Positions 1-64,000 of a stretch of 64,000 nt of DNA are shown here, piece by piece. This DNA is from Escherichia coli (GTDB taxonomy: Bacteria; Pseudomonadota; Gammaproteobacteria; Enterobacterales; Enterobacteriaceae), in assembly GCF_011045215.1 (NCBI RefSeq), contig NZ_CP049201.1; one strand, given 5' to 3'. Numbering within the stretch: the first letter of the stretch is position 1; the number at the start of each line of letters is the position of its first letter. A model generated the notes under the pieces. The model was not told the origin of the DNA and ran no database searches. It saw nothing but the letters and a program-made list of their open reading frames with translations. A program made the position numbers and the translations under genes.

Positions 1-936
1 CTCCCGTACCCCGAAGCCCCGTGTGATAAAGCGCACTTCCGCCCCCGCTTTCAGCAATACCGGTCGGCAGGGCAGCGTTATCGTCATCTGACGCCCCGCT
101 TTCTGCACCCGCTTTACCTTCGACTGTGCACAATGTTCTGCCGTGCCCTGGTCTGGCTGGGTGAAGGGATGACGCTTGTCTGTGGACTCCACATCCACTT
201 TAAGTTCACGCGTGCGACCATCAGACGGAGTAAAGTACCTGACACCAACCTTTCCCCCTTTTCCGCCTCCGGATGCCCCCTGCCGATCGCCCTCCCGGTA
301 ATCCCAGTCTGACACCATATCCGGTGTGATAGTCATCACAGGGGCATCCCTGCCTCCGGTACTCTGCGACGCACCATACTCCAGAAATAACCAGTAACCG
401 TTCGTCGGTTTACTGGTGGCACCGTACATCCCTGCAAGCCGGGAAAGCAGGGACGCATCCGACTCAGATGACTGCATCACCCACGGAATACGAATTTCCT
501 CCAGTACCGGAGATACCCGCGCCACCAGATTATTTTCAGTGGCGATCGTTTTTACCAGGTCACCCAGCGTGACATCGCTGAAGGCGCGGGTTTTCAGTGC
601 AGTCACATCTGCACCATGCCTGGACGCATTCATGGGGGCTGCGGTGGCATAAATGGTGATCCGGCGGGGAGGGCCACCGCTTGCCACCTGACAGACAGTA
701 AAGCTACCCTTATTCACCAGACGTCCGTTAAACCCCAGCCCCAGCGTTAATACTGCGCCTTTCGGTGGCAATGCCAGCGTTTCACTGAACAGCGTTATCA
801 TTAACTCATCAGCCCGCTTTGTGGCAGCACCATTATCGGTATAACGCAGTTCAGCCAGTCCGCGTTTTATTGCTTTCGTGATATCCTCGCCTTCCACCGT
901 CAGACTGAAATCCGGCTGATATTCATTCAGTCCCAT
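1..936 (-). CDS. Tail protein D-like (P2 gpD family), partial; C-terminus beyond window
   Basis: Minus frame open from ATG at 936 to window edge (MGLNEYQPDFSLTVEGEDIT...); follows U and X as in P2/phiCTX tail clusters. Confidence 0.55.
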   Translation of the reverse strand, partial: MGLNEYQPDFSLTVEGEDITKAIKRGLAELRYTDNGAATKRADELMITLFSETLALPPKGAVLTLGLGFNGRLVNKGSFTVCQVASGGPPRRITIYATAAPMNASRHGADVTALKTRAFSDVTLGDLVKTIATENNLVARVSPVLEEIRIPWVMQSSESDASLLSRLAGMYGATSKPTNGYWLFLEYGASQSTGGRDAPVMTITPDMVSDWDYREGDRQGASGGGKGGKVGVRYFTPSDGRTRELKVDVESTDKRHPFTQPDQGTAEHCAQSKVKRVQKAGRQMTITLPCRPVLLKAGAEVRFITRGFGVRE

Positions 937-1145
937 AACTGAAACGTCTCCTTCTCTTCCGGCTCATATGTCCAGTCCGGTAACACAATTTCCACCCCGG
1001 ACGGATACACCGGACCAAGGTCAGCCAGCCCGGGATTGGCTTCCAGTACCGCCGCCAGTGACTGGTTGAGCCCGGCGCTGCCGTAGTGTCTCTGACAGAT
1101 ATCATCCAGCATATCGCCGTCAGTGGTCCGCCAGTTTTTCGCCAT
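927..1145 (-). CDS. Tail protein X (LysM-like, P2 gpX family)
   Basis: 72 aa; ...AVLEANPGLADLGPVYPSGVEIVLPD... resembles P2 gpX; sits between U and D. Confidence 0.65.
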   Translation of the reverse strand: MAKNWRTTDGDMLDDICQRHYGSAGLNQSLAAVLEANPGLADLGPVYPSGVEIVLPDWTYEPEEKETFQLWD

Positions 1146-1614
1146 AGTATTTCAGCTCCAGTGTGAACGTTTTGTTTTTCGGCGCACCGCCGGGAAGAAA
1201 GGACGTGGTGTTATCTGAATAGGCGGTTACAACAAAATACCCCATCACATCCCCCGTCCCGGAAACCAGCAGATGCGGCGCAGGATTTTTATCCACCATC
1301 TGAACCAGCGTATCAAGGGCATCCATCCCCACACCGTCACGAAATCCCGCATGAACCATCCCTTCAAGGCTTATCGTTCTGGCCCCCTTACCGGTATACT
1401 GCAGCAGATCATTTTTTCCGATTAACTGCTGCTCATCCCATCGCCATTCCATGGTGCGCTTCATGGCGTTATACGCCGCTGAATCAATACTGAACTCAAA
1501 CTCACCAAACGACAGCATGACCCGCGAGGCCACATCGGTTAATGAACCAATCCTGTCCCATGCCCTGCGCTCAATCATGTTTGCGCCAAAGCCAACAAAA
1601 TCCACCATCATCAC
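1120..1614 (-). CDS. Tail protein U (P2 gpU family)
   Basis: 164 aa starting MMM..., gpU-like; immediately downstream of tape measure gene. Confidence 0.65.
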   Translation of the reverse strand: MMMVDFVGFGANMIERRAWDRIGSLTDVASRVMLSFGEFEFSIDSAAYNAMKRTMEWRWDEQQLIGKNDLLQYTGKGARTISLEGMVHAGFRDGVGMDALDTLVQMVDKNPAPHLLVSGTGDVMGYFVVTAYSDNTTSFLPGGAPKNKTFTLELKYYGEKLADH

Positions 1615-3266
1615 CCCCAGAATGCATAACTGTCGGTCATGCTGGCCCGCTGGCCAAAATCAATATCACCCAGATTTTTCGTCACCCTGTCTGCCAGCTG
1701 TCCGGCATCCTCGCCGGGCTTCTGGGTGAGGTTAAATTCAGCCCGTATCTGATACGTGGGTTTTACTTCCACCTGGCTGATACTGCCCGGAACGTAGTGA
1801 AGCGCAGAAAGAGGATCCGTTTTTTCCTGCCCCTGTTTTGTAGCGGGTGGGGTGTCATACTTCGCGAGGACATCAAGCGCTTTCTTTTCCCATCCGTCAA
1901 AGTCCGGATCGTCTTCTGGCCCCAGAAAAGGCTCGAGGGACGCCTCAAATTTTTTATCGTCATCACTCAGGAAACCGCGTGTGTCTGTATACGCCTTCAC
2001 AACCTGCTTCGTCAGATCGGGATTTTTTTTAAGCTGATCATCAAACCATTTATCCTGCCCGTTCCTCTTCGCCACTGCCCTTGCCAGCTCTGGCGAGCCT
2101 GTTTTTGCCAGATATTCCAGCACCTCACGCCGGTCACTCCGTGGATCTTCAGCCAGCCCCCACTCGATGGCCTTTTCAGTGAGCCCGGCAATGACTTTTC
2201 CAAAATTCCACGCCCAGGCCGTCACCTTGATCAACATCGGCAGCGCGTCCTCTCTGATAAATGTATTGATTTTTTCCAGCCCGCCGTTTTTAAACCAGTC
2301 CGCCAGGTCGTCCGTGACCTGCTGAATATTCGGTGCCAGCTCTTTCCCCAGCTGTCCACAGATTTCATCAATGGACGAACCCAGAACACCGGTGAGGTTT
2401 GAGACGGCGATATGTCCCCGGACGGCACCATCCGCCCCTTCCCTGGTCACCAGGTTATAGCGCTTCTGCTCCTCAATAAGCTCCCGGTAAGTTTTTCCTG
2501 ACAGACGCATCCAGGTCAGGATCTTATTACCCTCACCACCAAACAATGCATCCGCCATCCCGGCAGCCTTTTGTTCATCCTTCACCTGCAGCAATCGGTC
2601 AAAAAGAAATTCAACCTGCTCCTGGTTGTTTTTTCCCGCCATCGCCCCGGCTTTCAGCCCCAGCGCCCCGAAGACCTGCTGTATGGCACCTTTATCCGAT
2701 GCGCCATTATCATCATCAAAAACCTTGTTGCGGTACTCCTCAAACAGATCCCCGAAGTTTTCCCCGTTCAGCCCCATCTGCTTACCCAGCGAATCCCACG
2801 CTGCATACGTCTCATAATCCACACCGTAACTCCGGGCTATCCCTGCCCGCTCTGCAGTTTCACTGTTCCGGCTAAATGCTGCACCGGCAGCGCCTGCCAG
2901 TGTCAGTCCTGCCCCGACCGAAAGCCCTAACCCCGCTTTCAGAGCGGTCTTTCCACGCCCTTTCCAGCGTTCCAGACGTTCCGCACGTGCCAGCTTACGG
3001 TTAAATTTATCCTGCTCTCCGGTGGCATCATGAATTTTTTTGCCCAGCTTTTCATACTGCTTTCGCAGTTCAGTAATATCCTGCCCTGCCAGTACGCCAG
3101 CCTGAATTTTTCGTTTCAGTACATCCTGCTGGCGAGTCAGGCGAGCCACTTCCTGCGTTGCCCCTGATAATCCGTGCTTCAGTCCATCAACCGATTTTTT
3201 CCACGACGGATCTATCGTGCCGCCGATCCTGATATTCGCTTTCAGGTTATCGCCCACCGTTGCCAT
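1611..3266 (-). CDS. Tail tape measure protein
   Basis: 551 aa, coiled-coil N-terminus and Gly/Ala-rich hydrophobic segment; follows E/E' chaperone gene. Confidence 0.8.
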   Translation of the reverse strand: MATVGDNLKANIRIGGTIDPSWKKSVDGLKHGLSGATQEVARLTRQQDVLKRKIQAGVLAGQDITELRKQYEKLGKKIHDATGEQDKFNRKLARAERLERWKGRGKTALKAGLGLSVGAGLTLAGAAGAAFSRNSETAERAGIARSYGVDYETYAAWDSLGKQMGLNGENFGDLFEEYRNKVFDDDNGASDKGAIQQVFGALGLKAGAMAGKNNQEQVEFLFDRLLQVKDEQKAAGMADALFGGEGNKILTWMRLSGKTYRELIEEQKRYNLVTREGADGAVRGHIAVSNLTGVLGSSIDEICGQLGKELAPNIQQVTDDLADWFKNGGLEKINTFIREDALPMLIKVTAWAWNFGKVIAGLTEKAIEWGLAEDPRSDRREVLEYLAKTGSPELARAVAKRNGQDKWFDDQLKKNPDLTKQVVKAYTDTRGFLSDDDKKFEASLEPFLGPEDDPDFDGWEKKALDVLAKYDTPPATKQGQEKTDPLSALHYVPGSISQVEVKPTYQIRAEFNLTQKPGEDAGQLADRVTKNLGDIDFGQRASMTDSYAFWG

Positions 3267-3427
3267 AACGTCGCCGCCTCTCTTCCGATTCCTCCAGCAT
3301 CATTGACACAAAATCTGCATACGGCAGCGCCATCACATCTCCGGGAGACCACCCGAACCAGGCACCGGCGCGCCGTATCGCTGTCAGGATGCTGTCTTCT
3401 TCCGCCTGACCGGCGGCAGCAAAAAAA
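3247..3427 (-). other. Predicted -1 programmed frameshift extension (E+E')
   Basis: Coding-strand T TTT TTG at 3427-3421; -1 frame stays open 59 codons to a stop at 3249-3247, overlapping the tape measure start. Confidence 0.55.
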
Positions 3428-3686
3428 CATTAAACTGCCGCTCCAGGGCCAGGTAATCACACGCTTCCATATTCATCATGTCCGCCGCATCCATTCCGCA
3501 CAGGCCGGCTATCATATCCAGATCGGCTTCTGCTTCCGGCTTGGTACTCCGGCGATGTAACAGACGATCGCGGACGGTGGGTGCACGCATGGTGACATGC
3601 GAGATTGTCTGACCTGACGCAGTGACATACGGCACGGATAACACAATCTCCACGCTGCTGCAGGGAATACTGTTTATCTCTGGCAT
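3384..3686 (-). CDS. Tail assembly chaperone E (P2 gpE-like)
   Basis: 100 aa ORF between tube and tape measure genes; slippery heptamer near its 3' end. Confidence 0.6.
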   Translation of the reverse strand: MPEINSIPCSSVEIVLSVPYVTASGQTISHVTMRAPTVRDRLLHRRSTKPEAEADLDMIAGLCGMDAADMMNMEACDYLALERQFNVFLLPPVRRKKTAS

Positions 3687-3746
3687 ATTGATTTCCTCTT
3701 AAAAAGAAAAGGCGGCCTGAACCGCCTGAATGACCACTTCTCCGGA

Positions 3747-4265
3747 TCACACCCGGATAATTTTTTTCAGATCCGACAGCACATTCACACCGTTAATGCG
3801 CCGTACAAACTGCTCCGGAATAATGCAGATGGTCTCCAGTCCATCGACAGCCTGGCGGTAATAACTCAGTGACATTTCCACCGACACCGCTGCTTCTGCC
3901 TGCGAGGTGGACGGACGCGCATCCGGCGTGATACTGGTGATCATCCCCTGAAGGGTTTCCACCAGACCGCTTGTTGCACCGCCCACCTGATACGCCTGAC
4001 GGACAACAATTTCTGGCGAATAAATCCCTGCCTGCAATCCCAGCAGAGTCAGTATGGCCACGTCGTATCCGTAAATTTTAAACGAGCAGGTCAGCGCCTC
4101 CATACCGTCATCCACTGACACCGGCGCATCCATCGCACCGGTTTTGATGTCCACCTTCGTGATATTGATGGCCGGAGGCGTGTACTCATGTGCCCCCTGA
4201 AGGCGAATACCACCCGGCAGAAAGAGCGCCCATGCCCGTAGCAGTTTTTTTTCGCACGACATCAT
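3747..4265 (-). CDS. Tail tube protein (P2 FII-like)
   Basis: 172 aa, same length and position as P2 FII downstream of sheath. Confidence 0.75.
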   Translation of the reverse strand: MMSCEKKLLRAWALFLPGGIRLQGAHEYTPPAINITKVDIKTGAMDAPVSVDDGMEALTCSFKIYGYDVAILTLLGLQAGIYSPEIVVRQAYQVGGATSGLVETLQGMITSITPDARPSTSQAEAAVSVEMSLSYYRQAVDGLETICIIPEQFVRRINGVNVLSDLKKIIRV

Positions 4266-5737
4266 ACTGTCAGTTCCTCCTGTGCCAGTTTATTGTTGAT
4301 CATTGTACGCAGCGTCAGGCGTTCCAGTGGTGACTTCGGCCCGAAGTCATAGTCGATATACAACTGCCCGGCAGCCAGGGTTTCTGCTGTATTCAGTTCG
4401 TCGTTCAGCCATGCGCTACCACCGTGGATCGCGCCCAGATTTTTAAGCTGGCGCATGTAGGCATTAATACTGCCGAGAATATCGTCCGCAACATCCCGAT
4501 CAATCGGACGGTCAACATAAGGCAACATGGATTCCTGAACACTGTCTTCAATCACATCAGCCGTACGGCGCACGGACTCAAAGCGCAACTGGCTATGAGA
4601 TGTGCACAGGCGGTTACCCCAGTGTTTAAAACCGTCATGACGAATAATGGTGGAGATGTTTTCCATGTTCAGCAGATTTGCCGTGCAGTTCTGCTCCCCG
4701 AGAATAAATGTATCCACCTGCTCAAGACCGGTGATATTCATCACGTCCTGATTTGATTTGGACCACCACCATCCTTTTTCATAATCAATACGGGCACGCA
4801 GTCCGGCAGCGCGTGCCGAATACGGGCGAAACACTGTTTGTCCGCTGTCATCCGTCACCGACACGCGCGGACGAAGCAGTTCAACACGCCCACCAAATAA
4901 CGTCCGGCGCTGAACCACATCCTGCGGCGTTACCATTGAGGGGGAGTCAATATAGGCAACAGCCCGCAGTTTCGCGGCATACGTTTCCAGCGCCTTTGCC
5001 ACACCATCATCCTCGCTGTAGCCAGTGGCGACAAGAATACGCGGCTGGTAGCCTGTTACGCCTTTGCTCTTCGTCAGAGCTTCCATGGCCTTAATCACTG
5101 CGGCACGCTGTTCTGCCTCCTTCGCTTTCGGTTTGCTTTCCGCACGTACCACAATCACCAGCGCACCGGTCTGGTCAAAAATATCACGCAGGGCAGGATA
5201 CAGCGTTCCGGAAGCCCCCAGCTTTCCGGCCTGCGTGAGTGCCCCCGCCACCACCACCGGCGTATTAACCGGAAATGCCTCATCCTCACCGCCGGACAAC
5301 GTCAGGGTAAAGGGAGATACCACTCCTTCCCCGACAGAATCTGCATTCAGCATGCTGGTATCGGCCATCACCGGTGAATCCTCCAGCGCATTCACAACCT
5401 CCTTCACACGTGACGCAGTGGCATTCGTCTCACCATGTTCATCTGTGCCCAGTGTGATCGTCAGGGTGTTTCCCTCCAGAGCCGCGGTTGTCTCTGCGTT
5501 TTGCTGCGTGCTTCCGTTGGCCACAACTGAAATCTCATTGCCGGACCGCCCGGCTTTTTTCGCTGTAAAATCCAGCGCGGAACTCAACAACCATGATCCG
5601 GCAGTACCGGAAGCACACACACCGCCGGAGGCGTCCGGCGCTGTCCCCACGAGGCCAATCACTGCCGTGGAGACGGTCTGCACGGCCACCGTGCCTGTCG
5701 TCAGTTCAATGGTTTCCACACCATGTAGTCCGGACAT
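4262..5737 (-). CDS. Contractile tail sheath protein (P2 FI-like)
   Basis: N-terminus MSGLHGVETIEL...VSTAVIGLVGTA and C-terminus ...LYIDYDFGP...LTLR resemble P2 FI; ORF track start 5824 is probably an upstream extension. Confidence 0.85.
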   Translation of the reverse strand: MSGLHGVETIELTTGTVAVQTVSTAVIGLVGTAPDASGGVCASGTAGSWLLSSALDFTAKKAGRSGNEISVVANGSTQQNAETTAALEGNTLTITLGTDEHGETNATASRVKEVVNALEDSPVMADTSMLNADSVGEGVVSPFTLTLSGGEDEAFPVNTPVVVAGALTQAGKLGASGTLYPALRDIFDQTGALVIVVRAESKPKAKEAEQRAAVIKAMEALTKSKGVTGYQPRILVATGYSEDDGVAKALETYAAKLRAVAYIDSPSMVTPQDVVQRRTLFGGRVELLRPRVSVTDDSGQTVFRPYSARAAGLRARIDYEKGWWWSKSNQDVMNITGLEQVDTFILGEQNCTANLLNMENISTIIRHDGFKHWGNRLCTSHSQLRFESVRRTADVIEDSVQESMLPYVDRPIDRDVADDILGSINAYMRQLKNLGAIHGGSAWLNDELNTAETLAAGQLYIDYDFGPKSPLERLTLRTMINNKLAQEELTV

Positions 5738-5792
5738 ACATTTCTCCCATAAAAAAACCGCCCCTGAGGCGGTCAGTTGATTTACTTCTTTT

Positions 5793-6338
5793 TCAGGTGT
5801 TTTGTGGAGGTACTGGCCACTCAATGGCGTTATATGAGGTTTTATCAGTGATGGTGCTGAAATCCATCGCCTGCAGCGATTTCGCGTAAATGCGGTACGC
5901 TTTCAGCTTTTCCCTGTCCTCGTCGCTGATTAATCCCAGCAACAGGTCTTTTTCCCATTCGCTGGTCATTATACTGACCTGTTTTAACAGGGCATCACGC
6001 TCGTCTTCCGCTTTAAGTTTGTAGTCGAAAACAAATTCATCATTGCGGTAAAACCAGTAGCCTGATGCTTCAATGCGACGATTAGCGGTAATATCCGGCA
6101 ACTCAATCACGCTTTTATTTTCCGGGCAGATTGAGGTGATGTCTTTTCCGACCCAGACCACTTCGCCAGTTTCAACATAAATAACTTTCAGGGTGTCTGG
6201 TAGAAATTTTTCCTGGGCTTCGTGCCATTCCTGTCCATCATCTGAGAACAGCCACAATAAAAATTTATGCTGTCGCGCCAGCTGGTATTGCTCAATTGTT
6301 TTAGGGTTTTGTACCGTAATATTTTTTAAGTGCATCAT
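5793..6338 (-). CDS. Tail fiber assembly protein (Tfa/gpG-like)
   Basis: 181 aa directly downstream of tail fiber gene; C-terminal ...IEWPVPP typical of Tfa chaperones. Confidence 0.6.
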   Translation of the reverse strand: MMHLKNITVQNPKTIEQYQLARQHKFLLWLFSDDGQEWHEAQEKFLPDTLKVIYVETGEVVWVGKDITSICPENKSVIELPDITANRRIEASGYWFYRNDEFVFDYKLKAEDERDALLKQVSIMTSEWEKDLLLGLISDEDREKLKAYRIYAKSLQAMDFSTITDKTSYNAIEWPVPPQNT

Positions 6339-6340
6339 GA

Positions 6341-7714
6341 TTACAAACTCGCTACATTTCTCCAGACGCCATTAATCAGAACCTGCACCGGGCGTGCATT
6401 GGCCCAGTCCACACTTTCACCGCCATCAACACCACTCAGTAAATGACCTGATGGCGCATTTCCCCCGCGTCCAATACCAATGGCGCTTCCCAGACGTACA
6501 TCCTGCACGCCGCCTGTTTTGGTCTGATAGCGGGCATCAAAGTTTCCGTAGTTTGATGGAGTTATCTGCCCATTTACAGCGAATGTGACGCTACCGTCTG
6601 TATTTCTCTGACTGTAGAAATGCCAGCCGGAATCATCACCAAGCTCTGCAACTACAGGTCTGGATGGATTACCCCATAAATTAAACCCTACGTTCTTCGT
6701 GGAGCTGTTGGAGCTGGATAGCGTGAATTTTTTACTATCCCCGGCCTGAACGTTTTTAAAAGCAATAGCAACTCCATTCTGAAAGCGAAATACGCGCTGA
6801 TTATTAGCATAAACATCCAGAATGCCGTCGCCGTTTTGTTTTATACCTGTATCGTTATCACCGAGAGTAATAGAATTACCACCCAATGCGTTATTCGTAC
6901 CAAGCGCCAGCCCACCATCAATTTTTGCACCGTGGCTGACTGATATAGCGCCTGTTCTCAGATTTATAGCAAATGGCCTTAATGGGCCGATATCACCGTT
7001 TTCGCCCCGTCCTTCAGACGTCGGGATAAAATGAAGATATTCTTCCGAACGACGAAAAATCAGGCCAAAAGCATCGTCGAAAATTCGCAGCGCATTCACC
7101 GTGCCAATTTTCAGCTCCCCGGTCATGGTGTCACCACCGCGCTGAACGGCATTTTTCGCTTTATCCACCGTAGGTTTTAATCCGAGGTTATCAACCGCTT
7201 CATCTTTATCTTCCACATCGGCAAGATTCTCGCCGATGCGCAGATAGCGTTTATCTCCGGCCTCCTGCGTGATAATCGCCCTGTGAGGATCCACCTCCAG
7301 CGTCACACTCTGTGTATGTGTAAGCGCAAGAACCAGTGTCAGTATCACCTCCTTGATAACGGAATCCGTCTGTGCCGGTAAATACGTATCCGGATAACGA
7401 CCATACGCAATCAGCGTGCCACGGCGACTCACCATCCCCAGCTCGCGCAGGGTCTTTCCCGGGTATGACTGACAGTCAATGACAATATCCCCGCTGATAA
7501 AACCTTCGTCCACCACGCCGCCTGAAAAGGGCTCCCGACCAAACTCACCACACAACATGACCATCGCCGCCATCTCATCCGGCGTTGAGGGCAGTGTTTT
7601 CCCGCCCCCGTCACCAATCATCACCTGACTGATGGTCACCACCTCACCGGCATGATATGCAGCTTCAATTTCGGCTGCCCCGGCTGTTGTCAAAACTAGT
7701 CCATGCATACCCAC
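6341..7714 (-). CDS. Tail fiber protein (P2 gpH-like N-terminus)
   Basis: 457 aa; conserved gpH-type N-terminal domain, Gly/Asn-rich distal part. Confidence 0.75.
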   Translation of the reverse strand: MGMHGLVLTTAGAAEIEAAYHAGEVVTISQVMIGDGGGKTLPSTPDEMAAMVMLCGEFGREPFSGGVVDEGFISGDIVIDCQSYPGKTLRELGMVSRRGTLIAYGRYPDTYLPAQTDSVIKEVILTLVLALTHTQSVTLEVDPHRAIITQEAGDKRYLRIGENLADVEDKDEAVDNLGLKPTVDKAKNAVQRGGDTMTGELKIGTVNALRIFDDAFGLIFRRSEEYLHFIPTSEGRGENGDIGPLRPFAINLRTGAISVSHGAKIDGGLALGTNNALGGNSITLGDNDTGIKQNGDGILDVYANNQRVFRFQNGVAIAFKNVQAGDSKKFTLSSSNSSTKNVGFNLWGNPSRPVVAELGDDSGWHFYSQRNTDGSVTFAVNGQITPSNYGNFDARYQTKTGGVQDVRLGSAIGIGRGGNAPSGHLLSGVDGGESVDWANARPVQVLINGVWRNVASL

Positions 7715-7717
7715 AAC

Positions 7718-8299
7718 TCACTCCACCCACTCATCCCGGATACCCCGGGTATCATCAGCACTGATACCACTGACTTTTTCTGTTGCCATCACATAACCGT
7801 AACCAAAAATACGCCCCCTGCTGTTTCCGTAAAGATGAACACTGAACCAGCTGCGCAGATTTTTGGCACGGAGCACCGCATGCTTCAGATCCTGATAGTC
7901 ATTCATCTGTACCGGTAAATCCTTCTGCTCCACATTCAACCGGAAGGTATAGGGTTCACCTGGTGGCGTCTGCTCATACCACTCCACAATCTGTGACCGG
8001 AACGGGCTGTCTGTCAGTGATTCGTTCAGAGCGGCTTTTGTTCCCCGGTGACGATGGATATAAGCGGCACGTTTTATCGCCGCTCTTTTTTCCGCCTCCG
8101 TCCAGTGTTCATTCCAGGCGTCCACCGACATTTCCCAGGCCAGCCATGGCAGCAATTCCGTCGGACATAAATCGGGATTTTTTACATAGCGGATCAGACA
8201 GACCGCGATTTCCGCCAGCATATCACCGGCGGTACTGTCCACCACCCGCTCTGCCCGGCTGGCGCTGACAGGAAGTATGCTTCTGATGATGTCATTCAT
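7718..8299 (-). CDS. Baseplate/tail formation protein I
   Basis: 193 aa between J and tail fiber, as in P2. Confidence 0.65.
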   Translation of the reverse strand: MNDIIRSILPVSASRAERVVDSTAGDMLAEIAVCLIRYVKNPDLCPTELLPWLAWEMSVDAWNEHWTEAEKRAAIKRAAYIHRHRGTKAALNESLTDSPFRSQIVEWYEQTPPGEPYTFRLNVEQKDLPVQMNDYQDLKHAVLRAKNLRSWFSVHLYGNSRGRIFGYGYVMATEKVSGISADDTRGIRDEWVE

Positions 8300-9206
8300 C
8301 GGTTGCCTCCACCTTGTTCAGTGTGACTGAGCGACACCATGGAGCCTGTCCCATCGCCGGAACAATATCACTGGCCGGCGATTTCAGTGCCACCGTAATC
8401 ACCCCCGTCTGATGCAGGGCTCCGTCCATACCGGAGCAGGACGCCACAGAACCAATCCGGTGAACACTGTCAGTGTATGTCTGCAGCGCCTGACGGGCAT
8501 TTTTCATCACCAGTTCACCATCCAGCCCGTAGGGAATATGAATATCTGCAACCACATCGTAGAGAATAATTTCTGCCGCACGGACACTGACAAAATCCGT
8601 CAGAGGTCGAATTTCATCATCATTGACTGACGCTGCCACCTTATCCAGCAGGGGTTGCGATGCCGTACCGTTTCCGGTTCGCGATAACACATAAAGAAAA
8701 ACACGCCCTTCCTGTGAATGCGTTTCCGGCCCGTAGGCTTTCACATCCAGCACATCAGGATCAGCACTCTGTGCAAAATAATGGTAAGCATTTTTCGCAC
8801 CGGCTGTACTGAGTCGCGCCCACGACAACTGAATACGCTCACGAAAGGCATCATCCCCTTCATACACCGCCGGTGTGGGCGGGATAGTGCTGTCATCTGC
8901 CGGAGTAATCACCAGACGTTGCACCTGAAAATTCGCACCAATCTGATCCAGATCGTTCCTGCGGGCACTGGCAAGCAGTACAGCCCGGACTGCATCATTG
9001 ACCTGCTGGCGCATCAGCGCCACCCGAAAAGCAAGCGCCTCCGCCCATTTATACGCCGGATCTGATTCCACCAGGGCCGAAAACAACGTGTCCAGTTCCT
9101 GATATTTCGCCACTATCTGAGTGACCAGCACAGCGGTGTCCGGCACCTCCACCGCATCCGGTACAGGTATCGCGGACAAATCAATAATGGCCTGAGACGT
9201 TGTCAA
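8292..9206 (-). CDS. Baseplate assembly protein J
   Basis: 304 aa, gpJ-like, between W and I. Confidence 0.8.
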   Translation of the reverse strand: MTTSQAIIDLSAIPVPDAVEVPDTAVLVTQIVAKYQELDTLFSALVESDPAYKWAEALAFRVALMRQQVNDAVRAVLLASARRNDLDQIGANFQVQRLVITPADDSTIPPTPAVYEGDDAFRERIQLSWARLSTAGAKNAYHYFAQSADPDVLDVKAYGPETHSQEGRVFLYVLSRTGNGTASQPLLDKVAASVNDDEIRPLTDFVSVRAAEIILYDVVADIHIPYGLDGELVMKNARQALQTYTDSVHRIGSVASCSGMDGALHQTGVITVALKSPASDIVPAMGQAPWCRSVTLNKVEATDE

Positions 9207-9537
9207 TTCTGATTTCCTCCAGACGAATTGTTTCCTGTGTTTCGTTATTCACGCCCAAAAGCGTCAACATGACATTTCCCTCACCGCCGAAGCTCACCTC
9301 CACACGGCGGATCGTCAGTCTCGGTTCCCAGCGTTCAAGAGCGGTAACCGTCTCACGGACAATCCTCACCCGTGTGAAATCATCCTGCGGGTTATCAAGC
9401 AGACTGAACAACCTGCTGCCGTATTCCCTGAGAAGTACCCGGCTGCCGACTGGTGTTGACAAAATATCGGTGACGGACTGACGCAGATGTTCGTTACCGT
9501 GCAGATATCTGCCGGTGGCGGAATCAATACCAATCAT
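9181..9537 (-). CDS. Baseplate protein W (GPW/gp25 family)
   Basis: about 118 aa from MIGIDSATGRY...; between V and J. Confidence 0.7.
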   Translation of the reverse strand: MIGIDSATGRYLHGNEHLRQSVTDILSTPVGSRVLLREYGSRLFSLLDNPQDDFTRVRIVRETVTALERWEPRLTIRRVEVSFGGEGNVMLTLLGVNNETQETIRLEEIRIDNVSGHY

Positions 9538-9571
9538 GAAATTTTTCCGAAAAAAAACGCCGGTGCGGCGT

Positions 9572-10195
9572 TCACATTTCCTGGTTAGGTTTACGGGTGG
9601 TTCCCCCGCTGTCGCCAGGGTGATCATGAGTATTATAAATTTCGCGAATTTTACTCATGCTGCCGGTTTTATCGGTGATCTCCTGTGAGGCACCGATATT
9701 GCCCAGAACCTGCGTATCGGCATTAATCTTCGTTTCTCCCTGCACAGTCAGGGTATCCGTGATTTCCACCGGACCGTCCAGCGTTCCCCTGCCGGTGATT
9801 TTATAGCTGCCGCTTTCAGCCAGCGTGATGGACAGGGCATTGGCTTTACGGTCGTAACGGATTTCCGTTCCGGTATCAAACAAAATAACATGCTCGTGTT
9901 CACTGCCCGCCGGTACAGGAATGGCGTCAATATTCGCCCCCGGATACACACGACCGTTACGCAGATCGCCCGCCTCCGATATCACCGTGACCGCATCTCC
10001 TGGTGCCGGGTAATTACTGACCTGCATGTAACGCCCGGACTGCATCTGAATCCAGGGCAACGGCGGCGAAAGCACATCTCCGATATCCACCCGAACCATC
10101 ACCGGGTTACCCGGGATCACCTCTTCCACCACGCCGCGACGGATCATGTCCGCCACCCTGCGGCGTAACTCTGCCACTTCATCCGCCAGACTCAT
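9572..10195 (-). CDS. Baseplate spike/assembly protein V
   Basis: Start MSLADEVAELRRRVADMIRRG... resembles P2 gpV N-terminus; ORF track 5' extension to 10354 unlikely to be coding. Confidence 0.75.
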   Translation of the reverse strand: MSLADEVAELRRRVADMIRRGVVEEVIPGNPVMVRVDIGDVLSPPLPWIQMQSGRYMQVSNYPAPGDAVTVISEAGDLRNGRVYPGANIDAIPVPAGSEHEHVILFDTGTEIRYDRKANALSITLAESGSYKITGRGTLDGPVEITDTLTVQGETKINADTQVLGNIGASQEITDKTGSMSKIREIYNTHDHPGDSGGTTRKPNQEM

Positions 10196-10711
10196 CGCCG
10201 GTGCCCTCCGCTTTCCAGATAAGACGATAATCCTGCACATGCTTTTTACCGGTTTCCGGTACTTTACCCAGCCAGACTTCCTGTAACGGCACACCTGCCG
10301 GAGCCGCAAACGGATCTTCGCCGACCGGAATGTCCTGTTCAAAAGAGAAAGCAAACAAACAAGATAATAAGTTGAATTTAAAGGAATAAAAAAGGCATCA
10401 TTTTTGCTTTTGGTACAAATTCTAGTCCGTATAAACGCGGAAAAATCCGCTAAATTAAGATAAAAAAGATGCTTAGATAGTTACTATGTTTAGCTTCATG
10501 GCTACGGGGAGTAAGTTTGCTCTTTGCTTAATCTCGGTTATGGAAATCCCCATATCGGCATCATGCCCACCAGCGTGACGCATTTTTTTTAATTTCGCGG
10601 GTATAAAAATTTGACGAGGCGGGCGGTCCCATAAGCAATGGGGTGTAGGGATTCCGATCCCCCTGGGGGGGGTATTAAACACCCACCCTATTTAAATACC
10701 GTCTTTTTTGT

Positions 10712-10757
10712 CACTGTGTGTCACTGGTTGTCACTCTCCGTCACGGTATGCCACCAT
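10712..10757. repeat. Clustered GTCAC(T) direct repeats
   Basis: tgtcactgtgtgtcactggttgtcactctccgtcacgg: four copies within 46 bp in a noncoding stretch between tail and island. Confidence 0.6.
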
Positions 10758-10760
10758 AAG

Positions 10761-11075
10761 TTAACGTCGTAACCGCTCCGGCTTCTTCCAGTGGTAAGTA
10801 ATTTTTTCTTTCTCCTGGTACATCTGCACGCGGCGACGGTATGACAACATCTCCAGAACTCTGGTGCGTATATTGCGCATATCCACGCCGTTAAGCTCAA
10901 TACCGTCACGGCGCATCACCTCAGCCACCACACGCGCGTAATTTTCGGCTATCACGCTGTCCGGCTGCGTGGCCTCCTGTTTGCCTGCTGGTGGTCTGAT
11001 TCCGGCAGCACGGCGAATCATTTTGAGCATTTCGGCTTCGGTCATTGTCATGGCCTCCGTGGTGATGGAAAACAA
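10761..11075 (-). CDS. Hypothetical protein
   Basis: 104 aa ORF (probable start MTMTEAEMLKMI...) just downstream of island terS; no family recognised. Confidence 0.4.
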   Translation of the reverse strand: MFSITTEAMTMTEAEMLKMIRRAAGIRPPAGKQEATQPDSVIAENYARVVAEVMRRDGIELNGVDMRNIRTRVLEMLSYRRRVQMYQEKEKITYHWKKPERLRR

Positions 11076-11084
11076 TGCCGTAAT

Positions 11085-11310
11085 TGTGGCGGGTCCTTCC
11101 TGGAAAATGAAACACCGGGGGTGGCCATACGCGCAATTCTTAACTGTTTATGAAAATTTTTCGGGAAAAGTCAGATCCGTTCTTCTTCTCTGTAACTCAT
11201 TGTTTAATGGTAAAATCATCAAAAAAAGAAAGGATCTGGCAGTGGTCATTCTGGGCCCAAAATGACGTTATCAGATCCTTTCTCAGTTTTGTTCAATAAT
11301 TGCGCGGTTG
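11085..11310 (+). other. cos-like site, inverted copy (cosQ-cosN-cosB-like)
   Basis: Plus strand GGGTCCTTCCTGG..GAAACACCGGGGGTGGCCATACGCGC..TTTATGAAAATTTTTCGGG..CCGTTCTTCTTC aligns with phage lambda cos as I recall it; opposite orientation to the other two cos sites. Confidence 0.55.
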
Positions 11311-11895
11311 TCACTCAGCTCTCTGTTGCCGTAACTTCTCCGGCACGTTTCCGGTTGTTTCCATCAGATAATCTTCCAGAATGCGGGGCAGGTTATCGGC
11401 AGTTTTAGCGCACGCATTACAGGCGCGTGCTGTTTCCCTCCTCAGGCCATCGATCATTGCCGGAGTCATCGCGGGAAACTGCCTTTGCATCGTAAGGGGC
11501 AAGCTATTCATGATGGTTGAAATCTGTTGCGCCAGTTTAGACAGTGCATACATACAAAAGCCGGTATCTATAACCTCTCCTGTCTCCCTGGCGTTCTTCA
11601 GTTCCTGCCCGTCAGCCTGTGCTTTAGTGAGACGGTATCGTTCGTACTCTGTTGTGCCTGGCTGTAAATCTGATTCACCAACGGCACGTAAATCATCAAG
11701 CTCACTGCGGAGTTTTTCTTTTTCGATCTCCTTCTCCCTCTGTACATACCATTCGATCACCTGTGAAGAGTCGAAAGTCACCTCCATACCTTTTCCGCCA
11801 CCAGATACATGGGGGAGCCCTTGCATCTGCCAACGTTCAATTGTGCGCGGATCAACACCGAAAATCTCTGCCAGTCTCTTTTTGTTAACATTCAT
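11311..11895 (-). CDS. Terminase small subunit (lambda Nu1-like)
   Basis: MNVNKKRLAEIFGVDPRTIERWQMQGLP...GGGKG...LQPGTTEYERYRL... closely resembles lambda Nu1 throughout. Confidence 0.85.
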   Translation of the reverse strand: MNVNKKRLAEIFGVDPRTIERWQMQGLPHVSGGGKGMEVTFDSSQVIEWYVQREKEIEKEKLRSELDDLRAVGESDLQPGTTEYERYRLTKAQADGQELKNARETGEVIDTGFCMYALSKLAQQISTIMNSLPLTMQRQFPAMTPAMIDGLRRETARACNACAKTADNLPRILEDYLMETTGNVPEKLRQQRAE

Positions 11896-12130
11896 TTATC
11901 AAATCCTCATCAAAAACCACCTCCGACATGAAACGCCTGAAAAACGGGATTTTCCGGCGTTATGGTGTCGTATGTTTATTATAGTTAATTTAAATAAAAA
12001 CATAATGTTACATGCAAGAAGTACCGACATGCTTTTTCCCTGAAAAATTTTCATAAATAGTGAAAATCTGCGCGTCTGCCGCCCCGCGGTGTTTCTGATT
12101 CTGGAAAGGACCCGTGAAAATTGGGGCGAT
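11896..12130 (-). other. cos site of island (cosQ-cosN-cosB)
   Basis: Minus strand ACGGGTCCTTTCC..GAAACACCGC GGGGCGGCAGAC GCGCAG..CTATTTATGAAAATTTTTCAGG about 190 nt upstream of terS start, matching lambda cos geometry. Confidence 0.6.
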
Positions 12131-12194
12131 CACCACCGTTCCGGATACAAAAAAAATCGCGAGACCTTGCCAGCCTCGCGAACGTTCATTTCAG

Positions 12195-12620
12195 TTACTT
12201 AACAGACAGCAACAGCTTTTCATCTTCGGTCAGTCCGGCGTTGCCATCACCGGCTGCTGGCCCAACACATTTCGGGCTGTGCTTTTCCATGTACGCTTCA
12301 AACAGAAAAGCCGTTTTCTTTTCCTGCATCATTGCCTGGGCATCCACGGCAGCCAGTAACGTTTGTGCATAGGTTACTGTCATTACTTCAGAACCACACT
12401 CAATCAGCTTACTGGTGAACTCAGGGTATTTTGATGCCAGCGGTAACGCCTTGATACCCTCTATGCGCTGTTTATCACTCTCAGCCTTTGCAGTAAGCAC
12501 CGTTCGGGCTTCTGTCAGTGATGCGCCATTATTTGCGAGATTTTCCGCAAGCGTCGGGTATTTCTGCGCCTCAGGCAGTGCCATGATCAATGCTCTGGTT
12601 GAATTTGCTTTCTCAGTCAT
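12195..12620 (-). CDS. Scaffolding protein (Nu3-like)
   Basis: 141 aa; ALPEAQKYPTLAENL.../ALPLASKYPEFTSKL... repeats resemble the C-terminal repeat region of the prophage C protein (24914-26395). Confidence 0.5.
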   Translation of the reverse strand: MTEKANSTRALIMALPEAQKYPTLAENLANNGASLTEARTVLTAKAESDKQRIEGIKALPLASKYPEFTSKLIECGSEVMTVTYAQTLLAAVDAQAMMQEKKTAFLFEAYMEKHSPKCVGPAAGDGNAGLTEDEKLLLSVK

Positions 12621-12634
12621 AAATCACCACAAAA

Positions 12635-12964
12635 TTATTGCCCTAAAGGCTGCACGGAAATACCGGAACCAACAAAAGACGACACTTTTTTCTCGAACGT
12701 GTCCGCTGTATCAGGCCAGTTAATTTCATCGATATTAAAAACCCCGCACTTATAAACCTGTGCGCGGTTTTTTGTGGCCGTGTTAATGTCCGATATGGTC
12801 AGATACACCGCCTTACCGGGTGTACCGTCCCACTCAACCATCAGGCCCGCGCCGTTCTGCATCAGCGGAGTTCTCGCTTTAATTTCTCCGGCACTGGCAA
12901 AACAGGCCAGCGTGCTGACCAGTTCCTGCGTGCCGGAAAGGAATTGCGTGTAAGGTGTTGGCAT
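12635..12964 (-). CDS. Head decoration protein (lambda gpD-like), divergent second copy
   Basis: 109 aa; TPLM...GLMVEWDG...VYKCGVF...WPD...GSGISV pattern matches gpD. Confidence 0.75.
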   Translation of the reverse strand: MPTPYTQFLSGTQELVSTLACFASAGEIKARTPLMQNGAGLMVEWDGTPGKAVYLTISDINTATKNRAQVYKCGVFNIDEINWPDTADTFEKKVSSFVGSGISVQPLGQ

Positions 12965-12974
12965 ACGATCCCCT

Positions 12975-14030
12975 TTATTTCACTTCGACGGTAACAAAGC
13001 GACCAATATCCACGGGTACTGGCTGCGGGGCGCTGTGCGTCTGCACGTATTCAATCGCCGGATCGCCCGGTACGATATAATTTTTCGGGTAGTACATCCC
13101 CTCAGAAAATCCCTCGCGTGCCGCGTCCTGATCCATGATGGCACCATAAGCAACAAGGCCTTTATTTTCGGTATTGCCGAAAACCATCATGTTTTGTTTC
13201 AGGAAATATTGCTGCTGCCCGTTTTCGTCGTCATAACGACCGGAATAAACCACGATCGCCACATCACCGAGATACCCCTTGAAGCTGACAACGCCGCCCA
13301 AATCTTTTAGCGCAAGTTCAAGTGACGAGTTTGAACCGCGACGCGTGTCCATTAGTTCGCGGAATCGACGGAACGAGCGCAAAATACGCCAGGCTTCGCC
13401 ACCCATGACGATAATATTTACCGTACCTTCGGAAAAATCAGCGTAAGCCTCAATGTCGCTTATCGGATCAAACGTTTCGGCATCCTGTTTTGACCATTCT
13501 TTCCCGCCAGCCTGCGTAATATGATTGGTTTCGGGTAATCCCCAGTCAATTTCATAACGCTCAATGCCTTCGCCCTCAATAACGTTACGGCCTGTTGTGA
13601 TGGCATTGACCGCCAGCCATTCAACACGCGCTTTGATGGCAGCAAGCTGTTTTTTCTGGCTGTCGTGAACCATTTTTACGCGGCGTAGTGCCGGGGAAGA
13701 CTGACCATTGCCGATCTGTTCTCCAGGCATGCGCATGATTGTTTTGGTGGGATCAATAACGTGTTTGGGCTTCATATAACCCGGCGTGAACGTGTTCGTT
13801 GTGAAACCTTTGTCACGCATAACCTGGCTGCCTGACATTGGAGAACAAAACGGACTCATGACCACGTTTTCAATATCCAGCGTATCAAGTGCAATATCTC
13901 TGGTGCTGAAAGTAGCGACGTTCGGAAAGAACAACGTAGTAAAGAGTGGATTAAATTTAAATTCCGGCACATCTTCGCGCCCGATATTTTTCAGTAGCGT
14001 TGGTGTGCTTACCAGTTGCGGCGCTGTCAT
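12975..14030 (-). CDS. Major capsid protein (lambda gpE-like), divergent second copy
   Basis: 351 aa; TPGYMKPKH, NITQAGGKEWSKQDAETFDP, DTRRGSNSSLELALKDLG motifs shared with lambda E and the prophage E at 23439-24467. Confidence 0.85.
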   Translation of the reverse strand: MTAPQLVSTPTLLKNIGREDVPEFKFNPLFTTLFFPNVATFSTRDIALDTLDIENVVMSPFCSPMSGSQVMRDKGFTTNTFTPGYMKPKHVIDPTKTIMRMPGEQIGNGQSSPALRRVKMVHDSQKKQLAAIKARVEWLAVNAITTGRNVIEGEGIERYEIDWGLPETNHITQAGGKEWSKQDAETFDPISDIEAYADFSEGTVNIIVMGGEAWRILRSFRRFRELMDTRRGSNSSLELALKDLGGVVSFKGYLGDVAIVVYSGRYDDENGQQQYFLKQNMMVFGNTENKGLVAYGAIMDQDAAREGFSEGMYYPKNYIVPGDPAIEYVQTHSAPQPVPVDIGRFVTVEVK

Positions 14031-14236
14031 TACTCACCCCCATGAGGCTGATTCATACCAAGCGCAGCGCGTAAATGGCTGCGTACCATCCAGCCGACTG
14101 ACGGCTTCACCAGGCACAACGGATCAAGGCCGATTTTTTTTCCTGCCTCTGCGTTCTCCTCAAAGCGCGCATTAAGTGCGGCGATAATATCGGGGCTGAT
14201 GTACACGGATACACCGCCCGGCTTCTGTGTTCCCAT
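14030..14236 (-). CDS. Hypothetical protein
   Basis: Small ORF immediately upstream of island capsid gene; no family recognised. Confidence 0.3.
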   Translation of the reverse strand: MGTQKPGGVSVYISPDIIAALNARFEENAEAGKKIGLDPLCLVKPSVGWMVRSHLRAALGMNQPHGGE

Positions 14237-14494
14237 AAATGAGATTCCTCTTTGACTAAAAAACAAACATAACGAAAAGTCATGTCATGATTTTAATTAT
14301 CGTTGCACTTTTTGCAATATAATTGACTATTGTTGCGAATAATGAAATCATTATGTCGTGGTTTTAATCCTTGTACCACAGAGTTGTTTAGCATTAATCA
14401 CGTTAGCGGCGTGAAATCCCCCGGAACCTCATCCCGGGGGATTTTTTTGCGCACAAAAAAGCCGGGAAAAATCCCGGCTTCTGTCACTCGTTGC

Positions 14495-14917
14495 TTAAAA
14501 CGGTATTTCATCCCCGTACGGATCATCATTTCCCGCCTGTTGTTTTGCTCTGCTCAGTGCATCAGTAGCCTGCCCCTGTTGGCCTTTTTTGCCGCCCGGT
14601 CGCGCCGTTCTGGCACTGATTACACTGTCTGCGATAACCTGCCAGCTCTGCCGCGTTTCGCCGTTCTGGCCTGTCCACTGGCTTACCTGCATGTTACCCG
14701 CCACGCTCACCAGTTCGCCTTTGCGGTGTTTTGCCAGTGCGTCGGCCTGTCTGCCAAACGCCAGGACGGATAACCACATCGTCGCCGTTCCGTCATCTGC
14801 CTGGCTGCACGGCAGGGGAACCGCCATACTCGCCATCGCCATTTGTGTTCCCTTGCTGGTGGTCTTTAACTGCGGGTCAGCCACCAGCCGCCCGTAAGCT
14901 GCTATCTGTGCTGTCAT
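14495..14917 (-). CDS. ssb: Single-stranded DNA-binding protein
   Basis: 140 aa with Gly/Gln-rich linker and acidic C-terminal tip ...DDPYGDEIPF typical of SSB. Confidence 0.7.
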   Translation of the reverse strand: MTAQIAAYGRLVADPQLKTTSKGTQMAMASMAVPLPCSQADDGTATMWLSVLAFGRQADALAKHRKGELVSVAGNMQVSQWTGQNGETRQSWQVIADSVISARTARPGGKKGQQGQATDALSRAKQQAGNDDPYGDEIPF

Positions 14918-15165
14918 GCTGTCTGCTCTCCGGTTTTAACGTTGATGGTTGTCACCTGTTCCGCTTCGGCAATCTCCCGCTCTGTCAGCGTGGCAAAGTT
15001 TGCCGCCGCTGTGGTCATGAATGCGCTTATCAGTTCGGGATGTGCTTTTGCGTATCCTTCTCCGGCATGGCGGTCTATTGTTCTGATTGCCACCTTTAAG
15101 GCGTGCTCTGTCATGTCTAACGCTTTATATTTTGGCGCTGTCTTATCTCTGGTTTTTTTGGTCAT
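14914..15165 (-). CDS. Hypothetical protein
   Basis: 83 aa ORF between replication gene/iterons and ssb. Confidence 0.4.
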   Translation of the reverse strand: MTKKTRDKTAPKYKALDMTEHALKVAIRTIDRHAGEGYAKAHPELISAFMTTAAANFATLTEREIAEAEQVTTINVKTGEQTA

Positions 15166-15188
15166 TTCTCACTATTCCCCACTTTTTC

Positions 15189-15367
15189 GCCTCACTTTTT
15201 AAGCTCCCAACATGATTTCCAACCTTGTTTTTTTGTGATTCTAATATGTTGTTTTTCAATGTGTTTTTTATTCCTCACTTTTGAGCCTATATACAGGTTG
15301 AAAAGTGAGGGGCGCGGTTGCTTTTTGTTCAGTTTCTGCTATCCCCTCACTTTTGTGCCTCACTTTT
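15189..15367. repeat. Iteron cluster (putative island replication origin)
   Basis: CCTCACTTTT at 15189, 15273, 15345, 15358 plus inverted copy AAAAGTGAGG at 15301, directly 3' of helicase-primase gene. Confidence 0.55.
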
Positions 15368-16782
15368 TACAGTGGGCGCACATCATCACCGTCAATAGTG
15401 ATAACGCCGTCTCTTTCCAGCTTGTACAGCCAGCGCCGAAAGTTTTTCATCTCATACCCCAGCTTTTTCATATCATCACGCAATAACGGGATAGTGCATT
15501 TATCGCCGCGCTGTGTGCGTGAACGGATACAGCCCCATAGCGCGGCGTGATTCTCCGTCTTGTTTCCGGCCTCCTCAATGCGCTCCAGTTCAACAGGTGG
15601 GCGCGGCTTATCCACTACCACCAGCGACGTGATTAACTCCTTGTCAGCGTCGATAAAAAGCTCCACCACGCGTAAATCGTATGCGGCCTCTTTCAGTTCC
15701 TCTGCGTCCTTCATTTTGGTGCAGGAGATAACCAGGGCTTCACTGTCTGCACCTTCCCGGCGAATACGGTATTCAGCGTCCAGAGATGCACGAAATGCAC
15801 TGGAACCACGCGCCCCCTTTGTTTCATCCTTGCCGGAATGGTGAACCACCAGTACCGTGGCCCCTGTGCGTCGTTTCAGTTCGTCACATCCACGGATAAA
15901 CGCCCCCATATCCCGCGCGTCATTTTCATCATTACCGCCAAAACACCGCGCCAGCGTATCCAGAATAATCATGCGTACCGGTTTACCCGTTTCCCTTTCA
16001 ACCTGGCGGGAAGCGATGACCATTTCATCAATATCAAACTGTGCTGCCGGAAAAATCGGGCGGTTTACCAGGTACAGATTTTTCACCCGTTCATCATTAA
16101 CGATTTCCCATGCTTTGATACGACGAGGGACACCAATGCCACCTTCACCGACGACATACATCACCGAACCATGCGCCACCCTGCGGCCTCCCCAGTGGCG
16201 ACCCGTGGCAACATGACACGCCCAGGAACACGCGAGGAATGATTTATAGGAACCGCTCGCGCCGTATGTGCTGCACAACGAATTAGCCGGAATCACGCCC
16301 TTAACGACATAATCAAGCTGTGTGTCGTACCCTGCAGATCCAATACTCATTGGTAGCGTGGTTTTTCGCTGGTCGTTTTTTTCTTCCTCCGGTATCTCTC
16401 CGGACCGTCTTTTCTGGCGCTCTCGTTCCAGATATTCGCGCCACCCCTCCCGCTTCTGGCTGTGCATTCCCTCAGGGTAATAATTCGCATCCCGTACACC
16501 TGCCGCTGCCAGCTTTTGCCCGATGGCATTAATATTTGACGGCTTGATGTGGCCTGCCTTGTACAGCCGGACACAATAGCGACCATCGTCGATAATTTTC
16601 AGGTCAGCCAGTTCGTCAAGATGGCTGTCTCCAAGCCATACAGGCGGAACATTGTCGCCAGCAAGTCGCCCGTCCTGCTCCTGCCATTGTTTCGCGTGCG
16701 CCCAGGCATCACTACCCGCAAAAATAATGACTTCGGTCATTTTGTCGTGCGGCTGTTTTTTTAAGTTCGGTGCCAGTTTCAT
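15367..16782 (-). CDS. Replication protein, RepA-like helicase/primase (AAA_25-type P-loop NTPase)
   Basis: 471 aa; Walker A GASGSYKS, Walker B RMIILDTLARCF, ...VLVVHHSGKDE...; N-terminal extra domain. Confidence 0.7.
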   Translation of the reverse strand: MKLAPNLKKQPHDKMTEVIIFAGSDAWAHAKQWQEQDGRLAGDNVPPVWLGDSHLDELADLKIIDDGRYCVRLYKAGHIKPSNINAIGQKLAAAGVRDANYYPEGMHSQKREGWREYLERERQKRRSGEIPEEEKNDQRKTTLPMSIGSAGYDTQLDYVVKGVIPANSLCSTYGASGSYKSFLACSWACHVATGRHWGGRRVAHGSVMYVVGEGGIGVPRRIKAWEIVNDERVKNLYLVNRPIFPAAQFDIDEMVIASRQVERETGKPVRMIILDTLARCFGGNDENDARDMGAFIRGCDELKRRTGATVLVVHHSGKDETKGARGSSAFRASLDAEYRIRREGADSEALVISCTKMKDAEELKEAAYDLRVVELFIDADKELITSLVVVDKPRPPVELERIEEAGNKTENHAALWGCIRSRTQRGDKCTIPLLRDDMKKLGYEMKNFRRWLYKLERDGVITIDGDDVRPL

Positions 16783-17078
16783 TTTTTACCCCTGAATGCG
16801 TTAATCATGTTTTTCATTTTCTGAATGTTCGCCCGTGCCTTTGCGTTGCTGGTGGGCTGTTTGCATGGCGTGGCCTGTATCAGTGAAAAATCACGCCGGA
16901 ACTGATAAACAGGCATCACGCAGTCATAGCCGTACCCATCACGGCGGTAAGTAACGCACCGTCCCGCCACGCTTTTAATCGTTACCGTGCCGCCGTAGTT
17001 ATCCCGGAAAATATCGCCGGGGCGGATTTCAGGCCGAGCGGGGCCGCTGGCAGTAAAGCCAGAAATTTTCTGTTTCAT
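16779..17078 (-). CDS. Hypothetical protein
   Basis: 99 aa ORF, start overlaps helicase-primase gene. Confidence 0.4.
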   Translation of the reverse strand: MKQKISGFTASGPARPEIRPGDIFRDNYGGTVTIKSVAGRCVTYRRDGYGYDCVMPVYQFRRDFSLIQATPCKQPTSNAKARANIQKMKNMINAFRGKK

Positions 17079-17094
17079 GGTTTTTATTCCTCTG

Positions 17095-17294
17095 CGCGGG
17101 TCTTGTTGTGTATTTCCATAACCGCGTTTAATTCATCAATAACCGGGGTTAACAGAGTGCTGAAAGCAGAAAATAAATCCCCCCCCCTGTTCGGCATGAA
17201 CTTCGGTTAATTTAATTAATACCGCTTTCATTTCCAGTGCCCGGTTTAATGCATTCTCAGAATGAATAAGAACATCGAAAGGGATTTTATCCAT
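17095..17294 (-). pseudogene. Small ORF interrupted at G9 homopolymer (frameshift or phase-variable)
   Basis: ATG at 17294 reads MDKIPFDVLIHSENALNRALEMKAVLIKLTEVHAEQGGG then poor frame; with G8 it continues ...DLFSAFSTLLTPVIDELNAVMEIHNKTRAEE to a stop 5 nt before next gene. Confidence 0.35.
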
Positions 17295-17753
17295 GGCTTA
17301 CATCCTCCGGGAATTTTCTTCTGTAACGCGCCTCTGCAACATATTCCGCATAGTCCGACGCAATATTGAGAATCTCCACACCCTCTGACCTGTAGCCACT
17401 GGTACTGATAAGAAAAAATGCGGCTTTCATCATGTCGGCAACGCATAACAACGCATCGCCTGTATGTTCCGGTGCGCCATCAAATTCCTGTTTCAGGGCA
17501 TTAAAACGATCATCACGCATAACCCCCCCCCATTTTCACAATCAGTAATCAGGATGGCTTTAGCCTCATTCAGTGCCATATCAGCACTAAATTGCATAAC
17601 AGCCAGTGAGTGAGGAACGAAATCCCCGGCATATTCTGTTTCGCTGGTGGCGTGCTTATGTGCCCTGTCCGCGATAACAGAAATATCAATCAGCGCGTGC
17701 ATCAGCGTTTTGATGGCTTCGGCGGCTGCGTCCTGACGGGTGTTATTGCACAT
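17287..17753 (-). pseudogene. Gene split by G9 homopolymer (86-aa + 77-aa ORFs; fuse with G10)
   Basis: ORF 17493-17753 ends ...CENGGGLCVMIVLMP; one extra G in the tract at 17523-17531 gives ...GGGVMRDDRFNALKQEF... continuous with ORF 17287-17520. Confidence 0.4.
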
Positions 17754-17949
17754 GGCGCACCTCCTGACGAATACGGGCGGCGAATACCATCACGCAGCCA
17801 TCAGGAGATTGCTGACGCGCTTCCTGTTCGTTGGTGGCCTCAATGGTAATCACGCGCGGTTGTGCCGTGCTCAGGGCGATAAAACGCCAGATGTATTTAT
17901 TCAGGTTGTGCGAGTCCCGCCCTTGCGGGTGTGTGGTATGATTTAACAT
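17743..17949 (-). CDS. Small protein, first gene of leftward island operon (Cro-like position)
   Basis: 68 codons (MLNHTTHPQGRD...RHVQ) with RBS GAGGT; divergent from RHH gene across operator region; not in ORF track as a separate ORF. Confidence 0.4.
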   Translation of the reverse strand: MLNHTTHPQGRDSHNLNKYIWRFIALSTAQPRVITIEATNEQEARQQSPDGCVMVFAARIRQEVRHVQ

Positions 17950-18088
17950 AGCTACCTCGATAATCTTGCTATCGTTGGTGGTTAGACGCCCTGCATGTGT
18001 ACCACCACTGCGGGGCGTTGCGTTTTTTGATGTGCACGTGTTAAGGTGTACACCTAACGAACCAAAACATAACGCCATAGGTGTACAC
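17950..18088. promoter_or_regulatory. Divergent promoter/operator region of island
   Basis: Perfect palindrome GGTGTACACC at 18045-18054 and GGTGTACAC at 18080-18088 just before the RHH start; CACGTG at 18033. Confidence 0.5.
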
Positions 18089-18283
18089 ATGTCAACAGTT
18101 ATTAAGCGCGATAAAAAACAAAAAGGCACAGGAAAGGCCCCACCATTCCATATGCGTATAGTCCCTGAATTGAAGGAGCAGTTTGATAACGAAGCCAGTA
18201 ACGATGGAGTAAGTCTTGCCAACTGGCTTAAAGAGTTAGGGCGCAAAGAACTGCTACGGCGCGGAATTGAACCAAAGGGATAA
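18089..18283 (+). CDS. Ribbon-helix-helix-like DNA-binding protein (putative island repressor or antitoxin)
   Basis: 64 aa from MSTVIKRDKKQKG...; basic N-terminus, start right after operator palindromes. Confidence 0.45.
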   Translation: MSTVIKRDKKQKGTGKAPPFHMRIVPELKEQFDNEASNDGVSLANWLKELGRKELLRRGIEPKG

Positions 18284-18292
18284 CTATCACTA

Positions 18293-18823
18293 ATGTCGCA
18301 ACCAGAGGAGTTGCGACTCCGAAGATTACATAGGAAATTAATGATTATGGGATTCGTCATTTTCATTGCGATCGTAATTTTATCCATTTACGTTCTTACC
18401 AAATTATTTATTTCAGAAAATTCACACGACAAAATTAGAGCCGAGGCATCCAGAAGAATTGCACAAGAAGAGGCCGAACGGGCTAAGTTGTATGAAGAGA
18501 GAAAGGAATCATCTGATAATCCTGTTAATAAACAAAAACGAATAACAACACACGAAGATCATTTTTATATGGATATTCATGGTGGTCACAAATATATATG
18601 TGTTGATGCTAAGTTAGTTTTTGAATATGCAAATTTAAAACACAACTATTTTCTTCACGCCTCTCACTATTTCCCTGAGTTAGAGTATGTTTATGGAAAA
18701 AACGAACATGGGAAAATAGTTAGAGTAGATTTGTACGATAAAAAAATTCAAGCTATTAACCCCGATACTGGCGAAAAAATACCTGGTGTGAGACGTTATC
18801 TACGACAGCACAAGATAAAATAG
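18293..18823 (+). CDS. Hypothetical membrane-anchored protein (AT-rich cargo gene)
   Basis: 176 aa; N-terminal TM helix MIMGFVIFIAIVILSIYVLTKLF; markedly AT-rich; followed by hairpin+T-run terminators. Confidence 0.45.
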   Translation: MSQPEELRLRRLHRKLMIMGFVIFIAIVILSIYVLTKLFISENSHDKIRAEASRRIAQEEAERAKLYEERKESSDNPVNKQKRITTHEDHFYMDIHGGHKYICVDAKLVFEYANLKHNYFLHASHYFPELEYVYGKNEHGKIVRVDLYDKKIQAINPDTGEKIPGVRRYLRQHKIK

Positions 18824-19238
18824 CCCACCGGAATTTTTTTCCGGTTACGCTTTGCCCACCAGCCGCAAATGTGGCATTGTTGGCTATGCTCATGCGTTGG
18901 GGATAACGCGCAATTAGTGTTGAAGGGCCACCGTAGCGGGTGGCCTTTGTTTTGCCTGTTATCCGGCAATTGTGGCGCTTCGCCACACGGTTGATATAAT
19001 CCTCCTGCACAGATTCATTTTTTGCGCAGCAGGTTAATTGTTCGCAAGGGCGCTCCGGCAACTGGGCGCTTTTTGTTTTTACCCACCAGCACAATAAAAA
19101 TCTTCATTTTCCATTTTTGCAAAATTTCATGCTTTCCGGACGACTGGCCATATGTCATTTTTTAGCAGAAGATTTTGCCTTGCTGGTGGGTAGCTTCCCG
19201 GTTAACACGATGTACCGTATAATCAGCACCGCACGCGG

Positions 19239-19820
19239 TTACTGAATACGCTCACCAAAGTAAAACTCAGGCTGATATTCACGTATCAGCCTTTTTTCTT
19301 CTTCCTCCAGCTCACGCTTTTTGCGCTTACATGCCTGTAGTTCCCTCCCCTTCTCGCTGGCACTTATCTGGTATTGCTCTTTGCGACGGGAAAAATCCTG
19401 TAATGCGCCCCACGGGATACCATAAGCCCCCGTTTTTCTGATACCCGGTATCACATTTCTGAATACCCAGTTACTGAAACGATGGGCGAACGTGCCAGGA
19501 GTAGCAGCTTTTCGACTTCTGGCAATCAGCTTGTAAAAACCAGATTCAGAAACGACGCTATGATTTGGATTTCCGCGAATACCGTAAGTTAAAGTTACGG
19601 TATTACTTTCATCATCATCCAGAGCTTGCAACGCCATGCGTGAATTAGTCAGTTCCAGCGCAGCGCAGACATCCTTTGCAACAAACCACGGATCGCCGTT
19701 CAGATACACCACGCGAACGTTCACACTATCAAAGCGCAGAACGACCAGATCACGAATATCACAGAATTTTTTCACTGGACGTGCGTCACCCTTGCCAGTC
19801 ACGGCAATATTTTTATTCAT
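19239..19820 (-). CDS. Bro-N domain protein (putative antirepressor)
   Basis: 193 aa; N-terminal ...GDPWFVAKDVCAALEL... Bro-N-like; coiled-coil C-terminus. Confidence 0.55.
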   Translation of the reverse strand: MNKNIAVTGKGDARPVKKFCDIRDLVVLRFDSVNVRVVYLNGDPWFVAKDVCAALELTNSRMALQALDDDESNTVTLTYGIRGNPNHSVVSESGFYKLIARSRKAATPGTFAHRFSNWVFRNVIPGIRKTGAYGIPWGALQDFSRRKEQYQISASEKGRELQACKRKKRELEEEEKRLIREYQPEFYFGERIQ

Positions 19821-19870
19821 CGCTTTTTACCTCACATACAAAAAACCCCGCATTGCGCGGGGTATATCAA

Positions 19871-20080
19871 TCATTGACGATATTCATTAGCTTGTTTTCG
19901 TTGTCTTTCCAGCCACGATGCAACATCATCACGATGCCATGCGTTGCGTCGCCCAATCTTAAAGGGGCGTGGAAATTTATTTTTTTCATCATTCATGAAA
20001 GCGTAAAATGCACTCATTGCACCGTAGCGAAGCTCTGCCATCACGTCTTTGGTAAATAGAATATTGCCGTTAGTGCTCAT
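19871..20080 (-). CDS. AlpA-family transcriptional regulator/excisionase-like
   Basis: 69 aa, ...RRNAWHRDDVASWLE... typical AlpA/Xis HTH; immediately downstream of P4-type int. Confidence 0.75.
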   Translation of the reverse strand: MSTNGNILFTKDVMAELRYGAMSAFYAFMNDEKNKFPRPFKIGRRNAWHRDDVASWLERQRKQANEYRQ

Positions 20081-20086
20081 ATTGCC

Positions 20087-21319
20087 TCACATATTCACTA
20101 CTTTTAGCCCCTGATGACCACCAGAACGACGGATAATTCCCTTTCTGGCATCATCAACAAAATCACCAATCCATTGCATCATGATCTTACGTTGCTCAAA
20201 ATATTTTGAGCGATTATAAATATCACGAATAGCATCGCCGCTTTTATGGGCTAATGCTGCCTCAATAACATCTGGGTTAAACCCTTCTTCGTTGAGTAAC
20301 GTACTCCACATAGCCCGGAATCCGTGGGCAGTTGCAATACCATAAAATTGTCCATCTTTGAAACACTTATGACGCAACACGCTTGATATAGCTTTCCCCG
20401 GATTCTTTGGAGAAAAAAATATATAGCTACCACATTTTATTTTATTCATTTCATTTAAAATATCCACGGCTTGCCGTGAAAGCGGAACTACGTGTTCACG
20501 TCCACACTTCATTCTTTCAGGGGGAATTGTCCAGATACAATTTTCTAAATCAATTTCCTCCCATTTTGCCTCCCTTGCTTCACATGGTCGTACCATAGTG
20601 AAAATCTGGAACAAAAGAGAGCATCTTATAGAGATATTACTTGTAGTATCCCACCAGTTCAAAAATTCTGATAACAGTTCAACTGGTAATGCCTTTAATG
20701 GGGTATGTTTTTTTGTTGCAAATGCATTTCTTATTGTTGATAGCGGGTTATTTTTAATTACTCCAGAGTTAACACAGTAATTCATTATTTCATTAATTTT
20801 TGAAATAATTTTATCCAATACAGAATTACGATCAGAAAATTGATTAAGCAATGGTATGACCACAGGCGCGGTCATATCATGTATGTACACATTTCCAAAT
20901 ACAGGGATTATATGTCTGTTCAATAACTCTTCTATTGTCTGTAAAGTCGACAGTCGCAAATCACCTTTTTTCTTAAAATTAAACCATTCAATTGCAATAG
21001 CACCAAACGTCTGTAAGTGCTTTCTTTTAGCCTCGAGTCGTTTTTCTGCCCGGTATGATAACGGATCTATATCCCGTGCCAACAATCTGCGCAGATTATC
21101 GCGTTCTTCTCTGGCTTCAACCAGCGTGAAATCGGGGTATCGCCCTATAGTGTATGTTTGCCGCTTCTTCGTAAAAGGTTGTACATAACGAAAACGCCAC
21201 GATTTACTACCGGCTTTTGACACATAAAGCAAAAGCCCAAACCCATCATATAGAGCGTAATCTTTCTCTCGTGGCCTGGCGCTTTTTACCTCTGATGCAG
21301 TAAGAGGCTTCACCGACAT
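20087..21319 (-). CDS. Tyrosine integrase, P4/CP4-57 type
   Basis: N-terminus MSVKPLTASEVKSARPREKDYALYDGFGLLLYVSKAGSKSWRFRY typical of P4-like integrases; C-terminal catalytic domain ...AHGFRAMWSTLLNE... Confidence 0.9.
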   Translation of the reverse strand: MSVKPLTASEVKSARPREKDYALYDGFGLLLYVSKAGSKSWRFRYVQPFTKKRQTYTIGRYPDFTLVEAREERDNLRRLLARDIDPLSYRAEKRLEAKRKHLQTFGAIAIEWFNFKKKGDLRLSTLQTIEELLNRHIIPVFGNVYIHDMTAPVVIPLLNQFSDRNSVLDKIISKINEIMNYCVNSGVIKNNPLSTIRNAFATKKHTPLKALPVELLSEFLNWWDTTSNISIRCSLLFQIFTMVRPCEAREAKWEEIDLENCIWTIPPERMKCGREHVVPLSRQAVDILNEMNKIKCGSYIFFSPKNPGKAISSVLRHKCFKDGQFYGIATAHGFRAMWSTLLNEEGFNPDVIEAALAHKSGDAIRDIYNRSKYFEQRKIMMQWIGDFVDDARKGIIRRSGGHQGLKVVNM

Positions 21320-21433
21320 ACAAGCACTCCAATACAAATTTTTTCTAGTCCATGCGCTGGTTCCTTTTGCCAGAATACTGGCGATAAAAAAGCGAAAAAC
21401 AAGGAACAATGCACACAATGAAAAAACCGCAAC

Positions 21434-21898
21434 TTATTGAATAAGAAGAAAAACAAAAAGAAACGGTAACGAAAGATAATGATTGCATAGTCCAAAAGAG
21501 ACACGGAAAACGATGTAGTCGTCCAGCAGTCGGTCGAAGGTATCCACCTCAGCATCAATAAAAACCGCCGGATCAACGTTATCCAGCCCGAACGTGGCTC
21601 CATCAATCCAGTCAGATAAATCCATTGCCAGACAGCGGGCAAATATCTGCGGTTTTGGCACGTTTTCCGTCTTTCCGGCCCGATCAGTCACCACAAACAG
21701 ATCGCATTTCAGCGTGACCCGTGTCTGCCCGTCGGCAAACTGAGCCTTGTCCCAGCCGGGTACATCCACAAACACGGCAGGCGTCACCAGTTGCGTCACT
21801 TTTTCCGGGTACTCATCGGCATCTTCCACCCAGGGAATTTGTTTCAGACTGTCAATCACTGCCTGATGCCAGGTTCCCATCATCAATGGTTCCATCAT
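21434..21898 (-). CDS. Putative tail-completion/head-tail adaptor-like protein, C-terminus atypical at island junction
   Basis: 154 aa after Z-like gene; last about 20 residues (LCNHYLSLPFLFVFLLIQ) are low-complexity and read into the A-rich junction next to island int. Confidence 0.4.
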   Translation of the reverse strand: MMEPLMMGTWHQAVIDSLKQIPWVEDADEYPEKVTQLVTPAVFVDVPGWDKAQFADGQTRVTLKCDLFVVTDRAGKTENVPKPQIFARCLAMDLSDWIDGATFGLDNVDPAVFIDAEVDTFDRLLDDYIVFRVSFGLCNHYLSLPFLFVFLLIQ

Positions 21899-22617
21899 TC
21901 CATCCCCTTAAATACCCGGAATTTCAGTTCATGCTCAAAATTTTTCAGGATCAGTGCTTCCGCATCAGGGAAAACAAAATCCTCTATACGGTTCAGCATG
22001 GCTTCATAAATATCAATTTCCGCTTCGCGCACCCTTCGTCGTCCGGATGCCTGCCGGACCAGTACCGTCTTACGTCGTGAAATGCGTCCGCGCCGGTTTT
22101 CAGACTCAAACTCATTAACAAAAGCCTCGTCACCTGACCAGGTGGTGACCGGTATTGCCTCCCCGGCGGGCTTAAAACGTATCTCCGGCGCTTTCCTGCG
22201 ACGGGAAGCCGGTGCAAAACGCCCCCGTTCATCACGCAGCTGATGGCGTTCACCGCGTCGCCCCCCACTGATGCGTCCGCGCAGATCACGCACTTTGATG
22301 GCGTTCAGGCCGAACCACACCTTTACCTCATCAAACTCATCGCCATTTCGACGAATGATAAAAGCATTCAGGACACGTTTTTTGATCATTTTCTGGCTGC
22401 GTGGCGCAACCTGTTTTTTAAACTCTGCCATGGCCTTCATCCGCAGTGCGGACGCGGCTCTTTTCAGCGCCACGCCCCAGGCTTTACGGATCTGGCTTTT
22501 TGAACCACCCAGTTTAGCGATAATTTTCAGCACATCATCCTCGTCAATATCGACGACGAGGTTTCGTGCCAGCCGTCGCTGCCGGACAGTGCTTCGTTCA
22601 TGCTCTCTGACTGTCAT
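21895..22617 (-). CDS. Head-tail joining/virion morphogenesis protein (gpZ-like position)
   Basis: About 240 aa basic protein following FII-like gene. Confidence 0.45.
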   Translation of the reverse strand: MTVREHERSTVRQRRLARNLVVDIDEDDVLKIIAKLGGSKSQIRKAWGVALKRAASALRMKAMAEFKKQVAPRSQKMIKKRVLNAFIIRRNGDEFDEVKVWFGLNAIKVRDLRGRISGGRRGERHQLRDERGRFAPASRRRKAPEIRFKPAGEAIPVTTWSGDEAFVNEFESENRRGRISRRKTVLVRQASGRRRVREAEIDIYEAMLNRIEDFVFPDAEALILKNFEHELKFRVFKGME

Positions 22618-23005
22618 AACGTTTACTCGGTCGGACAGGGGCGGCGGGTGTACTTCTTCCGGGTTCTCCCCGCGCAAGAGTAATGGTAATCACACCATGA
22701 CCCGCAGTGCCTGACTCATCCCAGCCAGGATCGACCACCTGGTAGGGTTCGCCGTGGATCATGACCCTGTCATATTTTTTCAGTCCGGCAACCCATGCGC
22801 TCCGGGTAAATAACACCGGTGCAGTATCACGAATTTCGCCGCTGCCAGTGTTCATCCCGGTGTTATCTGCCGGGGCATCAAAAACAGCACGGATTTTTCT
22901 TTCCGTGCCGCCCGGATATATGCTGATTTCCGTCCCCATCGTATCCAGGATGATGTCATCCGCATCACTCATGGCCTGATCGAACAGATTATCGGACATC
23001 ATCAC
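22598..23005 (-). CDS. Head-tail connector protein (lambda FII-like)
   Basis: N-terminus MMMSDNLFDQA... resembles gpFII; follows FI-like gene. Confidence 0.55.
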   Translation of the reverse strand: MMMSDNLFDQAMSDADDIILDTMGTEISIYPGGTERKIRAVFDAPADNTGMNTGSGEIRDTAPVLFTRSAWVAGLKKYDRVMIHGEPYQVVDPGWDESGTAGHGVITITLARGEPGRSTPAAPVRPSKRYDSQRA

Positions 23006-23388
23006 TCCCGGATTTTTTCTGCCAGACCATCCGCCAGCAACGCAGGAACTGTGGCTTCATTAACCAGCACAACACTGGAGGCCCGGGCGAACATCAACAT
23101 TTTGCCCGTCACCGCATCACGGGACGGCATATGTGCCGTTTTCAGCATGCGCACCCGAACGAGTCCCCGCTCAGAATACACCTCATTACGGGCATCCCCT
23201 CCGGATGCATCACGCTGTTCATCATGCACATCATCCTGTTCTGTCCCTTCCCCATCGAATCCGGCGGCCTCCTCTTCCCATTCCGCCAGGCGCTGTTCAA
23301 GATCGGCTTTTGAACCTGAAATATCTGCTTCACGCCCCAGAATCTCTGCCAGCTCCTGCAGGCGTTCAGTCATCTGCTCTTTTGTCAT
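23002..23388 (-). CDS. DNA packaging protein (lambda FI-like)
   Basis: Start MTKEQMTERLQELAE...; acidic linker; position after E as in lambda. Confidence 0.6.
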   Translation of the reverse strand: MTKEQMTERLQELAEILGREADISGSKADLEQRLAEWEEEAAGFDGEGTEQDDVHDEQRDASGGDARNEVYSERGLVRVRMLKTAHMPSRDAVTGKMLMFARASSVVLVNEATVPALLADGLAEKIRE

Positions 23389-23438
23389 CACATTTCTCCC
23401 GTGCGATAAAGAAAAAGGCGGGAATATCCCGCCTGACC

Positions 23439-24467
23439 TTATTTCACCTGAACCACCACAAACGCGTCCGGATCCGGCAACACCATCAACGGCGCAGACT
23501 GCGTCATGGTATATTCGCACCCCGGGTCCCCCACCTCTAACCAGTGTTTCGGATAACGAATTGCAGAGGTGATCCCTTCACTCAGCGCCTGGTTATCCTG
23601 GATTGCGCCATAACAACGGACACCCTCCACCTGAGTGTTTCCAAGAATCAGTGTGCCTTCCGGCAGATAACGCTGCTCATCCCCGTTTTCATCAACATAC
23701 GTTGTTTTCGCCACCATGATGGCCAGATCACCGTAATAACCTTTAAAAGAAACCACGGAACCCAGATCTTTCAGCGCGGTTTCCAGTTCAGATTTTGAGC
23801 CACGGCGGGTATCCAGTTTTTCACGAAACAGCTTAAAACCGTTCAGCATACGCCAGACAGTACCGTCCATAATCGCAATATTGATGGTACCGGAAGCAAA
23901 ATCGCAGTACGCATCCAGATCATGCGTCGGATCAAAGGTGTCAGCATTCTGTTTTGACCATTCGCGTCCCCCTGCCTGCGTTATGTTATTGGCGGCAGAA
24001 CGTCCAAAATCCACTTCCACCGTCTCAAACTGTTCACCGCTCATGGTGTACTTACCCTGCAGAACAGCGCTGACCGCCTGCATTTCTTCCACCTGCACAA
24101 TCGCCTGCTCTTCCTGTTTCAGGTTATCAGTCAGAATACGCAGGCGACGGTAGGCCGGGTCATTAAGACGGGCCGGATCTTCCCCCGGAAGACGCTCCAC
24201 CGCCTGCTGATAATCCAGCCGGTGTTTTGGTTTAACATAGCCGGGGCGTAACACGCGGGTTTCACCACCACGACTGCGCAGTACCTTACCTGACACAACC
24301 GGAGACACATATGCCGCAACCGGTGTTTTTCCGGTGATTTTATCCAGCATCACTTCCTGAGTATGGAAAGTGACCGTACGACGAAAAAACAGCTCCAGAA
24401 ACAGCGCACGGAATTTCACTTTCTGCTCGGTGTAGCCGAGCAACTGACGCGTGGTAAATAACCCCAT
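23439..24467 (-). CDS. Major capsid protein (lambda gpE-like)
   Basis: ...AAYVSPVVSGKVLRSRGG...PGYVKPKH...VQVEEMQAVSAVLQGKYTMSGE...DTRRGSKSELETALKDLG very close to lambda E as recalled. Confidence 0.9.
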   Translation of the reverse strand: MGLFTTRQLLGYTEQKVKFRALFLELFFRRTVTFHTQEVMLDKITGKTPVAAYVSPVVSGKVLRSRGGETRVLRPGYVKPKHRLDYQQAVERLPGEDPARLNDPAYRRLRILTDNLKQEEQAIVQVEEMQAVSAVLQGKYTMSGEQFETVEVDFGRSAANNITQAGGREWSKQNADTFDPTHDLDAYCDFASGTINIAIMDGTVWRMLNGFKLFREKLDTRRGSKSELETALKDLGSVVSFKGYYGDLAIMVAKTTYVDENGDEQRYLPEGTLILGNTQVEGVRCYGAIQDNQALSEGITSAIRYPKHWLEVGDPGCEYTMTQSAPLMVLPDPDAFVVVQVK

Positions 24468-24537
24468 AATTGACTTTCCTTTAAAAACACAAACGAACCG
24501 CATCACGACCCGTTTTTTTCAGTTAATCACTTCACCA

Positions 24538-24903
24538 TCAGGCGTGGCTGATGGCACTTCCCACAAACGCGTTGGCTTTTTTCACCGCATCCACCGAATC
24601 CGGCCAGACCAGCGATTCGGTGGCAAACGTACCGCTTTTGTAGTACGTCAGTGTGGGCTCGGTCCCGGCCAGCGCCAGTGCCAGTACCCCCACAGCCGTT
24701 CCGGCTTTCTGACCATCCCATGCCACCAGTTTTCCGCTGGCGTCATCCAGCATCAGTGGCGTCAGTGAAGGCGTGGCAACACTGATACCGCTGGTACCTG
24801 TTGCGGTATACACCGGATCGCTTCCGGCAAAAATGCGCCCGTCCGCACGCTTTTCTGTGGTGGTTTTAATCATTTTCTCAGTCTCCTGATTTATCTGAAT
24901 CAC
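24538..24903 (-). CDS. Head decoration protein (lambda gpD-like)
   Basis: ...TPLMLDDASGKLVAWDG...YYKSGTFATESLVWPD...GSAISHA matches gpD. Confidence 0.85.
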   Translation of the reverse strand: MIQINQETEKMIKTTTEKRADGRIFAGSDPVYTATGTSGISVATPSLTPLMLDDASGKLVAWDGQKAGTAVGVLALALAGTEPTLTYYKSGTFATESLVWPDSVDAVKKANAFVGSAISHA

Positions 24904-24913
24904 GGATCCCCGC

Positions 24914-26395
24914 TTACGGCATACTCATCAGCAGTTCTTCTTCCCCGTTCCCGGCAGTTCCGCCACCGGAAACGGCACTGGCGGCATGCTGTGCCATGAA
25001 GCGCTCAAAAAGTGTTACCTGTGACGGTTGCGATACTGATGGCGCAGCTGCCAGCAGTGTTTTCGCCTGGTCCACTGTCATTCCCGGCTGTTCAGCCAGC
25101 GCCTGTGCCAGTTTTTCGCGTCCTTTTGCTTCCGGAAGTGCCATTATCTGCTCGCCGGTACTTGCCGCACCGGTTGCCGGTGCCGCTGCCAGTAACATTT
25201 TCGCCTGTTCCACCGTCATTCCCGGCTGTTCAGCCAGCGTCCGTGCCAGTTGTTCACGCCCTTTTGCTTCCGGAAGTGCCACAATCTGATCGCCAGTACT
25301 GTCAGTACCGGCAACCGGTGCCGCTGCCAGTAACGTTTTCGCCTGCTCAACTGACATTCCCTGCTGACCTGCCAGCATCTGCGCCAGTTTTTCGCGTCCT
25401 TTCGCCTCCTGACAATTCAGGATCCCCATCACGCGCTGATTTTCCTGGGACACCGCTTCAGCAACGGTGAGATTTTTTGTTGTCATCGTATTCTCCTGTG
25501 TAACAGAGTCGTTCAGAGCAGAAACCATTACATCAACGGCATCTGCAGCATTAATCAGTTGATCAGCCAGGCCTGTATCAATGCCTGCCTGACCGTCATA
25601 AACGGCAGCCTCGGTATTCATCACCACCTCTGAACTCAGCCCCGTATAAAGTGCCACCTTGTCGACAAACATCCGGCGGGCCTCATCAATACGGCGCTGA
25701 AAATCCGCACGCACACCTGTCGGCAACGCCTGAATACTGTTGCCGTCAACCTTGTGCTGCCCGGAGTAAATCAGCGTGATATCCACCCCTTCCTGTGCCA
25801 GTTGTTTCTCATAACTGATGTGCGCCATCATCACACCAATCGAACCAATTTTTGCCGTCTGCGTGACCAGCCGACGCGTACAGGCTGCCGCCAGCAACAT
25901 GGCGGCTGAACAGGCCATGTCATTACACAGCGCCCACACGGGCTTCTGTTCCCGCAGACGGTAAATCATGTCAGCACAGTCAAACGCCCCGGCAGCCTGA
26001 CCGCCAGGACTGTCGATATCCAGCAAAATACCGCGCACATCCGGATCATTCACCGCCAGCTGAAGACGGGCGGTAAGACCGTCATAGCCTGTCATGCCAG
26101 AGTAAGGCCTCAGGGTACCCATTTTATGTACCAGCGTGCCGCTCACCGGCAGAATGGCGATGCCATTTTTCACCTGATAGCATTTTTCAGGACGCCGGCC
26201 ACCAGACATATAGTCCGCCACCGCCAGTTGCATACCGTCGGCATCAAGCTGAACATCCAGTTGCGGAACGGAAAGACTGCCCGCCCCCATCTCCTTACCC
26301 AGCGCGCAAAAGAAAACCCGCGCATAGGCGGGTTCCAGTAAAAGCGGTTCATTAAATGCCATGGCGGCAATATGCGATAAATTACGACGCATCAC
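24914..26395 (-). CDS. Head maturation protease/scaffold (lambda gpC-Nu3-like, S49 peptidase family)
   Basis: 493 aa; SppA/ClpP-like core ...GILLDIDSPGGQAAG...; C-terminal repeated scaffold-like segment. Confidence 0.85.
   Translation of the reverse strand: MMRRNLSHIAAMAFNEPLLLEPAYARVFFCALGKEMGAGSLSVPQLDVQLDADGMQLAVADYMSGGRRPEKCYQVKNGIAILPVSGTLVHKMGTLRPYSGMTGYDGLTARLQLAVNDPDVRGILLDIDSPGGQAAGAFDCADMIYRLREQKPVWALCNDMACSAAMLLAAACTRRLVTQTAKIGSIGVMMAHISYEKQLAQEGVDITLIYSGQHKVDGNSIQALPTGVRADFQRRIDEARRMFVDKVALYTGLSSEVVMNTEAAVYDGQAGIDTGLADQLINAADAVDVMVSALNDSVTQENTMTTKNLTVAEAVSQENQRVMGILNCQEAKGREKLAQMLAGQQGMSVEQAKTLLAAAPVAGTDSTGDQIVALPEAKGREQLARTLAEQPGMTVEQAKMLLAAAPATGAASTGEQIMALPEAKGREKLAQALAEQPGMTVDQAKTLLAAAPSVSQPSQVTLFERFMAQHAASAVSGGGTAGNGEEELLMSMP
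25030..25390 (-). repeat. Three in-frame tandem repeats of about 108 bp within the protease/scaffold gene
   Basis: Protein repeats ...GMTVEQAKxLLAAAP...TGxQIxALPEAKGREKLAxxLAEQP... x3; DNA repeats read directly. Confidence 0.6.
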
Positions 26396-27953
26396 CTTTT
26401 TCTCCCGTTGTCTGACGGATCTGCTGCTGAAACGCGTCCTTTATCCAGACCGGACGCGGAAGACCGGCAGCCTGTCGCTCCTGAGTTTCCCGTAGCTGCT
26501 GGCGGAAAATCTCCTGATAGTCATCCCCCATCAGGGCCAGCTCTTTCTCGTATGTACTCAGGCCGCCTTCAATGCGCATCACCGCTTCCTGCACTTCCTT
26601 AAGGCCATCAATCGCCATACGACCGGCACCAATCCACTCGGCACGGCACCACCCGGAACGGGCCTCCCAGAATGAGAAACGGGATTTCGGCGGACGGATC
26701 ACACCACGAATAAGGGCTTCCTCCAGCCAGCAGGCAAACATCTGTGACGCCAGGCGACTGGCCACAAATTTTCGTTTTCCCATAAAATACCGCCACGACT
26801 CATTGGCGGATGCCCTGGCACTGGAATAACTGACCTGTGAATAATCACGGGAAAGCTGCTCATAGGACACGCCCAGTCCGGCAGCTATGTAACGTAACAG
26901 CGCCTTTTCCAGTTCAGAAAAACCATTATCCGCATTCTGGGCTGTCTGCAGATTCAGTGAATCTCCCGGGTAAAGATGCGGAATACGGACCCCGCCCAGT
27001 TTTACCGTATTGGTGGCGTAATAACGCGCGTAGCCTTTCATGATGGTGTTCAGGGGATTTTTACCTCCATCTCCCACTCCGGCGATATATTCAAACGCTT
27101 TTTCCGAATCCAGTGTGGATTCAATCGTCGCGGCGTACATCGCCCGCACCACCGCCGACTGCAGTTGCGTGGCCTGCAGTGTGTCGAGCATCTTGAGACG
27201 CTCCATGACGGAATAAAACTGGTTGGCCCCGCGCGTCTGCCCGTCTTCCTGTGGCTGAAACACATGGATCATTCCCGGTCTCCCGGAAGGCAGTGTTGCC
27301 GTAATTCGTGTCCATTTACTGACACCGTAGCCGGGCCAGCCATCATCCTGAACATGGTAGGCCAGCGCTTTTCCGTGTCGGTTTATTTCCACCCCGGCAC
27401 GCATAAAACGATCGCCGGTACCATAACCGGGTGTACTGACACGCTTCGGGCTGATGGTTTTGAATTTCGTCCGGAATAATGACGTGGATTCCGCATCCCA
27501 TACGGGCTGGACAAAAATTTCACCGTTAAACGTATGGACCCCCACCCCTTCACGAATGAATTCGGTAAACGAACGACGTCCTTCCACATCCATCGTACCA
27601 AACACCGGATCGCAGTATTCCATCCACGCAGCCTCAACATCTTCAATAAAAGCATGTGAATCTGCTTCCGACATCCCCAGCCAGCGCCAGTTGGGACGGT
27701 AACTCAGACGAAACATGTGCCCGACAATATGATCCTTATGAATTTCCACTGCATTCGATGCAATACCGTTGTTACGGACCAGATCATCCGCGCGGGCGTT
27801 ACCCAGATGAATGGAAGGTAAGAGCGCCACGTCGGCACTTTCCGGTGCAGGCAGCCATTCTGCCATTTGCCCACCGAACCCGGAACCACCACCAGAATAT
27901 CCCATGCTTTGCCGTAAAGGCTGCCCATGAATATCCACCAGTTCCCCGTTCAC
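26382..27953 (-). CDS. Portal protein (lambda gpB-like)
   Basis: 523 aa, position between W and C. Confidence 0.9.
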   Translation of the reverse strand: MNGELVDIHGQPLRQSMGYSGGGSGFGGQMAEWLPAPESADVALLPSIHLGNARADDLVRNNGIASNAVEIHKDHIVGHMFRLSYRPNWRWLGMSEADSHAFIEDVEAAWMEYCDPVFGTMDVEGRRSFTEFIREGVGVHTFNGEIFVQPVWDAESTSLFRTKFKTISPKRVSTPGYGTGDRFMRAGVEINRHGKALAYHVQDDGWPGYGVSKWTRITATLPSGRPGMIHVFQPQEDGQTRGANQFYSVMERLKMLDTLQATQLQSAVVRAMYAATIESTLDSEKAFEYIAGVGDGGKNPLNTIMKGYARYYATNTVKLGGVRIPHLYPGDSLNLQTAQNADNGFSELEKALLRYIAAGLGVSYEQLSRDYSQVSYSSARASANESWRYFMGKRKFVASRLASQMFACWLEEALIRGVIRPPKSRFSFWEARSGWCRAEWIGAGRMAIDGLKEVQEAVMRIEGGLSTYEKELALMGDDYQEIFRQQLRETQERQAAGLPRPVWIKDAFQQQIRQTTGEKGDAS

Positions 27954-28159
27954 AGCCCCACTCCTGCCGGGCCACGACGCCGTCCGGATACACCCAGCGC
28001 ACTTTCCAGCTCTTCAATATACTGACGCAGTTCACCAATCGTCGCACGCGAATACTGAACCTGCCGTCCGTTCCTGCCGACAGAAACCACAGCACGCCCG
28101 ATCATCAGTTCATGTAATGCCCGACGCGCCTCGCAAAGCATTTCATGCGTATAAACCAT
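27950..28159 (-). CDS. Head-tail joining protein W (lambda gpW-like)
   Basis: 69 aa; ...EARRALHELMIGRAVVSVGRNGRQVQYSRATIGELRQYIEELE...RRRGPAG matches gpW. Confidence 0.8.
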   Translation of the reverse strand: MVYTHEMLCEARRALHELMIGRAVVSVGRNGRQVQYSRATIGELRQYIEELESALGVSGRRRGPAGVGL

Positions 28160-28162
28160 CCT

Positions 28163-30115
28163 TTATCCTCCACTCAGTGCAGCCGCGATCTCTTCCATGC
28201 TCATATCATCCTCATCCTGCTCATCTCTTCGTGCCCTCGCCAGCGCTTCAAGGTCCAGTTGCCACCGCTGTACCGAAACGCGCAGGGCGGCATAAGCATA
28301 TACCAGGCAGTCGAGGGCTTCGTTGCGTCGCCCTTTTTTATCCCACAGCAGTTTCACCCTGCCGTTAACCACCTTTTCCACCAGTTCTTCCGCTACGATT
28401 TGACGCGCCTCTTCTTCCGAAAAAATGTCCGGGTTATCCGGAAAACGGAAGGTATACGGGGCTGCTTCACTTGCAGAAACCACCGGCAGGGCAAAACGCG
28501 CATACAGCATTTCCTTGACGGTATCGGAGCCCACCTCACACAAAAACACACCACGCTGGTTGCGCTTTTTGGGCATGGTGATCACCGGCTTGCCATACAC
28601 CGATGCCCCTTTTATGGGAAGCACAAAAAAAGTGCCGTGTTTCCTGGAACGCTGATACACAATGTCCTGGTCGATACCACCGGTATCCCAGCAGACGCGG
28701 GAAATGGAAATTTCAGTACCGTCAGCATGGCGGTATTTTTTCCGGATCACCGCATCAACACGTTTAAGGGTGTCCTCGTCCTCCGGTCGCCCCATGATAA
28801 TTTGCTTGTCAATCAGAAAGGCTTCTTCGCCGGGAGCCCAGCCCCAGACATAAATTTCATAGCGATCTTTCTGGGAGTCGATCCCGGCAGTCAGGTAAAC
28901 CACCCGCAGGGGAACCTGCGCATCATAGTGGCAGACTTTTTCCAGCAACAACTCAAAGCTCAGTTTTTCTGCCACGGCCTCTTCATAGGGCTCCCCGAGC
29001 GTGGTGTTAATAAACGTCTTGACACCGTTCGGATCCTTCAGCGCATCCAGCCAGTCATAAACAATCTGTACCCAGGTGGTGAACGGACTGTACGCTGTCC
29101 ACACGTGGTACGTGATTGAGCGCGGTGGCGGCATCTCCTCATCACCGGCGCTGTAAAATGCCAGGCCGTCACGCGTCCACATCCCGGTATTGTCACAAAT
29201 CCAGCGCCCGTCGGTCTGGTCAAGCTCCGACTGCCGGATCACACAGCCATTATGTTCACACAGGTAATACACCGTTTCCGGTTTACCCTTCTCCCATTTC
29301 AGGCCAAAGGTTGTCGCATCATCGCCAAACTTAAGATACTGGGCTTCACCACAATGAGGGCATGGCACATAAAACCGCATAAAATGTGCAGATTCGTTCG
29401 CGGCTTTTTCAATCTGACAGGAACCTTTAATTTTTGGCGTTGAGCCGCGTATGGATTTAGGCCATACCGAACCTTCGATACGTTTATCGCCAAGCAGCGT
29501 TGGCGAGCCTTCCTTTTCCACATCCGGTTCAAACGAGGAGAGTTCGTCATAGCAGACCACATCCACTGATTTTTCACGGTAGTTTTTAGCAGCGGCACCC
29601 CCCAGGCACCAGAACCCCACGCCGGAGGAGAAACGCTTCAGGGTGAGTGTGTTGTCACGATGTTTTCTGCCCAGCCATGGCGATAACGCTTTAAGGCTGG
29701 GGACATCCCGGAGCGTTGCTTCCACATGCGCTTTCATAAAATCTTCAGCTGCGGAATCTGTCGGCTGGAAGAGCAGGCTGTTACGGGATTTATGCTCAAT
29801 AAAATACCCGACCACGCCCAGCAGCATTTTGGTGTAACCCACACGCGCCGATTTAATCAGATTAACAGTGCGGATCCTGTCGTGCCCCATGCTGTTCATA
29901 ATGGCGACCTGGAACGGCAGTGTTTTCCATTCCCCATCACCGTATGACGATTCTTTAGGCAGATAATAATTTTGATCAGCCCATTCAACTGCCGTCATCG
30001 GTACAACCCTGACCAGAGGCTGCAGCGCAACTGAAACAGCAGCCATCATATTATTCAGCTGTAGTTCGGATATATTCATCGAGTAACTCCGGCAATTTAT
30101 CCCCTGTCCGCGCAC
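28163..30115 (-). CDS. Terminase large subunit (lambda gpA-like)
   Basis: 650 aa; ATPase and nuclease domains, lambda-A length, overlaps terS end. Confidence 0.92.
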   Translation of the reverse strand: MRGQGINCRSYSMNISELQLNNMMAAVSVALQPLVRVVPMTAVEWADQNYYLPKESSYGDGEWKTLPFQVAIMNSMGHDRIRTVNLIKSARVGYTKMLLGVVGYFIEHKSRNSLLFQPTDSAAEDFMKAHVEATLRDVPSLKALSPWLGRKHRDNTLTLKRFSSGVGFWCLGGAAAKNYREKSVDVVCYDELSSFEPDVEKEGSPTLLGDKRIEGSVWPKSIRGSTPKIKGSCQIEKAANESAHFMRFYVPCPHCGEAQYLKFGDDATTFGLKWEKGKPETVYYLCEHNGCVIRQSELDQTDGRWICDNTGMWTRDGLAFYSAGDEEMPPPRSITYHVWTAYSPFTTWVQIVYDWLDALKDPNGVKTFINTTLGEPYEEAVAEKLSFELLLEKVCHYDAQVPLRVVYLTAGIDSQKDRYEIYVWGWAPGEEAFLIDKQIIMGRPEDEDTLKRVDAVIRKKYRHADGTEISISRVCWDTGGIDQDIVYQRSRKHGTFFVLPIKGASVYGKPVITMPKKRNQRGVFLCEVGSDTVKEMLYARFALPVVSASEAAPYTFRFPDNPDIFSEEEARQIVAEELVEKVVNGRVKLLWDKKGRRNEALDCLVYAYAALRVSVQRWQLDLEALARARRDEQDEDDMSMEEIAAALSGG

Positions 30116-30560
30116 ACTGATTCGCGCCTTTTGCGATAAGGGTTTTCAGATAATCGATATGACGCGGGGTTAAATCCGGGAACTGTCGCTGCATGGATAA
30201 AGGAATGGAATCAAGCGTACTGGACAATGCCATCGCCAGTTTGCTGAGAGCGAAAACGCAGAACCCAGAATCAATGAGCTTGCCTTCGGTTACCTGATTT
30301 TTTAATTGCTGTGCTATTGCCTGTTCTTCAGTCAATTTCCATCTGGCGATAAGTAATTTTTCTTCGTAATCGCTATTTCCATCGTCATCAGTATCGCTTC
30401 TTCCTTTGCGTTTAAGGTATGAAATATAAAAATATCGCCAGGCATCAATATCGTATTCACCACGCTTTCGATTTTTTGGCGCTCCCGGGTGCTTCTGAAG
30501 ATCCCGCAACCAGCGTTCAGTTATACCAAGATGCTCGGCTACCTCCGCCTGCGTTGCCAT
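30051..30560 (-). CDS. Terminase small subunit (Nu1-like C-terminal half, divergent N-terminal HTH)
   Basis: 169 aa; C-terminal ...GKLIDSGFCVFALSKL...LSMQRQFPDLTPRHIDYL... similar to island TerS and lambda Nu1. Confidence 0.8.
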   Translation of the reverse strand: MATQAEVAEHLGITERWLRDLQKHPGAPKNRKRGEYDIDAWRYFYISYLKRKGRSDTDDDGNSDYEEKLLIARWKLTEEQAIAQQLKNQVTEGKLIDSGFCVFALSKLAMALSSTLDSIPLSMQRQFPDLTPRHIDYLKTLIAKGANQCARTGDKLPELLDEYIRTTAE

Positions 30561-30790
30561 ACACCCTCTTTAGCTGTTCACTTTACACTCAACTCCGTTT
30601 TTGCCGCTATTTTCCCACAAACTGGTCGGACTTCCGGTTTTCTTGATAACTAAAAACAATATAATCAATTGGTTAGATAATTAAAAAACCGGAAGTGGAA
30701 CTCGAAAAATTTTCATAAATAGCGCGTTTTTGCGCGTCCTACGACCCCCGGTGTTTCAGATTCCGGAAAGGACCCGCGCAAATGAGAGCA
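30561..30790 (-). other. cos site of prophage (cosQ-cosN-cosB)
   Basis: Minus strand GGGTCCTTTCCGGAATCTGAAACACCG GGGGTCGTAGGA CGCGCAAAAACGCGCTATTTATGAAAATTTTTCG, about 180 nt upstream of terS. Confidence 0.6.
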
Positions 30791-31421
30791 TTTATCATTA
30801 ACATTTACAGATAAGATGACGTACATCATTGCAACGCCATTCAGCCATATACCTGTGGCATTCGTTGTTGCACTCCGTAACCCTGCGACTAAAGTTGAAA
30901 GCATGGCCATCTTTTGCCACCGGCAAATCTTCAATGGATTTCCCCTGCCGGTTTTTTATTTTCGTCGATGCATAACATTGCATTTACATCAATACCGTCT
31001 ATTGTCATAAGTATGTTGTACCGATGCTCGGGTGATATTGGCGGTCTTCGCCAGCCGGTTCTGTGTAGCTGCTCCCTGTGACCGGTTTTTTATTTCTCAC
31101 ATTATCGCAGCCCCTCACTGAAGGGCTGCTGTAATGCCTGTTACTCACAAATCAAACGAACATGCTGACCACTCATTTCAATGCGTAAGTATTGTGGCTT
31201 GCCGTCAATCAACGCGGTGATTAACTTGTCACCTGTAGGTTTCCACATAATTTTCTCCTGTTTTAATGCCCCTTGCCGCCGGGCAGTTGATCAAAGTTCA
31301 TCTTGATTCGACAAGATTTAGAATGAATAAGATAAAATTGGCACAAGCAGCAGAATTTCATGCTTTCTGGACGCTGGCGCACCCTTCATTTTTCAGCAAA
31401 ATATTCTGCTCTTACAGGCGA

Positions 31422-31577
31422 TCAGTTCTGCATACACTGCCGAACACCGTCGACAATTTCACAGACCTGAGAAGCTGTATCGAAAAGCTGGCGCGCCTTA
31501 TCCAGGCTGACGCACCCCACCAATAAAAAAGGCACCAGTATCGCTACCAGTGCCCATTTCGCCGCCGTTCGCGGCAT
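31422..31577 (-). CDS. Small lipoprotein (possible o-spanin or moron)
   Basis: 51 aa; signal peptide with lipobox LLVGC; last gene of lysis region. Confidence 0.35.
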   Translation of the reverse strand: MPRTAAKWALVAILVPFLLVGCVSLDKARQLFDTASQVCEIVDGVRQCMQN

Positions 31578-31873
31578 TCTGTGTGTCCAGTGTTTTCGGC
31601 TCATGTCACCACCACCTGACCGCACTAACCAACTGTGCAATACCATACAAACACAAGCAAAACGCTCCAGCCTTGATTAACCAGGCGGTAGCTACACTGA
31701 TTTCGCTCGTCACCGGAGCTTTCAGTTCAGGGCCGTTTTTCATTGTCAACCTCAGCAGTATTCTTTTATACTTTCCCACGAGGATTTTTTCCGTATTCAC
31801 TGAGCACAATTTCCTTTTCATCGCGTGATAACTAAAAACCCCGGACTGTTCCAGCAGCCGGGGTTTTATTTTT

Positions 31874-32155
31874 TTATTTACTGGTATGAGTGCGGCATCG
31901 GGCTATTTCATTCCGGGCCTTACTGTCACCGCGACAGATGCAACGCACCGTATCGCCGTTCAGTGTGGTAATGTAAGCCTCATCCTCTTTTTCTACCGGA
32001 ATACATGGAATATCCCCGCCCCGGCAATACTCAATTTTTGCAGCAAGATGAGTGTCACGCGGATAGAACTCCAGACGATACATATCCCCCAGGACATGCA
32101 CTTCCTCAACCTGACGGCCATCTTTAGTTACCGTTATTTTTTTCAGTGCGTACAT
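31874..32155 (-). CDS. Hypothetical Cys-rich protein
   Basis: 93 aa from MYALKKITVTKDG... with GGAGG RBS; several Cys pairs; downstream of endolysin. Confidence 0.35.
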   Translation of the reverse strand: MYALKKITVTKDGRQVEEVHVLGDMYRLEFYPRDTHLAAKIEYCRGGDIPCIPVEKEDEAYITTLNGDTVRCICRGDSKARNEIARCRTHTSK

Positions 32156-32222
32156 ACGTACCTCCGTTCTTTCGTTTTTTGAGTAATAAAAAAGGCCGCC
32201 ACAGCGACCTTTGCCAGTACGT

Positions 32223-32789
32223 TTACAAACCAACGCGCGCTTTCATCCAGCCATAGACAAACGACTCATTGGCCTCGCGTTTCTCTGCCAGCTCCAGATA
32301 ACGCTCGCCCTGCGTACAGTTCAGGGCTTTCACCAGTACCAGTTCACCATCCCTGCTGCGATTTTTCAGATATGCCCGTAACGCATTAAGAGTACGCGGT
32401 CCGATGCGTCCATCTGCATCCATATCCGGATAGAGTTTCCCGCGCAGGTTAAAAACATTCAGCCAGCGCTGAAGCATTCTGGACGCCACGGCTGGTCCCA
32501 TGTTCACGCCCGTGTCGCACAACTCTGCGGCAATATCCGGAGACAGATTCTCAACCTGGTCGAATCGTGGTCCGTACCAGTAGTCCGCCTCGAGTATTTC
32601 CAGCGCCTGCCCACGCGTCAGGTCACGCATATCGCCCTGATAACCGTGTGCACGGGCAACTTTTTCAGTGATGCCCCATTTAGTCGGACCACCTTTATCA
32701 TCCGGGTGATTGACGTAACCGCCCTCTTTTCCCAGAATTTCGTCAAAAATTTCATCTTTCGACTTCATATCAGCGCCTTCGTAATACAA
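32223..32789 (-). CDS. Endolysin (GH108-like muramidase with peptidoglycan-binding domain)
   Basis: 188 aa; ...EGGYVNHPDDKGGPTKWGIT... typical GH108 N-terminus; follows holin-like genes. Confidence 0.75.
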   Translation of the reverse strand: MYYEGADMKSKDEIFDEILGKEGGYVNHPDDKGGPTKWGITEKVARAHGYQGDMRDLTRGQALEILEADYWYGPRFDQVENLSPDIAAELCDTGVNMGPAVASRMLQRWLNVFNLRGKLYPDMDADGRIGPRTLNALRAYLKNRSRDGELVLVKALNCTQGERYLELAEKREANESFVYGWMKARVGL

Positions 32790-33060
32790 GGATTTTTGAT
32801 ACGTTCCCGCGTGCTCGTATCACCAGCACGCAGAACACCAGGTTAATCAGGACGACCAGCCAGTTACCGGGTGGAAAGCGACCACACAGATAACAAAGCG
32901 GCGCAAAGGCATAAAGCAGCATCAGCAGCCAGGCCAGCCACGACATCAGCGGTTTATGTCTCGACTCACCACGACGATAAAAAAAGAGCGTCAGCACGAT
33001 AACCGTGCTTAACACCACATTCAGTAATCCGGGAAGGTTACTTAACATTACCGCCTCCAC
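32770..33060 (-). CDS. Holin/antiholin-like membrane protein
   Basis: 96 aa with 2-3 predicted TM helices, immediately upstream of endolysin. Confidence 0.5.
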   Translation of the reverse strand: MEAVMLSNLPGLLNVVLSTVIVLTLFFYRRGESRHKPLMSWLAWLLMLLYAFAPLCYLCGRFPPGNWLVVLINLVFCVLVIRARGNVSKILVLRRR

Positions 33061-33427
33061 CCCGCAGACGGGAGAACAGCCCGGATACCAGCGATGCGAT
33101 ATCCTGCTGGTGGATGAATGAGAGAATCTTCACTGACACCACCGATACCAGTACCGCACAAAGCGCGTCGAGAGATGTGCTGTGGAGATTCAGTTTTTCA
33201 ACCAGGTAAGACGCCATCACATCCGCCCCCAGCACGCCAACAATGAACGACACCAGAAAATGCGCTGCCACACGCCAGACAGAAATCTTCTGTGGTATCG
33301 TGGCCACAAACAGCGCCCCTGCGAATGCACCAAACACAATCCCGAAATCCGTTCCGGTAAACAGCCCGAATACCGTCGCCCCGCCGAGCGCCGCAGCCGT
33401 GCCGGAACCGGATAAGGGTTCAGACAT
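33038..33427 (-). CDS. Putative holin
   Basis: About 130 aa from MSEPLSGSG...; Gly/Ala-rich TM helices; ORF track start 33640 probably over-extended. Confidence 0.5.
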   Translation of the reverse strand: MSEPLSGSGTAAALGGATVFGLFTGTDFGIVFGAFAGALFVATIPQKISVWRVAAHFLVSFIVGVLGADVMASYLVEKLNLHSTSLDALCAVLVSVVSVKILSFIHQQDIASLVSGLFSRLRGGGGNVK

Positions 33428-33896
33428 ACTTTTTCTCCTGTAAATAAAAAAGGGCCGCTGTCGGCCCGTAAAAAAACACCCCGTCAAAGGCACCCGCAGA
33501 TGCCTTTTGTGTGGTGTTATCTGGTGTTTTCTGATGTGGTGTGTGCAGGACACAGATGTGAAAAAGGTCCGCCGGTACGAACCCTGTGTATGGATAAAAA
33601 AATGCCCGTCATGAGACGGGCTAACGCATTCATCATGCAAGAGTTAAGCAGGATTACCTGTATCGAATTATCGGTATCAGAATGAGTCGTCAACCTGCAA
33701 CGCAATTCTGACGAATCGTAGACCCCGGTTCAGGCGACGACTCATTCTGATAACGCATACCATTAACAATGTAAAAAACACAGCACTGAAACTGTAACCG
33801 GCCAGGCATTACAGAATGAAGAAAATAAAGTGTCCGCAACCAGATTCTTCACGAAAATTCGTCAGTGCTGATAAAGCTATGACTCATCAGTTTTAC

Positions 33897-33972
33897 TGGA
33901 GAACGGTGGCGGGAATCGAACCCACATCATCAGCCTGGAAAGCTGAGGTAATAGCCATTATACGATACCCGC
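33897..33972 (-). tRNA. tRNA-Gly(UCC)-like sequence, acceptor stem imperfect (possible pseudo-tRNA)
   Basis: Minus strand GCGGGTATCGTATAATGGCTATTACCTCAGCTTTCCAGGCTGATGATGTGGGTTCGATTCCCGCCACCGTTCTCCA: D-, anticodon- and T-arms like E. coli glyT, but 3' acceptor strand CACCGTTC does not pair with 5' GCGGGTA. Confidence 0.5.
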
Positions 33973-34190
33973 ATACTGTGCTGGCTTCCGGAATCACACG
34001 AATTACCGGGAAAGCCAGCACTGGTCTTTCCGGTGGCAAGCAACACCCCTGTGAACATAAAGACAACCACCTTCCGGACCAGTCAGAATACTAACGACAG
34101 TTTTTCAGACATCAAAAATATATTTGGTGTTCAGTTTTAAATATGTGTATACATCTGTATCAGAAATATACAACTTATATCATCACTGAA

Positions 34191-35237
34191 TTAAAAATCT
34201 TTCGTTATTTCTCTGACCGTCTGATTAAAACGTTCCTCTTCCAGTTCCACGCCAATCGCCCTGCGTCCCAGCAACAGTGCCGCTTTTATCGTGGAACCTG
34301 ACCCCATAAAAAAATCTGCGACCAAATCGCCTGGACGGCTGCTGGCAGTAATTATCTGACGCAACATATCCGCCGGTTTTTCACAGGGATGTTTGCCCGG
34401 ATAATACTGCACGGGCTTGTGCGTCCAGACATCCGTATAAGGAACGACAGCCGATACGGAAAAATAACGCCGCAGTGATTTGTATTCCTCCAGCAGGCTG
34501 ACATATTGCCGGTTCAGTTCGCTGTATGTGCTGACCAGCTGGTGATGTGGCTGCTCCAGTTCACCGCGCTGGTGTTTTTCTGCCGCCACACGTGCAAACA
34601 GCGCCTGCAGTTTACTGTAATCGGCCTCATTCGGTAACTGCCACTGACTGGTACCAAACCAGTGCGAAACCATGTTTTTCTTTCCGGTGGCTTCAGCTAT
34701 CTGTTTTGACGTTATCCCCAGTGATTCACGCGCATCACGGAAGTAAGAAATCAGCGGGGCCATCACGTGCTGTTTAAGCTCGCGCCCCTTTGCCGCATAG
34801 CCGTCATTTTTTGGCTGGTATGGCCCCTGATAATGTTCAGCAAACAGAATGCGCTCTGTTGCCGGGAAATACGCCCGCAGGCTTTCCTTGTTGCACCCGT
34901 TCCAGCGTCCGGACGGCTTCGCCCAGATAATGTGGTTCAGCACATTAAAGCGCTCACGCATCATGATTTCGGTGTCAGATGCCAGGCGATGACCACAGAA
35001 CAGGTAAAGACTTCCGGCAGGCTTCAGTACCCGCCAGAACTGCGCCAGACATCGGTCCAGCCATTGCAGGTAATCATCGTCGCCCTTCCACTGGTTATCC
35101 CAGCCCTCGGGCTTCACTTTAAAGTATGGCGGGTCTGTGACTATCAGATCGACAGAGTTTTCCGGTAATGTCCGGATAAATTCCAGGCAATCCGCGTTGA
35201 TTAACTCACAACTGGATATTTTTACAGTATTAGCCAT
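34191..35237 (-). CDS. DNA methyltransferase (DPPY motif; N6-adenine or N4-cytosine), orphan
   Basis: 348 aa; IVTDPPYF near N-terminus and FMGSGST near C-terminus; no adjacent restriction endonuclease gene. Confidence 0.85.
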   Translation of the reverse strand: MANTVKISSCELINADCLEFIRTLPENSVDLIVTDPPYFKVKPEGWDNQWKGDDDYLQWLDRCLAQFWRVLKPAGSLYLFCGHRLASDTEIMMRERFNVLNHIIWAKPSGRWNGCNKESLRAYFPATERILFAEHYQGPYQPKNDGYAAKGRELKQHVMAPLISYFRDARESLGITSKQIAEATGKKNMVSHWFGTSQWQLPNEADYSKLQALFARVAAEKHQRGELEQPHHQLVSTYSELNRQYVSLLEEYKSLRRYFSVSAVVPYTDVWTHKPVQYYPGKHPCEKPADMLRQIITASSRPGDLVADFFMGSGSTIKAALLLGRRAIGVELEEERFNQTVREITKDF

Positions 35238-35387
35238 AGATCAATAAGCACTTCTCTGATAGGCTCATACCGCTTTTGCGCAAAGCAGATGGGCCTGAGG
35301 TTTGCTTGTGACCCCAACGCATGAGCAGATGGCTGGCAGGTGCCGCTAACACCCACCAGCCGCCCATTACCACAAATTAAAAAGCCT

Positions 35388-35585
35388 TCACTGCGAAAGG
35401 CGTCTGTAACAACCGAACTGATAATCTGCCAGACCCGCCATAACAAGCTGGGTCAGTATTAACTGGCAGCGTTCGCGTGAAAGGTAAGTATTCTGCGCAA
35501 TTTCCCCGACGGTCGCCGGTTCGGTGACGCTTAATTCATTAAACACCACTCTGGCGGTTTTGGTCATATCCTGCTGTTTTAGCAT
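35388..35585 (-). CDS. Hypothetical small protein
   Basis: About 65 aa from MLKQQDMTKTARVV...; ORF track 139-aa version likely over-extended. Confidence 0.3.
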   Translation of the reverse strand: MLKQQDMTKTARVVFNELSVTEPATVGEIAQNTYLSRERCQLILTQLVMAGLADYQFGCYRRLSQ

Positions 35586-35902
35586 GTCTTTTTCCCTATT
35601 CCGGTTAACGTGACATACCAATAACTCTTGTCTGAAAAGCCAGCAAGCTGAAAAACCGGTATTCGTAACCACCAGCGCGTTTAACGTACTGCACCACTTT
35701 TCGGGCACAAAAAACCCGCCTAACGGCGAGCTTAAGCTGTGTAGCGAAGTAACCACTCTTAACACACTAAGCGAAAAAATGCGGACCGCGTTAGTGATTT
35801 TTAGCAAGTTTTGCTTTATTTTTCCTACGTACAGTAAAAATAAGAAATCAATTCCAGCCAGGCTGGCTGAGTTAACACAGGTCTTAGAATGAGGGAACTT
35901 CT

Positions 35903-36913
35903 TTGTACGAAATACATTACGACGTTGAGTCTGAACAGCAAGCTTTTGAATTACTTGAACGTTACCTAAACGGACAAGCTTTACCCGAAAAAATTAGTTT
36001 CAATGGTTGGCCAAGTCTAACCATCAGGTTGACTGGTGAAAAATTCAACAAATCACTCACACCTTCAGTTATGAAAGGATTTGTTGAAATGCAATCGCAA
36101 CTCAATAAGTCTTATGCGCTAGCAAAGTTCGGAACTCCTGATGTCCGCAGGCTAACAAAAGAAGAACTTGATGCTTTAGAAATTGAAGTTACAGTAGAGC
36201 AAGGTTCATCTCTTGTAGAGATTAACATTGATGGCTTCCTAAGCAAGCTTACGCACGAACTGGTAGGGAAAATGAACGCCACAGAGATTGTATTTACGGT
36301 TCTCGGTGCTGCCGTTATATGGGGCGGTGTAACCGTCTTCAAACGCTATCTGGATAACCGTAAAGATACTCGGTTGGCTGAAATTGCTAAAGAAGGCGAC
36401 AAAGAACACCTACGCGCAATGCAAGTGATGACACAGGAGGAAACAAAACGCCTCCAAATCATCTCAGAAATGGTGGCTAAAAAACCTCTACTCGACAATA
36501 TGGATCGAATGTCTTATGACGCTAAAACCACCATGGTTAAATCTTTCGTGCGTTCAGATTCAGCAGAAATTGACGGTGTCACAATAGATTCAGAAACGGC
36601 AAAAGAGCTAGTAACAAATGCTCGTCGACGCTCAGTTGAAATGAGAATAGACGGTATATACCGTATCGAAGAAGTGAATAATACCGACCCCGAAAGCTTC
36701 AAAGTTAAGGTTCGAAAGGTCGATTCTGATCAACGTTTGACCTGCGTTGTTCAGGATATATTCCTTGATGAATCAGGGAACAAAGAAGCCTTACAGCGAG
36801 CTGAATGGGAAAGAAAGCCTGTGCATTTAAGCATCAATGCCAAACACATTGATGGAGATATCAAGTCCGCCGTAATTTTACATGTGAAAGATGTTGAAGA
36901 TAAGCCCGAGTAA
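35903..36913 (+). CDS. Hypothetical protein, reverse-oriented AT-rich moron downstream of Q
   Basis: 336 aa, opposite strand to all flanking late genes, one central hydrophobic segment (IVFTVLGAAVIWGGVTVF), low GC; no family recognised. Confidence 0.5.
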   Translation: MYEIHYDVESEQQAFELLERYLNGQALPEKISFNGWPSLTIRLTGEKFNKSLTPSVMKGFVEMQSQLNKSYALAKFGTPDVRRLTKEELDALEIEVTVEQGSSLVEINIDGFLSKLTHELVGKMNATEIVFTVLGAAVIWGGVTVFKRYLDNRKDTRLAEIAKEGDKEHLRAMQVMTQEETKRLQIISEMVAKKPLLDNMDRMSYDAKTTMVKSFVRSDSAEIDGVTIDSETAKELVTNARRRSVEMRIDGIYRIEEVNNTDPESFKVKVRKVDSDQRLTCVVQDIFLDESGNKEALQRAEWERKPVHLSINAKHIDGDIKSAVILHVKDVEDKPE

Positions 36914-36928
36914 TCGGGCTGTCTGGTT

Positions 36929-37318
36929 TCAAGATTCCACTTCGGCATCCATTTCTAAACTTACATCCAACATACTCAGGCAACCGTCGATAAACCCTTC
37001 AGCCATCTGTATCTCTATACGTATCAATTTCTCATCCTTCCAACGCGCCTTTGCAATCTTGCGCTTGGATATCCTGTATAAATAATGTGCCACAAGAAGC
37101 GAATGCTCATAAGGCCTTTTTTGCTTTAAACAAGCAAGACAACCTTCAATAATTAATGCGTCACTATCTGAACAAGCCAGGCGTTTCTTACTGGTATAGG
37201 GCAGAAGTCCCTTAAACCCGGCAGCTATAGGTGAATAGTCCACACCCGAGCTATCACTAGCCGCCCATGCCCCCCAACGCTCAAGAACCATCTGAATATC
37301 ACGCGCCATCGTTACCAC
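36929..37318 (-). CDS. Antitermination protein Q-like
   Basis: 129 aa immediately upstream of late/lysis region and downstream of RusA, Cys-containing; lambdoid Q position. Confidence 0.6.
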   Translation of the reverse strand: MVTMARDIQMVLERWGAWAASDSSGVDYSPIAAGFKGLLPYTSKKRLACSDSDALIIEGCLACLKQKRPYEHSLLVAHYLYRISKRKIAKARWKDEKLIRIEIQMAEGFIDGCLSMLDVSLEMDAEVES

Positions 37319-37670
37319 CTGTAATTTCGTAAATCTTCACACCCAGCCGACCACCAGGTACGCGCTGACCGCGCACAATATTAATTTCATCAAACTGCTC
37401 GTCGTCGATAAGCAACCCCGCATGTGTCAGTGCATCCAGTGGTGCTTTCAGAATATTGTCCAGGTCACGACGGCGCTTATCCGGTGGCTCTGCAGTAATT
37501 TTTATTGCCAGCCTTCCGGACAGATTTAATTTCAGCCGCTGCTGGCGAACAATGAGCGCCACATCACGGCGATAACGCTCACCGGCTTTTGATACAAAAT
37601 ATGTGCTGCCACGACGTCGCCAGTAGGTGTTTACCGTCGGCGGGTAAGGCAAAACAAACTCTATACGCAT
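37299..37670 (-). CDS. rusA: Holliday junction resolvase RusA
   Basis: 123 aa; MRIEFVLPYPPTVNTYW...DLDNILKAPLDALTHAGLLIDD typical RusA. Confidence 0.85.
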   Translation of the reverse strand: MRIEFVLPYPPTVNTYWRRRGSTYFVSKAGERYRRDVALIVRQQRLKLNLSGRLAIKITAEPPDKRRRDLDNILKAPLDALTHAGLLIDDEQFDEINIVRGQRVPGGRLGVKIYEITGGNDGA

Positions 37671-37682
37671 CAGTAACCTCTT

Positions 37683-38732
37683 TTACCCGAGCACGCCGGT
37701 TGCAAAGGCGTGATCAAGAAAACGAAAAATTAAATCAACCTGGGAACCATGCTTTTCTTCGAACGCCAGCGGATCCGCATGAAGTTCGTTGTGATGTTCC
37801 CGGCATAACGGTAGCGTGAAAATATCGTGGGATTTTGTTCCCATTCCGCCCTGACCATGACCAATCAGGTGATGGGGATCGTCGGCTGGCTTACCACAGC
37901 ACGCACACGGCTGTGTCTTTACCCAGCGTGTATATTTCTCATTTATCCAACGGCGACGTTTAGGTCGCTTCATGAAAGATTCCGGAGACTCCGGATCTAC
38001 GGCAATGCTGACCACCGTCTTTTCCTGTGGTGCGTTCTGTTGCTGGTGGGCGTGAGGTGGTAGCGCAATATTTTTTGTGCGCTGCTTCAGTATGCTGGTA
38101 GCTGTCTGCTCTCCCGGTACGATGTCGCTTTCGCGGTATACTGAGTGGATTTTTTCACCCGGAAGCTTCAGGATTCGACGCGCCATATTTTCGGTCATGG
38201 CATCCACTACATCATTTACAGCAGCCCAGCAGTACAGTTCAGCCAGCGATAATTCCCGCTCCTGTGTACCGCTTATTGCGTGACGTATGACGTCAATCAT
38301 CCAGGCTGTCAGATTTTGTTGAGCAAGCTGCCCGAGTGATTCGGAGGTCTGGTCACGCAGCTGGTTGTCGCAGTGCCAGCACAACACCATCGCGCCGGTG
38401 CCGTAACGATGTATGACGGTTTCACTGTGATGATAGTCACCATGAGGCCACTGGCAGGATTTGACATGACGCAACAGCCAGTCAGACAGTGCGCCAGCGC
38501 CGCCAGCAGCACGAATCACCCGCTCATCGCTGAAAAATGGCAGTAATGATTTATCTTCCGCCAGCGGCTGGCGAACAGCAGGAACAACTCCGAACGGCAG
38601 ACCGCGCATGCTTTTCGGTTCCGGTTCCACCAGCACTCGAGGGTTATGAAATACCTGCATGGATTCACGACCAGGCTTAAGGACCACCAGCCCGAGTTCC
38701 GGTACCGGAACAGGTCGAAGTAATACCCGCAC
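37683..38732 (-). CDS. DUF968-like phage protein with C-terminal Cys/His motif
   Basis: 349 aa; C-terminal ...TQPCACCGKPADDPHHLIGHG...CREHHNELH HNH/zinc-binding-like. Confidence 0.55.
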   Translation of the reverse strand: MRVLLRPVPVPELGLVVLKPGRESMQVFHNPRVLVEPEPKSMRGLPFGVVPAVRQPLAEDKSLLPFFSDERVIRAAGGAGALSDWLLRHVKSCQWPHGDYHHSETVIHRYGTGAMVLCWHCDNQLRDQTSESLGQLAQQNLTAWMIDVIRHAISGTQERELSLAELYCWAAVNDVVDAMTENMARRILKLPGEKIHSVYRESDIVPGEQTATSILKQRTKNIALPPHAHQQQNAPQEKTVVSIAVDPESPESFMKRPKRRRWINEKYTRWVKTQPCACCGKPADDPHHLIGHGQGGMGTKSHDIFTLPLCREHHNELHADPLAFEEKHGSQVDLIFRFLDHAFATGVLG

Positions 38733-38733
38733 G

Positions 38734-39006
38734 TTACCTCCAGATGCGTTGCTGGAATGTGCGGGATGGACGCGGTGGGCGTTCGGAATAAGGGAGCCTG
38801 ACTGAAATTATCCAGTGTCGGAAGTCAGGGCTGAGGTCTTTCTGAAACTCGTACCCACGTCTGCGGTAGTTCTGTATCAGCCATTCGGCCTGTTCTTCAG
38901 TGCAGGGGTCATGCTGATACCAGTCATATTTGAATGTGTGAGAACGCCGCCCGTATCTGCTGGCAGGGGCGGCATCAGAATTGTTAATTTTCTTGTAATG
39001 CACCAC
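38734..39006 (-). CDS. Hypothetical protein
   Basis: 90 aa ORF in nin-like region. Confidence 0.35.
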   Translation of the reverse strand: MVHYKKINNSDAAPASRYGRRSHTFKYDWYQHDPCTEEQAEWLIQNYRRRGYEFQKDLSPDFRHWIISVRLPYSERPPRPSRTFQQRIWR

Positions 39007-39492
39007 TACTATCCTCGTAATGGTGCGACAGACGCCAGTTGTTCAGGCTGGCTTTAACTACAACATTATAATCTAGTCTTTCTTAATGCTGAAGTGACTG
39101 ACCGAATCCGCATGTGATTCTTTGGTGATCAGAATAACATCGGATGGCAATGGCATTACGATAAACTCACCATTCTCAAGAACTATTACTTCATAATTAC
39201 CTGGTATAGAAAGCGCAGCAATTAATTCCTTATCGTTCATAACCAAAATCCCGTGAACTTTAAACACCTCCCCTTAAGGGGACCATCCTTCTTCTCCCTG
39301 CGCGCCAATCAAGTAATGAGATTCTATTTCCCCCGTAATTAGCCTCAAGAACAACAAATCACAAAAACACAAAAAGCCTGTTTGATTAAAAATAATCGTA
39401 ACAAAAAACCCGCCGAAGCGGGTTAAGTGCGGGTGCGTTGAGGATGCCTGACACATCAGAGGTGGCGAGGGATTTCTCCCCCGCCAGGTCTC

Positions 39493-39648
39493 TTACTCCT
39501 CAGATTCGTAAGCTGTGAAGACAGCGACCTCCGTCTGGCCGGTTCGGATTCGTACCTCGCAGAGGTCTTTCCTCATTACCAGTGCCGTCACTATGACGGT
39601 TAAACAGATGACGATCAGGGCGATTAACATCGCCTTTTGCTGCTTCAT
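39493..39648 (-). CDS. hok: Hok/Gef family type I toxin
   Basis: MKQQKAMLIALIVICLTVIVTALVMRKDLCEVRIRTGQTEVAVFTAYESEE; upstream in-frame mok-like extension and hairpin-rich leader. Confidence 0.8.
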   Translation of the reverse strand: MKQQKAMLIALIVICLTVIVTALVMRKDLCEVRIRTGQTEVAVFTAYESEE

Positions 39649-40102
39649 AGCCTGCTTCTCCTTGCCTTTCGGCACGTAAGAGGCTAACCTACGTTTGTGT
39701 AGCATAGATTGGGCCTCAGATTAATGTTAAGCGTCTTGCCGGACGCGTAATGTTAACTGGGGCTTTTCTCTGTCTGCCTTACAGTGGCATGCCCGAGGCA
39801 GACAGCCTCAGGCACCCGCAACAATCTTACCGACACCGATAAGAAAACGCTATTTTTTATTGCCAGAACCTTCTGCCCAGGCTAATGTATCCGCGTCAGA
39901 ACGGCGCAATGCGCTCGCCTGAGATACGTTTACTTGTCATTGGTGGCAACAGATAACGGCAATTGTTGTTTCTGTTTGTTTCCTTCAAAAACCCCGGACC
40001 ATCAATCCGGGGTTTTTGTTTGTTATCCCCAGCGGCAAATCGAATACACCATCAGCGCCACCGCCATCGCAATTCCTGCCGTTGTGAATGCTTCAGGCCA
40101 GG

Positions 40103-40465
40103 TCATCGTAAAATATCCTCCACGCTTATCAGTCCGTTTCGCTCCAGGTAGTCCATCACCTTATCCGGCAGTTTGCAGTCCGGCTTCGCTTTCCTCAGTT
40201 GCCAGGTTAACTGCTTTACCTGCATGGTTAACTCGTCGACCAGACGCTGATACCCCACTGGTTTGTATTCATAAAATTTACCAACTGGCGCTGCTGCCAG
40301 CGATTGCAGTGCAATTTCCAGAACAGCAATATCCATCTTATATGCGCGAATGAGGTCATGGTCGATTGTACCTGGTATGCACAGTCTCTGTGATTCAATA
40401 GTCTCCTCTGCGTGGGCTATTAACTGCTCTTTGGTAAACCGTTCTTCTTTGGTCAAAGTCGCCAT
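40103..40465 (-). CDS. Hypothetical protein
   Basis: 120 aa ORF. Confidence 0.4.
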
Positions 40466-41088
40466 TTTATTCTTCCTCTTCGTCTTTTATTTCGTGATAT
40501 GAGTAATTGCAGTGATTAAAGAAAACATCAATTGCCTCGTTTTCTATTTCCTCAGGAATCGCGTCATCATCCACTTCAAATACATCTTCACGCACGCCAC
40601 CAACAATCCTCGTTTCGATAACTATTTTGAATTTTCGCATTGTCTTACCACCATTTCTGGCAGTCTCCTGATGTTCTGAGGGTGCAGAAATCCCTCCGGT
40701 TAAGGATTTTATTTTCGATAATAATATTGGTTATTCTGGTCTGGTTTTTGTCGCCCTGCGTATCCGCGCTTTCACATTGCGCTCAATCTGAATTAGCTTT
40801 TCTATATTTTTACGTCTTTCCCGTTCCTCCTGACGCAATTGTTTTACATCATCTGCCAGTCTGGTTTCTCTTTTCGCCACAGAGAGCATCCAGTCAAATG
40901 GCTCCACAACTGCACCGCAGATTTTACAACGGACCTGACGCTCTTTTTCATCAACCCTGACAGAGGCGTGATGGCAATATGGTTTCTCCGATGACTCATA
41001 AAGAAAATTAACCTGATTACGTGGGTCATCCTCTTTTACCGGAAATAAAACAATATTACTTAACTCATCTTCTGGTTTTATTTCCACG

Positions 41089-41418
41089 TCACTCTCCTTT
41101 GATGCGAATACCTGCCACACGTAGTGCATGCTCCAAATCAGCCAGATAAAGCCAGCGTCCATGCTCTCTGGGCATCATGACATATTGCTCATCGGCATTT
41201 ATCGGATGACCCCTTCGAAGGTCATAGCAAGTCGGTAACTGCACTGTCCTTGCTTCCAGCTCTGCAATGCGTTTATCTCTGGCTTCCAGTTCGTCCAGTA
41301 ACGCCAGCACAACCTGCGGTGTGACTTTCATGCGAAACGCCAGCAGTTTCTGAGGTGTGGACACTGTTTTTATTGCCTCTGCCACATCACGCAACGCCTG
41401 GTTGTTAATCTGATTCAC
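41089..41418 (-). CDS. Hypothetical protein
   Basis: 109 aa ORF, coiled-coil segment. Confidence 0.4.
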   Translation of the reverse strand: MNQINNQALRDVAEAIKTVSTPQKLLAFRMKVTPQVVLALLDELEARDKRIAELEARTVQLPTCYDLRRGHPINADEQYVMMPREHGRWLYLADLEHALRVAGIRIKGE

Positions 41419-41756
41419 TGCATCACCTCACGATTCCTCAACCAGATACAAACCGGTCCATCCTCGGTGTCATGAATGGAGCCAATAAACCAGCCCTCAC
41501 CCTCTGGTCGTTCAGGTTCCCATGCGGAAATATCGGGACCATCTGCATCCGGGTTAAAATCATCTTCATCCATACTGCGAATAGTCCACTGAAGATTATT
41601 TACCTTCATCCAGGCGTTAAATTCTTCCGTCGAAATATACTCCCGGCCATCACAAAATTTTTCATATTCAGGATGCGTCCAGCAGCCATATTCATCACGT
41701 TCTACCGGCAGTTCTTTGATTTCAATCAAAACATTAACTCCATTAAGATAATGCAA
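41415..41756 (-). CDS. Hypothetical protein
   Basis: 113 aa acidic ORF. Confidence 0.4.
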   Translation of the reverse strand: MHYLNGVNVLIEIKELPVERDEYGCWTHPEYEKFCDGREYISTEEFNAWMKVNNLQWTIRSMDEDDFNPDADGPDISAWEPERPEGEGWFIGSIHDTEDGPVCIWLRNREVMQ

Positions 41757-41921
41757 AACAAATTAACCACACCACGACAACCGATGCTATTAACACCCTG
41801 ATTGCAAACAGCGGGCTGATATGTCGAAAAGGATTTTCCCAGATAATAAAAGCCGCTGCCAGAAATGCACTGATAAGTAAAACAATAACAAACAGCTCAA
41901 TTTTGATTATCCAGAACATAT

Positions 41922-42212
41922 TCACTGCATCGCCTTCTGTAAAATAACCGCATGCCCCAGCTTCTCCGCCAGCGCCAGTTCTGCCTTAGCACCCGCCGAC
42001 CGCTGCCAGCCATTCAGCATGTAAATCGCATCCACGCAACGTATCATCGCCATGCAGATATCCATGTACTGCGACTGAGTCAGTCCGTCCGGAAGTACTG
42101 CCGGGTTTAAGACGGTATGCCCTTCCCGTTTCAGTTCCTCTTCCGCTTTGTGAAACGCCTCACGGTTGAAGTTTTCATGGCCAGTCATCGGCCCTGCGAC
42201 ATAAACCTTCAT
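41922..42212 (-). CDS. DUF4406-like protein (nucleoside 2-deoxyribosyltransferase-like fold)
   Basis: 96 aa; MKVYVAGPMTG...N...A pattern. Confidence 0.55.
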   Translation of the reverse strand: MKVYVAGPMTGHENFNREAFHKAEEELKREGHTVLNPAVLPDGLTQSQYMDICMAMIRCVDAIYMLNGWQRSAGAKAELALAEKLGHAVILQKAMQ

Positions 42213-42658
42213 ATCGTTTTTACTGTCCCTTTATTGTCCCTGTAAAACATCAAAACCCGCTGCATAACATCGCTATTCCGGCACTCACGACAGATTATGT
42301 TCTGACGCCTGTCATAGCGGCGTATTTCTCCATCTGGTAATGAATAAATCAGGTCTGGGTCGCTCTTTTTCTTCGCTCTGTTTTTCTTCACTCCCCCTTT
42401 CGCGATCTTTTGGTGAGCCCTTTCCCAGTCCCTGTGCGCCTGCTCAGACGGAAATACCCCGTAGTCAGAGTTGTACACCTCACCGCTGGCAGCAAGCTCT
42501 CTGGATAAGCGACCGGTAGTGACTCTGCTGACACCCGTTTTATCTGCCAACTGCTGATGTGTTTCTCGCCCACTCTGGCGTACGAGCTCCACAATGCGCG
42601 CCTTCACTTCTTCCCGTTGTTCGTGTGTGAAAGGTTTTGCCATAAGCGCCTCCGGCAA
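42209..42658 (-). CDS. Hypothetical protein
   Basis: 149 aa ORF. Confidence 0.4.
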   Translation of the reverse strand: MPEALMAKPFTHEQREEVKARIVELVRQSGRETHQQLADKTGVSRVTTGRLSRELAASGEVYNSDYGVFPSEQAHRDWERAHQKIAKGGVKKNRAKKKSDPDLIYSLPDGEIRRYDRRQNIICRECRNSDVMQRVLMFYRDNKGTVKTI

Positions 42659-43429
42659 TCACTTTTCTGATGCAACACGGCGGGAAGAATCAGTCATCTG
42701 CCGGAAAATATCCCGGTGCTTGTTCAGCTCCCGCAGCGCAGCGCAGACACGTTCCCACTTCCGGATATGACTTTTTGCCCGGCGCAGTTCACGGTTTGCC
42801 ATATGTAGCGATGGCAGCATTACATAGTCGGTATGTTTTTCGGTGAACAATGGCAGTGACTGCACAATATCCGCCACCGTTTCTGTTTTAATTTCTTCCT
42901 GTGTTGCAACCTCCTGTACTGGTAACGCAACCCCCGCTGGCTGAGGAAAGGCTTTACCATCAGTTTCCGCTACCGATGCGGCTTTCAGTTCTGCTGGTAA
43001 ATTCTCGCCTGGCATGCAGTAACGAAATTTACCGTTCTGATTAACGCGTGCCAGTCGCCCTGTTGAGGTTACTACCGCCAGCGTGGAAGCAACCTTGCGA
43101 ATGCTGACACCGAACTTACCCGCCAGTTCCTCACACGTTTTAGCCCCCTCCTGGCCGATAAACTCAATCATCATGTCAGCGGTAACTTTTTGTTCGCCCA
43201 CCCCGGTTAGCACATCCGGTGCTTCAGATTGTACTGGCTGCTCTTCGGTTACCCCGGATTCACCTTCGCCAGCCAGAAACCAGGTGTGGCCAGTTTTATC
43301 AACGACGCCATTTCTTTTGAGTTCCCACAGCTCGTTCAGAACTTCTTCACGACTGATTTCAAGTCGTGCGACCAGTTCCACCGACGTGGCTTTTCCCATT
43401 GCTTTCAGTGCATCAAAAACGGTCTCCAT
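42659..43429 (-). CDS. Hypothetical protein
   Basis: 256 aa ORF downstream of DnaC-like gene. Confidence 0.4.
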
Positions 43430-43468
43430 TAAAATTTCCTCCCGGTAAAATTATTTCTCAATTCCTGG

Positions 43469-44197
43469 CTAACCAACATTTGAACGCCAGCTCTCCCAGT
43501 TAAAATTCACCCAGCGACCACCGTTCATGGTCATGCGGTCCATCACGCGCTCGCCAAGCAGCGTATTCATTGCCGTATGGTTCAGGTTCGTCAGCATCCC
43601 GACGCTGTGCATCGAGGCTGTTCTGCGATCGACTATCTGGTTCAGTGTGACCTGTTCGTTACGCGTATCCCGCTGCATACCAATTTCATCCAGGACAAGC
43701 AGGTCAACTTCACACAACCCCTGCAAAAATTTTTCGCCCGAGTTTTTGTTGTCGTAGTTGCCGTGTAACGCCAGCATCACATCCGCCACCGTCACCACAA
43801 TCACGCTGCGACCTTTCGCCAGAAGATGGTTGCCAATGGCTGCTGCCAGATGATTCTTTCCGGTACCCGGCTTACCGCTGAACACGAAATTTGTGCATCC
43901 GGTCATCATTTCTTCCGCGATGGATTTTGCCTGGCTCAGCGCGTGGCGTTGGCCATCGTTCTTCACCTGGTAATTCGCAAACGAACACTTCTGGTGCAAC
44001 AGTTGGATACCGGAACGCTTCATAATTTTCTCCACCCGGATCTGGCGATTCTGGCGGTTAATTTCCTCACTACGCTTTCGCCCTTCTGCAAGCTGCCACT
44101 CTCGCCACTCGTCCACTGTCCGGTACGGCGCGGTTACATGCTGCGGGGCCAGCTTACGGATACGCTCAAGAACACCACCTGCCGCAATATTTTTCAT
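43469..44197 (-). CDS. DnaC-like helicase loader (IstB-like ATPase)
   Basis: 242 aa; Walker A GKPGTGKNHLAAAIG, Walker B LLVLDEIG. Confidence 0.8.
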   Translation of the reverse strand: MKNIAAGGVLERIRKLAPQHVTAPYRTVDEWREWQLAEGRKRSEEINRQNRQIRVEKIMKRSGIQLLHQKCSFANYQVKNDGQRHALSQAKSIAEEMMTGCTNFVFSGKPGTGKNHLAAAIGNHLLAKGRSVIVVTVADVMLALHGNYDNKNSGEKFLQGLCEVDLLVLDEIGMQRDTRNEQVTLNQIVDRRTASMHSVGMLTNLNHTAMNTLLGERVMDRMTMNGGRWVNFNWESWRSNVG

Positions 44198-44203
44198 AAC
44201 CCG

Positions 44204-45313
44204 TTACCCCCTGAATCCCGGCGGAATTTCGGTATCCGGTTCAGAAATATGATTCACACAACGCTGGTTGTTCGTGCCGCTTACCGGGAGCAACCAGGGG
44301 TTTTCAAAATTCCGGTCCGGTCCAAAAAACGTCGTCGCTCGCTGAACAAATTCCGTTCCCGCTTTCCCGGTCGCCGCCAGGTATCTCGCGTAACGCCTCA
44401 CACCATCCAGCATGGTCTCTGGTGGCACCCCCTCGCGCAATCTGGCCTTCCAGGCACTGAATGCGGATTTCTTCGGGTTTGCCCCGGCACGCAACGGGTA
44501 TTCCCGCCAGACCTGTTCGAACACATCCGGATAATCCACTCGTCCCACAGGCCGCCCGGTGTTTTCCGGGACTACCCGATCGGCTTCCCGCTGAATGGCG
44601 GAATCGGCTTCAGGCTGCTGCAGTTGGTGTGATTGCTCCGACCCTGCGGTCATCACCTGCTGCACAGCGCCCGAATCGGTTTTCAGCGCATACGCCGAAT
44701 CGGCTTCCGGTGTCGTGCCTGCTGGCTGACCAGAATTTACGGTCTGAACATCCCCTGCCTGGTTCGTGGTGTTTTTTTCGCCATGAGCTATAGTGTTTTT
44801 GTCCTGTTCTTTCTCCTGCTCCTGTTCCTGTTCTTGGCTTCGAAGCCCCTTAAAAGCCCCTTCGAAGCCCCTTACCGAATTTCGGCTATTATTCCGCCTC
44901 ACATCCAGATGGAAATCCGTTTTATATCTGTCGTAAAACGCTGACAGAAAAGCGTTTTCAGGTAATGATGCATACTCATTCCTGACACCTGCACAACGGT
45001 TATCGCCAGGCTTCAACGTTTCCCCAACCTGCCAGGCTGCCATTTCATGGACCCAGACCATCTCGGCATCATGGTCATAGCTACAAAAACCAGCTTCAAC
45101 AGCCCTTTTAAGCCCCTTTGAAGCCCCTTCCAGACCAAGCCCGGTTTCATGAGCAAGGTATAAAACTGGCAGGTAATACAAACCCAGCATATTTGCGTGA
45201 GGGGATGTCATCAGGTAAAAAGCAACAACTTGCGCTTCTGCACCCGCCTTTCTAAGTTCTCTCCCCGTTTCTCCCAGCCAGAATCGCGGAGAAACTTTTG
45301 CGTAATCACGCAT
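44204..45313 (-). CDS. Replication initiator/replisome organizer (lambda O-like role) with internal iterons
   Basis: About 369 aa from MRDYAKVSPRFW...; central low-complexity QEQEQEQEK linker; iterons inside coding sequence. Confidence 0.6.
   Translation of the reverse strand: MRDYAKVSPRFWLGETGRELRKAGAEAQVVAFYLMTSPHANMLGLYYLPVLYLAHETGLGLEGASKGLKRAVEAGFCSYDHDAEMVWVHEMAAWQVGETLKPGDNRCAGVRNEYASLPENAFLSAFYDRYKTDFHLDVRRNNSRNSVRGFEGAFKGLRSQEQEQEQEKEQDKNTIAHGEKNTTNQAGDVQTVNSGQPAGTTPEADSAYALKTDSGAVQQVMTAGSEQSHQLQQPEADSAIQREADRVVPENTGRPVGRVDYPDVFEQVWREYPLRAGANPKKSAFSAWKARLREGVPPETMLDGVRRYARYLAATGKAGTEFVQRATTFFGPDRNFENPWLLPVSGTNNQRCVNHISEPDTEIPPGFRG
44838..45135. repeat. Two clusters of AAGCCCCTT iterons inside the replication initiator gene (putative ori)
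   Basis: cgAAGCCCCTTaaAAGCCCCTTcgAAGCCCCTT at 44838-44876 and agCCCTTTTAAGCCCCTTTGAAGCCCCTT at 45100-45135. Confidence 0.55.
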
Positions 45314-45530
45314 GGCTACCTCATCTGGTGCCGAACCTTCCTCCGGATATAATCTGTGGTTCCCAATCGACAGAACCAGAGGAGGTTCGACATGTATTTT
45401 TTGAAAAGCCTTTATCAGGCTCATGTATTAAATGTTGCAGCAACAAACCGCTGGTGTAACAGCCCCGAAATGCTCCCGGATTACAGAGCCTGGCTGCGCG
45501 CCGAAACATACCTTCGTCTCGACATATTGA

Positions 45531-46040
45531 TTAGCGAACTTCAAAAAGAGACTGCATCCATTCATAACCTTCAGGGTATCGACGCTGTTCGCATTCTGGT
45601 ATCGCGCCATAGTGCTCTCTCAATAATTGAAGTGCGTCATCTCTCTTTTTCTGAACTGATTTTCTTGCTTCAACCAGCTCTGGAATCAGCGAATATCCCA
45701 CCGAAAGTGATCCAATACCCACCTCATGTTGACGAGCAGTTACAAGATGTGCCATACAACCAGCGTGCTGGATTGACTCCCTGCTCAGAGGCTGAATGGG
45801 ATCACTCTCTGCTGAAGAAATACCAAGATTTGTATAATCCTCAATAAGCCCGGCACACGCTTCTGCATCAGCCAGCTTTATTCTGGTTTCCTTGCGCTGC
45901 TCTCTGGCTGACAAACGCCAGAGCAGCGCATTAGCTTTATGTATCAACCACTCTGCCAGCTCCACATCAGATAAACCGCCACGCCAGATGTGCGGACTGT
46001 TTTCGTAAACGCTCAGTGTCAATTTTTTGTCATTACTCAT
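45531..46040 (-). CDS. Hypothetical protein
   Basis: About 169 aa from MSNDKKLTLSVYE... Confidence 0.4.
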   Translation of the reverse strand: MSNDKKLTLSVYENSPHIWRGGLSDVELAEWLIHKANALLWRLSAREQRKETRIKLADAEACAGLIEDYTNLGISSAESDPIQPLSRESIQHAGCMAHLVTARQHEVGIGSLSVGYSLIPELVEARKSVQKKRDDALQLLREHYGAIPECEQRRYPEGYEWMQSLFEVR

Positions 46041-46053
46041 ATTTATTACCCAA

Positions 46054-46479
46054 TTAATGCACAGCCAGAGTGTTTCCTGCCGGGCCACCACGATTCATCT
46101 GATCGAACAGAACGATCGCTGATGCAACGAAATCATCAATATCTTTCACCAGCCGTTCCTTCGTCTCTACCAACTCCCGAAAATAAGCGGAACTGTGGCT
46201 GCGCATTCGGGCCACCAGCGGAGGCGGCATTGCTTTTTCGATCGCTGGTAACAACGCCTGAATTTTTTTAACCGCATCAGGGGTGTCTTTATCCAGCCAA
46301 CGGAAAATTTTCTGGGTATTACGAGCCAGCGCTTCCGGATGCCTGTCGTCATATAGCTCCGGGAACGTCATACCCAGCTCAAAATAAGCCTGGGTTATTT
46401 CAGCTGCCGGAACTTTTTCACCGTCCGGATGCGCCCAGGCATTCATCGCCATACGGATGTGTTCATGCTTGATTTTCAT
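46054..46479 (-). CDS. YdaT-like protein (Rac-type)
   Basis: 141 aa MKIKHEHIRMAMNAWAHPDGEK...; follows Cro-like gene as ydaT follows ydaS in Rac (from memory). Confidence 0.5.
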   Translation of the reverse strand: MKIKHEHIRMAMNAWAHPDGEKVPAAEITQAYFELGMTFPELYDDRHPEALARNTQKIFRWLDKDTPDAVKKIQALLPAIEKAMPPPLVARMRSHSSAYFRELVETKERLVKDIDDFVASAIVLFDQMNRGGPAGNTLAVH

Positions 46480-46738
46480 GAATCAACTCCGGTGTATTTG
46501 GTGTGTTAGCCTTATCTCCAGCAGGCAACCCGTCAGTTGGATTCGGGTATAAATCTGGTCGCAATTCATGAGGAGTCACCCCAGTTGCAATATAAATTTG
46601 ACGAACCCGTTCCCCCGTCGGAACTCGACCATTGTATTCATTTGCCCATTTGTGTATTTGAGATGGCCAAGCCCCTATTGCACGCCCTAGTGGACGAATA
46701 CCACCAGCAATCTTTATTGCTTTGTCCAATGCTGTCAT
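46463..46738 (-). CDS. YdaS/Cro-like HTH regulator
   Basis: 91 aa, first gene of rightward early operon, divergent from repressor gene. Confidence 0.55.
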   Translation of the reverse strand: MTALDKAIKIAGGIRPLGRAIGAWPSQIHKWANEYNGRVPTGERVRQIYIATGVTPHELRPDLYPNPTDGLPAGDKANTPNTPELIHENQA

Positions 46739-46841
46739 ACAACCTCCAGTTCAACTAATCATAACAATTGTTCACTTAAAACGAACATAAGTCAACACCT
46801 CGAGGAATTGTTAGTGTTCACTGAACGGTTATAATTGCTAA
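46739..46841. promoter_or_regulatory. Immunity-region divergent promoter/operators
   Basis: Palindrome GTTCACTGAAC and related TTGTTCACTT half-sites between divergent repressor and cro-like genes. Confidence 0.45.
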
Positions 46842-47231
46842 ATGGACATGAGAAAAAAGCAATACGACACCCCGCTAGCAGAAAGGTTAGATGCGATCTC
46901 TCAACAGCATCATTTAAGTGGTTCAGATTTAGCGCGTATCGCTGGTGTAGGTCGTTCATCAGTCAACGCATGGAAAAAAAGAGGAACAATCAGTAAAGAT
47001 TCCGCAGCCAAAATTGCAGAAGCCACAAACGTTTCCCTTTCTTGGCTACTGACAGGGAAAGAAGAGACAAATAGAGAAGCGCTTGATGATGACGAGAAGG
47101 CCCTGCTTGATGTTTACAGAAACCTGCCACCTGTAGAACGTAGAAATATGCTGGCAGCTTTTCAAATGCGACTTCAAAAACTGACCGAATTTTACTCAGA
47201 ATACGTCGACCCAATAACACGACAAAAATAA
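46842..47231 (+). CDS. Prophage repressor, HTH (RacR-like; no S24 peptidase domain)
   Basis: 129 aa; N-terminal HTH ...LSGSDLARIAGVGRSSVNAWKK... Confidence 0.6.
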   Translation: MDMRKKQYDTPLAERLDAISQQHHLSGSDLARIAGVGRSSVNAWKKRGTISKDSAAKIAEATNVSLSWLLTGKEETNREALDDDEKALLDVYRNLPPVERRNMLAAFQMRLQKLTEFYSEYVDPITRQK

Positions 47232-47399
47232 TTCTTTATTTTACAGAATCATACCGCCGCAAGGCGGTTTTTTTTACCTTTTACGTATTCATAATGTTGA
47301 CTTTTGTTCACCCAAAGAGAACAATGTATTCCATCAAAGCACAACGGTGCGACAGGTCTTAGTTCCGCTACCCCGGCGTTAAGGGGAAATGAGGTCAAC

Positions 47400-47555
47400 A
47401 TGGATACTATCGATCTTGGCAACAACGAATCTCTGGTATACGGCGTGTTCCCCAACCAGGACGGCACGTTCACCGCCATGACGTATACCAAAAGCAAAAC
47501 GTTTAAAACCGAATCTGGCGCGCGTCGCTGGCTGGAAAGAAACTCAGGTGAGTGA
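47400..47555 (+). CDS. YdaF-like small protein
   Basis: 51 aa MDTIDLGNNESLVYGVFPNQDGTFTAM... with good RBS. Confidence 0.45.
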   Translation: MDTIDLGNNESLVYGVFPNQDGTFTAMTYTKSKTFKTESGARRWLERNSGE

Positions 47556-47556
47556 T

Positions 47557-47685
47557 ATGGATTTCGACACAATCATGGAAAAGGCTTACGAAGAATACTT
47601 CGAAGGCCTTGCCGAAGGCGAAGAAGCTCTCAGCTTCAGCGAATTTAAACAGGCGCTTTCCAGTTCGGTAAAATCTAACGGCTGA
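47557..47685 (+). CDS. YdaG-like small protein
   Basis: 42 aa MDFDTIMEKAYEEYFEGLAEGEE...; below ORF-track length cutoff, read directly. Confidence 0.35.
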   Translation: MDFDTIMEKAYEEYFEGLAEGEEALSFSEFKQALSSSVKSNG

Positions 47686-47714
47686 TAAGCGAAGCGGCAC
47701 CGCGAGGAATCAGT

Positions 47715-47933
47715 ATGCAGAAACGAGAACCCCTCATCATCGCACCAGACTATACCGATGATGAACTTTATGAGTGGATGCGCGGGAAGATACGCGCCAT
47801 TAATGACCTGAAGCAGGCCACTGACCACAAAGAGCGCCTCTCTGAAACACTGACGTCAGTGACGCAGGATATTATCGCTCTGGCAAAAAGCGCGGCATTA
47901 AACGTTTCGCGACCGGTAAAAACAACTGACTAA
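47715..47933 (+). CDS. Hypothetical protein
   Basis: 72 aa ORF. Confidence 0.4.
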   Translation: MQKREPLIIAPDYTDDELYEWMRGKIRAINDLKQATDHKERLSETLTSVTQDIIALAKSAALNVSRPVKTTD

Positions 47934-48102
47934 TGAGGTTAACCATGAATGAGGCAGAACTGAGACACGTTATAGCATTGCTTCTGGAAGATGCAAAACG
48001 TCTACATGAACTGGAACCAAATGCAGGCACAGGGGCCCGTATTTTGTTAGCAAAAAAATGTCTTGCTTCACAAGTGGTAAAAGCAACTGAACAGCGAGGT
48101 TA

Positions 48103-48741
48103 ATGATGGAATTTAAAGATTTACCGCTATCAATCCAGGGGATTGCAGCACACACACTACGTCAACGTCTGAACGAAGCTATGGCTGAATCTGCAACGAA
48201 AGAAACCATTGATAACATGGCTCGTAATGTGCACGATGCGTTTACCGGATTGTATTTCTGTGCGTCTGTAAATAAACACGACCCAGAGAGTGTGGCAAAG
48301 AAAATTGCAGAAACGACAGTGCAAAACATCAATACGAAACCAACCGAAGACGAAATTGACCAGCCTGCCAGTGAACAAAAGAAAGAAAAATCGCCATATG
48401 CGGGGAACATGTTTGTTTATGACAAACTTATCCGAATTCGTGGCGAAATTCCGACTGAATACCTGGCAAAAATTCACCAGGCATTACTTAAAAATCTGGA
48501 AACGGAAGTATTTGATGGCAACACCAACGGCTCCTTCGTGGTGTCAGCCCTCACAAAAGAATGGGATACAGATAATCGCCGGAATGTTGCTACATGGTTA
48601 TTCAGCAACAAAGCTGCTGCCCTGGAAGCTGCGGCCTGTATTTGCGACCTGCTAAGGACAGACCGCAAATACAACCTGGATGTGTATAGCTATATTTATG
48701 CTGAACACTATCCACTCTGGATTGACTGGTTTAAAGGGTAA
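48103..48741 (+). CDS. Hypothetical protein
   Basis: 212 aa ORF in leftward early region. Confidence 0.45.
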   Translation: MMEFKDLPLSIQGIAAHTLRQRLNEAMAESATKETIDNMARNVHDAFTGLYFCASVNKHDPESVAKKIAETTVQNINTKPTEDEIDQPASEQKKEKSPYAGNMFVYDKLIRIRGEIPTEYLAKIHQALLKNLETEVFDGNTNGSFVVSALTKEWDTDNRRNVATWLFSNKAAALEAAACICDLLRTDRKYNLDVYSYIYAEHYPLWIDWFKG

Positions 48742-49983
48742 CACCTGCGGGACCGAGCCGACCAGCACCACGATTATTTTATCCTCCATTAAGGGGTGAA
48801 TTAAAAATGGAGACCAACACGCTGCTACGTGTGGTCGTGCGCCGGACACGGATAACCTTCCGGCATGCTCTTTAACAATCTGGATATCCACAACAGCAAT
48901 AACCTACGGATTGCTGCTCAATGCTCTACCTATCTCTTCTTCAGATGGGGGCGGTATATAGTCATCATTGCGTTCAAATTTAAAGCGCGAATCACATTTC
49001 AGGCATTTAGAAATATGGAACTTATCATGCTCACCAATTTCAACAGGTTGAAGTATTGCTATTACACCATGCTGATAGCAATTGGGACAGGCATAGTGAA
49101 AACATGTGTCTTCTTCGTCGAGGCTGTTCCTGAAAGCATAGACAAAATGCCCAAAACCAGTTTTGTGTATCGTATAGCATTCAAGTTTTCGATTACGCTC
49201 GTCAATTTCATGACATTTTTACTTAAGCAAGAGTATTTCCTCGTACTGAAGCGCGAGCGTTTTCGCTAGCTCTGCGTTCTGTATTTGTAAGTCTGCCAGT
49301 TGGCGACGCATTTCGTAGACAGCCTTTTCACGTTCAGATTGGCTTTTTGCATCAAGTATTACCTGTAATAAATCAATCGAGACTTTAATTGCCGTTATTG
49401 ATGAAGTTATTCCAGATAGCATTCTTAACTCTCTTTGTTGTTGGGGTATCCGGATTATACAAAATTCTTGTTGTTGGGGAACAACAGGAACCACCTCGCC
49501 TGATGTGGTTAAAAGCAGGCACACAACACGAAAGCGCACGGCGAAGGTTTCTTTTCCTTAGAAGGCTTGTCGTTAGATTTCTTCGGCCGTGCGCTTCCGG
49601 TTGTGGCAATCCGCGAAATGGCGCGGCGGTAAGTATGGCGGGGTTATCCTTACCCCCACTGGTAGCACCGGGTTGTCAGGTTGACCATACGCTTAAGTGA
49701 CAACCCCGCTACAACATCTCCATGTTGAGGCTTGTGTGAGACCTTTGGCGGCATCAGTTTAATTGCTGGCTGATGTCCGCCCTTTTTAAAGTGAATTTTG
49801 TGATGTGGTGAATGCGGCTAAGCGCACGCGGAACAGTTAAAAGACCATTTGTTCTCCGTATCAATACTTATGGGTAGGTACTTGCAGGCGGGTCCCTGTA
49901 TTCCGGCGTTAATTGTTAACTGGTTAACGTCACCTGGAGGCACCAGGCACCGCATCACAAAATTCATTGTTGAGGACGCGATA

Positions 49984-50172
49984 ATGGAAACGTTATTACT
50001 CAATTCCACTACGCCTGAGACTCGTTTTGAAATTGGCGTTATCACTGGCGATAAAAACTTTATTGAGGATGCCATTAATCAGATAAAGCATGAGCCAGAT
50101 TCATCAAATGAGATATGCATTGCTTCAATGCTGGCCCGTTTACGCCCGACGCAAAAAGGATGCTGGCAATGA
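49984..50172 (+). CDS. Hypothetical protein
   Basis: About 62 aa from METLLLNSTTPE... Confidence 0.35.
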   Translation: METLLLNSTTPETRFEIGVITGDKNFIEDAINQIKHEPDSSNEICIASMLARLRPTQKGCWQ

Positions 50173-50372
50173 ATACCACATTTGCACTTGTTCTGACGGT
50201 TTTTCTTGTTTCCGGTGAACCAGTTGACATGGTTATTGGCGTATACAGCTCAATGAAAGAATGCATGGCTGCCGCAGATGAACAGAAAATTCCCGGTAAC
50301 TGTTATCCGGTCGATAAAGTTATTCACCAGGATAATAACGAAATCCCGGCAGGACTTAAAACAGCGCCGTAA
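50169..50372 (+). CDS. Hypothetical small secreted/membrane protein
   Basis: About 67 aa from MNTTFALVLTVFLVSG... signal-peptide-like. Confidence 0.4.
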   Translation: MNTTFALVLTVFLVSGEPVDMVIGVYSSMKECMAAADEQKIPGNCYPVDKVIHQDNNEIPAGLKTAP

Positions 50373-50449
50373 TTGATATTCGGTTTCATTTTTATATGTC
50401 AGCAATGACAGGGATTTGTTCACCCTTAAATCTGTAATGAGGTTTATCA

Positions 50450-52885
50450 ATGAGCACTGATAAAGAAGAATTTGCATTATATTGTGAAGCAAAAAATGAC
50501 AAAGTCAGAAAACGCCTTGGAATTAAAGGTGGTTTTTACTGGACTACAGCAAAAAAATTATCTGTTGCCATCTCCCGCTGCATTACCGCAATGGATGACA
50601 ACGATTATGATGAAGACGACTTTAAAAAACCCGTCCGCGTCCATTTACCCGTTGTGAATGACCTTCCACCTGAAGGCGTGTTTGATACTGAATTCTGTAA
50701 CCGTTACGAAAAAGGCGGGGAAGATGGCATCACAATGGTATTTATCGCGCCCTCACCCTCTGCGCAGGACAAACCAGCCAACATTGACAATACCAACGTC
50801 AACGGCGAAGACATGACTGAGATTGAGGAGAACATGCTCCTGCCGGTTTCAGGTCAGATTCTGCCTGTTCGATGGCTGGCACAGCACGGCAGCAAAAAAC
50901 CGATCACACACGTTTCGCGGGACGAACTGCGCGCATTACATAACGCACAGGATGAAAAACTTCCCGCCGTTACCGCGCTGGCTATCTCAAATAAAGCAGC
51001 GCAACTCGAACCGCTGGAGATTCGCGATCTCCACAAACTGGTGCGAGACACTGACAAAGTTTTCCCCGCCCCCGTAAATTCGGACCTGGGACTGATAACC
51101 TCTTTTATCGAAGCATACCTAGACGCCGACTACACCGATCGCGGTCTGCTGACAAAAGAGTGGATGAAAGGAAATCGTGTTTCGCGTATCACCCGTACGG
51201 CTTCCGGTGCAAATGCCGGTGGCGGGAACAAAACCGATCGCAATCCGAATTTAGTACACACCTTCGATACGCTGGATGTGGAGATTGCAACAGCCACACT
51301 TCCGATGGATTTTAATATTTATGAAATTCCGGGCAGCGTTTATCGTCGCGCAAAAGAAATCGTCCTGAAAAGAGAAAGTCCGTTCAAAGAATGGTCCGCA
51401 GCACTTCGCGCAACCCCGGGTATTCTGGATTATTCCCGCGCCGCTATTTTTGCACTTATCCGGAGCGCTCACCCTGAGTTTTATCACTACCCGGGACGCC
51501 TTCAGGGGTATATCAACGCCCACTTAACGGAGACTGATCACGAGAACCCCAGCAAGGAAACTCTCACTGCTGCACGACATACACCGGAAAAAGACATCCT
51601 GGAAGAAGTTAACCGCGAACTGGCTGCTGAACGCGAAACAGAAGAAGAAAAAAATAATGAGGAAAAATCACAACCGTCTGACGCAATGGCAGATGAACAG
51701 GCAACGACTGAAGCAATGGGACAGGATACAACTGAATATCGCCAGGACACACAATCGCTGGATACTCAGGCACAGATAAATCCGGTTAATCAGGTAAAAG
51801 TTACCGCTGACGAAGTAAACAAAATTATGCAGGCAGCCAATATCAACCAGCCTGATGCCGACAAAATACTGGCAGTCCATCGCGGTGAATTCGTTGACGG
51901 AATTAGCGACCCGAATGATCCGAAATGGGTTAAGGGGATTGAAACCCGCGATTCTGTGAACCAGAACCAGCCCGAATCGGAACAAAACAGCCAAAATGCG
52001 TTACAAAACGAGCCAGAAACGAAACAGCCTGAACCAGAAGAGCAACAAGAACCGGAAAAAGTCTGCACCGCCTGCGGTCAGACCGGCGGCGGCAACTGTC
52101 CTGACTGTGGCGCGGTGATGGGCGACGCAACATACCAGGAAACATTCGATGAAAAAAATCAGGCTGAAGTTCAGGAAGATGATCCGGAGGAAATGGAAGG
52201 CGCTGAACATCCGAACAATGAGAATGCTGGTAACGATCAGTATCACGCCAGCGATAGTGAAACTGGCGAGGCGACAGATCCCTTAATTAATGTGAACGGT
52301 CATCACGAAATCACATCCACCAGCAGTACGTGTGACCATCTAATGATCGACCTTGAAACCATGGGAAAAAATCCTGATGCCCCGATTATCTCAATAGGTG
52401 CAATATTTTTCGATCCGCAAACCGGAGATATGGGACCGGAATTTAGTAAGACTATAGATCTGGAAACAGCTGGCGGAGTCATTGATCGTGACACCATTAA
52501 ATGGTGGCTTAAGCAATCACGCGAGGCGCAATCTGCCATTCTGACCGATGAAATCCCGTTAGATGATGCACTGTTGCAATTGCGGGAATTTATCGACGAA
52601 AACTCCGGCGAATTTTTTGTTCGTGTCTGGGGAAATGGAGCCAGCTTCGACAACGTAATTTTACGCCGTTCATATGAACGGCAGGGGATCCCCTGCCCGT
52701 GGCGTTACTACAACGATCGCGATGTACGCACAATTCTTGAACTGGGAAAAGCCATAGACTTCGATGCCAGAACGGCTATTCCATTCGAAGGCGTACCCCA
52801 CAATGCGCTGGACGATGCCCGTCACCAGGCAAAACAAGTTTCAGCTATCTGGCAAAACCTGATCCCGAGTCAGGCTGATTTTTAA
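50450..52885 (+). CDS. RecE-like protein with C-terminal DEDDh (DnaQ-type) 3'-5' exonuclease domain
   Basis: 811 aa; N-terminal two-thirds resemble Rac RecE non-catalytic region (recollection); C-terminus has IDLETMG, GNGASFDN, HNALDDARH exonuclease motifs. Confidence 0.65.
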   Translation: MSTDKEEFALYCEAKNDKVRKRLGIKGGFYWTTAKKLSVAISRCITAMDDNDYDEDDFKKPVRVHLPVVNDLPPEGVFDTEFCNRYEKGGEDGITMVFIAPSPSAQDKPANIDNTNVNGEDMTEIEENMLLPVSGQILPVRWLAQHGSKKPITHVSRDELRALHNAQDEKLPAVTALAISNKAAQLEPLEIRDLHKLVRDTDKVFPAPVNSDLGLITSFIEAYLDADYTDRGLLTKEWMKGNRVSRITRTASGANAGGGNKTDRNPNLVHTFDTLDVEIATATLPMDFNIYEIPGSVYRRAKEIVLKRESPFKEWSAALRATPGILDYSRAAIFALIRSAHPEFYHYPGRLQGYINAHLTETDHENPSKETLTAARHTPEKDILEEVNRELAAERETEEEKNNEEKSQPSDAMADEQATTEAMGQDTTEYRQDTQSLDTQAQINPVNQVKVTADEVNKIMQAANINQPDADKILAVHRGEFVDGISDPNDPKWVKGIETRDSVNQNQPESEQNSQNALQNEPETKQPEPEEQQEPEKVCTACGQTGGGNCPDCGAVMGDATYQETFDEKNQAEVQEDDPEEMEGAEHPNNENAGNDQYHASDSETGEATDPLINVNGHHEITSTSSTCDHLMIDLETMGKNPDAPIISIGAIFFDPQTGDMGPEFSKTIDLETAGGVIDRDTIKWWLKQSREAQSAILTDEIPLDDALLQLREFIDENSGEFFVRVWGNGASFDNVILRRSYERQGIPCPWRYYNDRDVRTILELGKAIDFDARTAIPFEGVPHNALDDARHQAKQVSAIWQNLIPSQADF

Positions 52886-52949
52886 TGTTCAACCCCGGTC
52901 GTCGCCCACTAGCTATAGTGGTGGCGACCATGATTAGCGAACGACGCTC

Positions 52950-53198
52950 ATGGCAAGACTTATTCTGCTCACTGAGTGGGCAAAAGAGGAATTCAGCGAT
53001 CCGGTCCCTACTCCGGGCACGTTAAGTAAATACGCTAAAGCCGGAATGATATTTCCTCTCCCCAAAAAAGTTGGAAGACACTGGCGAGTGGATCCACGAG
53101 CTCGCTTTGTCGGAATGGTAAACAAGCCGGAGGTGATCGCCACAGATCACCCTGCTTTGAAGAGGATACTGGAAGATGGCGCGCCCGCGAAAATATAA
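52950..53198 (+). CDS. Excisionase-like protein
   Basis: 82 aa directly upstream of and overlapping int. Confidence 0.6.
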   Translation: MARLILLTEWAKEEFSDPVPTPGTLSKYAKAGMIFPLPKKVGRHWRVDPRARFVGMVNKPEVIATDHPALKRILEDGAPAKI

Positions 53199-54306
53199 AA
53201 CCGAAGTTCCGGGACTATCTCCGTATTTTGACAAAAGAAATAACAAAGTTTACTGGCGTTACAGGCATCCCATAACAGGCAAAAATCACGGTCTCGGCAG
53301 TATTGACCAGAAACTGGCAGAAACTATTGCAGCAGAAGCGAACAGCCGTCTTGCCAGGCAGCAAATGGAACAAATGCTCAGTCTGCAGGAGAAAATTATT
53401 AATGATACCGGCGGTTCATCAACCGTTTCCATTTTTCTGAATAATTACAGAAAAATTCAACAGGAAAGATATGAAAACGGAGAGATCAAACTCAACACGC
53501 TGAAACAAAAAGCGGCCCCTCTCAGGGTATTTGATGAACGTTTTGGCACCAGACCGTTAGATGCCATAACTGTAAAAGATGTGGTATCGGTGCTGGAAGA
53601 GTACAAGGCCAGAGGACATAACAGAATGGGGCAAATTTTCAGGAAGGTACTGATCGATGTTTTCCGGGAAGCTCAGCAAACAGGCGATGTTCCGCCAGGC
53701 TTTAACCCTGCAGAATCGGCAAAAAAACCGCAGGTGCGGATATCAAGACAGCGACTGACTTTTGATGAGTGGATGATGATTTATAACGCAGCGGAAAAGG
53801 ATGGTTACTTTTTACAGCGCGGCATGCTGCTGGCACTGATGACAGGCCAGCGCCTTTCAGATATTTGCAAAATGCAATTTTCGGATATCCGGGATGGTTA
53901 TCTTCATGTCGAACAGCAAAAAACAGGAACCCGGATTGCCATCCCTCTTGCTCTGCGTTGCAATAAATTAAATCTCACCCTGGATGATGTGGTGTCATCC
54001 TGTCGCGATTGCGTTCTTAGTCCGTGGCTATTGCACCACCATCATGCGAAAGGGACAGCCAAGCGCGGCGGGATGGTTAAGCCAGCAACGTTAACAGTTG
54101 CATTTAAAAAAGCGCGGGATTCTGTGGATTACAACTGGCGTGCTAATGGCACCCCACCCTCTTTCCATGAGCAGAGATCTTTATCAGAGCGATTGTTCAG
54201 AGAGCAGGGAATTGATACCCAAATTTTGCTGGGTCATTCGAATCAAAAAATGACCGATATTTACAACGATGCACGCGGCAAGGAGTGGAAAAAACTGGTC
54301 ATTTGA
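53176..54306 (+). CDS. Tyrosine integrase, lambda type
   Basis: 376 aa; MARPRKYKTEVPGLSPY... N-terminal arm-binding domain; catalytic ...LLGHSNQKMTDIY...; last prophage gene before ompW. Confidence 0.9.
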   Translation: MARPRKYKTEVPGLSPYFDKRNNKVYWRYRHPITGKNHGLGSIDQKLAETIAAEANSRLARQQMEQMLSLQEKIINDTGGSSTVSIFLNNYRKIQQERYENGEIKLNTLKQKAAPLRVFDERFGTRPLDAITVKDVVSVLEEYKARGHNRMGQIFRKVLIDVFREAQQTGDVPPGFNPAESAKKPQVRISRQRLTFDEWMMIYNAAEKDGYFLQRGMLLALMTGQRLSDICKMQFSDIRDGYLHVEQQKTGTRIAIPLALRCNKLNLTLDDVVSSCRDCVLSPWLLHHHHAKGTAKRGGMVKPATLTVAFKKARDSVDYNWRANGTPPSFHEQRSLSERLFREQGIDTQILLGHSNQKMTDIYNDARGKEWKKLVI

Positions 54307-54351
54307 TGACCAGTTTTGCAGAGGAGTTTTGCAGAGATTTTGCAGAGAAAA
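54307..54351. repeat. Three TTTTGCAGAG direct repeats at prophage-chromosome junction (att region?)
   Basis: agTTTTGCAGAGgagTTTTGCAGAGatTTTGCAGAGaaaa between int stop and ompW stop. Confidence 0.45.
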
Positions 54352-54990
54352 TTAAAAGCGGTACCCGGCAGAGAACATAAACACCCACGGATCCAGTCGT
54401 ACCGCGTCTTTCACGGGTGTTCCGTTAGATTTATAGCTGGCTGTGGTATCGATATCCATGTACCACACTGACATGTTAACCAACCAGTCACGGTTAATCA
54501 GATAATCAACCCCCACCTGCCCGGCAGCTCCCCAGGAATCTTTCAGACTGAGATCGGAAAGCCCCGCCTCTTTGCCATGATCGTTAAATCCATTATCAAA
54601 GAAGGTGGTGTAGTTAATACCTGCCCCAACATAAGGACGGAATTTGCTGCTGGCATCACCAAAATACCACTGCGCCATCAGTGTTGGCGGCAGATGATGA
54701 ACGGTTGCAATATCGCCGGTCGCCCGGGTGCCGATTTTATGGCGGAACGGCGTCGCTGCCAGTAATTCCACACCAATGTTGTCGGTCGCCATATAAGTAA
54801 ACGTCAGGCCCAGTTGAGTGTTATTGGTCACGCTGAATCCACCCAGACTTCCTAACGTACCACCAGCACCTTCTGTTGGACGTACGGTTGCAGAACCTGC
54901 ACGCATAAAAAATTCGCCTGCTTCATGCGCAAAGGCACTGCCAGAGAGAAGAGTTGTTACTGCCAAAGCCGCCACTGTTAACTTTTTCAT
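54352..54990 (-). CDS. ompW: Outer membrane protein W
   Basis: 212 aa; MKKLTVAALAVTTLLSGSAFA signal peptide; ...SAGYRF C-terminus. Confidence 0.95.
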   Translation of the reverse strand: MKKLTVAALAVTTLLSGSAFAHEAGEFFMRAGSATVRPTEGAGGTLGSLGGFSVTNNTQLGLTFTYMATDNIGVELLAATPFRHKIGTRATGDIATVHHLPPTLMAQWYFGDASSKFRPYVGAGINYTTFFDNGFNDHGKEAGLSDLSLKDSWGAAGQVGVDYLINRDWLVNMSVWYMDIDTTASYKSNGTPVKDAVRLDPWVFMFSAGYRF

Positions 54991-55346
54991 ATCCGCTCCG
55001 TCGTTATGGTTATAAAAACGTGACGAATATACCTACATTGGAGTAACAAATGATCCTACATAGATCACATTACATATGATAATTCACCATTTATTGATCT
55101 GGATTAATTTAGAAGTTGCATTGAGAATCCTGGTTAACGTGATTTAAATCAATTTTTAAATATTTTCGCTACGCAAATATTAACTCGTTCGCCACTTGCC
55201 GCGGTTTGCCCACGCCTGAAGGCCAGCAATTACCTCCGCTTTACAAAGATATGCTTTTCCATACAAGACCTGATGCTGCCACCCGAGGCTTAACCAGGGT
55301 ACAATTGCCCGCTAATTAACACCTGCATAAAACTCAAGGAGAGTGC

Positions 55347-56090
55347 ATGTCTATCACGGCGCAGTCCGTATACCGTGACACCGGAAATTTCTTCCGTAAT
55401 CAATTTATGACCATTCTGTTGGTATCGTTGCTATGTGCGTTTATCACAGTGGTGTTAGGGCATGTTTTCTCACCCAGTGATGCACAGCTTGCGCAGCTCA
55501 ATGACGGCGTGCCCGTTAGCGGCAGTAGTGGGTTGTTCGACCTGGTTCAGAATATGTCACCGGAACAGCAACAAATTTTGCTGCAGGCTTCAGCGGCGTC
55601 CACTTTTTCAGGATTAATCGGTAACGCCATTCTCGCCGGAGGCGTAATATTAATTATCCAGCTGGTGTCTGCGGGTCAGAGAGTCAGTGCGCTGCGAGCT
55701 ATTGGTGCCAGTGCGCCGATATTGCCAAAGTTATTTATTCTGATTTTTCTGACTACCCTTTTAGTACAGATTGGCATCATGCTGGTGGTCGTTCCGGGAA
55801 TTATCATGGCCATATTACTGGCCCTGGCACCGGTGATGTTGGTACAGGACAAAATGGGCGTTTTTGCCTCGATGCGTAGCAGTATGCGGCTGACTTGGGC
55901 GAATATGCGTCTGGTGGCACCCGCAGTACTGAGCTGGTTGCTGGCAAAAACACTGTTGCTGCTTTTTGCCTCTTCTTTTGCCGCATTAACCCCGGAAATT
56001 GGTGCCGTACTGGCGAACACCTTGAGCAACCTGATTTCAGCCATATTGCTCATCTATCTGTTCCGCCTGTATATGTTGATTCGCCAATAA
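55347..56090 (+). CDS. yciC: Inner membrane protein YciC
   Basis: 247 aa multi-TM protein; K-12 synteny. Confidence 0.9.
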
Positions 56091-56119
56091 CCTTAAGCAT
56101 TTGATTACGGAATCGTAAA

Positions 56120-56659
56120 ATGAAGCAGTTTCTTGATTTTTTACCGCTGGTTGTCTTTTTCGCGTTTTACAAGATTTATGACATCTATGCGGCTACTGCG
56201 GCGCTGATCGTCGCCACGGCGATTGTGCTTATCTATAGCTGGGTTCGCTTTCGTAAGGTTGAGAAGATGGCCCTGATCACTTTTGTTCTGGTGGTCGTCT
56301 TCGGTGGCTTGACGCTGTTCTTCCACAATGATGAGTTTATAAAATGGAAGGTTACTGTCATTTATGCCCTGTTTGCGGGTGCCCTGTTAGTCAGCCAATG
56401 GGTGATGAAAAAGCCGCTAATTCAGCGGATGCTGGGTAAAGAACTCACGCTGCCGCAACCGGTATGGTCGAAGCTGAATCTGGCCTGGGCTGTTTTCTTT
56501 ATCCTTTGCGGTCTGGCAAACATCTACATCGCATTCTGGCTGCCGCAAAATATTTGGGTCAACTTTAAAGTCTTTGGCCTGACCGCCCTTACCTTAATCT
56601 TCACATTGTTAAGCGGTATCTATATCTACCGCCACATGCCGCAGGAAGATAAATCCTAA
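56120..56659 (+). CDS. yciB: Inner membrane protein YciB (septation protein A family)
   Basis: 179 aa; synteny yciC-yciB-yciA. Confidence 0.9.
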
Positions 56660-56763
56660 CCAGACTGCCAGTCCTTCGGGGCTGGCGCTGTATCTCCTCT
56701 GTTCTCCTCAGGAAAATCATAGTAGCATCGCGCCTGTGATTTTCCTTTTAAGTCGGTTTTACC

Positions 56764-57162
56764 ATGTCTACAACACATAACGTCCCTCAGGGCGATCTTG
56801 TTTTACGTACTTTAGCCATGCCCGCCGATACCAATGCCAATGGTGACATCTTTGGTGGTTGGTTAATGTCACAAATGGATATTGGCGGCGCTATTCTGGC
56901 GAAAGAAATTGCCCACGGTCGCGTAGTGACTGTGCGGGTTGAAGGAATGACTTTCTTACGGCCGGTTGCGGTCGGCGATGTGGTGTGCTGCTATGCACGC
57001 TGTGTCCAGAAAGGGACGACATCGGTCAGCATTAATATTGAAGTGTGGGTGAAAAAAGTAGCGTCTGAACCAATCGGGCAACGCTATAAAGCGACAGAAG
57101 CATTATTTAAGTATGTCGCGGTTGATCCTGAAGGAAAACCTCGCGCCTTACCTGTTGAGTAA
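56764..57162 (+). CDS. yciA: Acyl-CoA thioesterase YciA
   Basis: 132 aa hotdog-fold thioesterase; synteny. Confidence 0.9.
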   Translation: MSTTHNVPQGDLVLRTLAMPADTNANGDIFGGWLMSQMDIGGAILAKEIAHGRVVTVRVEGMTFLRPVAVGDVVCCYARCVQKGTTSVSINIEVWVKKVASEPIGQRYKATEALFKYVAVDPEGKPRALPVE

Positions 57163-57201
57163 TAGTCAAAAGCCTCCGGTCGGAGGCTTTTGACTTTCTG
57201 C

Positions 57202-57921
57202 TTACTGAATTTCGGTGGTGCCGTTAATTTTAAACAGGATATTCACCACAATCCCACTGCCTGGCTTACCCGGCTCATAACGCCATCTGCGCATCGCATT
57301 TTTCACCTCACGCTCAAACATGTTCGCAGGCTTGGCTGAGAGGATTTGTACGTTATCCACGCGACCATCCGGCGTGACGTCAAATTTAACTTTAACCTGC
57401 CCTTCAATGCGCAATGCCTGTGCTCGTGCCGGATACTGCGGCTGATTACGGCTTAATGCGCGTGGTCCTGAAGCCACACTGGTAACCGGCTTGCTGGTTG
57501 CAGCCGTTGCTGTACTTGATGTCGGGCGTGCCGGTGTCGTATTTTCAAACGGTGATGCCGGACGCGACTCTACGGGTTTGACATCGCGTTTTGGCTGCTC
57601 CTGTACCTTTTTCACCGGCTTCGGTTTTGGCTTAGGTTTCGGCTTCGGCTTTTCAATGACCACCGGTGCTTCTTTTGGCGGTTCAGGAATCGGCTCAGGT
57701 TCCGGTTCTGGCTCTACCACCGGCTCCGGTGGCGGCTGAACGGCTTGTGGCGGTTCGAGATCAGCAGGCGCAACCATCGTGACAGAAATCGGCTGCGCAG
57801 GCGCAGGTAGTTCAATAACCTGATGTACCGAGGTATAGAGCAGACCCGCCACAACAGCACCATGAATGCAGACCGAAAGTAACGTCGGCCAGGGGAAGCG
57901 GCGAGGTAAATCAAGGGTCAT
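57202..57921 (-). CDS. tonB: TonB energy transducer
   Basis: [21 protein letters not shown]...; (EP)n and (KP)n repeats; 239 aa from internal Met of ORF-track ORF. Confidence 0.95.
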
Positions 57922-58144
57922 TGAAGTCATAATCATTTCAGTAGAAAAACCAGGTCTCGATTTTAAATGCAAATAGCAATCATATTCAATAAGGCAAGAC
58001 GATCAGGATCAGTGAAAATGTCATTTTTGGCGTAATTGACCTTACTTTATGCATGGTCTTAACAAAGACATCATCTTTCCGTTGCAGATCTTCGCCCTTT
58101 CAAATAACGTACTTTACAACTTTCCCGAACAAGGAGTTGTGCCC

Positions 58145-58441
58145 GTGTTGTATGTTATTTACGCTCAAGACAAAGCTGATAGCCTCGAAAAACGCCTTTC
58201 CGTTCGTCCGGCACATTTAGCACGTTTACAGTTACTGCATGATGAAGGTCGTTTGTTGACAGCTGGTCCAATGCCAGCGGTAGACAGTAACGATCCAGGG
58301 GCTGCGGGATTTACTGGCTCAACCGTTATTGCTGAATTTGAATCGCTGGAAGCAGCTCAGGCCTGGGCCGATGCTGACCCGTACGTAGCGGCAGGAGTCT
58401 ATGAACACGTTTCAGTGAAACCATTTAAGAAAGTGTTCTGA
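58145..58441 (+). CDS. yciI: YciI-like protein
   Basis: 98 aa from GTG 58145 preceded by AAGGAG; synteny between tonB and kch. Confidence 0.8.
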
Positions 58442-58741
58442 GTAGAGATCCAATATTTAAGGGCACGGTTTTTGCAACCGTGTTCTTGTTTGGCCTTTCC
58501 TTATAGGTCGGTCATTGCATTCACCACCACAAGCAGATAATAACTTTATCTGTATTTCTTTATATGATGTGAGCATGTTCAGGAAAAATGCCCTTTCCTG
58601 ACGCAGAGTTGCTCACTCAAAACCTTTGATTACTGCAGATAAAGTCATCTACTATTGTTTAACACATTCACGTGTCGCATGTATGTTCAGAAAATGTGCA
58701 CGTTAAGATAATTAAACAAAATTGTGGTTACAGAGGTATCA

Positions 58742-59995
58742 GTGAGTCACTGGGCTACATTCAAACAAACAGCAACAAATTTATGGGTGACCCTACGGCA
58801 CGACATTCTCGCGCTGGCCGTCTTTTTAAATGGGTTGCTTATTTTTAAAACAATCTATGGTATGTCGGTCAATTTGCTTGATATTTTCCATATCAAAGCA
58901 TTTTCAGAGTTGGATCTCTCCTTGCTGGCAAACGCCCCACTATTTATGCTCGGCGTCTTTCTTGTCCTGAACTCCATTGGCTTACTGTTCCGGGCAAAGC
59001 TCGCATGGGCAATCAGTATCATTTTGTTGTTGATAGCGCTAATTTACACCCTGCATTTTTATCCCTGGCTGAAATTTAGTATTGGATTTTGCATTTTTAC
59101 GCTGGTGTTTTTACTGATACTGCGCAAAGACTTCTCCCACAGTAGCGCCGCAGCCGGGACAATTTTTGCATTTATTAGTTTCACGACATTACTGTTTTAC
59201 TCAACCTACGGTGCGCTTTATTTAAGCGAAGGTTTTAATCCGCGAATAGAAAGTTTGATGACCGCGTTCTATTTTTCGATAGAAACCATGTCAACCGTCG
59301 GCTATGGAGATATTGTCCCTGTTTCTGAATCAGCACGATTGTTCACTATTTCGGTCATTATTTCCGGCATTACCGTTTTTGCCACATCTATGACCTCAAT
59401 TTTTGGTCCGCTTATCCGCGGGGGATTCAACAAACTTGTAAAAGGAAACAATCATACAATGCATCGTAAAGATCATTTTATTGTTTGCGGACATTCGATT
59501 CTCGCTATCAATACGATCCTGCAACTGAATCAACGCGGACAAAACGTAACGGTTATCAGCAACTTGCCTGAAGATGATATCAAGCAACTTGAGCAACGCT
59601 TAGGCGATAACGCTGATGTTATCCCCGGTGACAGTAATGACAGTTCAGTATTAAAGAAAGCGGGAATCGATCGTTGCCGGGCCATTCTGGCGCTGAGTGA
59701 TAACGATGCAGATAACGCGTTTGTTGTACTCTCGGCAAAAGATATGAGCAGTGATGTCAAAACAGTTCTCGCCGTCAGTGATAGCAAAAACCTGAATAAG
59801 ATTAAGATGGTACATCCGGATATCATTCTCTCACCGCAACTGTTTGGCAGCGAAATTCTGGCGCGAGTTTTAAATGGTGAAGAGATTAATAATGATATGC
59901 TCGTTTCAATGTTGTTGAACTCAGGTCATGGTATTTTCAGCGATAACGATGAACAAGAAACGAAAGCTGACAGTAAAGAATCGGCGCAAAAATAG
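58742..59995 (+). CDS. kch: Voltage-gated potassium channel Kch
   Basis: 417 aa from GTG (MSHWATFKQT...); selectivity filter TVGYGD; RCK domain. Confidence 0.9.
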   Translation: MSHWATFKQTATNLWVTLRHDILALAVFLNGLLIFKTIYGMSVNLLDIFHIKAFSELDLSLLANAPLFMLGVFLVLNSIGLLFRAKLAWAISIILLLIALIYTLHFYPWLKFSIGFCIFTLVFLLILRKDFSHSSAAAGTIFAFISFTTLLFYSTYGALYLSEGFNPRIESLMTAFYFSIETMSTVGYGDIVPVSESARLFTISVIISGITVFATSMTSIFGPLIRGGFNKLVKGNNHTMHRKDHFIVCGHSILAINTILQLNQRGQNVTVISNLPEDDIKQLEQRLGDNADVIPGDSNDSSVLKKAGIDRCRAILALSDNDADNAFVVLSAKDMSSDVKTVLAVSDSKNLNKIKMVHPDIILSPQLFGSEILARVLNGEEINNDMLVSMLLNSGHGIFSDNDEQETKADSKESAQK

Positions 59996-60049
59996 AGTTT
60001 AAAGACGGAAGAGTAAACTTATTGGGCACCGCAATGGTGCCCAGTACAT

Positions 60050-60223
60050 TTAGATATTGTAGATCGCAAACAATAACGAGTTACGCTGTTTGTTTAGAAT
60101 GCACTTCCTGATGCTGTGGATACGCATATTTCGGCGCGATTGCCCCTCAAGCCAACGCGATTTACGTCGGCTAGCCTGACGCTGCATGCGCCAGCGCCCC
60201 ACTTCCGTTCTACTCCGCTTCAT
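60050..60223 (-). CDS. yciY: Small protein YciY-like
   Basis: 57 aa MKRSRTEVGRWRMQRQASRRK... between kch and clsA; assignment from memory. Confidence 0.4.
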   Translation of the reverse strand: MKRSRTEVGRWRMQRQASRRKSRWLEGQSRRNMRIHSIRKCILNKQRNSLLFAIYNI

Positions 60224-60365
60224 GTTAACTACTCTATGCAATAACAGAATGGTCATTATACCCCCGCCCCCGACGCTGACCAGTGGTTTTCCCGCGTTTT
60301 TATTTGCCAGATGAATCCATATGCGTAAACTCATAACAATGCGCTTTCAAAAGGATTTCTAATCT

Positions 60366-62190
<1,825 letters not shown>

Positions 62191-62242
62191 ATAATCACTT
62201 TCGGCGTGAAAAAGGGCTGACAACTGTCAGCCCTTTTTGTGT

Positions 62243-63247
62243 TTAAAGCGGATCGACTTTCAGGCAAGAAACGGCGTGTCTGAAACTCCCCTCCAGCACA
62301 GGACGTGTTTTGGCACACTCCGGACCGGCAATCGGGCAACGGGTACGGAAAACACAACCGGAAGGCGGGTTGATCGGCGACGGTAATTCTCCTTCCAGTA
62401 ACTGGATGGTTTTGTTCTTCTCCAGATCCGGATCAGGTATGGGGACTGCCGACATCAATGCCCTGGTGTAAGGATGTAGTGGATTGTGGTAGACCTCATC
62501 ATAGGTCCCCAGTTCTACCGCATGGCCGAGATACATCACTAACACACGATCGGAAATGTGTTTTACCACGGCCAGGTCGTGAGCGATAAAAATTAATGAC
62601 AATCCCATCTCACGTTGTAACTGCTGGAGCAGGTTGACCACCTGCGCCTGAATTGACACGTCCAGCGCCGACACCGGCTCATCACAGATAATCAGCTTCG
62701 GTTCAAGAATAAGAGCACGAGCAATCCCGATACGCTGGCACTGCCCACCGGAGAACTCATGCGGATAGCGGTTAATCAGGTTAGGCAATAACCCGACTTT
62801 CAGCATCATCGCCTTCACGCGCTCGCGAACTTCCTGGCGTGACATTTTCGGATGATAGGTACGCAGCGGTTCAGCGATAATCTCGCCGATGGTCATACGC
62901 GGGTTTAGCGATGCCAACGGATCCTGGAAAATCATCTGAATATCACTGCGAACGGCACGCCATTCATCGGGCTTCATGCCCAGCAACTCTTTACCTAACC
63001 AGGCAACATGACCGTCGGTCGCCTTGACCAAACCGATGATGGCGCGAGCAAAGGTGGACTTACCGCATCCCGATTCCCCTACCACACCTAATGTTTCCCC
63101 TTCATACAGGCGAAGAGTTACACCATCGACGGCTTTGAGAGTTTTCGGCGGTTGCCAGAACCACTGTTTGCCATCTTTGATTTCAAAGTGCACTTTCAGA
63201 TCGGCGATTTCGAGGAGGACTTTTCTTCCTTCGGTTACAGCATTCAT
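62243..63247 (-). CDS. oppF: Oligopeptide ABC transporter ATP-binding protein OppF
   Basis: 334 aa; Walker A GESGCGKST, signature LSGGQ, Walker B IICDE. Confidence 0.95.
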   Translation of the reverse strand: MNAVTEGRKVLLEIADLKVHFEIKDGKQWFWQPPKTLKAVDGVTLRLYEGETLGVVGESGCGKSTFARAIIGLVKATDGHVAWLGKELLGMKPDEWRAVRSDIQMIFQDPLASLNPRMTIGEIIAEPLRTYHPKMSRQEVRERVKAMMLKVGLLPNLINRYPHEFSGGQCQRIGIARALILEPKLIICDEPVSALDVSIQAQVVNLLQQLQREMGLSLIFIAHDLAVVKHISDRVLVMYLGHAVELGTYDEVYHNPLHPYTRALMSAVPIPDPDLEKNKTIQLLEGELPSPINPPSGCVFRTRCPIAGPECAKTRPVLEGSFRHAVSCLKVDPL

Positions 63248-64000
63248 AACAGTTCCTCCACCGGTTTAAAGCAAGCACGCAGACGGCCAGGCGTAAACTC
63301 TTCCAGCGGCGGTGCGCTACTACAAATTTCCATCGCATGCGGACAACGTGGCTGGAACGGGCAACCTTTCGGTAATCGCAGCAAGTTTGGCGGATTACCC
63401 GGGATGGTCAACATTGTTTCACCTTCCGCATCAAGACGCGGCACCGCGTTGAGCAAACCGATAGAATAAGGATGAACGGGTTGATAAAAGACATCGCGCG
63501 CATTGCCATATTCCATCGTGCGCCCGGCGTACATTACCAGCACTTTGTCGCAGATCCCCGCCACCACGCCAAGATCGTGGGTGATCATAATGATGGCGGT
63601 ATTAAATTCCCGCTTCAGTTCATTCAATAGCGTCATGATCTGCGCCTGTACGGTGACGTCCAGCGCAGTAGTGGGTTCATCTGCAATCAGCAGCTTAGGT
63701 CGACATAGCAATGCCATCGCAATCATGACTCGCTGACGCATGCCGCCAGAAAATTCGTGCGGGTACATTTTCATGCGTTTACGCGCTTCCGGCATTTTAA
63801 CCGCATCGAGCATCCGCACCGACTCTTCAAACGCCTCAGCTTTGCTCATGTTCTTATGCAGCCTCAGCACTTCCATCAACTGCTCACCGACGCGCATATA
63901 GGGATTCAACGAAGTCATTGGGTCCTGAAAAATCATTGAGATTTGTTCAGCGCGCAGTTTATTGAGTTCACGCTCTGGCAAATTGAGGATTTCACGCCCA
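63244..64000 (-). CDS. oppD: Oligopeptide ABC transporter ATP-binding protein OppD, partial (N-terminus beyond window)
   Basis: ABC ATPase C-terminal part (FSGGMRQR, LLIADEPTTALD); frame open to window edge. Confidence 0.9.
   Translation of the reverse strand, partial: GREILNLPERELNKLRAEQISMIFQDPMTSLNPYMRVGEQLMEVLRLHKNMSKAEAFEESVRMLDAVKMPEARKRMKMYPHEFSGGMRQRVMIAMALLCRPKLLIADEPTTALDVTVQAQIMTLLNELKREFNTAIIMITHDLGVVAGICDKVLVMYAGRTMEYGNARDVFYQPVHPYSIGLLNAVPRLDAEGETMLTIPGNPPNLLRLPKGCPFQPRCPHAMEICSSAPPLEEFTPGRLRACFKPVEELL

What the first reader, a model, noticed from the sequence alone, without database searches (positions are those of the whole stretch)
1..10354. Chimeric virion architecture: lambda-type head module followed by a P2/phiCTX/R-pyocin-type contractile tail module, no lambda tail genes
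Head genes are lambda-like through FI/FII, but no V, G, T, H, M, L, K, I, J siphovirus tail genes follow. The next structural block is V W J I H tfa sheath tube E/E' T U X D, the order I associate with P2-like phages and R-type pyocins. All are on the same strand as the head genes, consistent with one late transcript, interrupted only by the island.
Basis: partly seen in the sequence, partly recalled or inferred. Interest (0 to 1): 0.5.

Follow-up and report, generated by a model that had tools for sequence, protein, structure and literature searches.

The report
Lambda-head, P2-tail lambdoid prophage
This is the tail half of one E. coli prophage that pairs a lambda-type head with a P2/R-pyocin-type contractile tail, a real but already documented kind of phage mosaic; the only unusual feature is a satellite island inserted in its tail-terminator gene.

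Summary
Window 1-10354 (minus strand) encodes a complete P2/R-pyocin-type contractile tail set in the order V W J I H tfa sheath tube E/E' T U X D. D is cut by the window edge.

Upstream on the same strand lies a lambda-type packaging and head set: Nu1 A W B C D E FI FII. No lambda tail genes and no P2 head genes occur anywhere in the window.

The 11.15-kb island sits inside the terminator gene, not between modules.

Head, neck and tail belong to one element:
- 72 of 5426 complete E. coli genomes carry the same head-neck-tail junction contiguously, without the island.
- In E. coli SA53-3 one integrase and one ompW att pair enclose the whole arrangement.

The architecture is not new. Lambda/P2 chimeras have been described since 2001 (Wolbachia WO phages, Xylella XfP1/XfP2), and WOVitA1 shares homologues of both halves. 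E. coli, Hafnia and Citrobacter relatives are deposited.

The island is a helper-embedded PICI, a kind described in 2023. Its integrase is only distantly related (27% identity) to the founder of that clade.

Verdict: an ordinary new member of a known kind, of low interest.

The parts
1..936 (-). gpD-like tail hub / late control D protein; N-terminal 312 aa, C-terminus beyond the window edge
   Evidence: phrog_52 E 5.6e-83; 40% aa identity to P2 D; the full gene is 1077 bp in C5 and SA53-3
927..1145 (-). gpX-like tail protein X
   Evidence: phrog_46 E 1.4e-23; 48% aa identity to P2 X
1120..1614 (-). gpU-like tail protein
   Evidence: phrog_76 E 8e-45; 32% aa identity to P2 U
1611..3266 (-). Tape measure protein, 551 aa
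   Evidence: phrog_3654 E 1e-203 plus tape-measure PHROGs; 40-41% aa identity to the yong2 and Chris1 counterparts; no BLAST match to P2 T
3247..3686 (-). Tail assembly chaperones E (3384-3686) and E+E' (-1 frameshift at T_TTT_TTG, 3420-3426; 146 aa)
   Evidence: phrog_166 E 9e-23; slippery heptamer and open -1 frame; same heptamer at the annotated frameshift site of P2
3747..4265 (-). Tail tube (FII-like)
   Evidence: phrog_55 E 3e-32; TIGR01611 69 bits, below its 102.75 cut-off; 23% aa identity to P2 FII
4262..5737 (-). Tail sheath (FI-like), 491 aa
   Evidence: phrog_23 E 1.4e-108; 37% aa identity to P2 FI and 61-62% to yong2 and Chris1
5793..6338 (-). Tail fibre assembly protein (G-like)
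   Evidence: phrog_136 E 9e-54; 95% aa identity to the phiP27 tail fibre assembly protein
6341..7714 (-). Tail fibre (H-like, tail-collar N-terminus)
   Evidence: phrog_6859 and phrog_4618; 52% aa identity to the C-terminal part of P2 H; the stretch from the end of this gene through most of tfa (5815-6564) is 92.5% identical in DNA to phiP27
7718..8299 (-). Baseplate protein I
   Evidence: TIGR01634 tail_P2_I above cut-off; phrog_48
8292..9206 (-). Baseplate protein J
   Evidence: phrog_4226 E 1e-65; 41% aa identity to P2 J
9181..9537 (-). Baseplate wedge protein W (gp25-like)
   Evidence: phrog_43 E 4e-38; 38% aa identity to P2 W
9572..10195 (-). Baseplate spike / assembly protein V
   Evidence: TIGR01644 phage_P2_V above cut-off; phrog_9992
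10179..10348 (-). 3' fragment of the split tail-terminator gene
   Evidence: Identical to the C-terminal part of the intact 183-aa gene of E. coli C5
10349..21501 (-). 11.15-kb helper-embedded PICI-type island. Genes: int 20087-21418, BRO-N 19239-19820, RepA-family helicase 15367-16782, SSB 14495-14917, E-like capsid 12975-14030, D-like decoration 12635-12964, Nu1-like TerS 11311-11895. Flanked by a 9-bp CAAAAGAGA repeat.
   Evidence: Junction mapping against C5; PHROGs; SSB named from the RefSeq annotation of the homologous gene in SA53-3; same insertion site in SA53-3 and CFIAFB20180511
21502..21883 (-). 5' fragment of the split tail-terminator gene (phrog_1072)
   Evidence: AlphaFold model of the intact protein has mean pLDDT 74. 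Foldseek best matches are the Mu tail terminator 9khy (E 1.6e-7), the pyocin R2 collar 6u5j/6u5f and lambda gpU.
21895..22617 (-). 240-aa neck protein (tail completion / Neck1 class)
   Evidence: phrog_27 E 5e-26; 39-40% aa identity to yong2 and Chris1; no Pfam, PDB or fold match
22598..23005 (-). gpFII-like head-tail joining protein
   Evidence: phrog_82; matches lambda gpFII 1k0h, E 1.4e-7
23002..23388 (-). gpFI-like DNA packaging chaperone
   Evidence: phrog_92 E 3.6e-32; no BLAST match to lambda FI
23439..24467 (-). Lambda E-type major capsid protein
   Evidence: phrog_2353 and phrog_29; 59% aa identity to lambda E
24538..24873 (-). Lambda D-type head decoration protein
   Evidence: phrog_49; 50% aa identity to lambda D
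24914..26395 (-). Lambda C/Nu3-type S49 protease and scaffold, with a 138-bp x 2.5 tandem repeat
   Evidence: phrog_53 E 2e-204; 54% aa identity to lambda C; tandem repeat
26382..27953 (-). Lambda B-type portal
   Evidence: 62% aa identity to lambda B
27950..28159 (-). gpW-like head-tail adaptor
   Evidence: 47% aa identity to lambda W
28163..30079 (-). Lambda A-type large terminase
   Evidence: 66% aa identity to lambda A; about 75% DNA identity to lambda and phage 21
30051..30560 (-). Nu1-type small terminase
   Evidence: 42% aa identity to lambda Nu1
36929..37318 (-). Q-like antiterminator, the presumed late-gene regulator (context)
   Evidence: phrog_79 E 9e-45
53176..54306 (+). Prophage integrase next to ompW, marking the right end of the prophage (context)
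   Evidence: phrog_7244 and phrog_1; ompW flank and att duplication at 54350-54477

Best explanation
Window 1-10354 is the tail-morphogenesis half of the late gene set of a single lambdoid prophage integrated at ompW in E. coli. Its predicted virion is a myovirus.

Predicted parts of the virion:
- Packaging and head are lambda-type: Nu1/A terminase, W adaptor, B portal, C/Nu3 protease-scaffold, D decoration, E capsid, FI and FII.
- The tail is P2/R-pyocin-type: spike V; baseplate W, J and I; fibre H with chaperone tfa; sheath; tube; frameshifted chaperones E/E'; tape measure T; U; X; hub D.
- The two halves are joined through a neck made of the lambda-like FII, a Neck1/tail-completion-class protein, and a hexameric-type tail terminator with the Mu / pyocin R2 collar / lambda gpU fold.

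Regulation (inferred): the tail genes have no P2-style regulator. They are probably read as the distal part of one Q-antiterminated late transcript running through lysis, head, neck and tail.

In this copy an 11.15-kb helper-embedded PICI is integrated, co-oriented, inside the terminator gene. Complete tails, and therefore head-tail joining, should require its excision, which would restore the gene exactly.

Shown here: the gene content, order and strand; homology of each half; the fold of the terminator; the frameshift signal; contiguity of head, neck and tail in relatives; one att pair in a relative.

Inferred, not shown: actual virion morphology, the single late transcript, and dependence on island excision.
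For: - Tail homologies.
- Head homologies.
- E/E' frameshift signal identical to that of P2.
- Terminator fold.
- No lambda tail genes, and no P2 head, R, S or ogr genes in the window.
- Q-like antiterminator, holins and endolysin upstream on the same strand.
- Three terminator-like hairpins inside the tail block on the sense strand (V|W, tfa|sheath, tube|E). The tail genes downstream of them would be transcribed from the late promoter only if the polymerase is termination-resistant.
- Island-free contiguous head-neck-tail in E. coli C5 (99.4-99.9% identity) and E275a, and in 72 of 5426 complete E. coli genomes.
- The same count of 72 genomes carries the tail block.
- SA53-3 has the same composite at ompW. 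The integrase is at one end. A displaced ompW 3' fragment lies beyond D plus two extra fibre genes at the other end.
- The neck proteins co-occur with this sheath type in phages yong2, Chris1, Valp1 and 705R4.
- Wolbachia phage WOVitA1 shares homologues of A, B and C and of terminator-V-W-J and sheath-tube-E-U-X-D.
Against: - No virion of this E. coli lineage with an E-type capsid has been seen. The deposited vB_EcoM-705R4-type records are in-silico prophage calls.
- The isolated relatives yong2 and Chris1 have a different capsid gene type (ClpP-capsid fusion) and a different tail gene order.
- The left prophage end of this very copy is outside the window.
- The terminator gene is split here, so as it stands the prophage cannot express an intact terminator.
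- The 240-aa neck protein has no structural assignment.
- C5 and E275a show neighbouring prophage or IS rearrangements, so some copies may be defective.
Confidence: 0.85

Rival explanations
1. Two adjacent elements: a tail-less lambda-like prophage next to a separate P2-like prophage remnant or R-type tailocin cluster that excises or acts on its own.
For: The tail gene order equals that of R2 pyocin (own knowledge). P2-type tail clusters do occur without heads as tailocins (PMC2647930). The left end of the element is outside the window.
Against: - The junction is gene-tight and scar-free in C5, with V overlapping the terminator gene.
- 72 genomes carry the junction and 72 carry the tail block.
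- One integrase and one ompW att pair enclose everything in SA53-3.
- There is no second integrase apart from that of the island, whose att sites flank only 10349-21501.
- There are no lysis or regulator genes of tailocin type in the tail block.
Confidence: 0.03
2. A defective or cryptic prophage. The architecture is real, but this copy (or the lineage) no longer makes infectious particles. The genes persist as a fossil or are kept for another use, for example as a helper for the PICI or for tailocin-like killing.
For: - The terminator gene is interrupted.
- C5 and E275a copies are flanked or invaded by other prophages and an IS66 element.
- 705R4 is a 27-kb record without early genes and with a split D gene.
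Against: - All other head and tail ORFs in the window are full length compared with relatives.
- Q, lysis, replication, repressor and integrase genes are present.
- The interruption is by a precisely bounded integrative island that recurs at the same site in other genomes. This is the pattern described for excisable helper-embedded PICIs (PMC10111431).
Confidence: 0.12
3. A recent, one-off recombinant unique to this genome, formed by illegitimate recombination between a lambda-like and a P2-like prophage.
For: Phage mosaicism is common. The fibre genes are clearly exchanged with phiP27.
Against: - The same layout is found at 84-99% identity in 72 E. coli genomes.
- It is found at 26-63% aa identity in 705R4.
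- The tail side plus neck is present in Hafnia and Citrobacter phages.
- Both halves are present in Wolbachia WOVitA1.
- The tail proteins are only 23-52% identical to P2, so this is not a recent P2 graft.
Confidence: 0.01

Closest known systems
Lambda/P2 chimeric temperate phages: Wolbachia WO phages (WOVitA1, WOCauB, WORiC) and Xylella XfP1/XfP2
   Same: Lambda-like terminase, portal and C protease are followed by neck genes, then P2-like V W J (I), plus sheath-tube-E-T-U-X-D. The literature describes these explicitly as a lambda/P2 hybrid (PMC3235987). WOVitA1 has homologues of A, B, C, the terminator (directly upstream of V, as here), V, W, J, sheath, tube, E, U, X and D at 24-45% aa identity.
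   Different: - The host is an alphaproteobacterial endosymbiont.
- In WO the tail is split into two separated modules.
- WO has a PAAR gene between V and W.
- Regulation is not lambdoid Q, cI or N type.
- No BLAST-detectable E, D, FI, FII or 240-aa neck homologue was found in WOVitA1.
Escherichia phage vB_EcoM-705R4 and its sibling records (ON470624 etc.)
   Same: Identical gene order from Q through lysis, TerS, TerL, W, B, C, D, E, FI, FII, neck and terminator to V W J I H tfa sheath tube E T U X D. Homologues are 26-63% identical in amino acids.
   Different: It is a diverged lineage, for example 48% identity in the sheath and 55% in the capsid. The records are computational prophage predictions of 20-27 kb lacking early genes. 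No island is present.
Hafnia phage yong2 and Citrobacter phage Chris1
   Same: Lambdoid regulation, with lambda-type terminase, W and portal. They share the same FII, 240-aa neck, terminator and V arrangement and the same tail protein families at 40-62% aa identity.
   Different: The capsid is a ClpP-protease/capsid fusion type rather than separate C, D and E genes. The tail gene order is V-sheath-tube-E-T-U-X-D-W-J-I-H, with the baseplate after the tail core. TerL and portal are only about 25% identical.
Phage P2 / phiCTX (Peduoviridae) and R-type pyocins
   Same: The tail gene families V, W, J, I, H, G, FI, FII, E/E' (same TTTTTTG slip site), T, U, X and D are shared. The order equals the R2 pyocin order, with X between U and D (own knowledge). 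The terminator fold matches the R2 collar protein.
   Different: - There are no P2 head genes, no ogr, and no BLAST-detectable R or S.
- The V-G and FI-D blocks are fused into one unit, without the P2 intergenic late promoters or the fun(Z) gene.
- X is relocated relative to P2.
- The sheath is about 100 aa longer and the tape measure shorter (551 against 815 aa).
- Unlike a pyocin, the block is attached to a head module.
Phage lambda / phage 21 (Lambdavirus)
   Same: Nu1-A-W-B-C-D-E-FI-FII order. Nu1 to E are 42-66% identical in amino acids and FII is 33% identical. A, B, C and E are about 75% identical in DNA to lambda and phage 21. Q-type late regulation is present.
   Different: No Z, U, V, G/T, H, M, L, K, I or J homologues were found by BLAST. 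The tail terminator resembles gpU only in fold.
Helper-embedded PICIs (Tommasini, Mageeney and Williams 2023; founder Eco567.11capE); this applies to the island only
   Same: An 11-kb EcCICFT073-like PICI carrying its own E-like capsid and D-like decoration genes. [quoted passage not shown]
   Different: - The integrase is only 27% identical to the 11capE integrase.
- The doubled TGTATTGC arm motif is absent.
- The target is the tail terminator of a contractile-tailed helper.
- Its identity block was not found in the paper's att alignments.

Membership tests
Lambda-type head/packaging module | Homologues of Nu1, A, W, B, C(Nu3), D, E, FI and FII in that order on one strand | tested here: met
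   42-66% aa identity to lambda for Nu1, A, W, B, C, D and E and 33% for FII. FI rests on phrog_92 only. FII matches 1k0h. Order taken from the ORF map.
Lambdavirus-like siphovirus (whole virion) | Non-contractile tail genes Z, U, V, G/T, H, M, L, K, I, J | tested here: not met
   tblastn of the lambda tail proteins against the window gave no hit at E <= 0.01.
P2/R-pyocin-type contractile tail module | Baseplate and spike proteins V, W, J, I, with fibre H and chaperone G | tested here: met
   TIGR01644 and TIGR01634 above their cut-offs; PHROGs; 28-52% aa identity to P2.
P2/R-pyocin-type contractile tail module | Sheath FI, tube FII, tape measure T, U, X and D | tested here: met
   PHROGs. 23-48% aa identity to P2 for FI, FII, U, X and D. 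T rests on PHROG matches only. The tube is below the TIGR01611 cut-off.
P2/R-pyocin-type contractile tail module | E/E' chaperone pair made by a -1 frameshift at TTTTTTG just upstream of T | tested here: met
   T_TTT_TTG at 3420-3426. The -1 frame is open for 57 codons and ends 20 nt into T. P2 has the same heptamer at its annotated site. Frameshifting itself was not shown.
P2/R-pyocin-type contractile tail module | Tail completion/terminator proteins R and S | tested here: inconclusive
   No BLAST homologue of P2 R or S. The 183-aa protein upstream of V has the tail-terminator fold, with best matches to the Mu terminator and the pyocin R2 collar. The 240-aa protein remains unassigned.
Peduoviridae (P2-like phages) | P2-type head genes Q, P, O, N, M, L and the Ogr late activator | tested here: not met
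   No tblastn hits in the window. No ogr is annotated beyond D in SA53-3.
R-type tailocin | Tail cluster without capsid/packaging genes, released as headless particles | tested here: not met
   The tail block is contiguous with a full head module inside one att-bounded prophage. Particle type was not testable.
Lambdoid phages (regulatory sense) | Q-type antiterminator upstream of lysis and late genes, with repressor, replication and integrase modules | tested here: met
   phrog_79 Q-like protein at 36929-37318, holins and endolysin at 32223-33640, replication protein, repressor-like protein, RecE and integrase. Function was not tested.
Lambda/P2 chimeric phages (WO type) | Lambda-like terminase, portal and C together with P2-like V/W/J and sheath/tube/U/X/D in one phage genome | tested here: met
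   Literature definition (PMC3235987). Pairwise homologues in WOVitA1.
Helper-embedded PICI (island only) | [quoted passage not shown] | tested here: met
   Gene content int / BRO-N / Icd / DUF4222 / helicase / SSB / capsid / decoration / TerS.
Helper-embedded PICI (island only) | Integrase of the 11capE clade, and the doubled tgTGTATTGCantgTGTATTGCa motif flanking the attP core | tested here: not met
   27% aa identity to the 11capE integrase. The motif is absent at up to 3 mismatches, while it is present in the 11capE control. No phylogeny was made.

The most novel reading that the evidence does not exclude
The most novel reading still open concerns the island rather than the chimera. The embedded PICI may use an integrase lineage outside the described HE-PICI clade: it is 27% identical to the founder and lacks the clade-specific arm motif. 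That lineage would have evolved independently to target the tail-terminator gene of contractile-tailed lambdoid prophages. Helper embedding would then have arisen more than once. Here it would gate tail completion and head-tail joining, rather than capsid or packaging functions, until the satellite excises.
Probability: 0.35. Interest if true: 0.4.

Novelty: new member of a known kind. Interest (0 to 1): 0.15.

Why it matters
It matters little in itself. It is a clean example of modular phage evolution, in which a lambda-type head is joined to a P2-type contractile tail through a generic FII / Neck1 / terminator neck. The lineage is present in about 1.3% of complete E. coli genomes but seems not to have been isolated or imaged.

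It is useful for prophage annotation, because such elements should not be split into a 'lambda-like remnant' plus a 'P2-like remnant' or tailocin.

The satellite embedded in the tail-terminator gene adds a further target gene to the helper-embedded PICI phenomenon, and possibly a further integrase lineage.

Tried and rejected
- Megablast of the tail block against the phage collection found only the fibre cassette shared with phiP27. phiP27 itself has an HK97-type head and a Mu-type tail, so it is not a model for this architecture.
- Pfam on the two neck proteins gave nothing.
- The 240-aa neck protein modelled poorly (pLDDT 58). Neither its Foldseek search nor its PDB profile search gave a meaningful match.
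- BLAST of E' against the P2 E' gave no significant match. The frameshift assignment rests on the heptamer, its position and the open frame.
- A literature search for 'lambda-like head' with 'contractile tail' returned nothing. Other term sets found the WO/Xylella and Pf-5 papers.
- I tried to find reference 47 of the SatelliteFinder paper by text search without success. The HE-PICI paper was then found directly.
- I searched the HE-PICI supplements for this att core and for the accessions. The only match was unrelated, so I cannot say whether this site is one of their 14.
- WOCauB2 is not in the collection, so WOVitA1 was used instead.
- The idea of a separate tail element or tailocin was considered and rejected on contiguity and att evidence.
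- No tRNA genes are present in the window.

Full report
**What is in the sequence**

All relevant genes are on the minus strand. Reading in the direction of transcription, the window holds the following.
- A Q-like antiterminator at 36929-37318 (phrog_79).
- Two holins and an endolysin at 33640-32223.
- A lambda-type packaging and head set: Nu1 30051-30560, A 28163-30079, W 27950-28159, B 26382-27953, C/Nu3 24914-26395, D 24538-24873, E 23439-24467, FI 23002-23388, FII 22598-23005.

Seven of the nine head proteins (Nu1, A, W, B, C, D, E) are 42-66% identical to their lambda counterparts, and FII is 33% identical. The A, B, C and E genes are about 75% identical in DNA to lambda and phage 21. 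FII matches solved lambda gpFII (1k0h, E 1.4e-7). FI gave no BLAST match to lambda and is assigned from phrog_92 alone (E 3.6e-32).

**The tail block**

- V 9572-10195
- W 9181-9537
- J 8292-9206
- I 7718-8299
- H 6341-7714
- tfa 5793-6338
- sheath 4262-5737
- tube 3747-4265
- E 3384-3686
- T 1611-3266
- U 1120-1614
- X 927-1145
- D 1-936, cut by the window edge

PHROGs assigns every one to the expected tail family. V and I pass the curated NCBIfam cut-offs of the P2 V and P2 I models. Eleven of the thirteen (all except E and T) have BLAST homologues in P2 at 23-52% aa identity, and none has a homologue in lambda.

The E gene ends with the slippery heptamer T_TTT_TTG at 3420-3426. The -1 frame stays open for 57 further codons and stops 20 nt inside T, giving a 146-aa E+E' product. 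P2 has the same TTTTTTG at its annotated frameshift site.

A reverse check was made with tblastn of lambda Z, U, V, G, H, M, L, K, I, J and stf, and of P2 Q, P, O, N, M, L, R, S and ogr. It found nothing in the 64 kb.

Two genes lie between FII and V.
- One is 21895-22617 (240 aa). It falls in phrog_27, 'tail completion or Neck1 protein'. It has no Pfam, PDB-sequence or fold match, and its model was poor, with pLDDT 58.
- The other is a 183-aa gene that is split in this window.

Aligning the island-free locus of E. coli C5 (99.8-99.9% identity) maps the island to 10349-21501, flanked by a 9-bp CAAAAGAGA repeat. The gene's 5' part is 21502-21883 and its 3' part is 10179-10348. Joining the two window junctions reproduces the intact C5 sequence.

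An AlphaFold model of the intact protein has mean pLDDT 74. Its best Foldseek matches are the Mu tail terminator (9khy, E 1.6e-7), the pyocin R2 collar protein (6u5j and 6u5f), lambda gpU and T5 p142. It is therefore the tail terminator. The island sits inside this gene, not between modules.

**One element or two**

It does not.
- In E. coli C5 and E275a the head, neck and tail genes are contiguous and gene-tight, with V overlapping the terminator gene.
- A 5-kb query spanning J to E with the island removed is found in one piece in 72 of 5426 complete E. coli genomes. The same number carry the tail block.
- The window's right end is a prophage integrase next to ompW in an E. coli chromosomal context.
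- In E. coli SA53-3 a collinear relative (84-93% identity), with a 95%-identical island at the same site, occupies the same locus.
- There, gene D is followed by two more fibre-related genes and two regulators. Next comes a displaced ompW 3' fragment that matches window 54350-54477, and then yciE. One integrase and one att pair thus enclose head, island and tail.

**How it most likely works**

The virion should be a myovirus with a lambda-type, cos-packaged, D-decorated E capsid.

On the head side, W and FII complete the portal vertex as in lambda. On the tail side, a P2-type baseplate (V spike; W, J and I wedges; H fibres folded with tfa) nucleates tube polymerisation. The tube grows around the tape measure with the E/E' chaperones, and the sheath assembles around the tube. 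The terminator caps the tail and offers the surface that FII binds. The 240-aa protein occupies the Neck1/tail-completion position. This is the generic neck arrangement shared by lambda and Mu. It explains why the two modules can be combined: only the contact between FII and the terminator has to fit.

In the phage collection the 240-aa protein was found in only nine records. All the named ones also appear among the matches to this sheath type: yong2, Chris1, Valp1, the 705R4 group and phiRSP. The terminator has homologues in yong2, Chris1, 705R4 and WOVitA1. The neck proteins therefore appear to travel with the tail module, which places the module boundary at FII.

No P2-type regulator is present, and the V-G and FI-D blocks are fused. 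Three terminator-like hairpins lie on the sense strand inside the tail block, at V|W, tfa|sheath and tube|E. Expression as the distal part of a Q-antiterminated late transcript is the economical inference, but it was not shown.

The shorter tape measure (551 against 815 aa in P2) predicts a shorter tail.

**Comparison with what is known**

Lambda/P2 hybrids are an established category. Masui et al. (2001) described Wolbachia WO phages as lambda-like in packaging and head and P2-like in baseplate and tail. Xylella XfP1 and XfP2 are cited as further examples (PMC3235987). A chimeric prophage with an R2-pyocin-like tail is described in Pseudomonas fluorescens Pf-5 (PMC2647930).

I checked the WO case directly. 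WOVitA1 has homologues of this prophage's A, B and C, of the terminator (placed directly upstream of V, as here), and of V, W, J, sheath, tube, E, U, X and D, at 24-45% identity.

Among enterobacterial records:
- Escherichia phage vB_EcoM-705R4 has exactly the same gene order from Q to D, at 26-63% aa identity. It is an in-silico prophage record.
- The isolated phages Hafnia yong2 and Citrobacter Chris1 share the neck and tail at 40-62% identity. Their capsid gene is of a different type and their baseplate genes follow the tail core.

The element fails membership of Peduoviridae (no P2 head genes, no ogr), of lambda-type siphoviruses (no lambda tail genes) and of tailocins (a head module is attached).

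**The island**

The island carries a P4-type integrase, a BRO-N protein, a RepA-family helicase, an SSB, a lambda-E-like capsid gene, a D-like decoration gene and a Nu1-like small terminase. The Icd-like, DUF4222 and SSB names come from the RefSeq annotation of the SA53-3 copy.

This is the EcCICFT073 type of PICI, which is known to carry capsid and decoration homologues (PMC6092414). Its placement, co-oriented inside a helper late gene, is the 'helper-embedded PICI' configuration of Tommasini, Mageeney and Williams (PMC10111431). In that configuration the interrupted late gene cannot be expressed until the satellite excises.

The same terminator-gene site is used in SA53-3 and CFIAFB20180511. 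A related island sits in the terminase A gene of another prophage in TUM9812.

Unlike the described clade, this integrase is only 27% identical to the founder 11capE integrase. The clade-specific doubled TGTATTGC motif is absent, although I recovered it in 11capE as a control. The att core was not found in the paper's att alignments.

**Verdict**

The architecture is a documented, widespread and evidently old phage lineage rather than a surprising chimera. The novelty is that of a new member of a known kind, and the interest is low.

The most interesting residue is the satellite in the tail-terminator gene, with an integrase outside the described helper-embedded clade. That remains a variation on a published theme.

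Noticed in passing
window 10349-21501 (split gene 10179-10348 and 21502-21883): An 11.15-kb EcCICFT073-like PICI is embedded, co-oriented, inside the helper prophage's tail-terminator gene, flanked by a 9-bp CAAAAGAGA repeat. It carries its own E-like capsid, D-like decoration and Nu1-like TerS genes. The same site is used in E. coli SA53-3 and CFIAFB20180511. Its integrase is only 27% identical to the founder HE-PICI integrase, and the doubled TGTATTGC motif is absent.
   Followed up: partly
L013 (E. coli TUM9812, NZ_CP128926.1 2821751-2837364): A closely related island (about 95% identity over 82% of the query) is integrated inside the large terminase (gpA) gene of a lambda-like prophage. 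Relatives of this island therefore occupy at least two different helper late genes.
   Followed up: no
window 5815-6564: The stretch from the end of the tail-fibre gene through most of the tail-fibre assembly gene is 92.5% identical in DNA to Stx2e phage phiP27, and the tfa protein is 95% identical. phiP27 has an unrelated HK97-type head and Mu-type tail, so the receptor-binding cassette has been exchanged recently.
   Followed up: partly
window 25060-25409: A 138-bp (46-aa) tandem repeat of 2.5 copies lies in the scaffold (Nu3-like) part of the C protease gene. The gene differs in length from its C5 and E275a homologues by 135 bp (1482 against 1617 bp).
   Followed up: partly
window 9555-9573, 5756-5774, 3710-3727 (minus strand): Three strong terminator-like hairpins followed by T runs lie on the sense strand inside the tail operon, at V|W, tfa|sheath and tube|E. 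They may set the relative amounts of the tail proteins or require Q-modified polymerase for read-through.
   Followed up: no
window 34191-36913: Two genes lie between the Q-like gene and the lysis genes: a 348-aa DNA methyltransferase (minus strand) and a 336-aa ORF of unknown function on the opposite strand (phrog_6191). This is the position where lambdoid phages carry cargo genes.
   Followed up: no
window 54350-54477; L011 5881-6009: The prophage is integrated at the 3' end of ompW. The window's ompW end is 81% identical to the displaced ompW fragment at the far end of the SA53-3 prophage, which is the usual phage-borne replacement of the target gene's end.
   Followed up: partly
L011 2247-4828 (SA53-3); L004 14977-16916 (E275a); outside the window: Relatives carry a second fibre gene ('prophage tail fiber N-terminal domain' protein) plus a DUF4376 protein downstream of gene D. 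These contractile-tailed phages may therefore have two fibre sets. The window ends before this region.
   Followed up: no
window 10411-10430 and 21333-21355: A repeated TACAAATT(N0-4)TCTAGTCC element occurs near both island ends, about 70 bp from the crossover core at the left end and about 150 bp from it at the right end. These are candidate arm-type integrase or AlpA binding sites. Their spacing resembles the motif geometry reported for HE-PICIs, but the sequence is different.
   Followed up: partly

Follow-up and report, generated by a model that had tools for sequence, protein, structure and literature searches.

A candidate −1 programmed ribosomal frameshift in an E-type tail assembly chaperone gene of an Escherichia coli prophage with a P2-type contractile tail

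In the stretch of Escherichia coli DNA analysed here (64,000 nucleotides of contig NZ_CP049201.1, hereafter the window), a prophage carries a tail module in the order sheath, tube (PF04985), E, E', tape-measure candidate, gpU (PF06995) and gpX (PF05489). Two overlapping frames, E and E', are flanked by the tube gene on one side and the tape-measure candidate on the other, the location that is typical of tail chaperone pairs made by a −1 frameshift (Xu et al. 2004). The features to which we refer below are as follows.

3747..4265, minus strand: tail tube gene, FII-like (PF04985 Phage_tube, 79.1 bits), directly upstream of E
3700..3727, minus strand: terminator-like hairpin in the gap that separates the tube gene from E (AGGCGGTTCAGGCCGCCT followed by a T tract)
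3686..3384, minus strand: E-type tail assembly chaperone gene, an ORF of 100 aa with the stop TGA at 3386..3384
3441..3444, minus strand: GGAG resembling a Shine-Dalgarno sequence, 14 nt ahead of the heptamer, a candidate stimulator only
3426..3420, minus strand: slippery heptamer T TTT TTG, phased as X XXY YYZ in GT[T TTT TTG], at gene offset 260, phase 2
3402..3416, minus strand: small GC hairpin, CCGCC-GGTCA-GGCGG, which begins 3 nt past the heptamer, a weak candidate stimulator
3247..3420, minus strand: E' segment, 57 codons of the −1 frame and the stop TAA at 3249..3247
3247..3686, minus strand: predicted E+E' fusion frame, with 3686..3420 in frame 0 and 3420..3247 in frame −1
1611..3266, minus strand: probable tail tape-measure gene of 551 aa, between E/E' and gpU

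The product of E matches the Pfam family PF10109 (Phage_TAC_7) with 44.8 bits and an E-value of 1.3e-11, where the gathering threshold is 25 bits, and the predicted E+E' fusion reaches 50.2 bits, with residues 14-89 aligned over profile positions 2-78 of 79. Among the PHROG families, E matches phrog_166 ('tail protein') with an E-value of 9e-23, and PGAP names it 'phage tail assembly protein' in E. coli C5, where a copy with 99.6% identity is present. The PF10109 match, taken together with the gene order, supports the assignment of the upstream ORF as an E-type chaperone. The tape-measure candidate starts with the ATG at 3266, and the PGAP call in E. coli C5, there a 'hypothetical protein', has the identical start. 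Its product has no match in Pfam; it matches phrog_3654 (function unknown) with an E-value of 1e-203 and, more weakly, eight tape-measure PHROGs with E-values of 3e-10 to 9e-4. It is noted that a GC hairpin followed by a T-run, with differing stems, is present at the position equivalent to that of the hairpin between the tube gene and E in two relatives (L002 and L035), in Hafnia phage yong2 and in Citrobacter phage Chris1. Possibly the hairpin at 3700..3727 acts as an attenuator, by which the expression of the chaperone and the tape-measure protein would be reduced.

The large terminase, the portal, the S49 protease, the decoration protein and the E-type major capsid protein of the prophage are all lambda-type, and the P2-type head, packaging and replication genes that mark a Peduoviridae genome were not found in the prophage. 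As judged from these genes, the P2-likeness is confined to the tail module. When the 4.4-kb tail segment was compared with phage genomes by megablast, only a tail-fibre-assembly fragment was matched and no P2-like phage, implying that no close isolated phage is present among them. The prophage lineage occurs in at least 73 of the 5,426 complete E. coli genomes. In the window, another late gene of the prophage holds an insertion of 11 kb, and this copy therefore may not currently make virions; the copy in E. coli C5 lacks the insertion.

We now consider the junction of the two frames. The sequence-only reading had placed a T TTT TTG heptamer 12 codons ahead of the stop of an E-like gene, followed by a −1 frame open for 59 codons, and both elements were recovered as described: the heptamer lies at 3426..3420 in phase, its TTG is codon 12 before the TGA of E with 11 sense codons between them, and the −1 frame, when read as TTT TTT GCT..., contains no stop for 59 codons when counted from the first T, or for 57 when counted after the slip. 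The TAA falls 20 nt inside the tape-measure candidate, with the end of E' overlapping the first 20 nt of that gene, and the range of 3247-3686 given in that reading is exactly the span of the fusion reading frame. Within the 14-codon interval that permits a −1 shift into E', T TTT TTG is the sole canonical heptamer. The first start codon in E' of the window is not met before codon 30. The predicted E+E' product would have 146 aa, with the junction ...QFNVFL-AAAGQAEE....

Taken alone, this geometry is not rare. When counted as an in-phase X XXY YYZ in the last 25 codons, with the −1 frame open for no fewer than 40 codons after it, it is present in 7 of the 170 mechanical ORFs in the window that are 80 aa or longer, and about 21% of all positions in the window have 59 or more open codons ahead of them. 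The significance of the pattern arises from its position between the tube and tape-measure genes and from the comparison with relatives. One of the other occurrences, the in-phase G7 heptamer of 17493..17753, was rejected, as it belongs to an ordinary pair of small ORFs that overlap, with an ATG of its own for the second. Some of the remaining in-phase heptamers of the window sit on the strand opposite to nearby genes.

The comparison was made with 36 relatives, that is, 34 close ones (26 distinct DNA sequences) together with the more distant L034 and L035, the E proteins of which are 56% and 54% identical to that of the window, respectively. The heptamer is preserved in all the 36, as TTTTTTG in 35 and as TTTTTTA in L035. 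An intact −1 ORF of 55-59 codons, ending where the next gene starts or close to it, is likewise present in 36/36, and the tail of E in the 0 frame is preserved as well, with its stop 7-11 codons past the heptamer. In the stretch that encodes E' only, the variable sites number 7, 8 and 26 at the first, second and third codon positions of the −1 frame, respectively (26 of 41 at the third; chi-square p = 2.3e-4), and pN/pS amounts to 0.27 when the −1 frame is read, compared with 2.07 for the 0 frame and 1.77 for the +1 frame. Among the 26 distinct close sequences, stops in this stretch are present in none in the −1 frame, in 26 in the 0 frame and in 10 in the +1 frame, the +1 frame being cut off at differing places in many relatives. 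An interruption of the −1 frame in close homologues, which had been named beforehand as evidence against a frameshift, is thus absent. E' is under purifying selection in the −1 frame.

A TAA is present in the −1 frame 2 codons ahead of TTT TTT in 35 of the 36 relatives, and in 25 of the 36 no ATG, GTG or TTG occurs in that frame before codon 30. In an alignment of six E' sequences that are 37-82% identical to E' of the window, sixteen residues are invariant, and the most conserved ones, R16, R17, G19, W21, F22, W24 and P26, fall upstream of codon 30; in a wider alignment of nine E' sequences, reaching down to 29% identity, five residues are invariant. E' thus appears, from the frames compared here, as a −1-frame segment that is conserved as a protein and has no start of its own.

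As to the family to which E' belongs, E' of the window has no family match in Pfam, NCBIfam or PHROG, and against PF06528 (Phage_P2_GpE, gathering threshold 23 bits) there is no match even at E <= 10. Sub-threshold scores of 13.1-14.3 bits, with E-values of 0.03-0.07, were obtained in three E' sequences, two of which are from relatives of the window's lineage and one from a member of the GC-rich clade with E' in the +1 frame that is described below. The alignment of E' against P2 E' by hhalign gives a weak match, with a probability of 59.7% across 21 columns. An HMM search of 1.84 billion proteins with the E' alignment returned 6 E' fragments only and no P2-type GpE, a word-indexed protein search with the E' peptide returned 4 fragments and nothing more, and the comparison with solved structures returned chance-level matches only (E >= 0.14). 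It is plausible, on the strength of the weak profile matches, that E' is remotely homologous to P2 E'.

The sequence-only reading had proposed a search for a downstream stimulatory structure. None that is convincing was found: when the RNA at the heptamer and past it was folded, the energies were like those of shuffled sequences, at the window locus and in P2 alike, and a strong stimulatory structure is rejected on account of these indistinguishable energies. The small CCGCC/GGCGG hairpin, the folding energy of which is like that of shuffles (z = −0.5 to −1.9), is found in the close relatives and in L034 and not in L035. Its sequence is doubly coding and the region is nearly invariant, with no covariation present. 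Upstream of the heptamer, CTGGAG, which contains the GGAG, is invariant in 36/36 relatives. The distance of the GGAG lies within the range of 6-17 nt that is given for stimulatory Shine-Dalgarno-like sequences (PMC4066793). The same letters encode Leu-Glu, and the conservation of the GGAG may reflect this coding solely.

Based on these data, we propose that the site is very probably a −1 programmed ribosomal frameshift in the gene for a tail-assembly chaperone, carried by a prophage whose contractile tail is P2-type. The proposal is made because of the conserved heptamer and −1 ORF, the selection on E', the lack of an independent start and the precedent in P2. In the model, the majority of the ribosomes would stay in frame through E and terminate at 3384, with the 100-aa chaperone as the product, and a minority would slip at U UUU UUG, with the P-site tRNA-Phe moving from UUU to UUU and the A-site tRNA-Leu from UUG to UUU. 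The slipped ribosomes, now one base back, would translate 57 further codons to 3247, giving the 146-aa E+E' with the junction ...NVFL-AAAG..., for which the junction tryptic peptide is predicted to be QFNVFLAAAGQAEEDSILTAIR. By analogy with lambda G/GT and P2 E/E+E', the E domain that is common to both products would coat the tape-measure protein and the less abundant E' domain would bring in the tube protein, with the slip frequency setting the ratio of E to E+E' that is needed in tail assembly and neither protein being retained in the virion. In this model we infer the occurrence of the shift on the ribosome, its frequency and the binding partners of the domains. Several observations count against the proposal: folding gave no significant downstream structure, the link of E' to P2 E' comes from a weak profile match, the seven-T run could permit some transcriptional slippage, the window's prophage has the 11-kb insertion, and the closest phages that have been isolated (Hafnia phage yong2 and Citrobacter phage Chris1) carry GTT TTT ATG at the site and not the full heptamer.

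The same fusion could be brought about by the RNA polymerase, which would add one U in the U7 run so that some of the mRNAs fuse E and E', and such fusions are known to arise also at homopolymers that are prone to slippage (reviewed in PMC5009743). We consider this improbable. An extra U would give the identical domain fusion, and a seven-T homopolymer is indeed present at the site in 35 of the 36 relatives; however, efficient slippage of the E. coli RNA polymerase usually requires runs longer than seven, L034 has six T only (GCT TTT TTG) with the heptamer still in phase, and TTTTTTA is retained in L035. It is the X XXY YYZ phase that is conserved; P2 has it too, and there the frameshift is annotated as translational. 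The two events would be distinguished by their junctions, with transcriptional slippage predicting ...NVFF-AAAG... and the tryptic peptide QFNVFFAAAGQAEEDSILTAIR.

Still less credible is that E' is a separate small gene with its own start codon, as implied by the 45-aa 'hypothetical protein' that PGAP calls in some genomes. This call has its origin in a Thr-to-Met change in 11 of the 36 relatives, which makes an ATG at codon 14, overlapping the stop of E (TGATG), and which is taken as the start by PGAP and other gene callers. But the window and 24 other relatives are without a start codon anywhere before codon 30, the protein conservation starts at the heptamer, with AAAG.AEE..IL upstream of the codon-14 ATG, the opening of the −1 frame coincides with the heptamer, and the E' part of P2 is produced as a fusion only. 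Finally, we give hardly any weight to a −1 frame left open fortuitously after a T-run, or to a single gene disrupted either by a frameshift mutation or by an error in sequencing the homopolymer, which would agree with the recurrence of the geometry in 7 of 170 ORFs and with T6 at the site in two low-quality public contigs (the T-run is therefore prone to miscalls), but not with the identical arrangement in 36/36 independent sequences, the signature of purifying selection in the −1 frame with stops accumulating in the other frames, the retention of the short 0-frame tail of E, or the layout shared with P2.

Returning to the ribosomal −1 frameshift, it is noted that more distant homologues have other sequences at the site. 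In Hafnia phage yong2 and Citrobacter phage Chris1, which are relatives at 42% identity, the −1 E' is retained, and their GTT TTT ATG would allow P-site-only slippage. In a GC-rich clade at about 30% identity, E ends in CTT TGA, the signal used by prfB, and an E'-like peptide is present in the +1 frame. On these sequences, it is tentatively suggested, at somewhat below an even chance, that homologous E-type chaperones reach E+E' by differing recoding signals. If this is true, the family would be a natural series in which the recoding site changes in type and direction while the protein product persists, and E' of the present lineage would constitute a sequence family that Pfam and the NCBI annotation lack.

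The kind of site is already known, and what is new is the unannotated E+E' of this prophage lineage. The main worth is thus in annotation: in the lineage, the second chaperone product is either unannotated or a 45-aa hypothetical protein, and automatic pipelines will keep missing E' because the PF06528 model is blind to that of the window. An annotated 146-aa fusion would complete the tail module. The understanding of the frameshift mechanism is unchanged by the site, and an extra well-supported natural T TTT TTG site with no strong stimulatory structure would be useful in training frameshift predictors.

We finally compare the site with known systems. With E. coli dnaX it shares the arrangement for tandem slippage at X XXY YYZ and an upstream GGAG, here 14 nt away and within the 6-17 nt range, while the downstream hairpin in the window is small, 3 nt from the heptamer and without statistical support. 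In lambda, the common domain of G and GT binds the tape measure and the extension binds the tail tube subunit, with the slip frequency setting the ratio (PMC5009743). With lambda G/G-T (Levin 1993; Xu, Hendrix and Duda 2004, 2013, 2014) the locus shares, in the model, a low-level −1 frameshift by which one start leads to two products, at a site between the major tail gene and the tape-measure gene; a similar division of labour is presumed for E and E', with the partners here assigned by that analogy. Lambda differs in its G GGA AAG heptamer and its non-contractile tail, and no sequence search of E/E' detected similarity to lambda G or T.

The closest comparison is with E/E+E' of the FETUD tail operon of P2, which is annotated as a −1 frameshift (Christie et al. 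2002, cited through PMC3091744; RefSeq NC_001895) and for which no obvious downstream structure is reported. The two loci differ in several respects. The identity across the fusion is about 22% (BLASTP E = 0.017), the distance from the heptamer to the stop of E is 6 codons in P2 and 11 here, the overlap with the next gene is 8 nt in P2 and 20 nt here, and the tape measure has 815 aa in P2 compared with 551 aa for the candidate here; moreover, the head genes here are lambda-type, and E' of the window is below the PF06528 threshold. Nevertheless, the likeness to P2 E/E' that had been noticed from the sequence extends to gene identity, gene order and recoding geometry alike. There is no obvious downstream structure at either site, and the order of sheath, tube, E, E', T and U is the same, with the domain of E in P2 being also PF10109. 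The TTTTTTG heptamer, its phase, the −1 direction and the 57-codon extension are all identical, the extension ends a few bases into the tape-measure gene T, and the E+E' of P2, with 142 aa compared with the 146 aa predicted here, is alike in architecture.

The tail genes in the E region of the window all lie on the minus strand, in the order sheath, tube, E-like, 551-aa ORF, gpU and gpX, the sheath being given as a mechanical ORF:
5824..4262, minus strand: tail sheath (PF04984, PF17482)
4265..3747, minus strand: tail tube (PF04985)
3686..3384, minus strand: E-like ORF, 100 aa (PF10109 Phage_TAC_7, 44.8 bits, cut-off 25; phrog_166)
3426..3420, minus strand: slippery heptamer T TTT TTG, in the X XXY YYZ phase of the E-like ORF
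3266..1611, minus strand: 551-aa ORF (phrog_3654, function unknown, E 1e-203; several tape-measure PHROGs, 3e-10 to 9e-4; no match in a Pfam search)
1614..1120, minus strand: gpU homologue (PF06995)
1145..927, minus strand: gpX homologue (PF05489)

The E-like ORF ends with the codons CAG TTT AAT GTT TTT TTG CTG CCG CCG GTC AGG CGG AAG AAG ACA GCA TCC TGA, where the TTG of the heptamer is the twelfth codon counting back from the stop. After the slip, the −1 frame reads GCT GCC GCC GGT ... for 57 codons (59 from TTT TTT) up to the TAA at 3249..3247, which falls 20 nt within the 551-aa ORF (ATG at 3266), giving a predicted E+E' fusion of 146 aa. The sequence-only reading had described a heptamer 12 codons ahead of the E-like stop and a 59-codon open −1 frame that ends just inside the tape-measure start, and all its figures are accurate.

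It is noted that the heptamer and the open −1 frame, taken alone, are not convincingly beyond chance: of the 170 mechanical ORFs in the window that reach 80 aa or more, 7 carry an in-phase heptamer among their final 25 codons with 40 or more open −1 codons after it, and about 21% of all window positions are open for 59 codons. The case for the frameshift rests on context and comparison. Among 5,426 complete E. coli genomes, 73 have the tail segment, at 85-99.6% identity, and searching IMG/VR with E as the protein query gave 62 loci. The comparative set of 36 sequences consists of the window with 33 close relatives, together amounting to 26 distinct DNA sequences, plus L034 and L035, which are more distant, with E identities of 56% and 54%, respectively. 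The heptamer is kept in all 36 (TTTTTTG in 35, TTTTTTA in L035), the −1 frame is unbroken in all of them over 55-59 codons, and in nearly all it overlaps the following long ORF by 20 nt. In the 117 nt between the E stop and the next ATG, where only E' could code, pN/pS is 0.27 in the −1 frame, 2.07 in the 0 frame and 1.77 in the +1 frame, and the 41 variable sites fall 7, 8 and 26 by −1-frame codon position (chi-square p = 2.3e-4). An interruption of the −1 frame in close homologs, which the sequence-only reading had named as evidence against its claim, occurs in this stretch in 0 of the 26 distinct sequences, with stops in 26 of 26 in the 0 frame and in 10 of 26 in the +1 frame. The +1 frame is broken at differing points among the relatives, giving the same picture from the opposite side. 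The sequence and these comparisons show how the site is built, that it is conserved and that E' is under selection.

Transcriptional slippage on the run of seven T would yield the same domain fusion, with the junction Phe-Phe rather than Phe-Leu, but it is disfavoured by L034, which has six T only and still keeps the in-phase heptamer. That E' is a separate gene with its own initiation is implied by the PGAP annotation, which starts a 45-aa 'hypothetical protein' at a codon-14 ATG; however, this ATG, arising from a Thr-to-Met change, is found in only 11 sequences, while the window and 24 others have no ATG, GTG or TTG before codon 30. The best-conserved residues in an alignment of six E' sequences (I11, R16, R17, G19, W21, F22, W24 and P26) all come before codon 30, some of them also before codon 14, and separate initiation is thus excluded for most members. 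Chance or a broken gene is excluded, being contradicted by the 36-sequence comparison. As for frameshifting, in 35 of the 36 sequences a TAA closes the −1 frame two codons ahead of TTT TTT, so that ribosomes can enter E' only within the 14 codons up to the E stop, and T TTT TTG is the sole canonical slippery site in that interval. The pattern noted from the sequence is real and was rightly interpreted.

Two candidate stimulators flank the heptamer:
3444..3441, minus strand: SD-like GGAG, 14 nt upstream of the heptamer
3416..3402, minus strand: 5-bp GC hairpin CCGCC-GGTCA-GGCGG, beginning 3 nt past the heptamer
The spacing of the GGAG agrees with the 6-17 nt that PMC4066793 applies to stimulatory SD-like sequences, and the motif is invariant across the 36 sequences, but it also codes for Leu-Glu. 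The search for a downstream structure proposed in the sequence-only reading does find the small hairpin, which is kept in L034 but not in L035 and which an A-to-C change extends to 6 bp in most relatives, but the folding energy of the heptamer region is indistinguishable from that of shuffled sequence (z −0.5 to −1.9), as is that of the P2 region (z about 0). The hairpin lies within doubly coding sequence and has no covariation; we do not count it as evidence, and it is a candidate stimulator only.

Based on the P2 and lambda systems, from which we infer the ribosomal events and the domain roles, the majority of ribosomes would stop at the E stop, producing E, while a minority would make a tandem −1 slip at U UUU UUG, producing E+E' with the junction ...NVFL-AAAG.... 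The shared E domain would bind the tape-measure protein and the E' domain would bring in the tube protein, with the slip frequency setting the ratio of E to E+E'.

The practical value of the finding is annotation correction. PGAP annotation across the prophage lineage is inconsistent: the 117-nt stretch (window 3267..3383, minus strand) has no feature in E. coli C5, whose copy is 99.6% identical, and the 45-aa 'hypothetical protein' in UMNF18 and TUM9812, while the tape-measure gene is a 'hypothetical protein' throughout and is in two pieces in TUM9812. Two Logan contigs, L070 535-720 (SRR12298936) and L071 249-431 (DRR571128), have six T rather than seven at the slip site, so that gene callers read E' from the ATG within AATG, as an ORF beginning MFFAAAG.... 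These runs are probably homopolymer errors, L070 having further apparent indels in E, and they illustrate how easily the T run is miscalled.

Two terminator-like hairpins with T tracts are also present among the tail genes:
3727..3710 with T tract (3700..3727), minus strand: between the tube gene and E
5756..5774, minus strand: between the genes for tail-fibre assembly and sheath
The former recurs with a T-run at the same position, with differing stem sequences, in the homologous loci L002 and L035 and in Hafnia phage yong2 and Citrobacter phage Chris1, and without the T-run in P2 and L034. It would cut chaperone and tape-measure expression relative to sheath and tube, and may be an attenuator that balances the supply of structural proteins with that of chaperone and tape measure. 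As a mechanical ORF the sheath gene has 520 aa, from a TTG at 5824; it exceeds the C5 PGAP gene (1476 nt) in length and spans the hairpin at 5774..5756, so the true start is probably a downstream ATG near 5737.

The site belongs to an E. coli prophage that combines lambda-type head genes with a P2-type contractile tail; no close isolated relative was found, the nearest isolated phages being yong2 and Chris1 (about 42% E identity). Relative to the otherwise 98% identical C5 prophage, it carries an 11.1-kb insertion at 10349..21489, flanked by the direct repeat CAAAAGAGA, which interrupts the late gene phrog_1072 (21898..21434), replacing its last ~50 residues. The insertion encodes:
21418..20087, minus strand: tyrosine integrase
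minus strand: Bro/Ant anti-repressor
minus strand: repressor-like protein
16782..15367, minus strand: primase/helicase
minus strand: SSB
14030..12975, minus strand: lambda-E-type major capsid protein
12620..12195, minus strand: scaffold/protease-C-terminal-like protein
11895..11311, minus strand: Nu1-type small terminase
A portal gene was not seen within it; the insertion looks like a capsid-remodelling satellite (PICI-like) within its likely helper prophage. Prophage and insertion also occur in three other E. coli genomes at ~90% identity.

Distant homologues have other signals. In 30 IMG/VR contigs (L036-L065; GC 0.60-0.64; 27-33% E identity) no X XXY YYZ heptamer is present in E, which ends near locus position 2780; E ends with CTT TGA, a prfB-type +1 shift site, in 26 of the 30 and with TTT TGA or GTT TGA in two further ones. 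A conserved 37-codon E'-like peptide (...LAKELGFSSAEIMSMSFSDMIWWLTD) comes next in the +1 frame, one variant having a weak PF06528 match; the arrangement points to +1 shifting at the stop codon in place of the −1 slip. At the homologous place yong2 (L068, about 1755-1916) and Chris1 (L069, about 1775-1935) have AAT/AAC GTT TTT ATG, with a T5 run only and no canonical heptamer; the −1 frame is closed by a stop shortly before this place and then encodes a conserved E' (...DMPFSTF.DFL.DE...) that runs as far as the next gene. A 39-aa 'hypothetical protein' is annotated there in yong2, and no feature in Chris1. Either P-site-only slippage on T TTT would suffice here or there would be less frameshifting.

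The E domain, judged by its profile match, belongs in PF10109, and a distant relationship of E' to P2 GpE is probable but not proven. In P2 E+E' the E portion matches PF10109 and the E' portion PF06528 (Phage_P2_GpE); the window E' has no PF06528 match at all, while three E' sequences, two from its lineage and one from the GC-rich +1-frame clade, give sub-threshold matches of 13-14 bits (cut-off 23) at matching profile positions. An hhalign comparison of a nine-sequence E' alignment with P2 E' gave a probability of 59.7% over 21 columns, and an exhaustive HMM search with E' in 1.84 billion representative proteins returned six E' fragments only. By BLASTP the window and P2 fusions are colinear over both domains (~22% identity, E = 0.017), including the motif FGWSPGDV versus FHWPPSEL. 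TTTTTTG is the frameshift site of P2 and is conserved in P2-like Burkholderia phages with 49-59% identity to P2 E and E+E', with a downstream hairpin found neither in these nor in P2 (PMC3091744). P2, annotated in RefSeq with E (91 aa), E+E' (142 aa, '-1 frameshift') and a frameshift-site feature, parallels the window in the heptamer, its phase, the 57-codon extension after the slip and the overlap with the next gene, bearing out the P2 E/E' geometry that had been claimed; by contrast, it has 6 rather than 11 sense codons between heptamer and E stop and overlaps the next gene (T) by 8 rather than 20 nt. The E+E' site is a further case of a well-known phenomenon.

Follow-up and report, generated by a model that had tools for sequence, protein, structure and literature searches.

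A probable EcCICFT073-family PICI nested in a late gene of a resident Escherichia coli prophage

An 11-kb block was found inside a prophage in the 64,000-nucleotide stretch of E. coli DNA analysed here (hereafter, the window). The block is very likely a helper-embedded Gram-negative phage-inducible chromosomal island (PICI) of the EcCICFT073 family, which carries its own tyrosine integrase and is inserted in a neck/tail-completion late gene of the ~43-kb prophage. In the sequence, this reading is based on the interruption of the helper gene, marked by precise 12-bp att repeats, and on the orientation of the island, which is that of the late operon. The modules were also seen to follow the PICI order int-alpA, Bro, rep-ori-SSB and late zone.

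Island limits and the helper prophage

By alignment to the empty site of E. coli C5, the island was found to span 10349-21489 on the minus strand, or 11,141 bp (11,153 bp with one 12-bp core). Together with the att repeats, this alignment corrects the limits of 10370-21430 given in the initial annotation. The repeat GTYCAAAAGAGA is present at both island ends.

21490-21501, no strand: attL core GTCCAAAAGAGA, int-proximal junction
10337-10348, no strand: attR core GTTCAAAAGAGA, distal junction
21502-21883, minus: helper late-gene fragment, reading through into ~19 unrelated island-encoded codons
10179-10336, minus: 3' fragment of the helper late gene, last ~53 codons, overlapping the baseplate V start

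A perfect 9-bp identity, CAAAAGAGA, is common to attL and attR, and no further copies of the direct repeats GTTCAAAAGAGA and GTCCAAAAGAGA were detected within the 64-kb window. An uninterrupted attB was located in L004 (2138-2149). The island had been placed between the head and tail modules of the prophage; it in fact splits a helper late gene of 183 codons, the break falling after codon ~130, and this gene is kept whole in E. coli C5. The integration site is new, being absent from the 14 published ones; neither the att core nor the target gene has a counterpart in the HE-PICI attL/attR files or their 14 sites. The GC content of the island is 37-52%, against 53-55% for the flanks, and all its main genes lie on the minus strand, in the orientation of the helper late operon.

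One end of the complete-looking helper prophage is a partial gpD-like tail gene near position 1 of the window, and the other is int (53176-54306), adjoining ompW. The early region is lambdoid, the head lambda-like and the tail contractile. The functions missing from the island are encoded in the helper block 23439-30560 (minus strand).

30051-30560, minus: helper TerS
28163-30115, minus: helper TerL
26382-27953, minus: helper portal
24914-26395, minus: helper protease/scaffold
24538-24903, minus: helper D
23439-24506, minus: helper E
~30700-30790: helper cos

Location inside the prophage and co-orientation with the late operon would also be expected if the block were a normal, contiguous part of the resident phage genome, such as a moron or a duplicated head module. 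This reading is effectively refuted, and we give it next to no weight. The prophage site is uninterrupted in 76 of 5426 complete E. coli genomes, where the flanks are joined without the block (in one of them at 99.8% identity), and the block splits a gene. The composite of helper and island, ~54.5 kb, would be ~126% as long as the helper. None of 50,697 phage genomes carries the block as contiguous DNA, an arrangement that was named beforehand as refuting a satellite, and the best similarity is limited to terS/cos (73%).

The island backbone was also found elsewhere: in strain TUM1881 it occupies tRNA-Pro and has a different integrase, and further copies lie within TerL genes of the gpA type. 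The empty sites and the tRNA-Pro copy bear out the earlier proposal of a satellite nested in a prophage, and the conclusion that the island is an independent mobile element is supported.

Integration, regulatory and replication genes

Annotation of the ORFs with PHROGs and Pfam recovered all the island genes listed in the initial annotation.

20087-21319, minus: tyrosine integrase, P4-type arm-binding architecture, 410 aa (phrog_1, E 5e-67; NF007246)
19871-20080, minus: AlpA-like excisionase/regulator, 69 aa (phrog_66, E 2e-5; conserved position right after int)
19845-19863, minus: terminator-like hairpin in the alpA/Bro-N intergenic space
19239-19820, minus: Bro-N domain/anti-repressor-like protein (phrog_2593, E 1e-82)
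18089-18823, plus: two-gene cassette of opposite orientation and low GC
18293-18823, plus: 176-aa ORF without family
18089-18283, plus: Arc/RHH-like protein (Arc-like repressor), 64 aa (phrog_228, E 9e-5)
18045-18089, no strand: two palindromic boxes GGTGTACAC(C/A), divergent regulatory region
17287-17753, minus: two small phrog_2512 ORFs, annotated Icd-like in relatives
16779-17078, minus: DUF4222 protein, conserved neighbour of PICI rep genes (phrog_285; annotation in relatives)
15367-16782, minus: replication protein, RepA-family helicase (Pfam AAA_25)
15177-15367, no strand: putative ori with six iterons, CC(T/C)CACTTTT, immediately 3' of rep
14495-14917, minus: SSB (phrog_44, E 1e-40)

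The integrase is 99.5% identical to that of SA53-3 and 94.6% to that of TUM9812. As it shares 27% identity with Int of the HE-PICI prototype 11capE, and all ten sampled relatives are likewise housed in prophage late regions, a second clade of late-gene-seeking integrases beside that of the prototype is suggested. The AlpA assignment is weak, the Pfam Phage_AlpA match being marginal (i-E 6e-4). For the 176-aa ORF, no match was obtained in PHROGs, NCBIfam or PADLOC. The motif GGTGTACACC occurs as one exact and one one-mismatch copy, 35 bp apart, within 18045-18089; taken alone, these copies are weak evidence for operators.

The N-terminal 141 aa of the Rep protein show 62% identity with EcCICFT073 Pri. 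The helicase part of a proposed helicase-primase was confirmed by AAA_25, but a primase domain was not detected by Pfam. The window contains eight CCTCACTTTT-like matches (≤1 mismatch), of which six fall in 15177-15367, in agreement with the iterons described after rep. The SSB is 70% identical to its EcCICFT073 counterpart.

Capsid genes and DNA packaging

The late zone carries the E-, D-, Nu3- and Nu1-like set recognized in the initial annotation, including a capsid gene (E'), a decoration gene (D') and a scaffold-domain gene (Nu3').

12975-14030, minus: lambda-E-type major capsid protein, 351 aa (phrog_29, E 2e-97)
12635-12964, minus: lambda-D-type head decoration protein (phrog_49, E 5e-18)
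12195-12620, minus: stand-alone Nu3-like scaffold-domain protein, 141 aa (phrog_1999; phrog_53 C-terminus)
12157-12181, minus: strong terminator-like hairpin after the capsid-decoration-scaffold genes
12035-12127, minus: cos1, comprising cosQ GGGTCCT, cosN and R sites of a phage-21-like cosB, upstream of terS (aligned with the cos of phage 21 and of the helper; phage 21 match in the phage-genome search)
11311-11895, minus: Nu1-type small terminase, TerS (phrog_57, E 8e-63)
11077-11169, plus: cos2, a further cos-like site in the opposite orientation to cos1, with helper-like cosN flank
10761-11075, minus: conserved terminal PICI gene (phrog_1561; 74% identity with the last EcCICFT073 gene)

TerL, portal, protease, tail and lysis genes are absent from the island gene content. 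When the helper TerL, portal and protease domain were compared by tblastn with the six island frames, the best E value was 0.02; together with PHROGs this upholds the reported absence of these three, and no terL or portal homologue, which would have spoken against a satellite, was found in six frames. The 141-aa protein contains no protease domain, and resembles gpC-type proteases solely in their C-terminal Nu3/scaffold part (phrog_53 positions 500-577); its identity with residues 365-487 of helper gpC is 35% (tblastn, E 2e-8).

The island capsid protein shares 64.5% identity with c1499 of EcCICFT073, 56.5% with the capsid protein of 11capE and 46% with helper E, and at most 47% with any record among the 50,697 phage genomes; its sequence places it in a PICI-specific lineage. 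The dN/dS ratio is 0.07-0.10 for the capsid gene and 0.07-0.3 for late-zone genes overall. Since purifying selection is so strong (dN/dS ~0.1), the capsid gene must have some role, a point that weighs against the EcCICFT073-family reading. E', D' and Nu3' are PICI genes under selection.

The phage-derived capsid, decoration, TerS, cos and integrase genes could also be left from a second lambdoid prophage, now decayed and immobile inside another prophage. This is very improbable: the ORFs are intact with the late-zone dN/dS values given above, the att repeats are precise and attB is uninterrupted elsewhere, the compact 11-kb architecture is conserved across many genomes at several att sites, and the organization of rep, iteron ori and alpA is PICI-typical, not lambdoid.

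A further possibility is a distinct satellite type, intermediate between PICI and cf-PICI, that builds its own, possibly small, E'/D'/Nu3' shell and borrows portal, protease, TerL and tail. In its favour are the full-length capsid, decoration and stand-alone scaffold domain within one terminator-bounded unit, the selection on a capsid gene of PICI-specific lineage, the island-borne TerS and cos, and a genome of 11.15 kb, about one quarter that of the helper. Nevertheless, we consider this type unlikely. For EcCICFT073, c1499 (capsid) and c1500 (decoration) were reported in 2018; deletion of either left transfer and interference unchanged, insertion of tetA in c1501, the gene after c1500, still allowed transfer, and the DNA packaged with lambda as helper was all phage-sized (PMC6092414). 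These published data on a relative argue against an own shell being required for transfer, and four island units (44.6 kb) would fit a helper-sized head. The gene combination, which the initial annotation had not recognized as a classical PICI, agrees in order and backbone with EcCICFT073, and a capsid gene is present in 21 of 29 reference Gram-negative PICIs (PMC10111431). The gene set is standard in Gram-negative PICIs; therefore no separate satellite type is called for. Within the EcCICFT073-family reading, E', D' and Nu3' are probably accessory, in interference or modulation of helper range, and not an essential capsid route.

The predicted cos was present, but as two sites, cos1 and cos2, in inverted orientation on either side of terS. 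In its N-terminal and central part, island TerS shares 68-80% identity with phage 21 gp1, and the R sites of the island agree with phage 21 cosB. For the C-terminal, TerL-binding part of TerS, identity is 50% with the helper protein and 32% with phage 21. TerS looks chimeric from these alignments: its DNA-binding half is phage-21-like and fits the cosB of the island, and its TerL-binding half resembles that of the helper. Docking to the TerL of the window helper is plausible at most, because the C-terminal domain is just 50% identical to that of the helper. The 5' ends of helper terS/terL vary as a cassette, and the type in the window helper matches the island TerS tail; in SA53-3 the island TerS is of the same type, yet the helper has a phage-21-type TerS and TerL N-terminus. 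Sister islands (integrase 95-99% identical) carry RppA-like genes in the terS slot.

Proposed life cycle and comparison with known systems

By homology with published work on EcCICFT073 and 11capE, we infer the following life cycle. SOS induction of the helper would lead to excision and replication of the composite; int-alpA would then be switched on by helper late transcription and/or AlpA, and excision of the island within the 9-bp identity would restore the helper gene. Replication would start from the iteron ori with the RepA-type helicase and SSB. Island TerS would bind the phage-21-like cosB of cos1, and its helper-like C-terminal domain would recruit helper TerL, which would cut the helper-like cosN. 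The DNA would enter heads that are built with the portal and protease of the helper and receive its tails, the cargo most likely being concatemers of about four units (4 x 11.15 = 44.6 kb versus ~43 kb for the helper).

EcCICFT073 is the model Gram-negative PICI (PMC6092414; PMC6739421). The island is of equal size class and module order, with a cos-type, lambdoid-head helper, and is collinear with it at 67-92% DNA similarity (blastn). Common to both is the gene order DUF4222, rep, SSB, capsid, decoration, ~140-aa protein, packaging-specificity gene and ~100-aa protein, which includes the capsid, decoration and ~140-aa gene trio and the conserved terminal gene. In both, the packaging-specificity gene lies between two cos sites; those of EcCICFT073 are both functional (Fillol-Salom et al. 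2018, 2019). EcCICFT073 is, however, chromosomal, its pri encodes a D5-type primase and its RppA hijacks helper TerS, whereas the island sits inside a prophage and has a RepA helicase, its own Nu1-type TerS and a phage-21-like cosB.

Nesting within a helper late gene is known as HES/HE-PICI (Tommasini, Mageeney and Williams 2022/2023). With 11capE and the HE-PICIs the island shares an attP without replacement sequence, its own E-type capsid and decoration genes, and the four-zone organization. It fails two sequence criteria of the HE-PICI clade, because its integrase is 27% identical (92 bits against the 400-bit cutoff) and the doubled HE-PICI attP motif TGTATTGC is absent from it. Its target gene and att core also lie outside their sites, and in contrast to 11capE it has terS and a contractile-tailed helper.

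Assignment to the cf-PICIs or to P4-like satellites has a negligible probability. A satellite-encoded HK97-fold major capsid protein and a small terminase are shared with cf-PICIs (Alqurainy et al. 2023), but cf-PICIs have, in addition, their own TerL, portal, protease and head-tail connectors and steal tails alone, while the island lacks all four. The P4-type integrase fold, AlpA-like regulator, Bro-type gene and helper-mediated cos packaging resemble P4, which, unlike the island, encodes no capsid gene. No island ORF matches the Sid, Psu, Delta or alpha-primase families, and the island cos is of the lambda/21 type, not the P2 type.

The SaPIs are unrelated Gram-positive elements, and offer functional analogies only. 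SaPIbov5 Ccm is a satellite-encoded capsid-protein homologue shown to form small capsids, whereas no phenotype is known for the capsid homologue of the E. coli PICI. TerS_S of pac-type SaPIs is a small terminase, encoded by the satellite, that directs the large terminase of the helper to satellite DNA, but in headful and not in cos packaging.

Island limits, gene content and helper prophage

The block between the head and tail modules of the resident prophage was found, from alignment to E. coli C5 together with the junction repeats, to be an island of 11,153 bp that splits a helper gene after about codon 130. The two 12-bp repeats, GTTCAAAAGAGA at 10337-10348 and GTCCAAAAGAGA at 21490-21501, have no further copy in the window. 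The island proposed in the initial annotation was thus observed, but its limits of 10370-21430 had to be corrected. In strain C5, the flanks are joined without the island at 99.8% identity, and the site is an intact gene of 183 codons with a Neck1-like gene on one side and baseplate V on the other. By joined-flank search, both flanks were contiguous, forming an uninterrupted attB, in 76 of 5426 complete E. coli genomes. The split gene is a member of phrog_1072 (PHROGs), and no family was found in Pfam or NCBIfam for the intact 183-aa protein. Without a Pfam family for this gene, the Pfam-based nomenclature of helper-embedded PICIs (HE-PICI or HES) offers no name for the site.

The 5′ fragment of the target gene continues into about 19 unrelated codons and then a stop, indicating that attP supplies no substitute for the lost end of the gene, as in HE-PICIs. 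Also as in HE-PICIs, the insertion disrupts a late gene of the helper prophage, and the int, alpA, rep, capsid and terS genes lie on the minus strand together with the helper late genes. An own integrase at one end and an att site with flanking direct repeats are shared with Gram-negative PICIs in general. GC content is 37-52% within the island against 53-55% in its flanks. Excision would restore ...CCGTGTCTCTTTTGAACAGG... in the helper gene. Shortly after the last island gene, and about 370 bp away from attR, a 10-bp unit with GTCAC is repeated in tandem at 10708-10747 (three copies per repeat finder), which could be a candidate protein-binding array, for instance for excisionase, AlpA or integrase arm binding.

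In TUM1881, the same island backbone lies at tRNA-Pro in the yejM-yejO interval, and its integrase is 40% identical. TUM9812 and AREA_492 carry the backbone inside gpA-type TerL genes, and SA53-3 and an Stx2-converting prophage of CFIAFB20180511 carry it at the neck-gene site. The window itself contains no tRNA genes. In agreement with the initial proposal of a satellite, none of 50,697 phage genomes carries the block as contiguous phage DNA, the sole match being terS/cos, with about 73% identity to phage 21. On the TUM9812 chromosome, a second capsid-decoration-scaffold PICI block of 98.4% identity is located elsewhere in addition to the prophage-embedded island, indicating that one strain is able to host several related PICIs.

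Profile annotation of the island ORFs with PHROGs, Pfam and NCBIfam recovered every island gene named in the initial annotation, AlpA being supported weakly.

Features of the island
20087-21319, minus strand: tyrosine integrase (int), profile search
19871-20080, minus strand: AlpA-like 69-aa ORF, weak (phrog_66, E 2e-5; Pfam Phage_AlpA, i-E 6e-4)
15367-16782, minus strand: RepA/AAA_25 helicase (rep), profile search
15177-15367 (190 bp): six CC(T/C)CACTTTT iterons, directly 3′ of rep
Divergent regulatory region: two GGTGTACAC(C/A) boxes, motif search
Late zone: E-type major capsid protein and D-type decoration protein, profile searches
141-aa Nu3-like protein: homologous solely to the C-terminal Nu3/scaffold part of gpC-type proteases
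Other profile-supported genes: Bro-N, DUF4222, SSB, Nu1-type small terminase and a conserved terminal gene

The AlpA match is weak but its position is conserved, directly downstream of int and in the same orientation, as in other PICIs. The rep gene followed immediately 3′ by a putative iteron origin is another PICI feature. No lysis, tail, portal or large-terminase genes were detected in the 11,153-bp island by PHROGs and six-frame tblastn, in agreement with the Gram-negative PICIs, which are about 10-20 kb in size and lack these genes. With helper TerL, portal and protease as queries, six-frame tblastn gave no counterpart of any of the three in the island; the one real match was between helper gpC residues 365-487 and the Nu3-like gene. 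The view of a satellite with an incomplete head set nested in its helper, free of terL and portal homologues, was therefore upheld. The Nu3-like protein belongs to no Pfam family, and its NCBIfam match is at chance level only.

The initial annotation had not recognised this combination of genes as a PICI. EcCICFT073, the model Gram-negative PICI, shares with the island the order DUF4222, rep, small ORF, SSB, small ORF, capsid, decoration, a protein of about 140 aa, a packaging-specificity gene and a protein of about 100 aa, and of 29 reference Gram-negative PICIs, 21 have a capsid gene (PMC10111431). By blastn, the two islands are collinear at 67-92% over the regulatory, rep, SSB, capsid and terminal regions, and protein identity is 64.5% for the capsid, 70% for SSB, 74% for the terminal gene and 62% for the Rep N-terminus. 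The island is also collinear with 11capE, the prototype of HE-PICIs. The block is the usual late zone of Gram-negative PICIs, in a helper-embedded configuration that had already been published.

A low-GC cassette of two genes at 18089-18823 (plus strand) runs against the island orientation. One gene encodes an Arc/RHH-like protein of 64 aa; for the other, an ORF of 176 aa, neither PHROGs nor NCBIfam nor PADLOC gave a match, and it may be accessory, immunity or defence cargo. Related islands carry other genes at this position. PADLOC detected no defence systems among the unassigned island ORFs. The RNA families C4 and isrK have been reported for some PICI Bro zones, and Rfam search found no such P4-like immunity RNAs in the island. 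An Rfam match to ncr1175, a Bacillus sRNA, at 14411-14480 (minus strand) between SSB and the capsid operon reached 35.6 bits, below the gathering score of 60, and is most likely due to chance.

Between position 1 and about 46 kb, nearly all long ORFs are on the minus strand. The helper extends from about position 1 to its int gene at 53176-54306, adjoining ompW, and is about 43 kb long without the island. PHROGs placed the block between a lambda-like head module on one side and a contractile-tail module on the other.

Features of the helper prophage (PHROGs)
Head module: TerS (30051-30560), TerL, portal, S49 protease/scaffold, D, E, FI, Hc1 head closure, Neck1/tail-completion
Tail module: baseplate V (9572-10354), tail sheath (4262-5824), tape-measure-like protein

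Among relatives of this helper, the CFIAFB20180511 prophage carries Stx2 with an i-type B subunit (27851-29092 of its locus, L012) and the SA53-3 prophage carries the B subunit of the subtilase AB5 toxin (SubB; 1-243 of L013), both upstream of the lysis genes, and both have the lambda-like head and contractile tail. In the window helper no toxin cargo was recognised, including at the equivalent place. Its late-regulatory region contains, on the opposite strand in a stretch of 42.5% GC, a 336-aa ORF (35903-36913, plus strand) that belongs to no NCBIfam family and may be a moron or defence gene. In C5 (L010, 1-11460), the helper tail end abuts an oppositely oriented phage-like region with baseplate J and tail fibre genes, which suggests a tandem or adjacent prophage.

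Capsid genes and packaging cassette

The island capsid protein is 46% identical to helper E and at most 47% identical to any capsid among the 50,697 phage records, whereas identity to other PICI capsids is 57-65%, indicating that the protein belongs to an old PICI lineage and was not captured recently. The dN/dS ratio was 0.07-0.10 for the capsid gene (three close alleles) and 0.2-0.6 for the decoration, scaffold-like and terS genes, which are much shorter and have few substitutions; these values indicate that the four genes are functional.

The island capsid, decoration and scaffold-like genes (E′, D′ and Nu3′), with its own TerS of chimeric appearance and its own cos, could direct the assembly of satellite-specific, possibly small, shells on helper portal and protease. 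Such a 'semi-capsid-forming' strategy would stand between classical PICIs and capsid-forming PICIs, and may show only with natural helpers that have myovirus tails. We consider an own shell on a borrowed portal, as put forward in the initial annotation, unlikely for this helper type, and knockouts in the closest characterised relative speak against it. Deletion of c1499 and c1500, the capsid and decoration genes of EcCICFT073, altered neither interference nor transfer; c1499 was replaced by a marker as no phenotype had been found; the element with tetA inserted in c1501, the gene after c1500, was still transferred; and with lambda as helper all packaged DNA was phage-sized (PMC6092414). Four island units amount to 44.6 kb, a length that fits the packaging of concatemers described for EcCICFT073. 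The composite of helper and island is 54.5 kb, or about 126% of the helper length, and excision is therefore probably needed before helper packaging. A helper with lambda-like head and contractile tail offers a new context in which to seek the role of the selected capsid, decoration and scaffold-like genes.

Alignment with the cos sites of phage 21 and the helper showed that a complete cos, termed cos1, precedes the island terS. Its cosQ, GGGTCCT, and the left cosN flank are helper-like, whereas the R sites of its cosB are phage-21-like; helper cosB is unrelated to that of the island or phage 21. A second, inverted cos-like copy (cos2) is located on the other side, so that the Nu1-type terS is enclosed by the two, and the association of cos with a packaging-redirecting gene is a PICI feature. 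In EcCICFT073, cos-like motifs in opposite orientation likewise lie on both sides of rppA; two functional cos sites are known for this element, and terS homologues are present in some Gram-negative PICIs (PMC6092414).

Identity of the island TerS to other small terminases
Residues 1-110: 68-80% to phage 21 gp1; 24-50% to helper TerS
Residues 111-194: 32% to phage 21 gp1; 50% to helper TerS

As judged from this comparison, the island TerS looks chimeric. The region corresponding to residues 111-194 binds TerL in lambda (Murialdo and Feiss review). The island TerS would then read the island cosB and recruit the helper TerL, one polypeptide doing the job of the Rpp-TerS heterocomplex of EcCICFT073 (PMC6739421). 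In near-identical sister islands, the terS slot is occupied by an RppA-like gene (84-98% to RppA), indicating that the slot holds a swappable packaging-specificity cassette. On the helper side, terS and the first 40 or so codons of terL co-vary as a cassette among helpers otherwise about 93% identical (TerL), so that the helpers, too, have exchanged a cassette for packaging specificity. The window helper, whose divergent TerS shares 37% identity with phage 21 gp1, has the version matched by the tail of the island TerS. Comparison of 28163-30560 with the CFIAFB20180511 and SA53-3 loci showed two wholly different versions of terS and the terL start, one phage-21-like and one with a divergent TerS of 169 aa. 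The idea that the island cassette, own TerS or Rpp, tracks the helper TerS type was rejected, as SA53-3 combines a TerS cassette with a phage-21-type helper TerS. The slot between inverted cos sites is a natural experiment on the redirection of cos-packaging specificity.

Integrase lineage and late-gene targeting

The island integrase shows 27% identity (92 bits) to that of 11capE, and the cutoff of the published HE-PICI survey was at least 400 bits by TBLASTN to the 11capE integrase clade. The island att core was absent, in both orientations, from the attL/attR files of the HE-PICI paper. In HE-PICIs, attP has two copies of the motif tgTGTATTGCa, located about −81 and +132 from its centre, and no TGTATTGC was found anywhere in the window; a different repeated motif, GGACTAGAA..AATTTGTA, surrounds the island core at about −77 and +155. 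Integrases of the island type were found in only four of 5426 complete E. coli genomes, with the neck gene and gpA as their location in two each. The two versions are 94.6% identical with homologous arms, but the cores differ, GTCCAAAAGAGA for the neck gene and GTCCAGATGTG for gpA (TUM9812 type), the latter being absent from the TerL of the window helper. They form a natural pair for studying the switching of integration specificity.

By protein search, relatives of the integrase were graded from 99% to 47% identity across Enterobacterales, and a bit score of around 390-400 marks off the clade with at least 47% identity. Genomic context was inspected for a sample of ten relatives with 42% to 71% identity and one IMG/VR contig. 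In every case the integrase gene sits among the late genes of a prophage and points the same way as they do, with an AlpA-like ORF and genes of PICI type after it.

Genomic context of the sampled integrases
After gpA-type TerL truncated at about 333 codons, or a gap of about 1 kb without called gene at that place after terS: Enterobacter, Klebsiella, Buttiauxella, Salmonella, E. coli, IMG/VR contig
After Terminase_2 TerS: E. coli
After Pa193_gp24 gene: E. coli
After truncated PF09950 major capsid gene: cluster named from Raoultella ornithinolytica
After sheath-initiator gene: Enterobacter
At the 3′ end of Phage_portal_2 gene: Yersinia

Late-region siting of the sampled lineage spans at least seven enterobacterial genera, and identity to the 11capE integrase was 22-27% (53-97 bits). 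The sampled contexts point to a second clade of integrases that seek late genes, sharing no more than 27% identity with the published clade; from this small sample, late-gene targeting may have arisen independently in it. The authors of the HE-PICI papers foresaw further HE-PICIs, and the second clade is not in their survey. This clade is more likely to be the novelty of the element than an own-shell strategy.

Comparison with known satellites

The initial annotation separated the island from P4-like satellites and from capsid-forming PICIs. P4-like satellites are characterized by Sid, Psu, Delta, Epsilon and alpha primase, and PHROGs detected none of these families among the island ORFs. Their cos is of P2 type, whereas cos alignment showed the island cos to be of lambda/21 type. 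The sequence GACGAGGCGGGCGGTCCC at 10613-10630 agrees at 10 of 11 bases with the P2/P4 cohesive end, which we take to start GGCGAGGCGGG..., a level near chance for an 11-kb island, and was rejected as a P2/P4-like cos. Capsid-forming PICIs carry their own TerL, portal, protease and head-tail adaptor or connector genes, none of which was found in the island.

The HE-PICIs (Tommasini, Mageeney and Williams) are, like the island, nested in and co-oriented with a helper late gene. Their founder 11capE, located in strain NRG857c, has its own E-type capsid gene (HE-PICI papers). The features that the initial annotation did not recognise had thus already been described. As an element the island is ordinary, one more helper-embedded PICI in a family known from E. 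coli; its new details are the integration site, the integrase lineage and the TerS/cosB cassette, and PICIs embedded in helpers also occur outside the integrase clade published so far.
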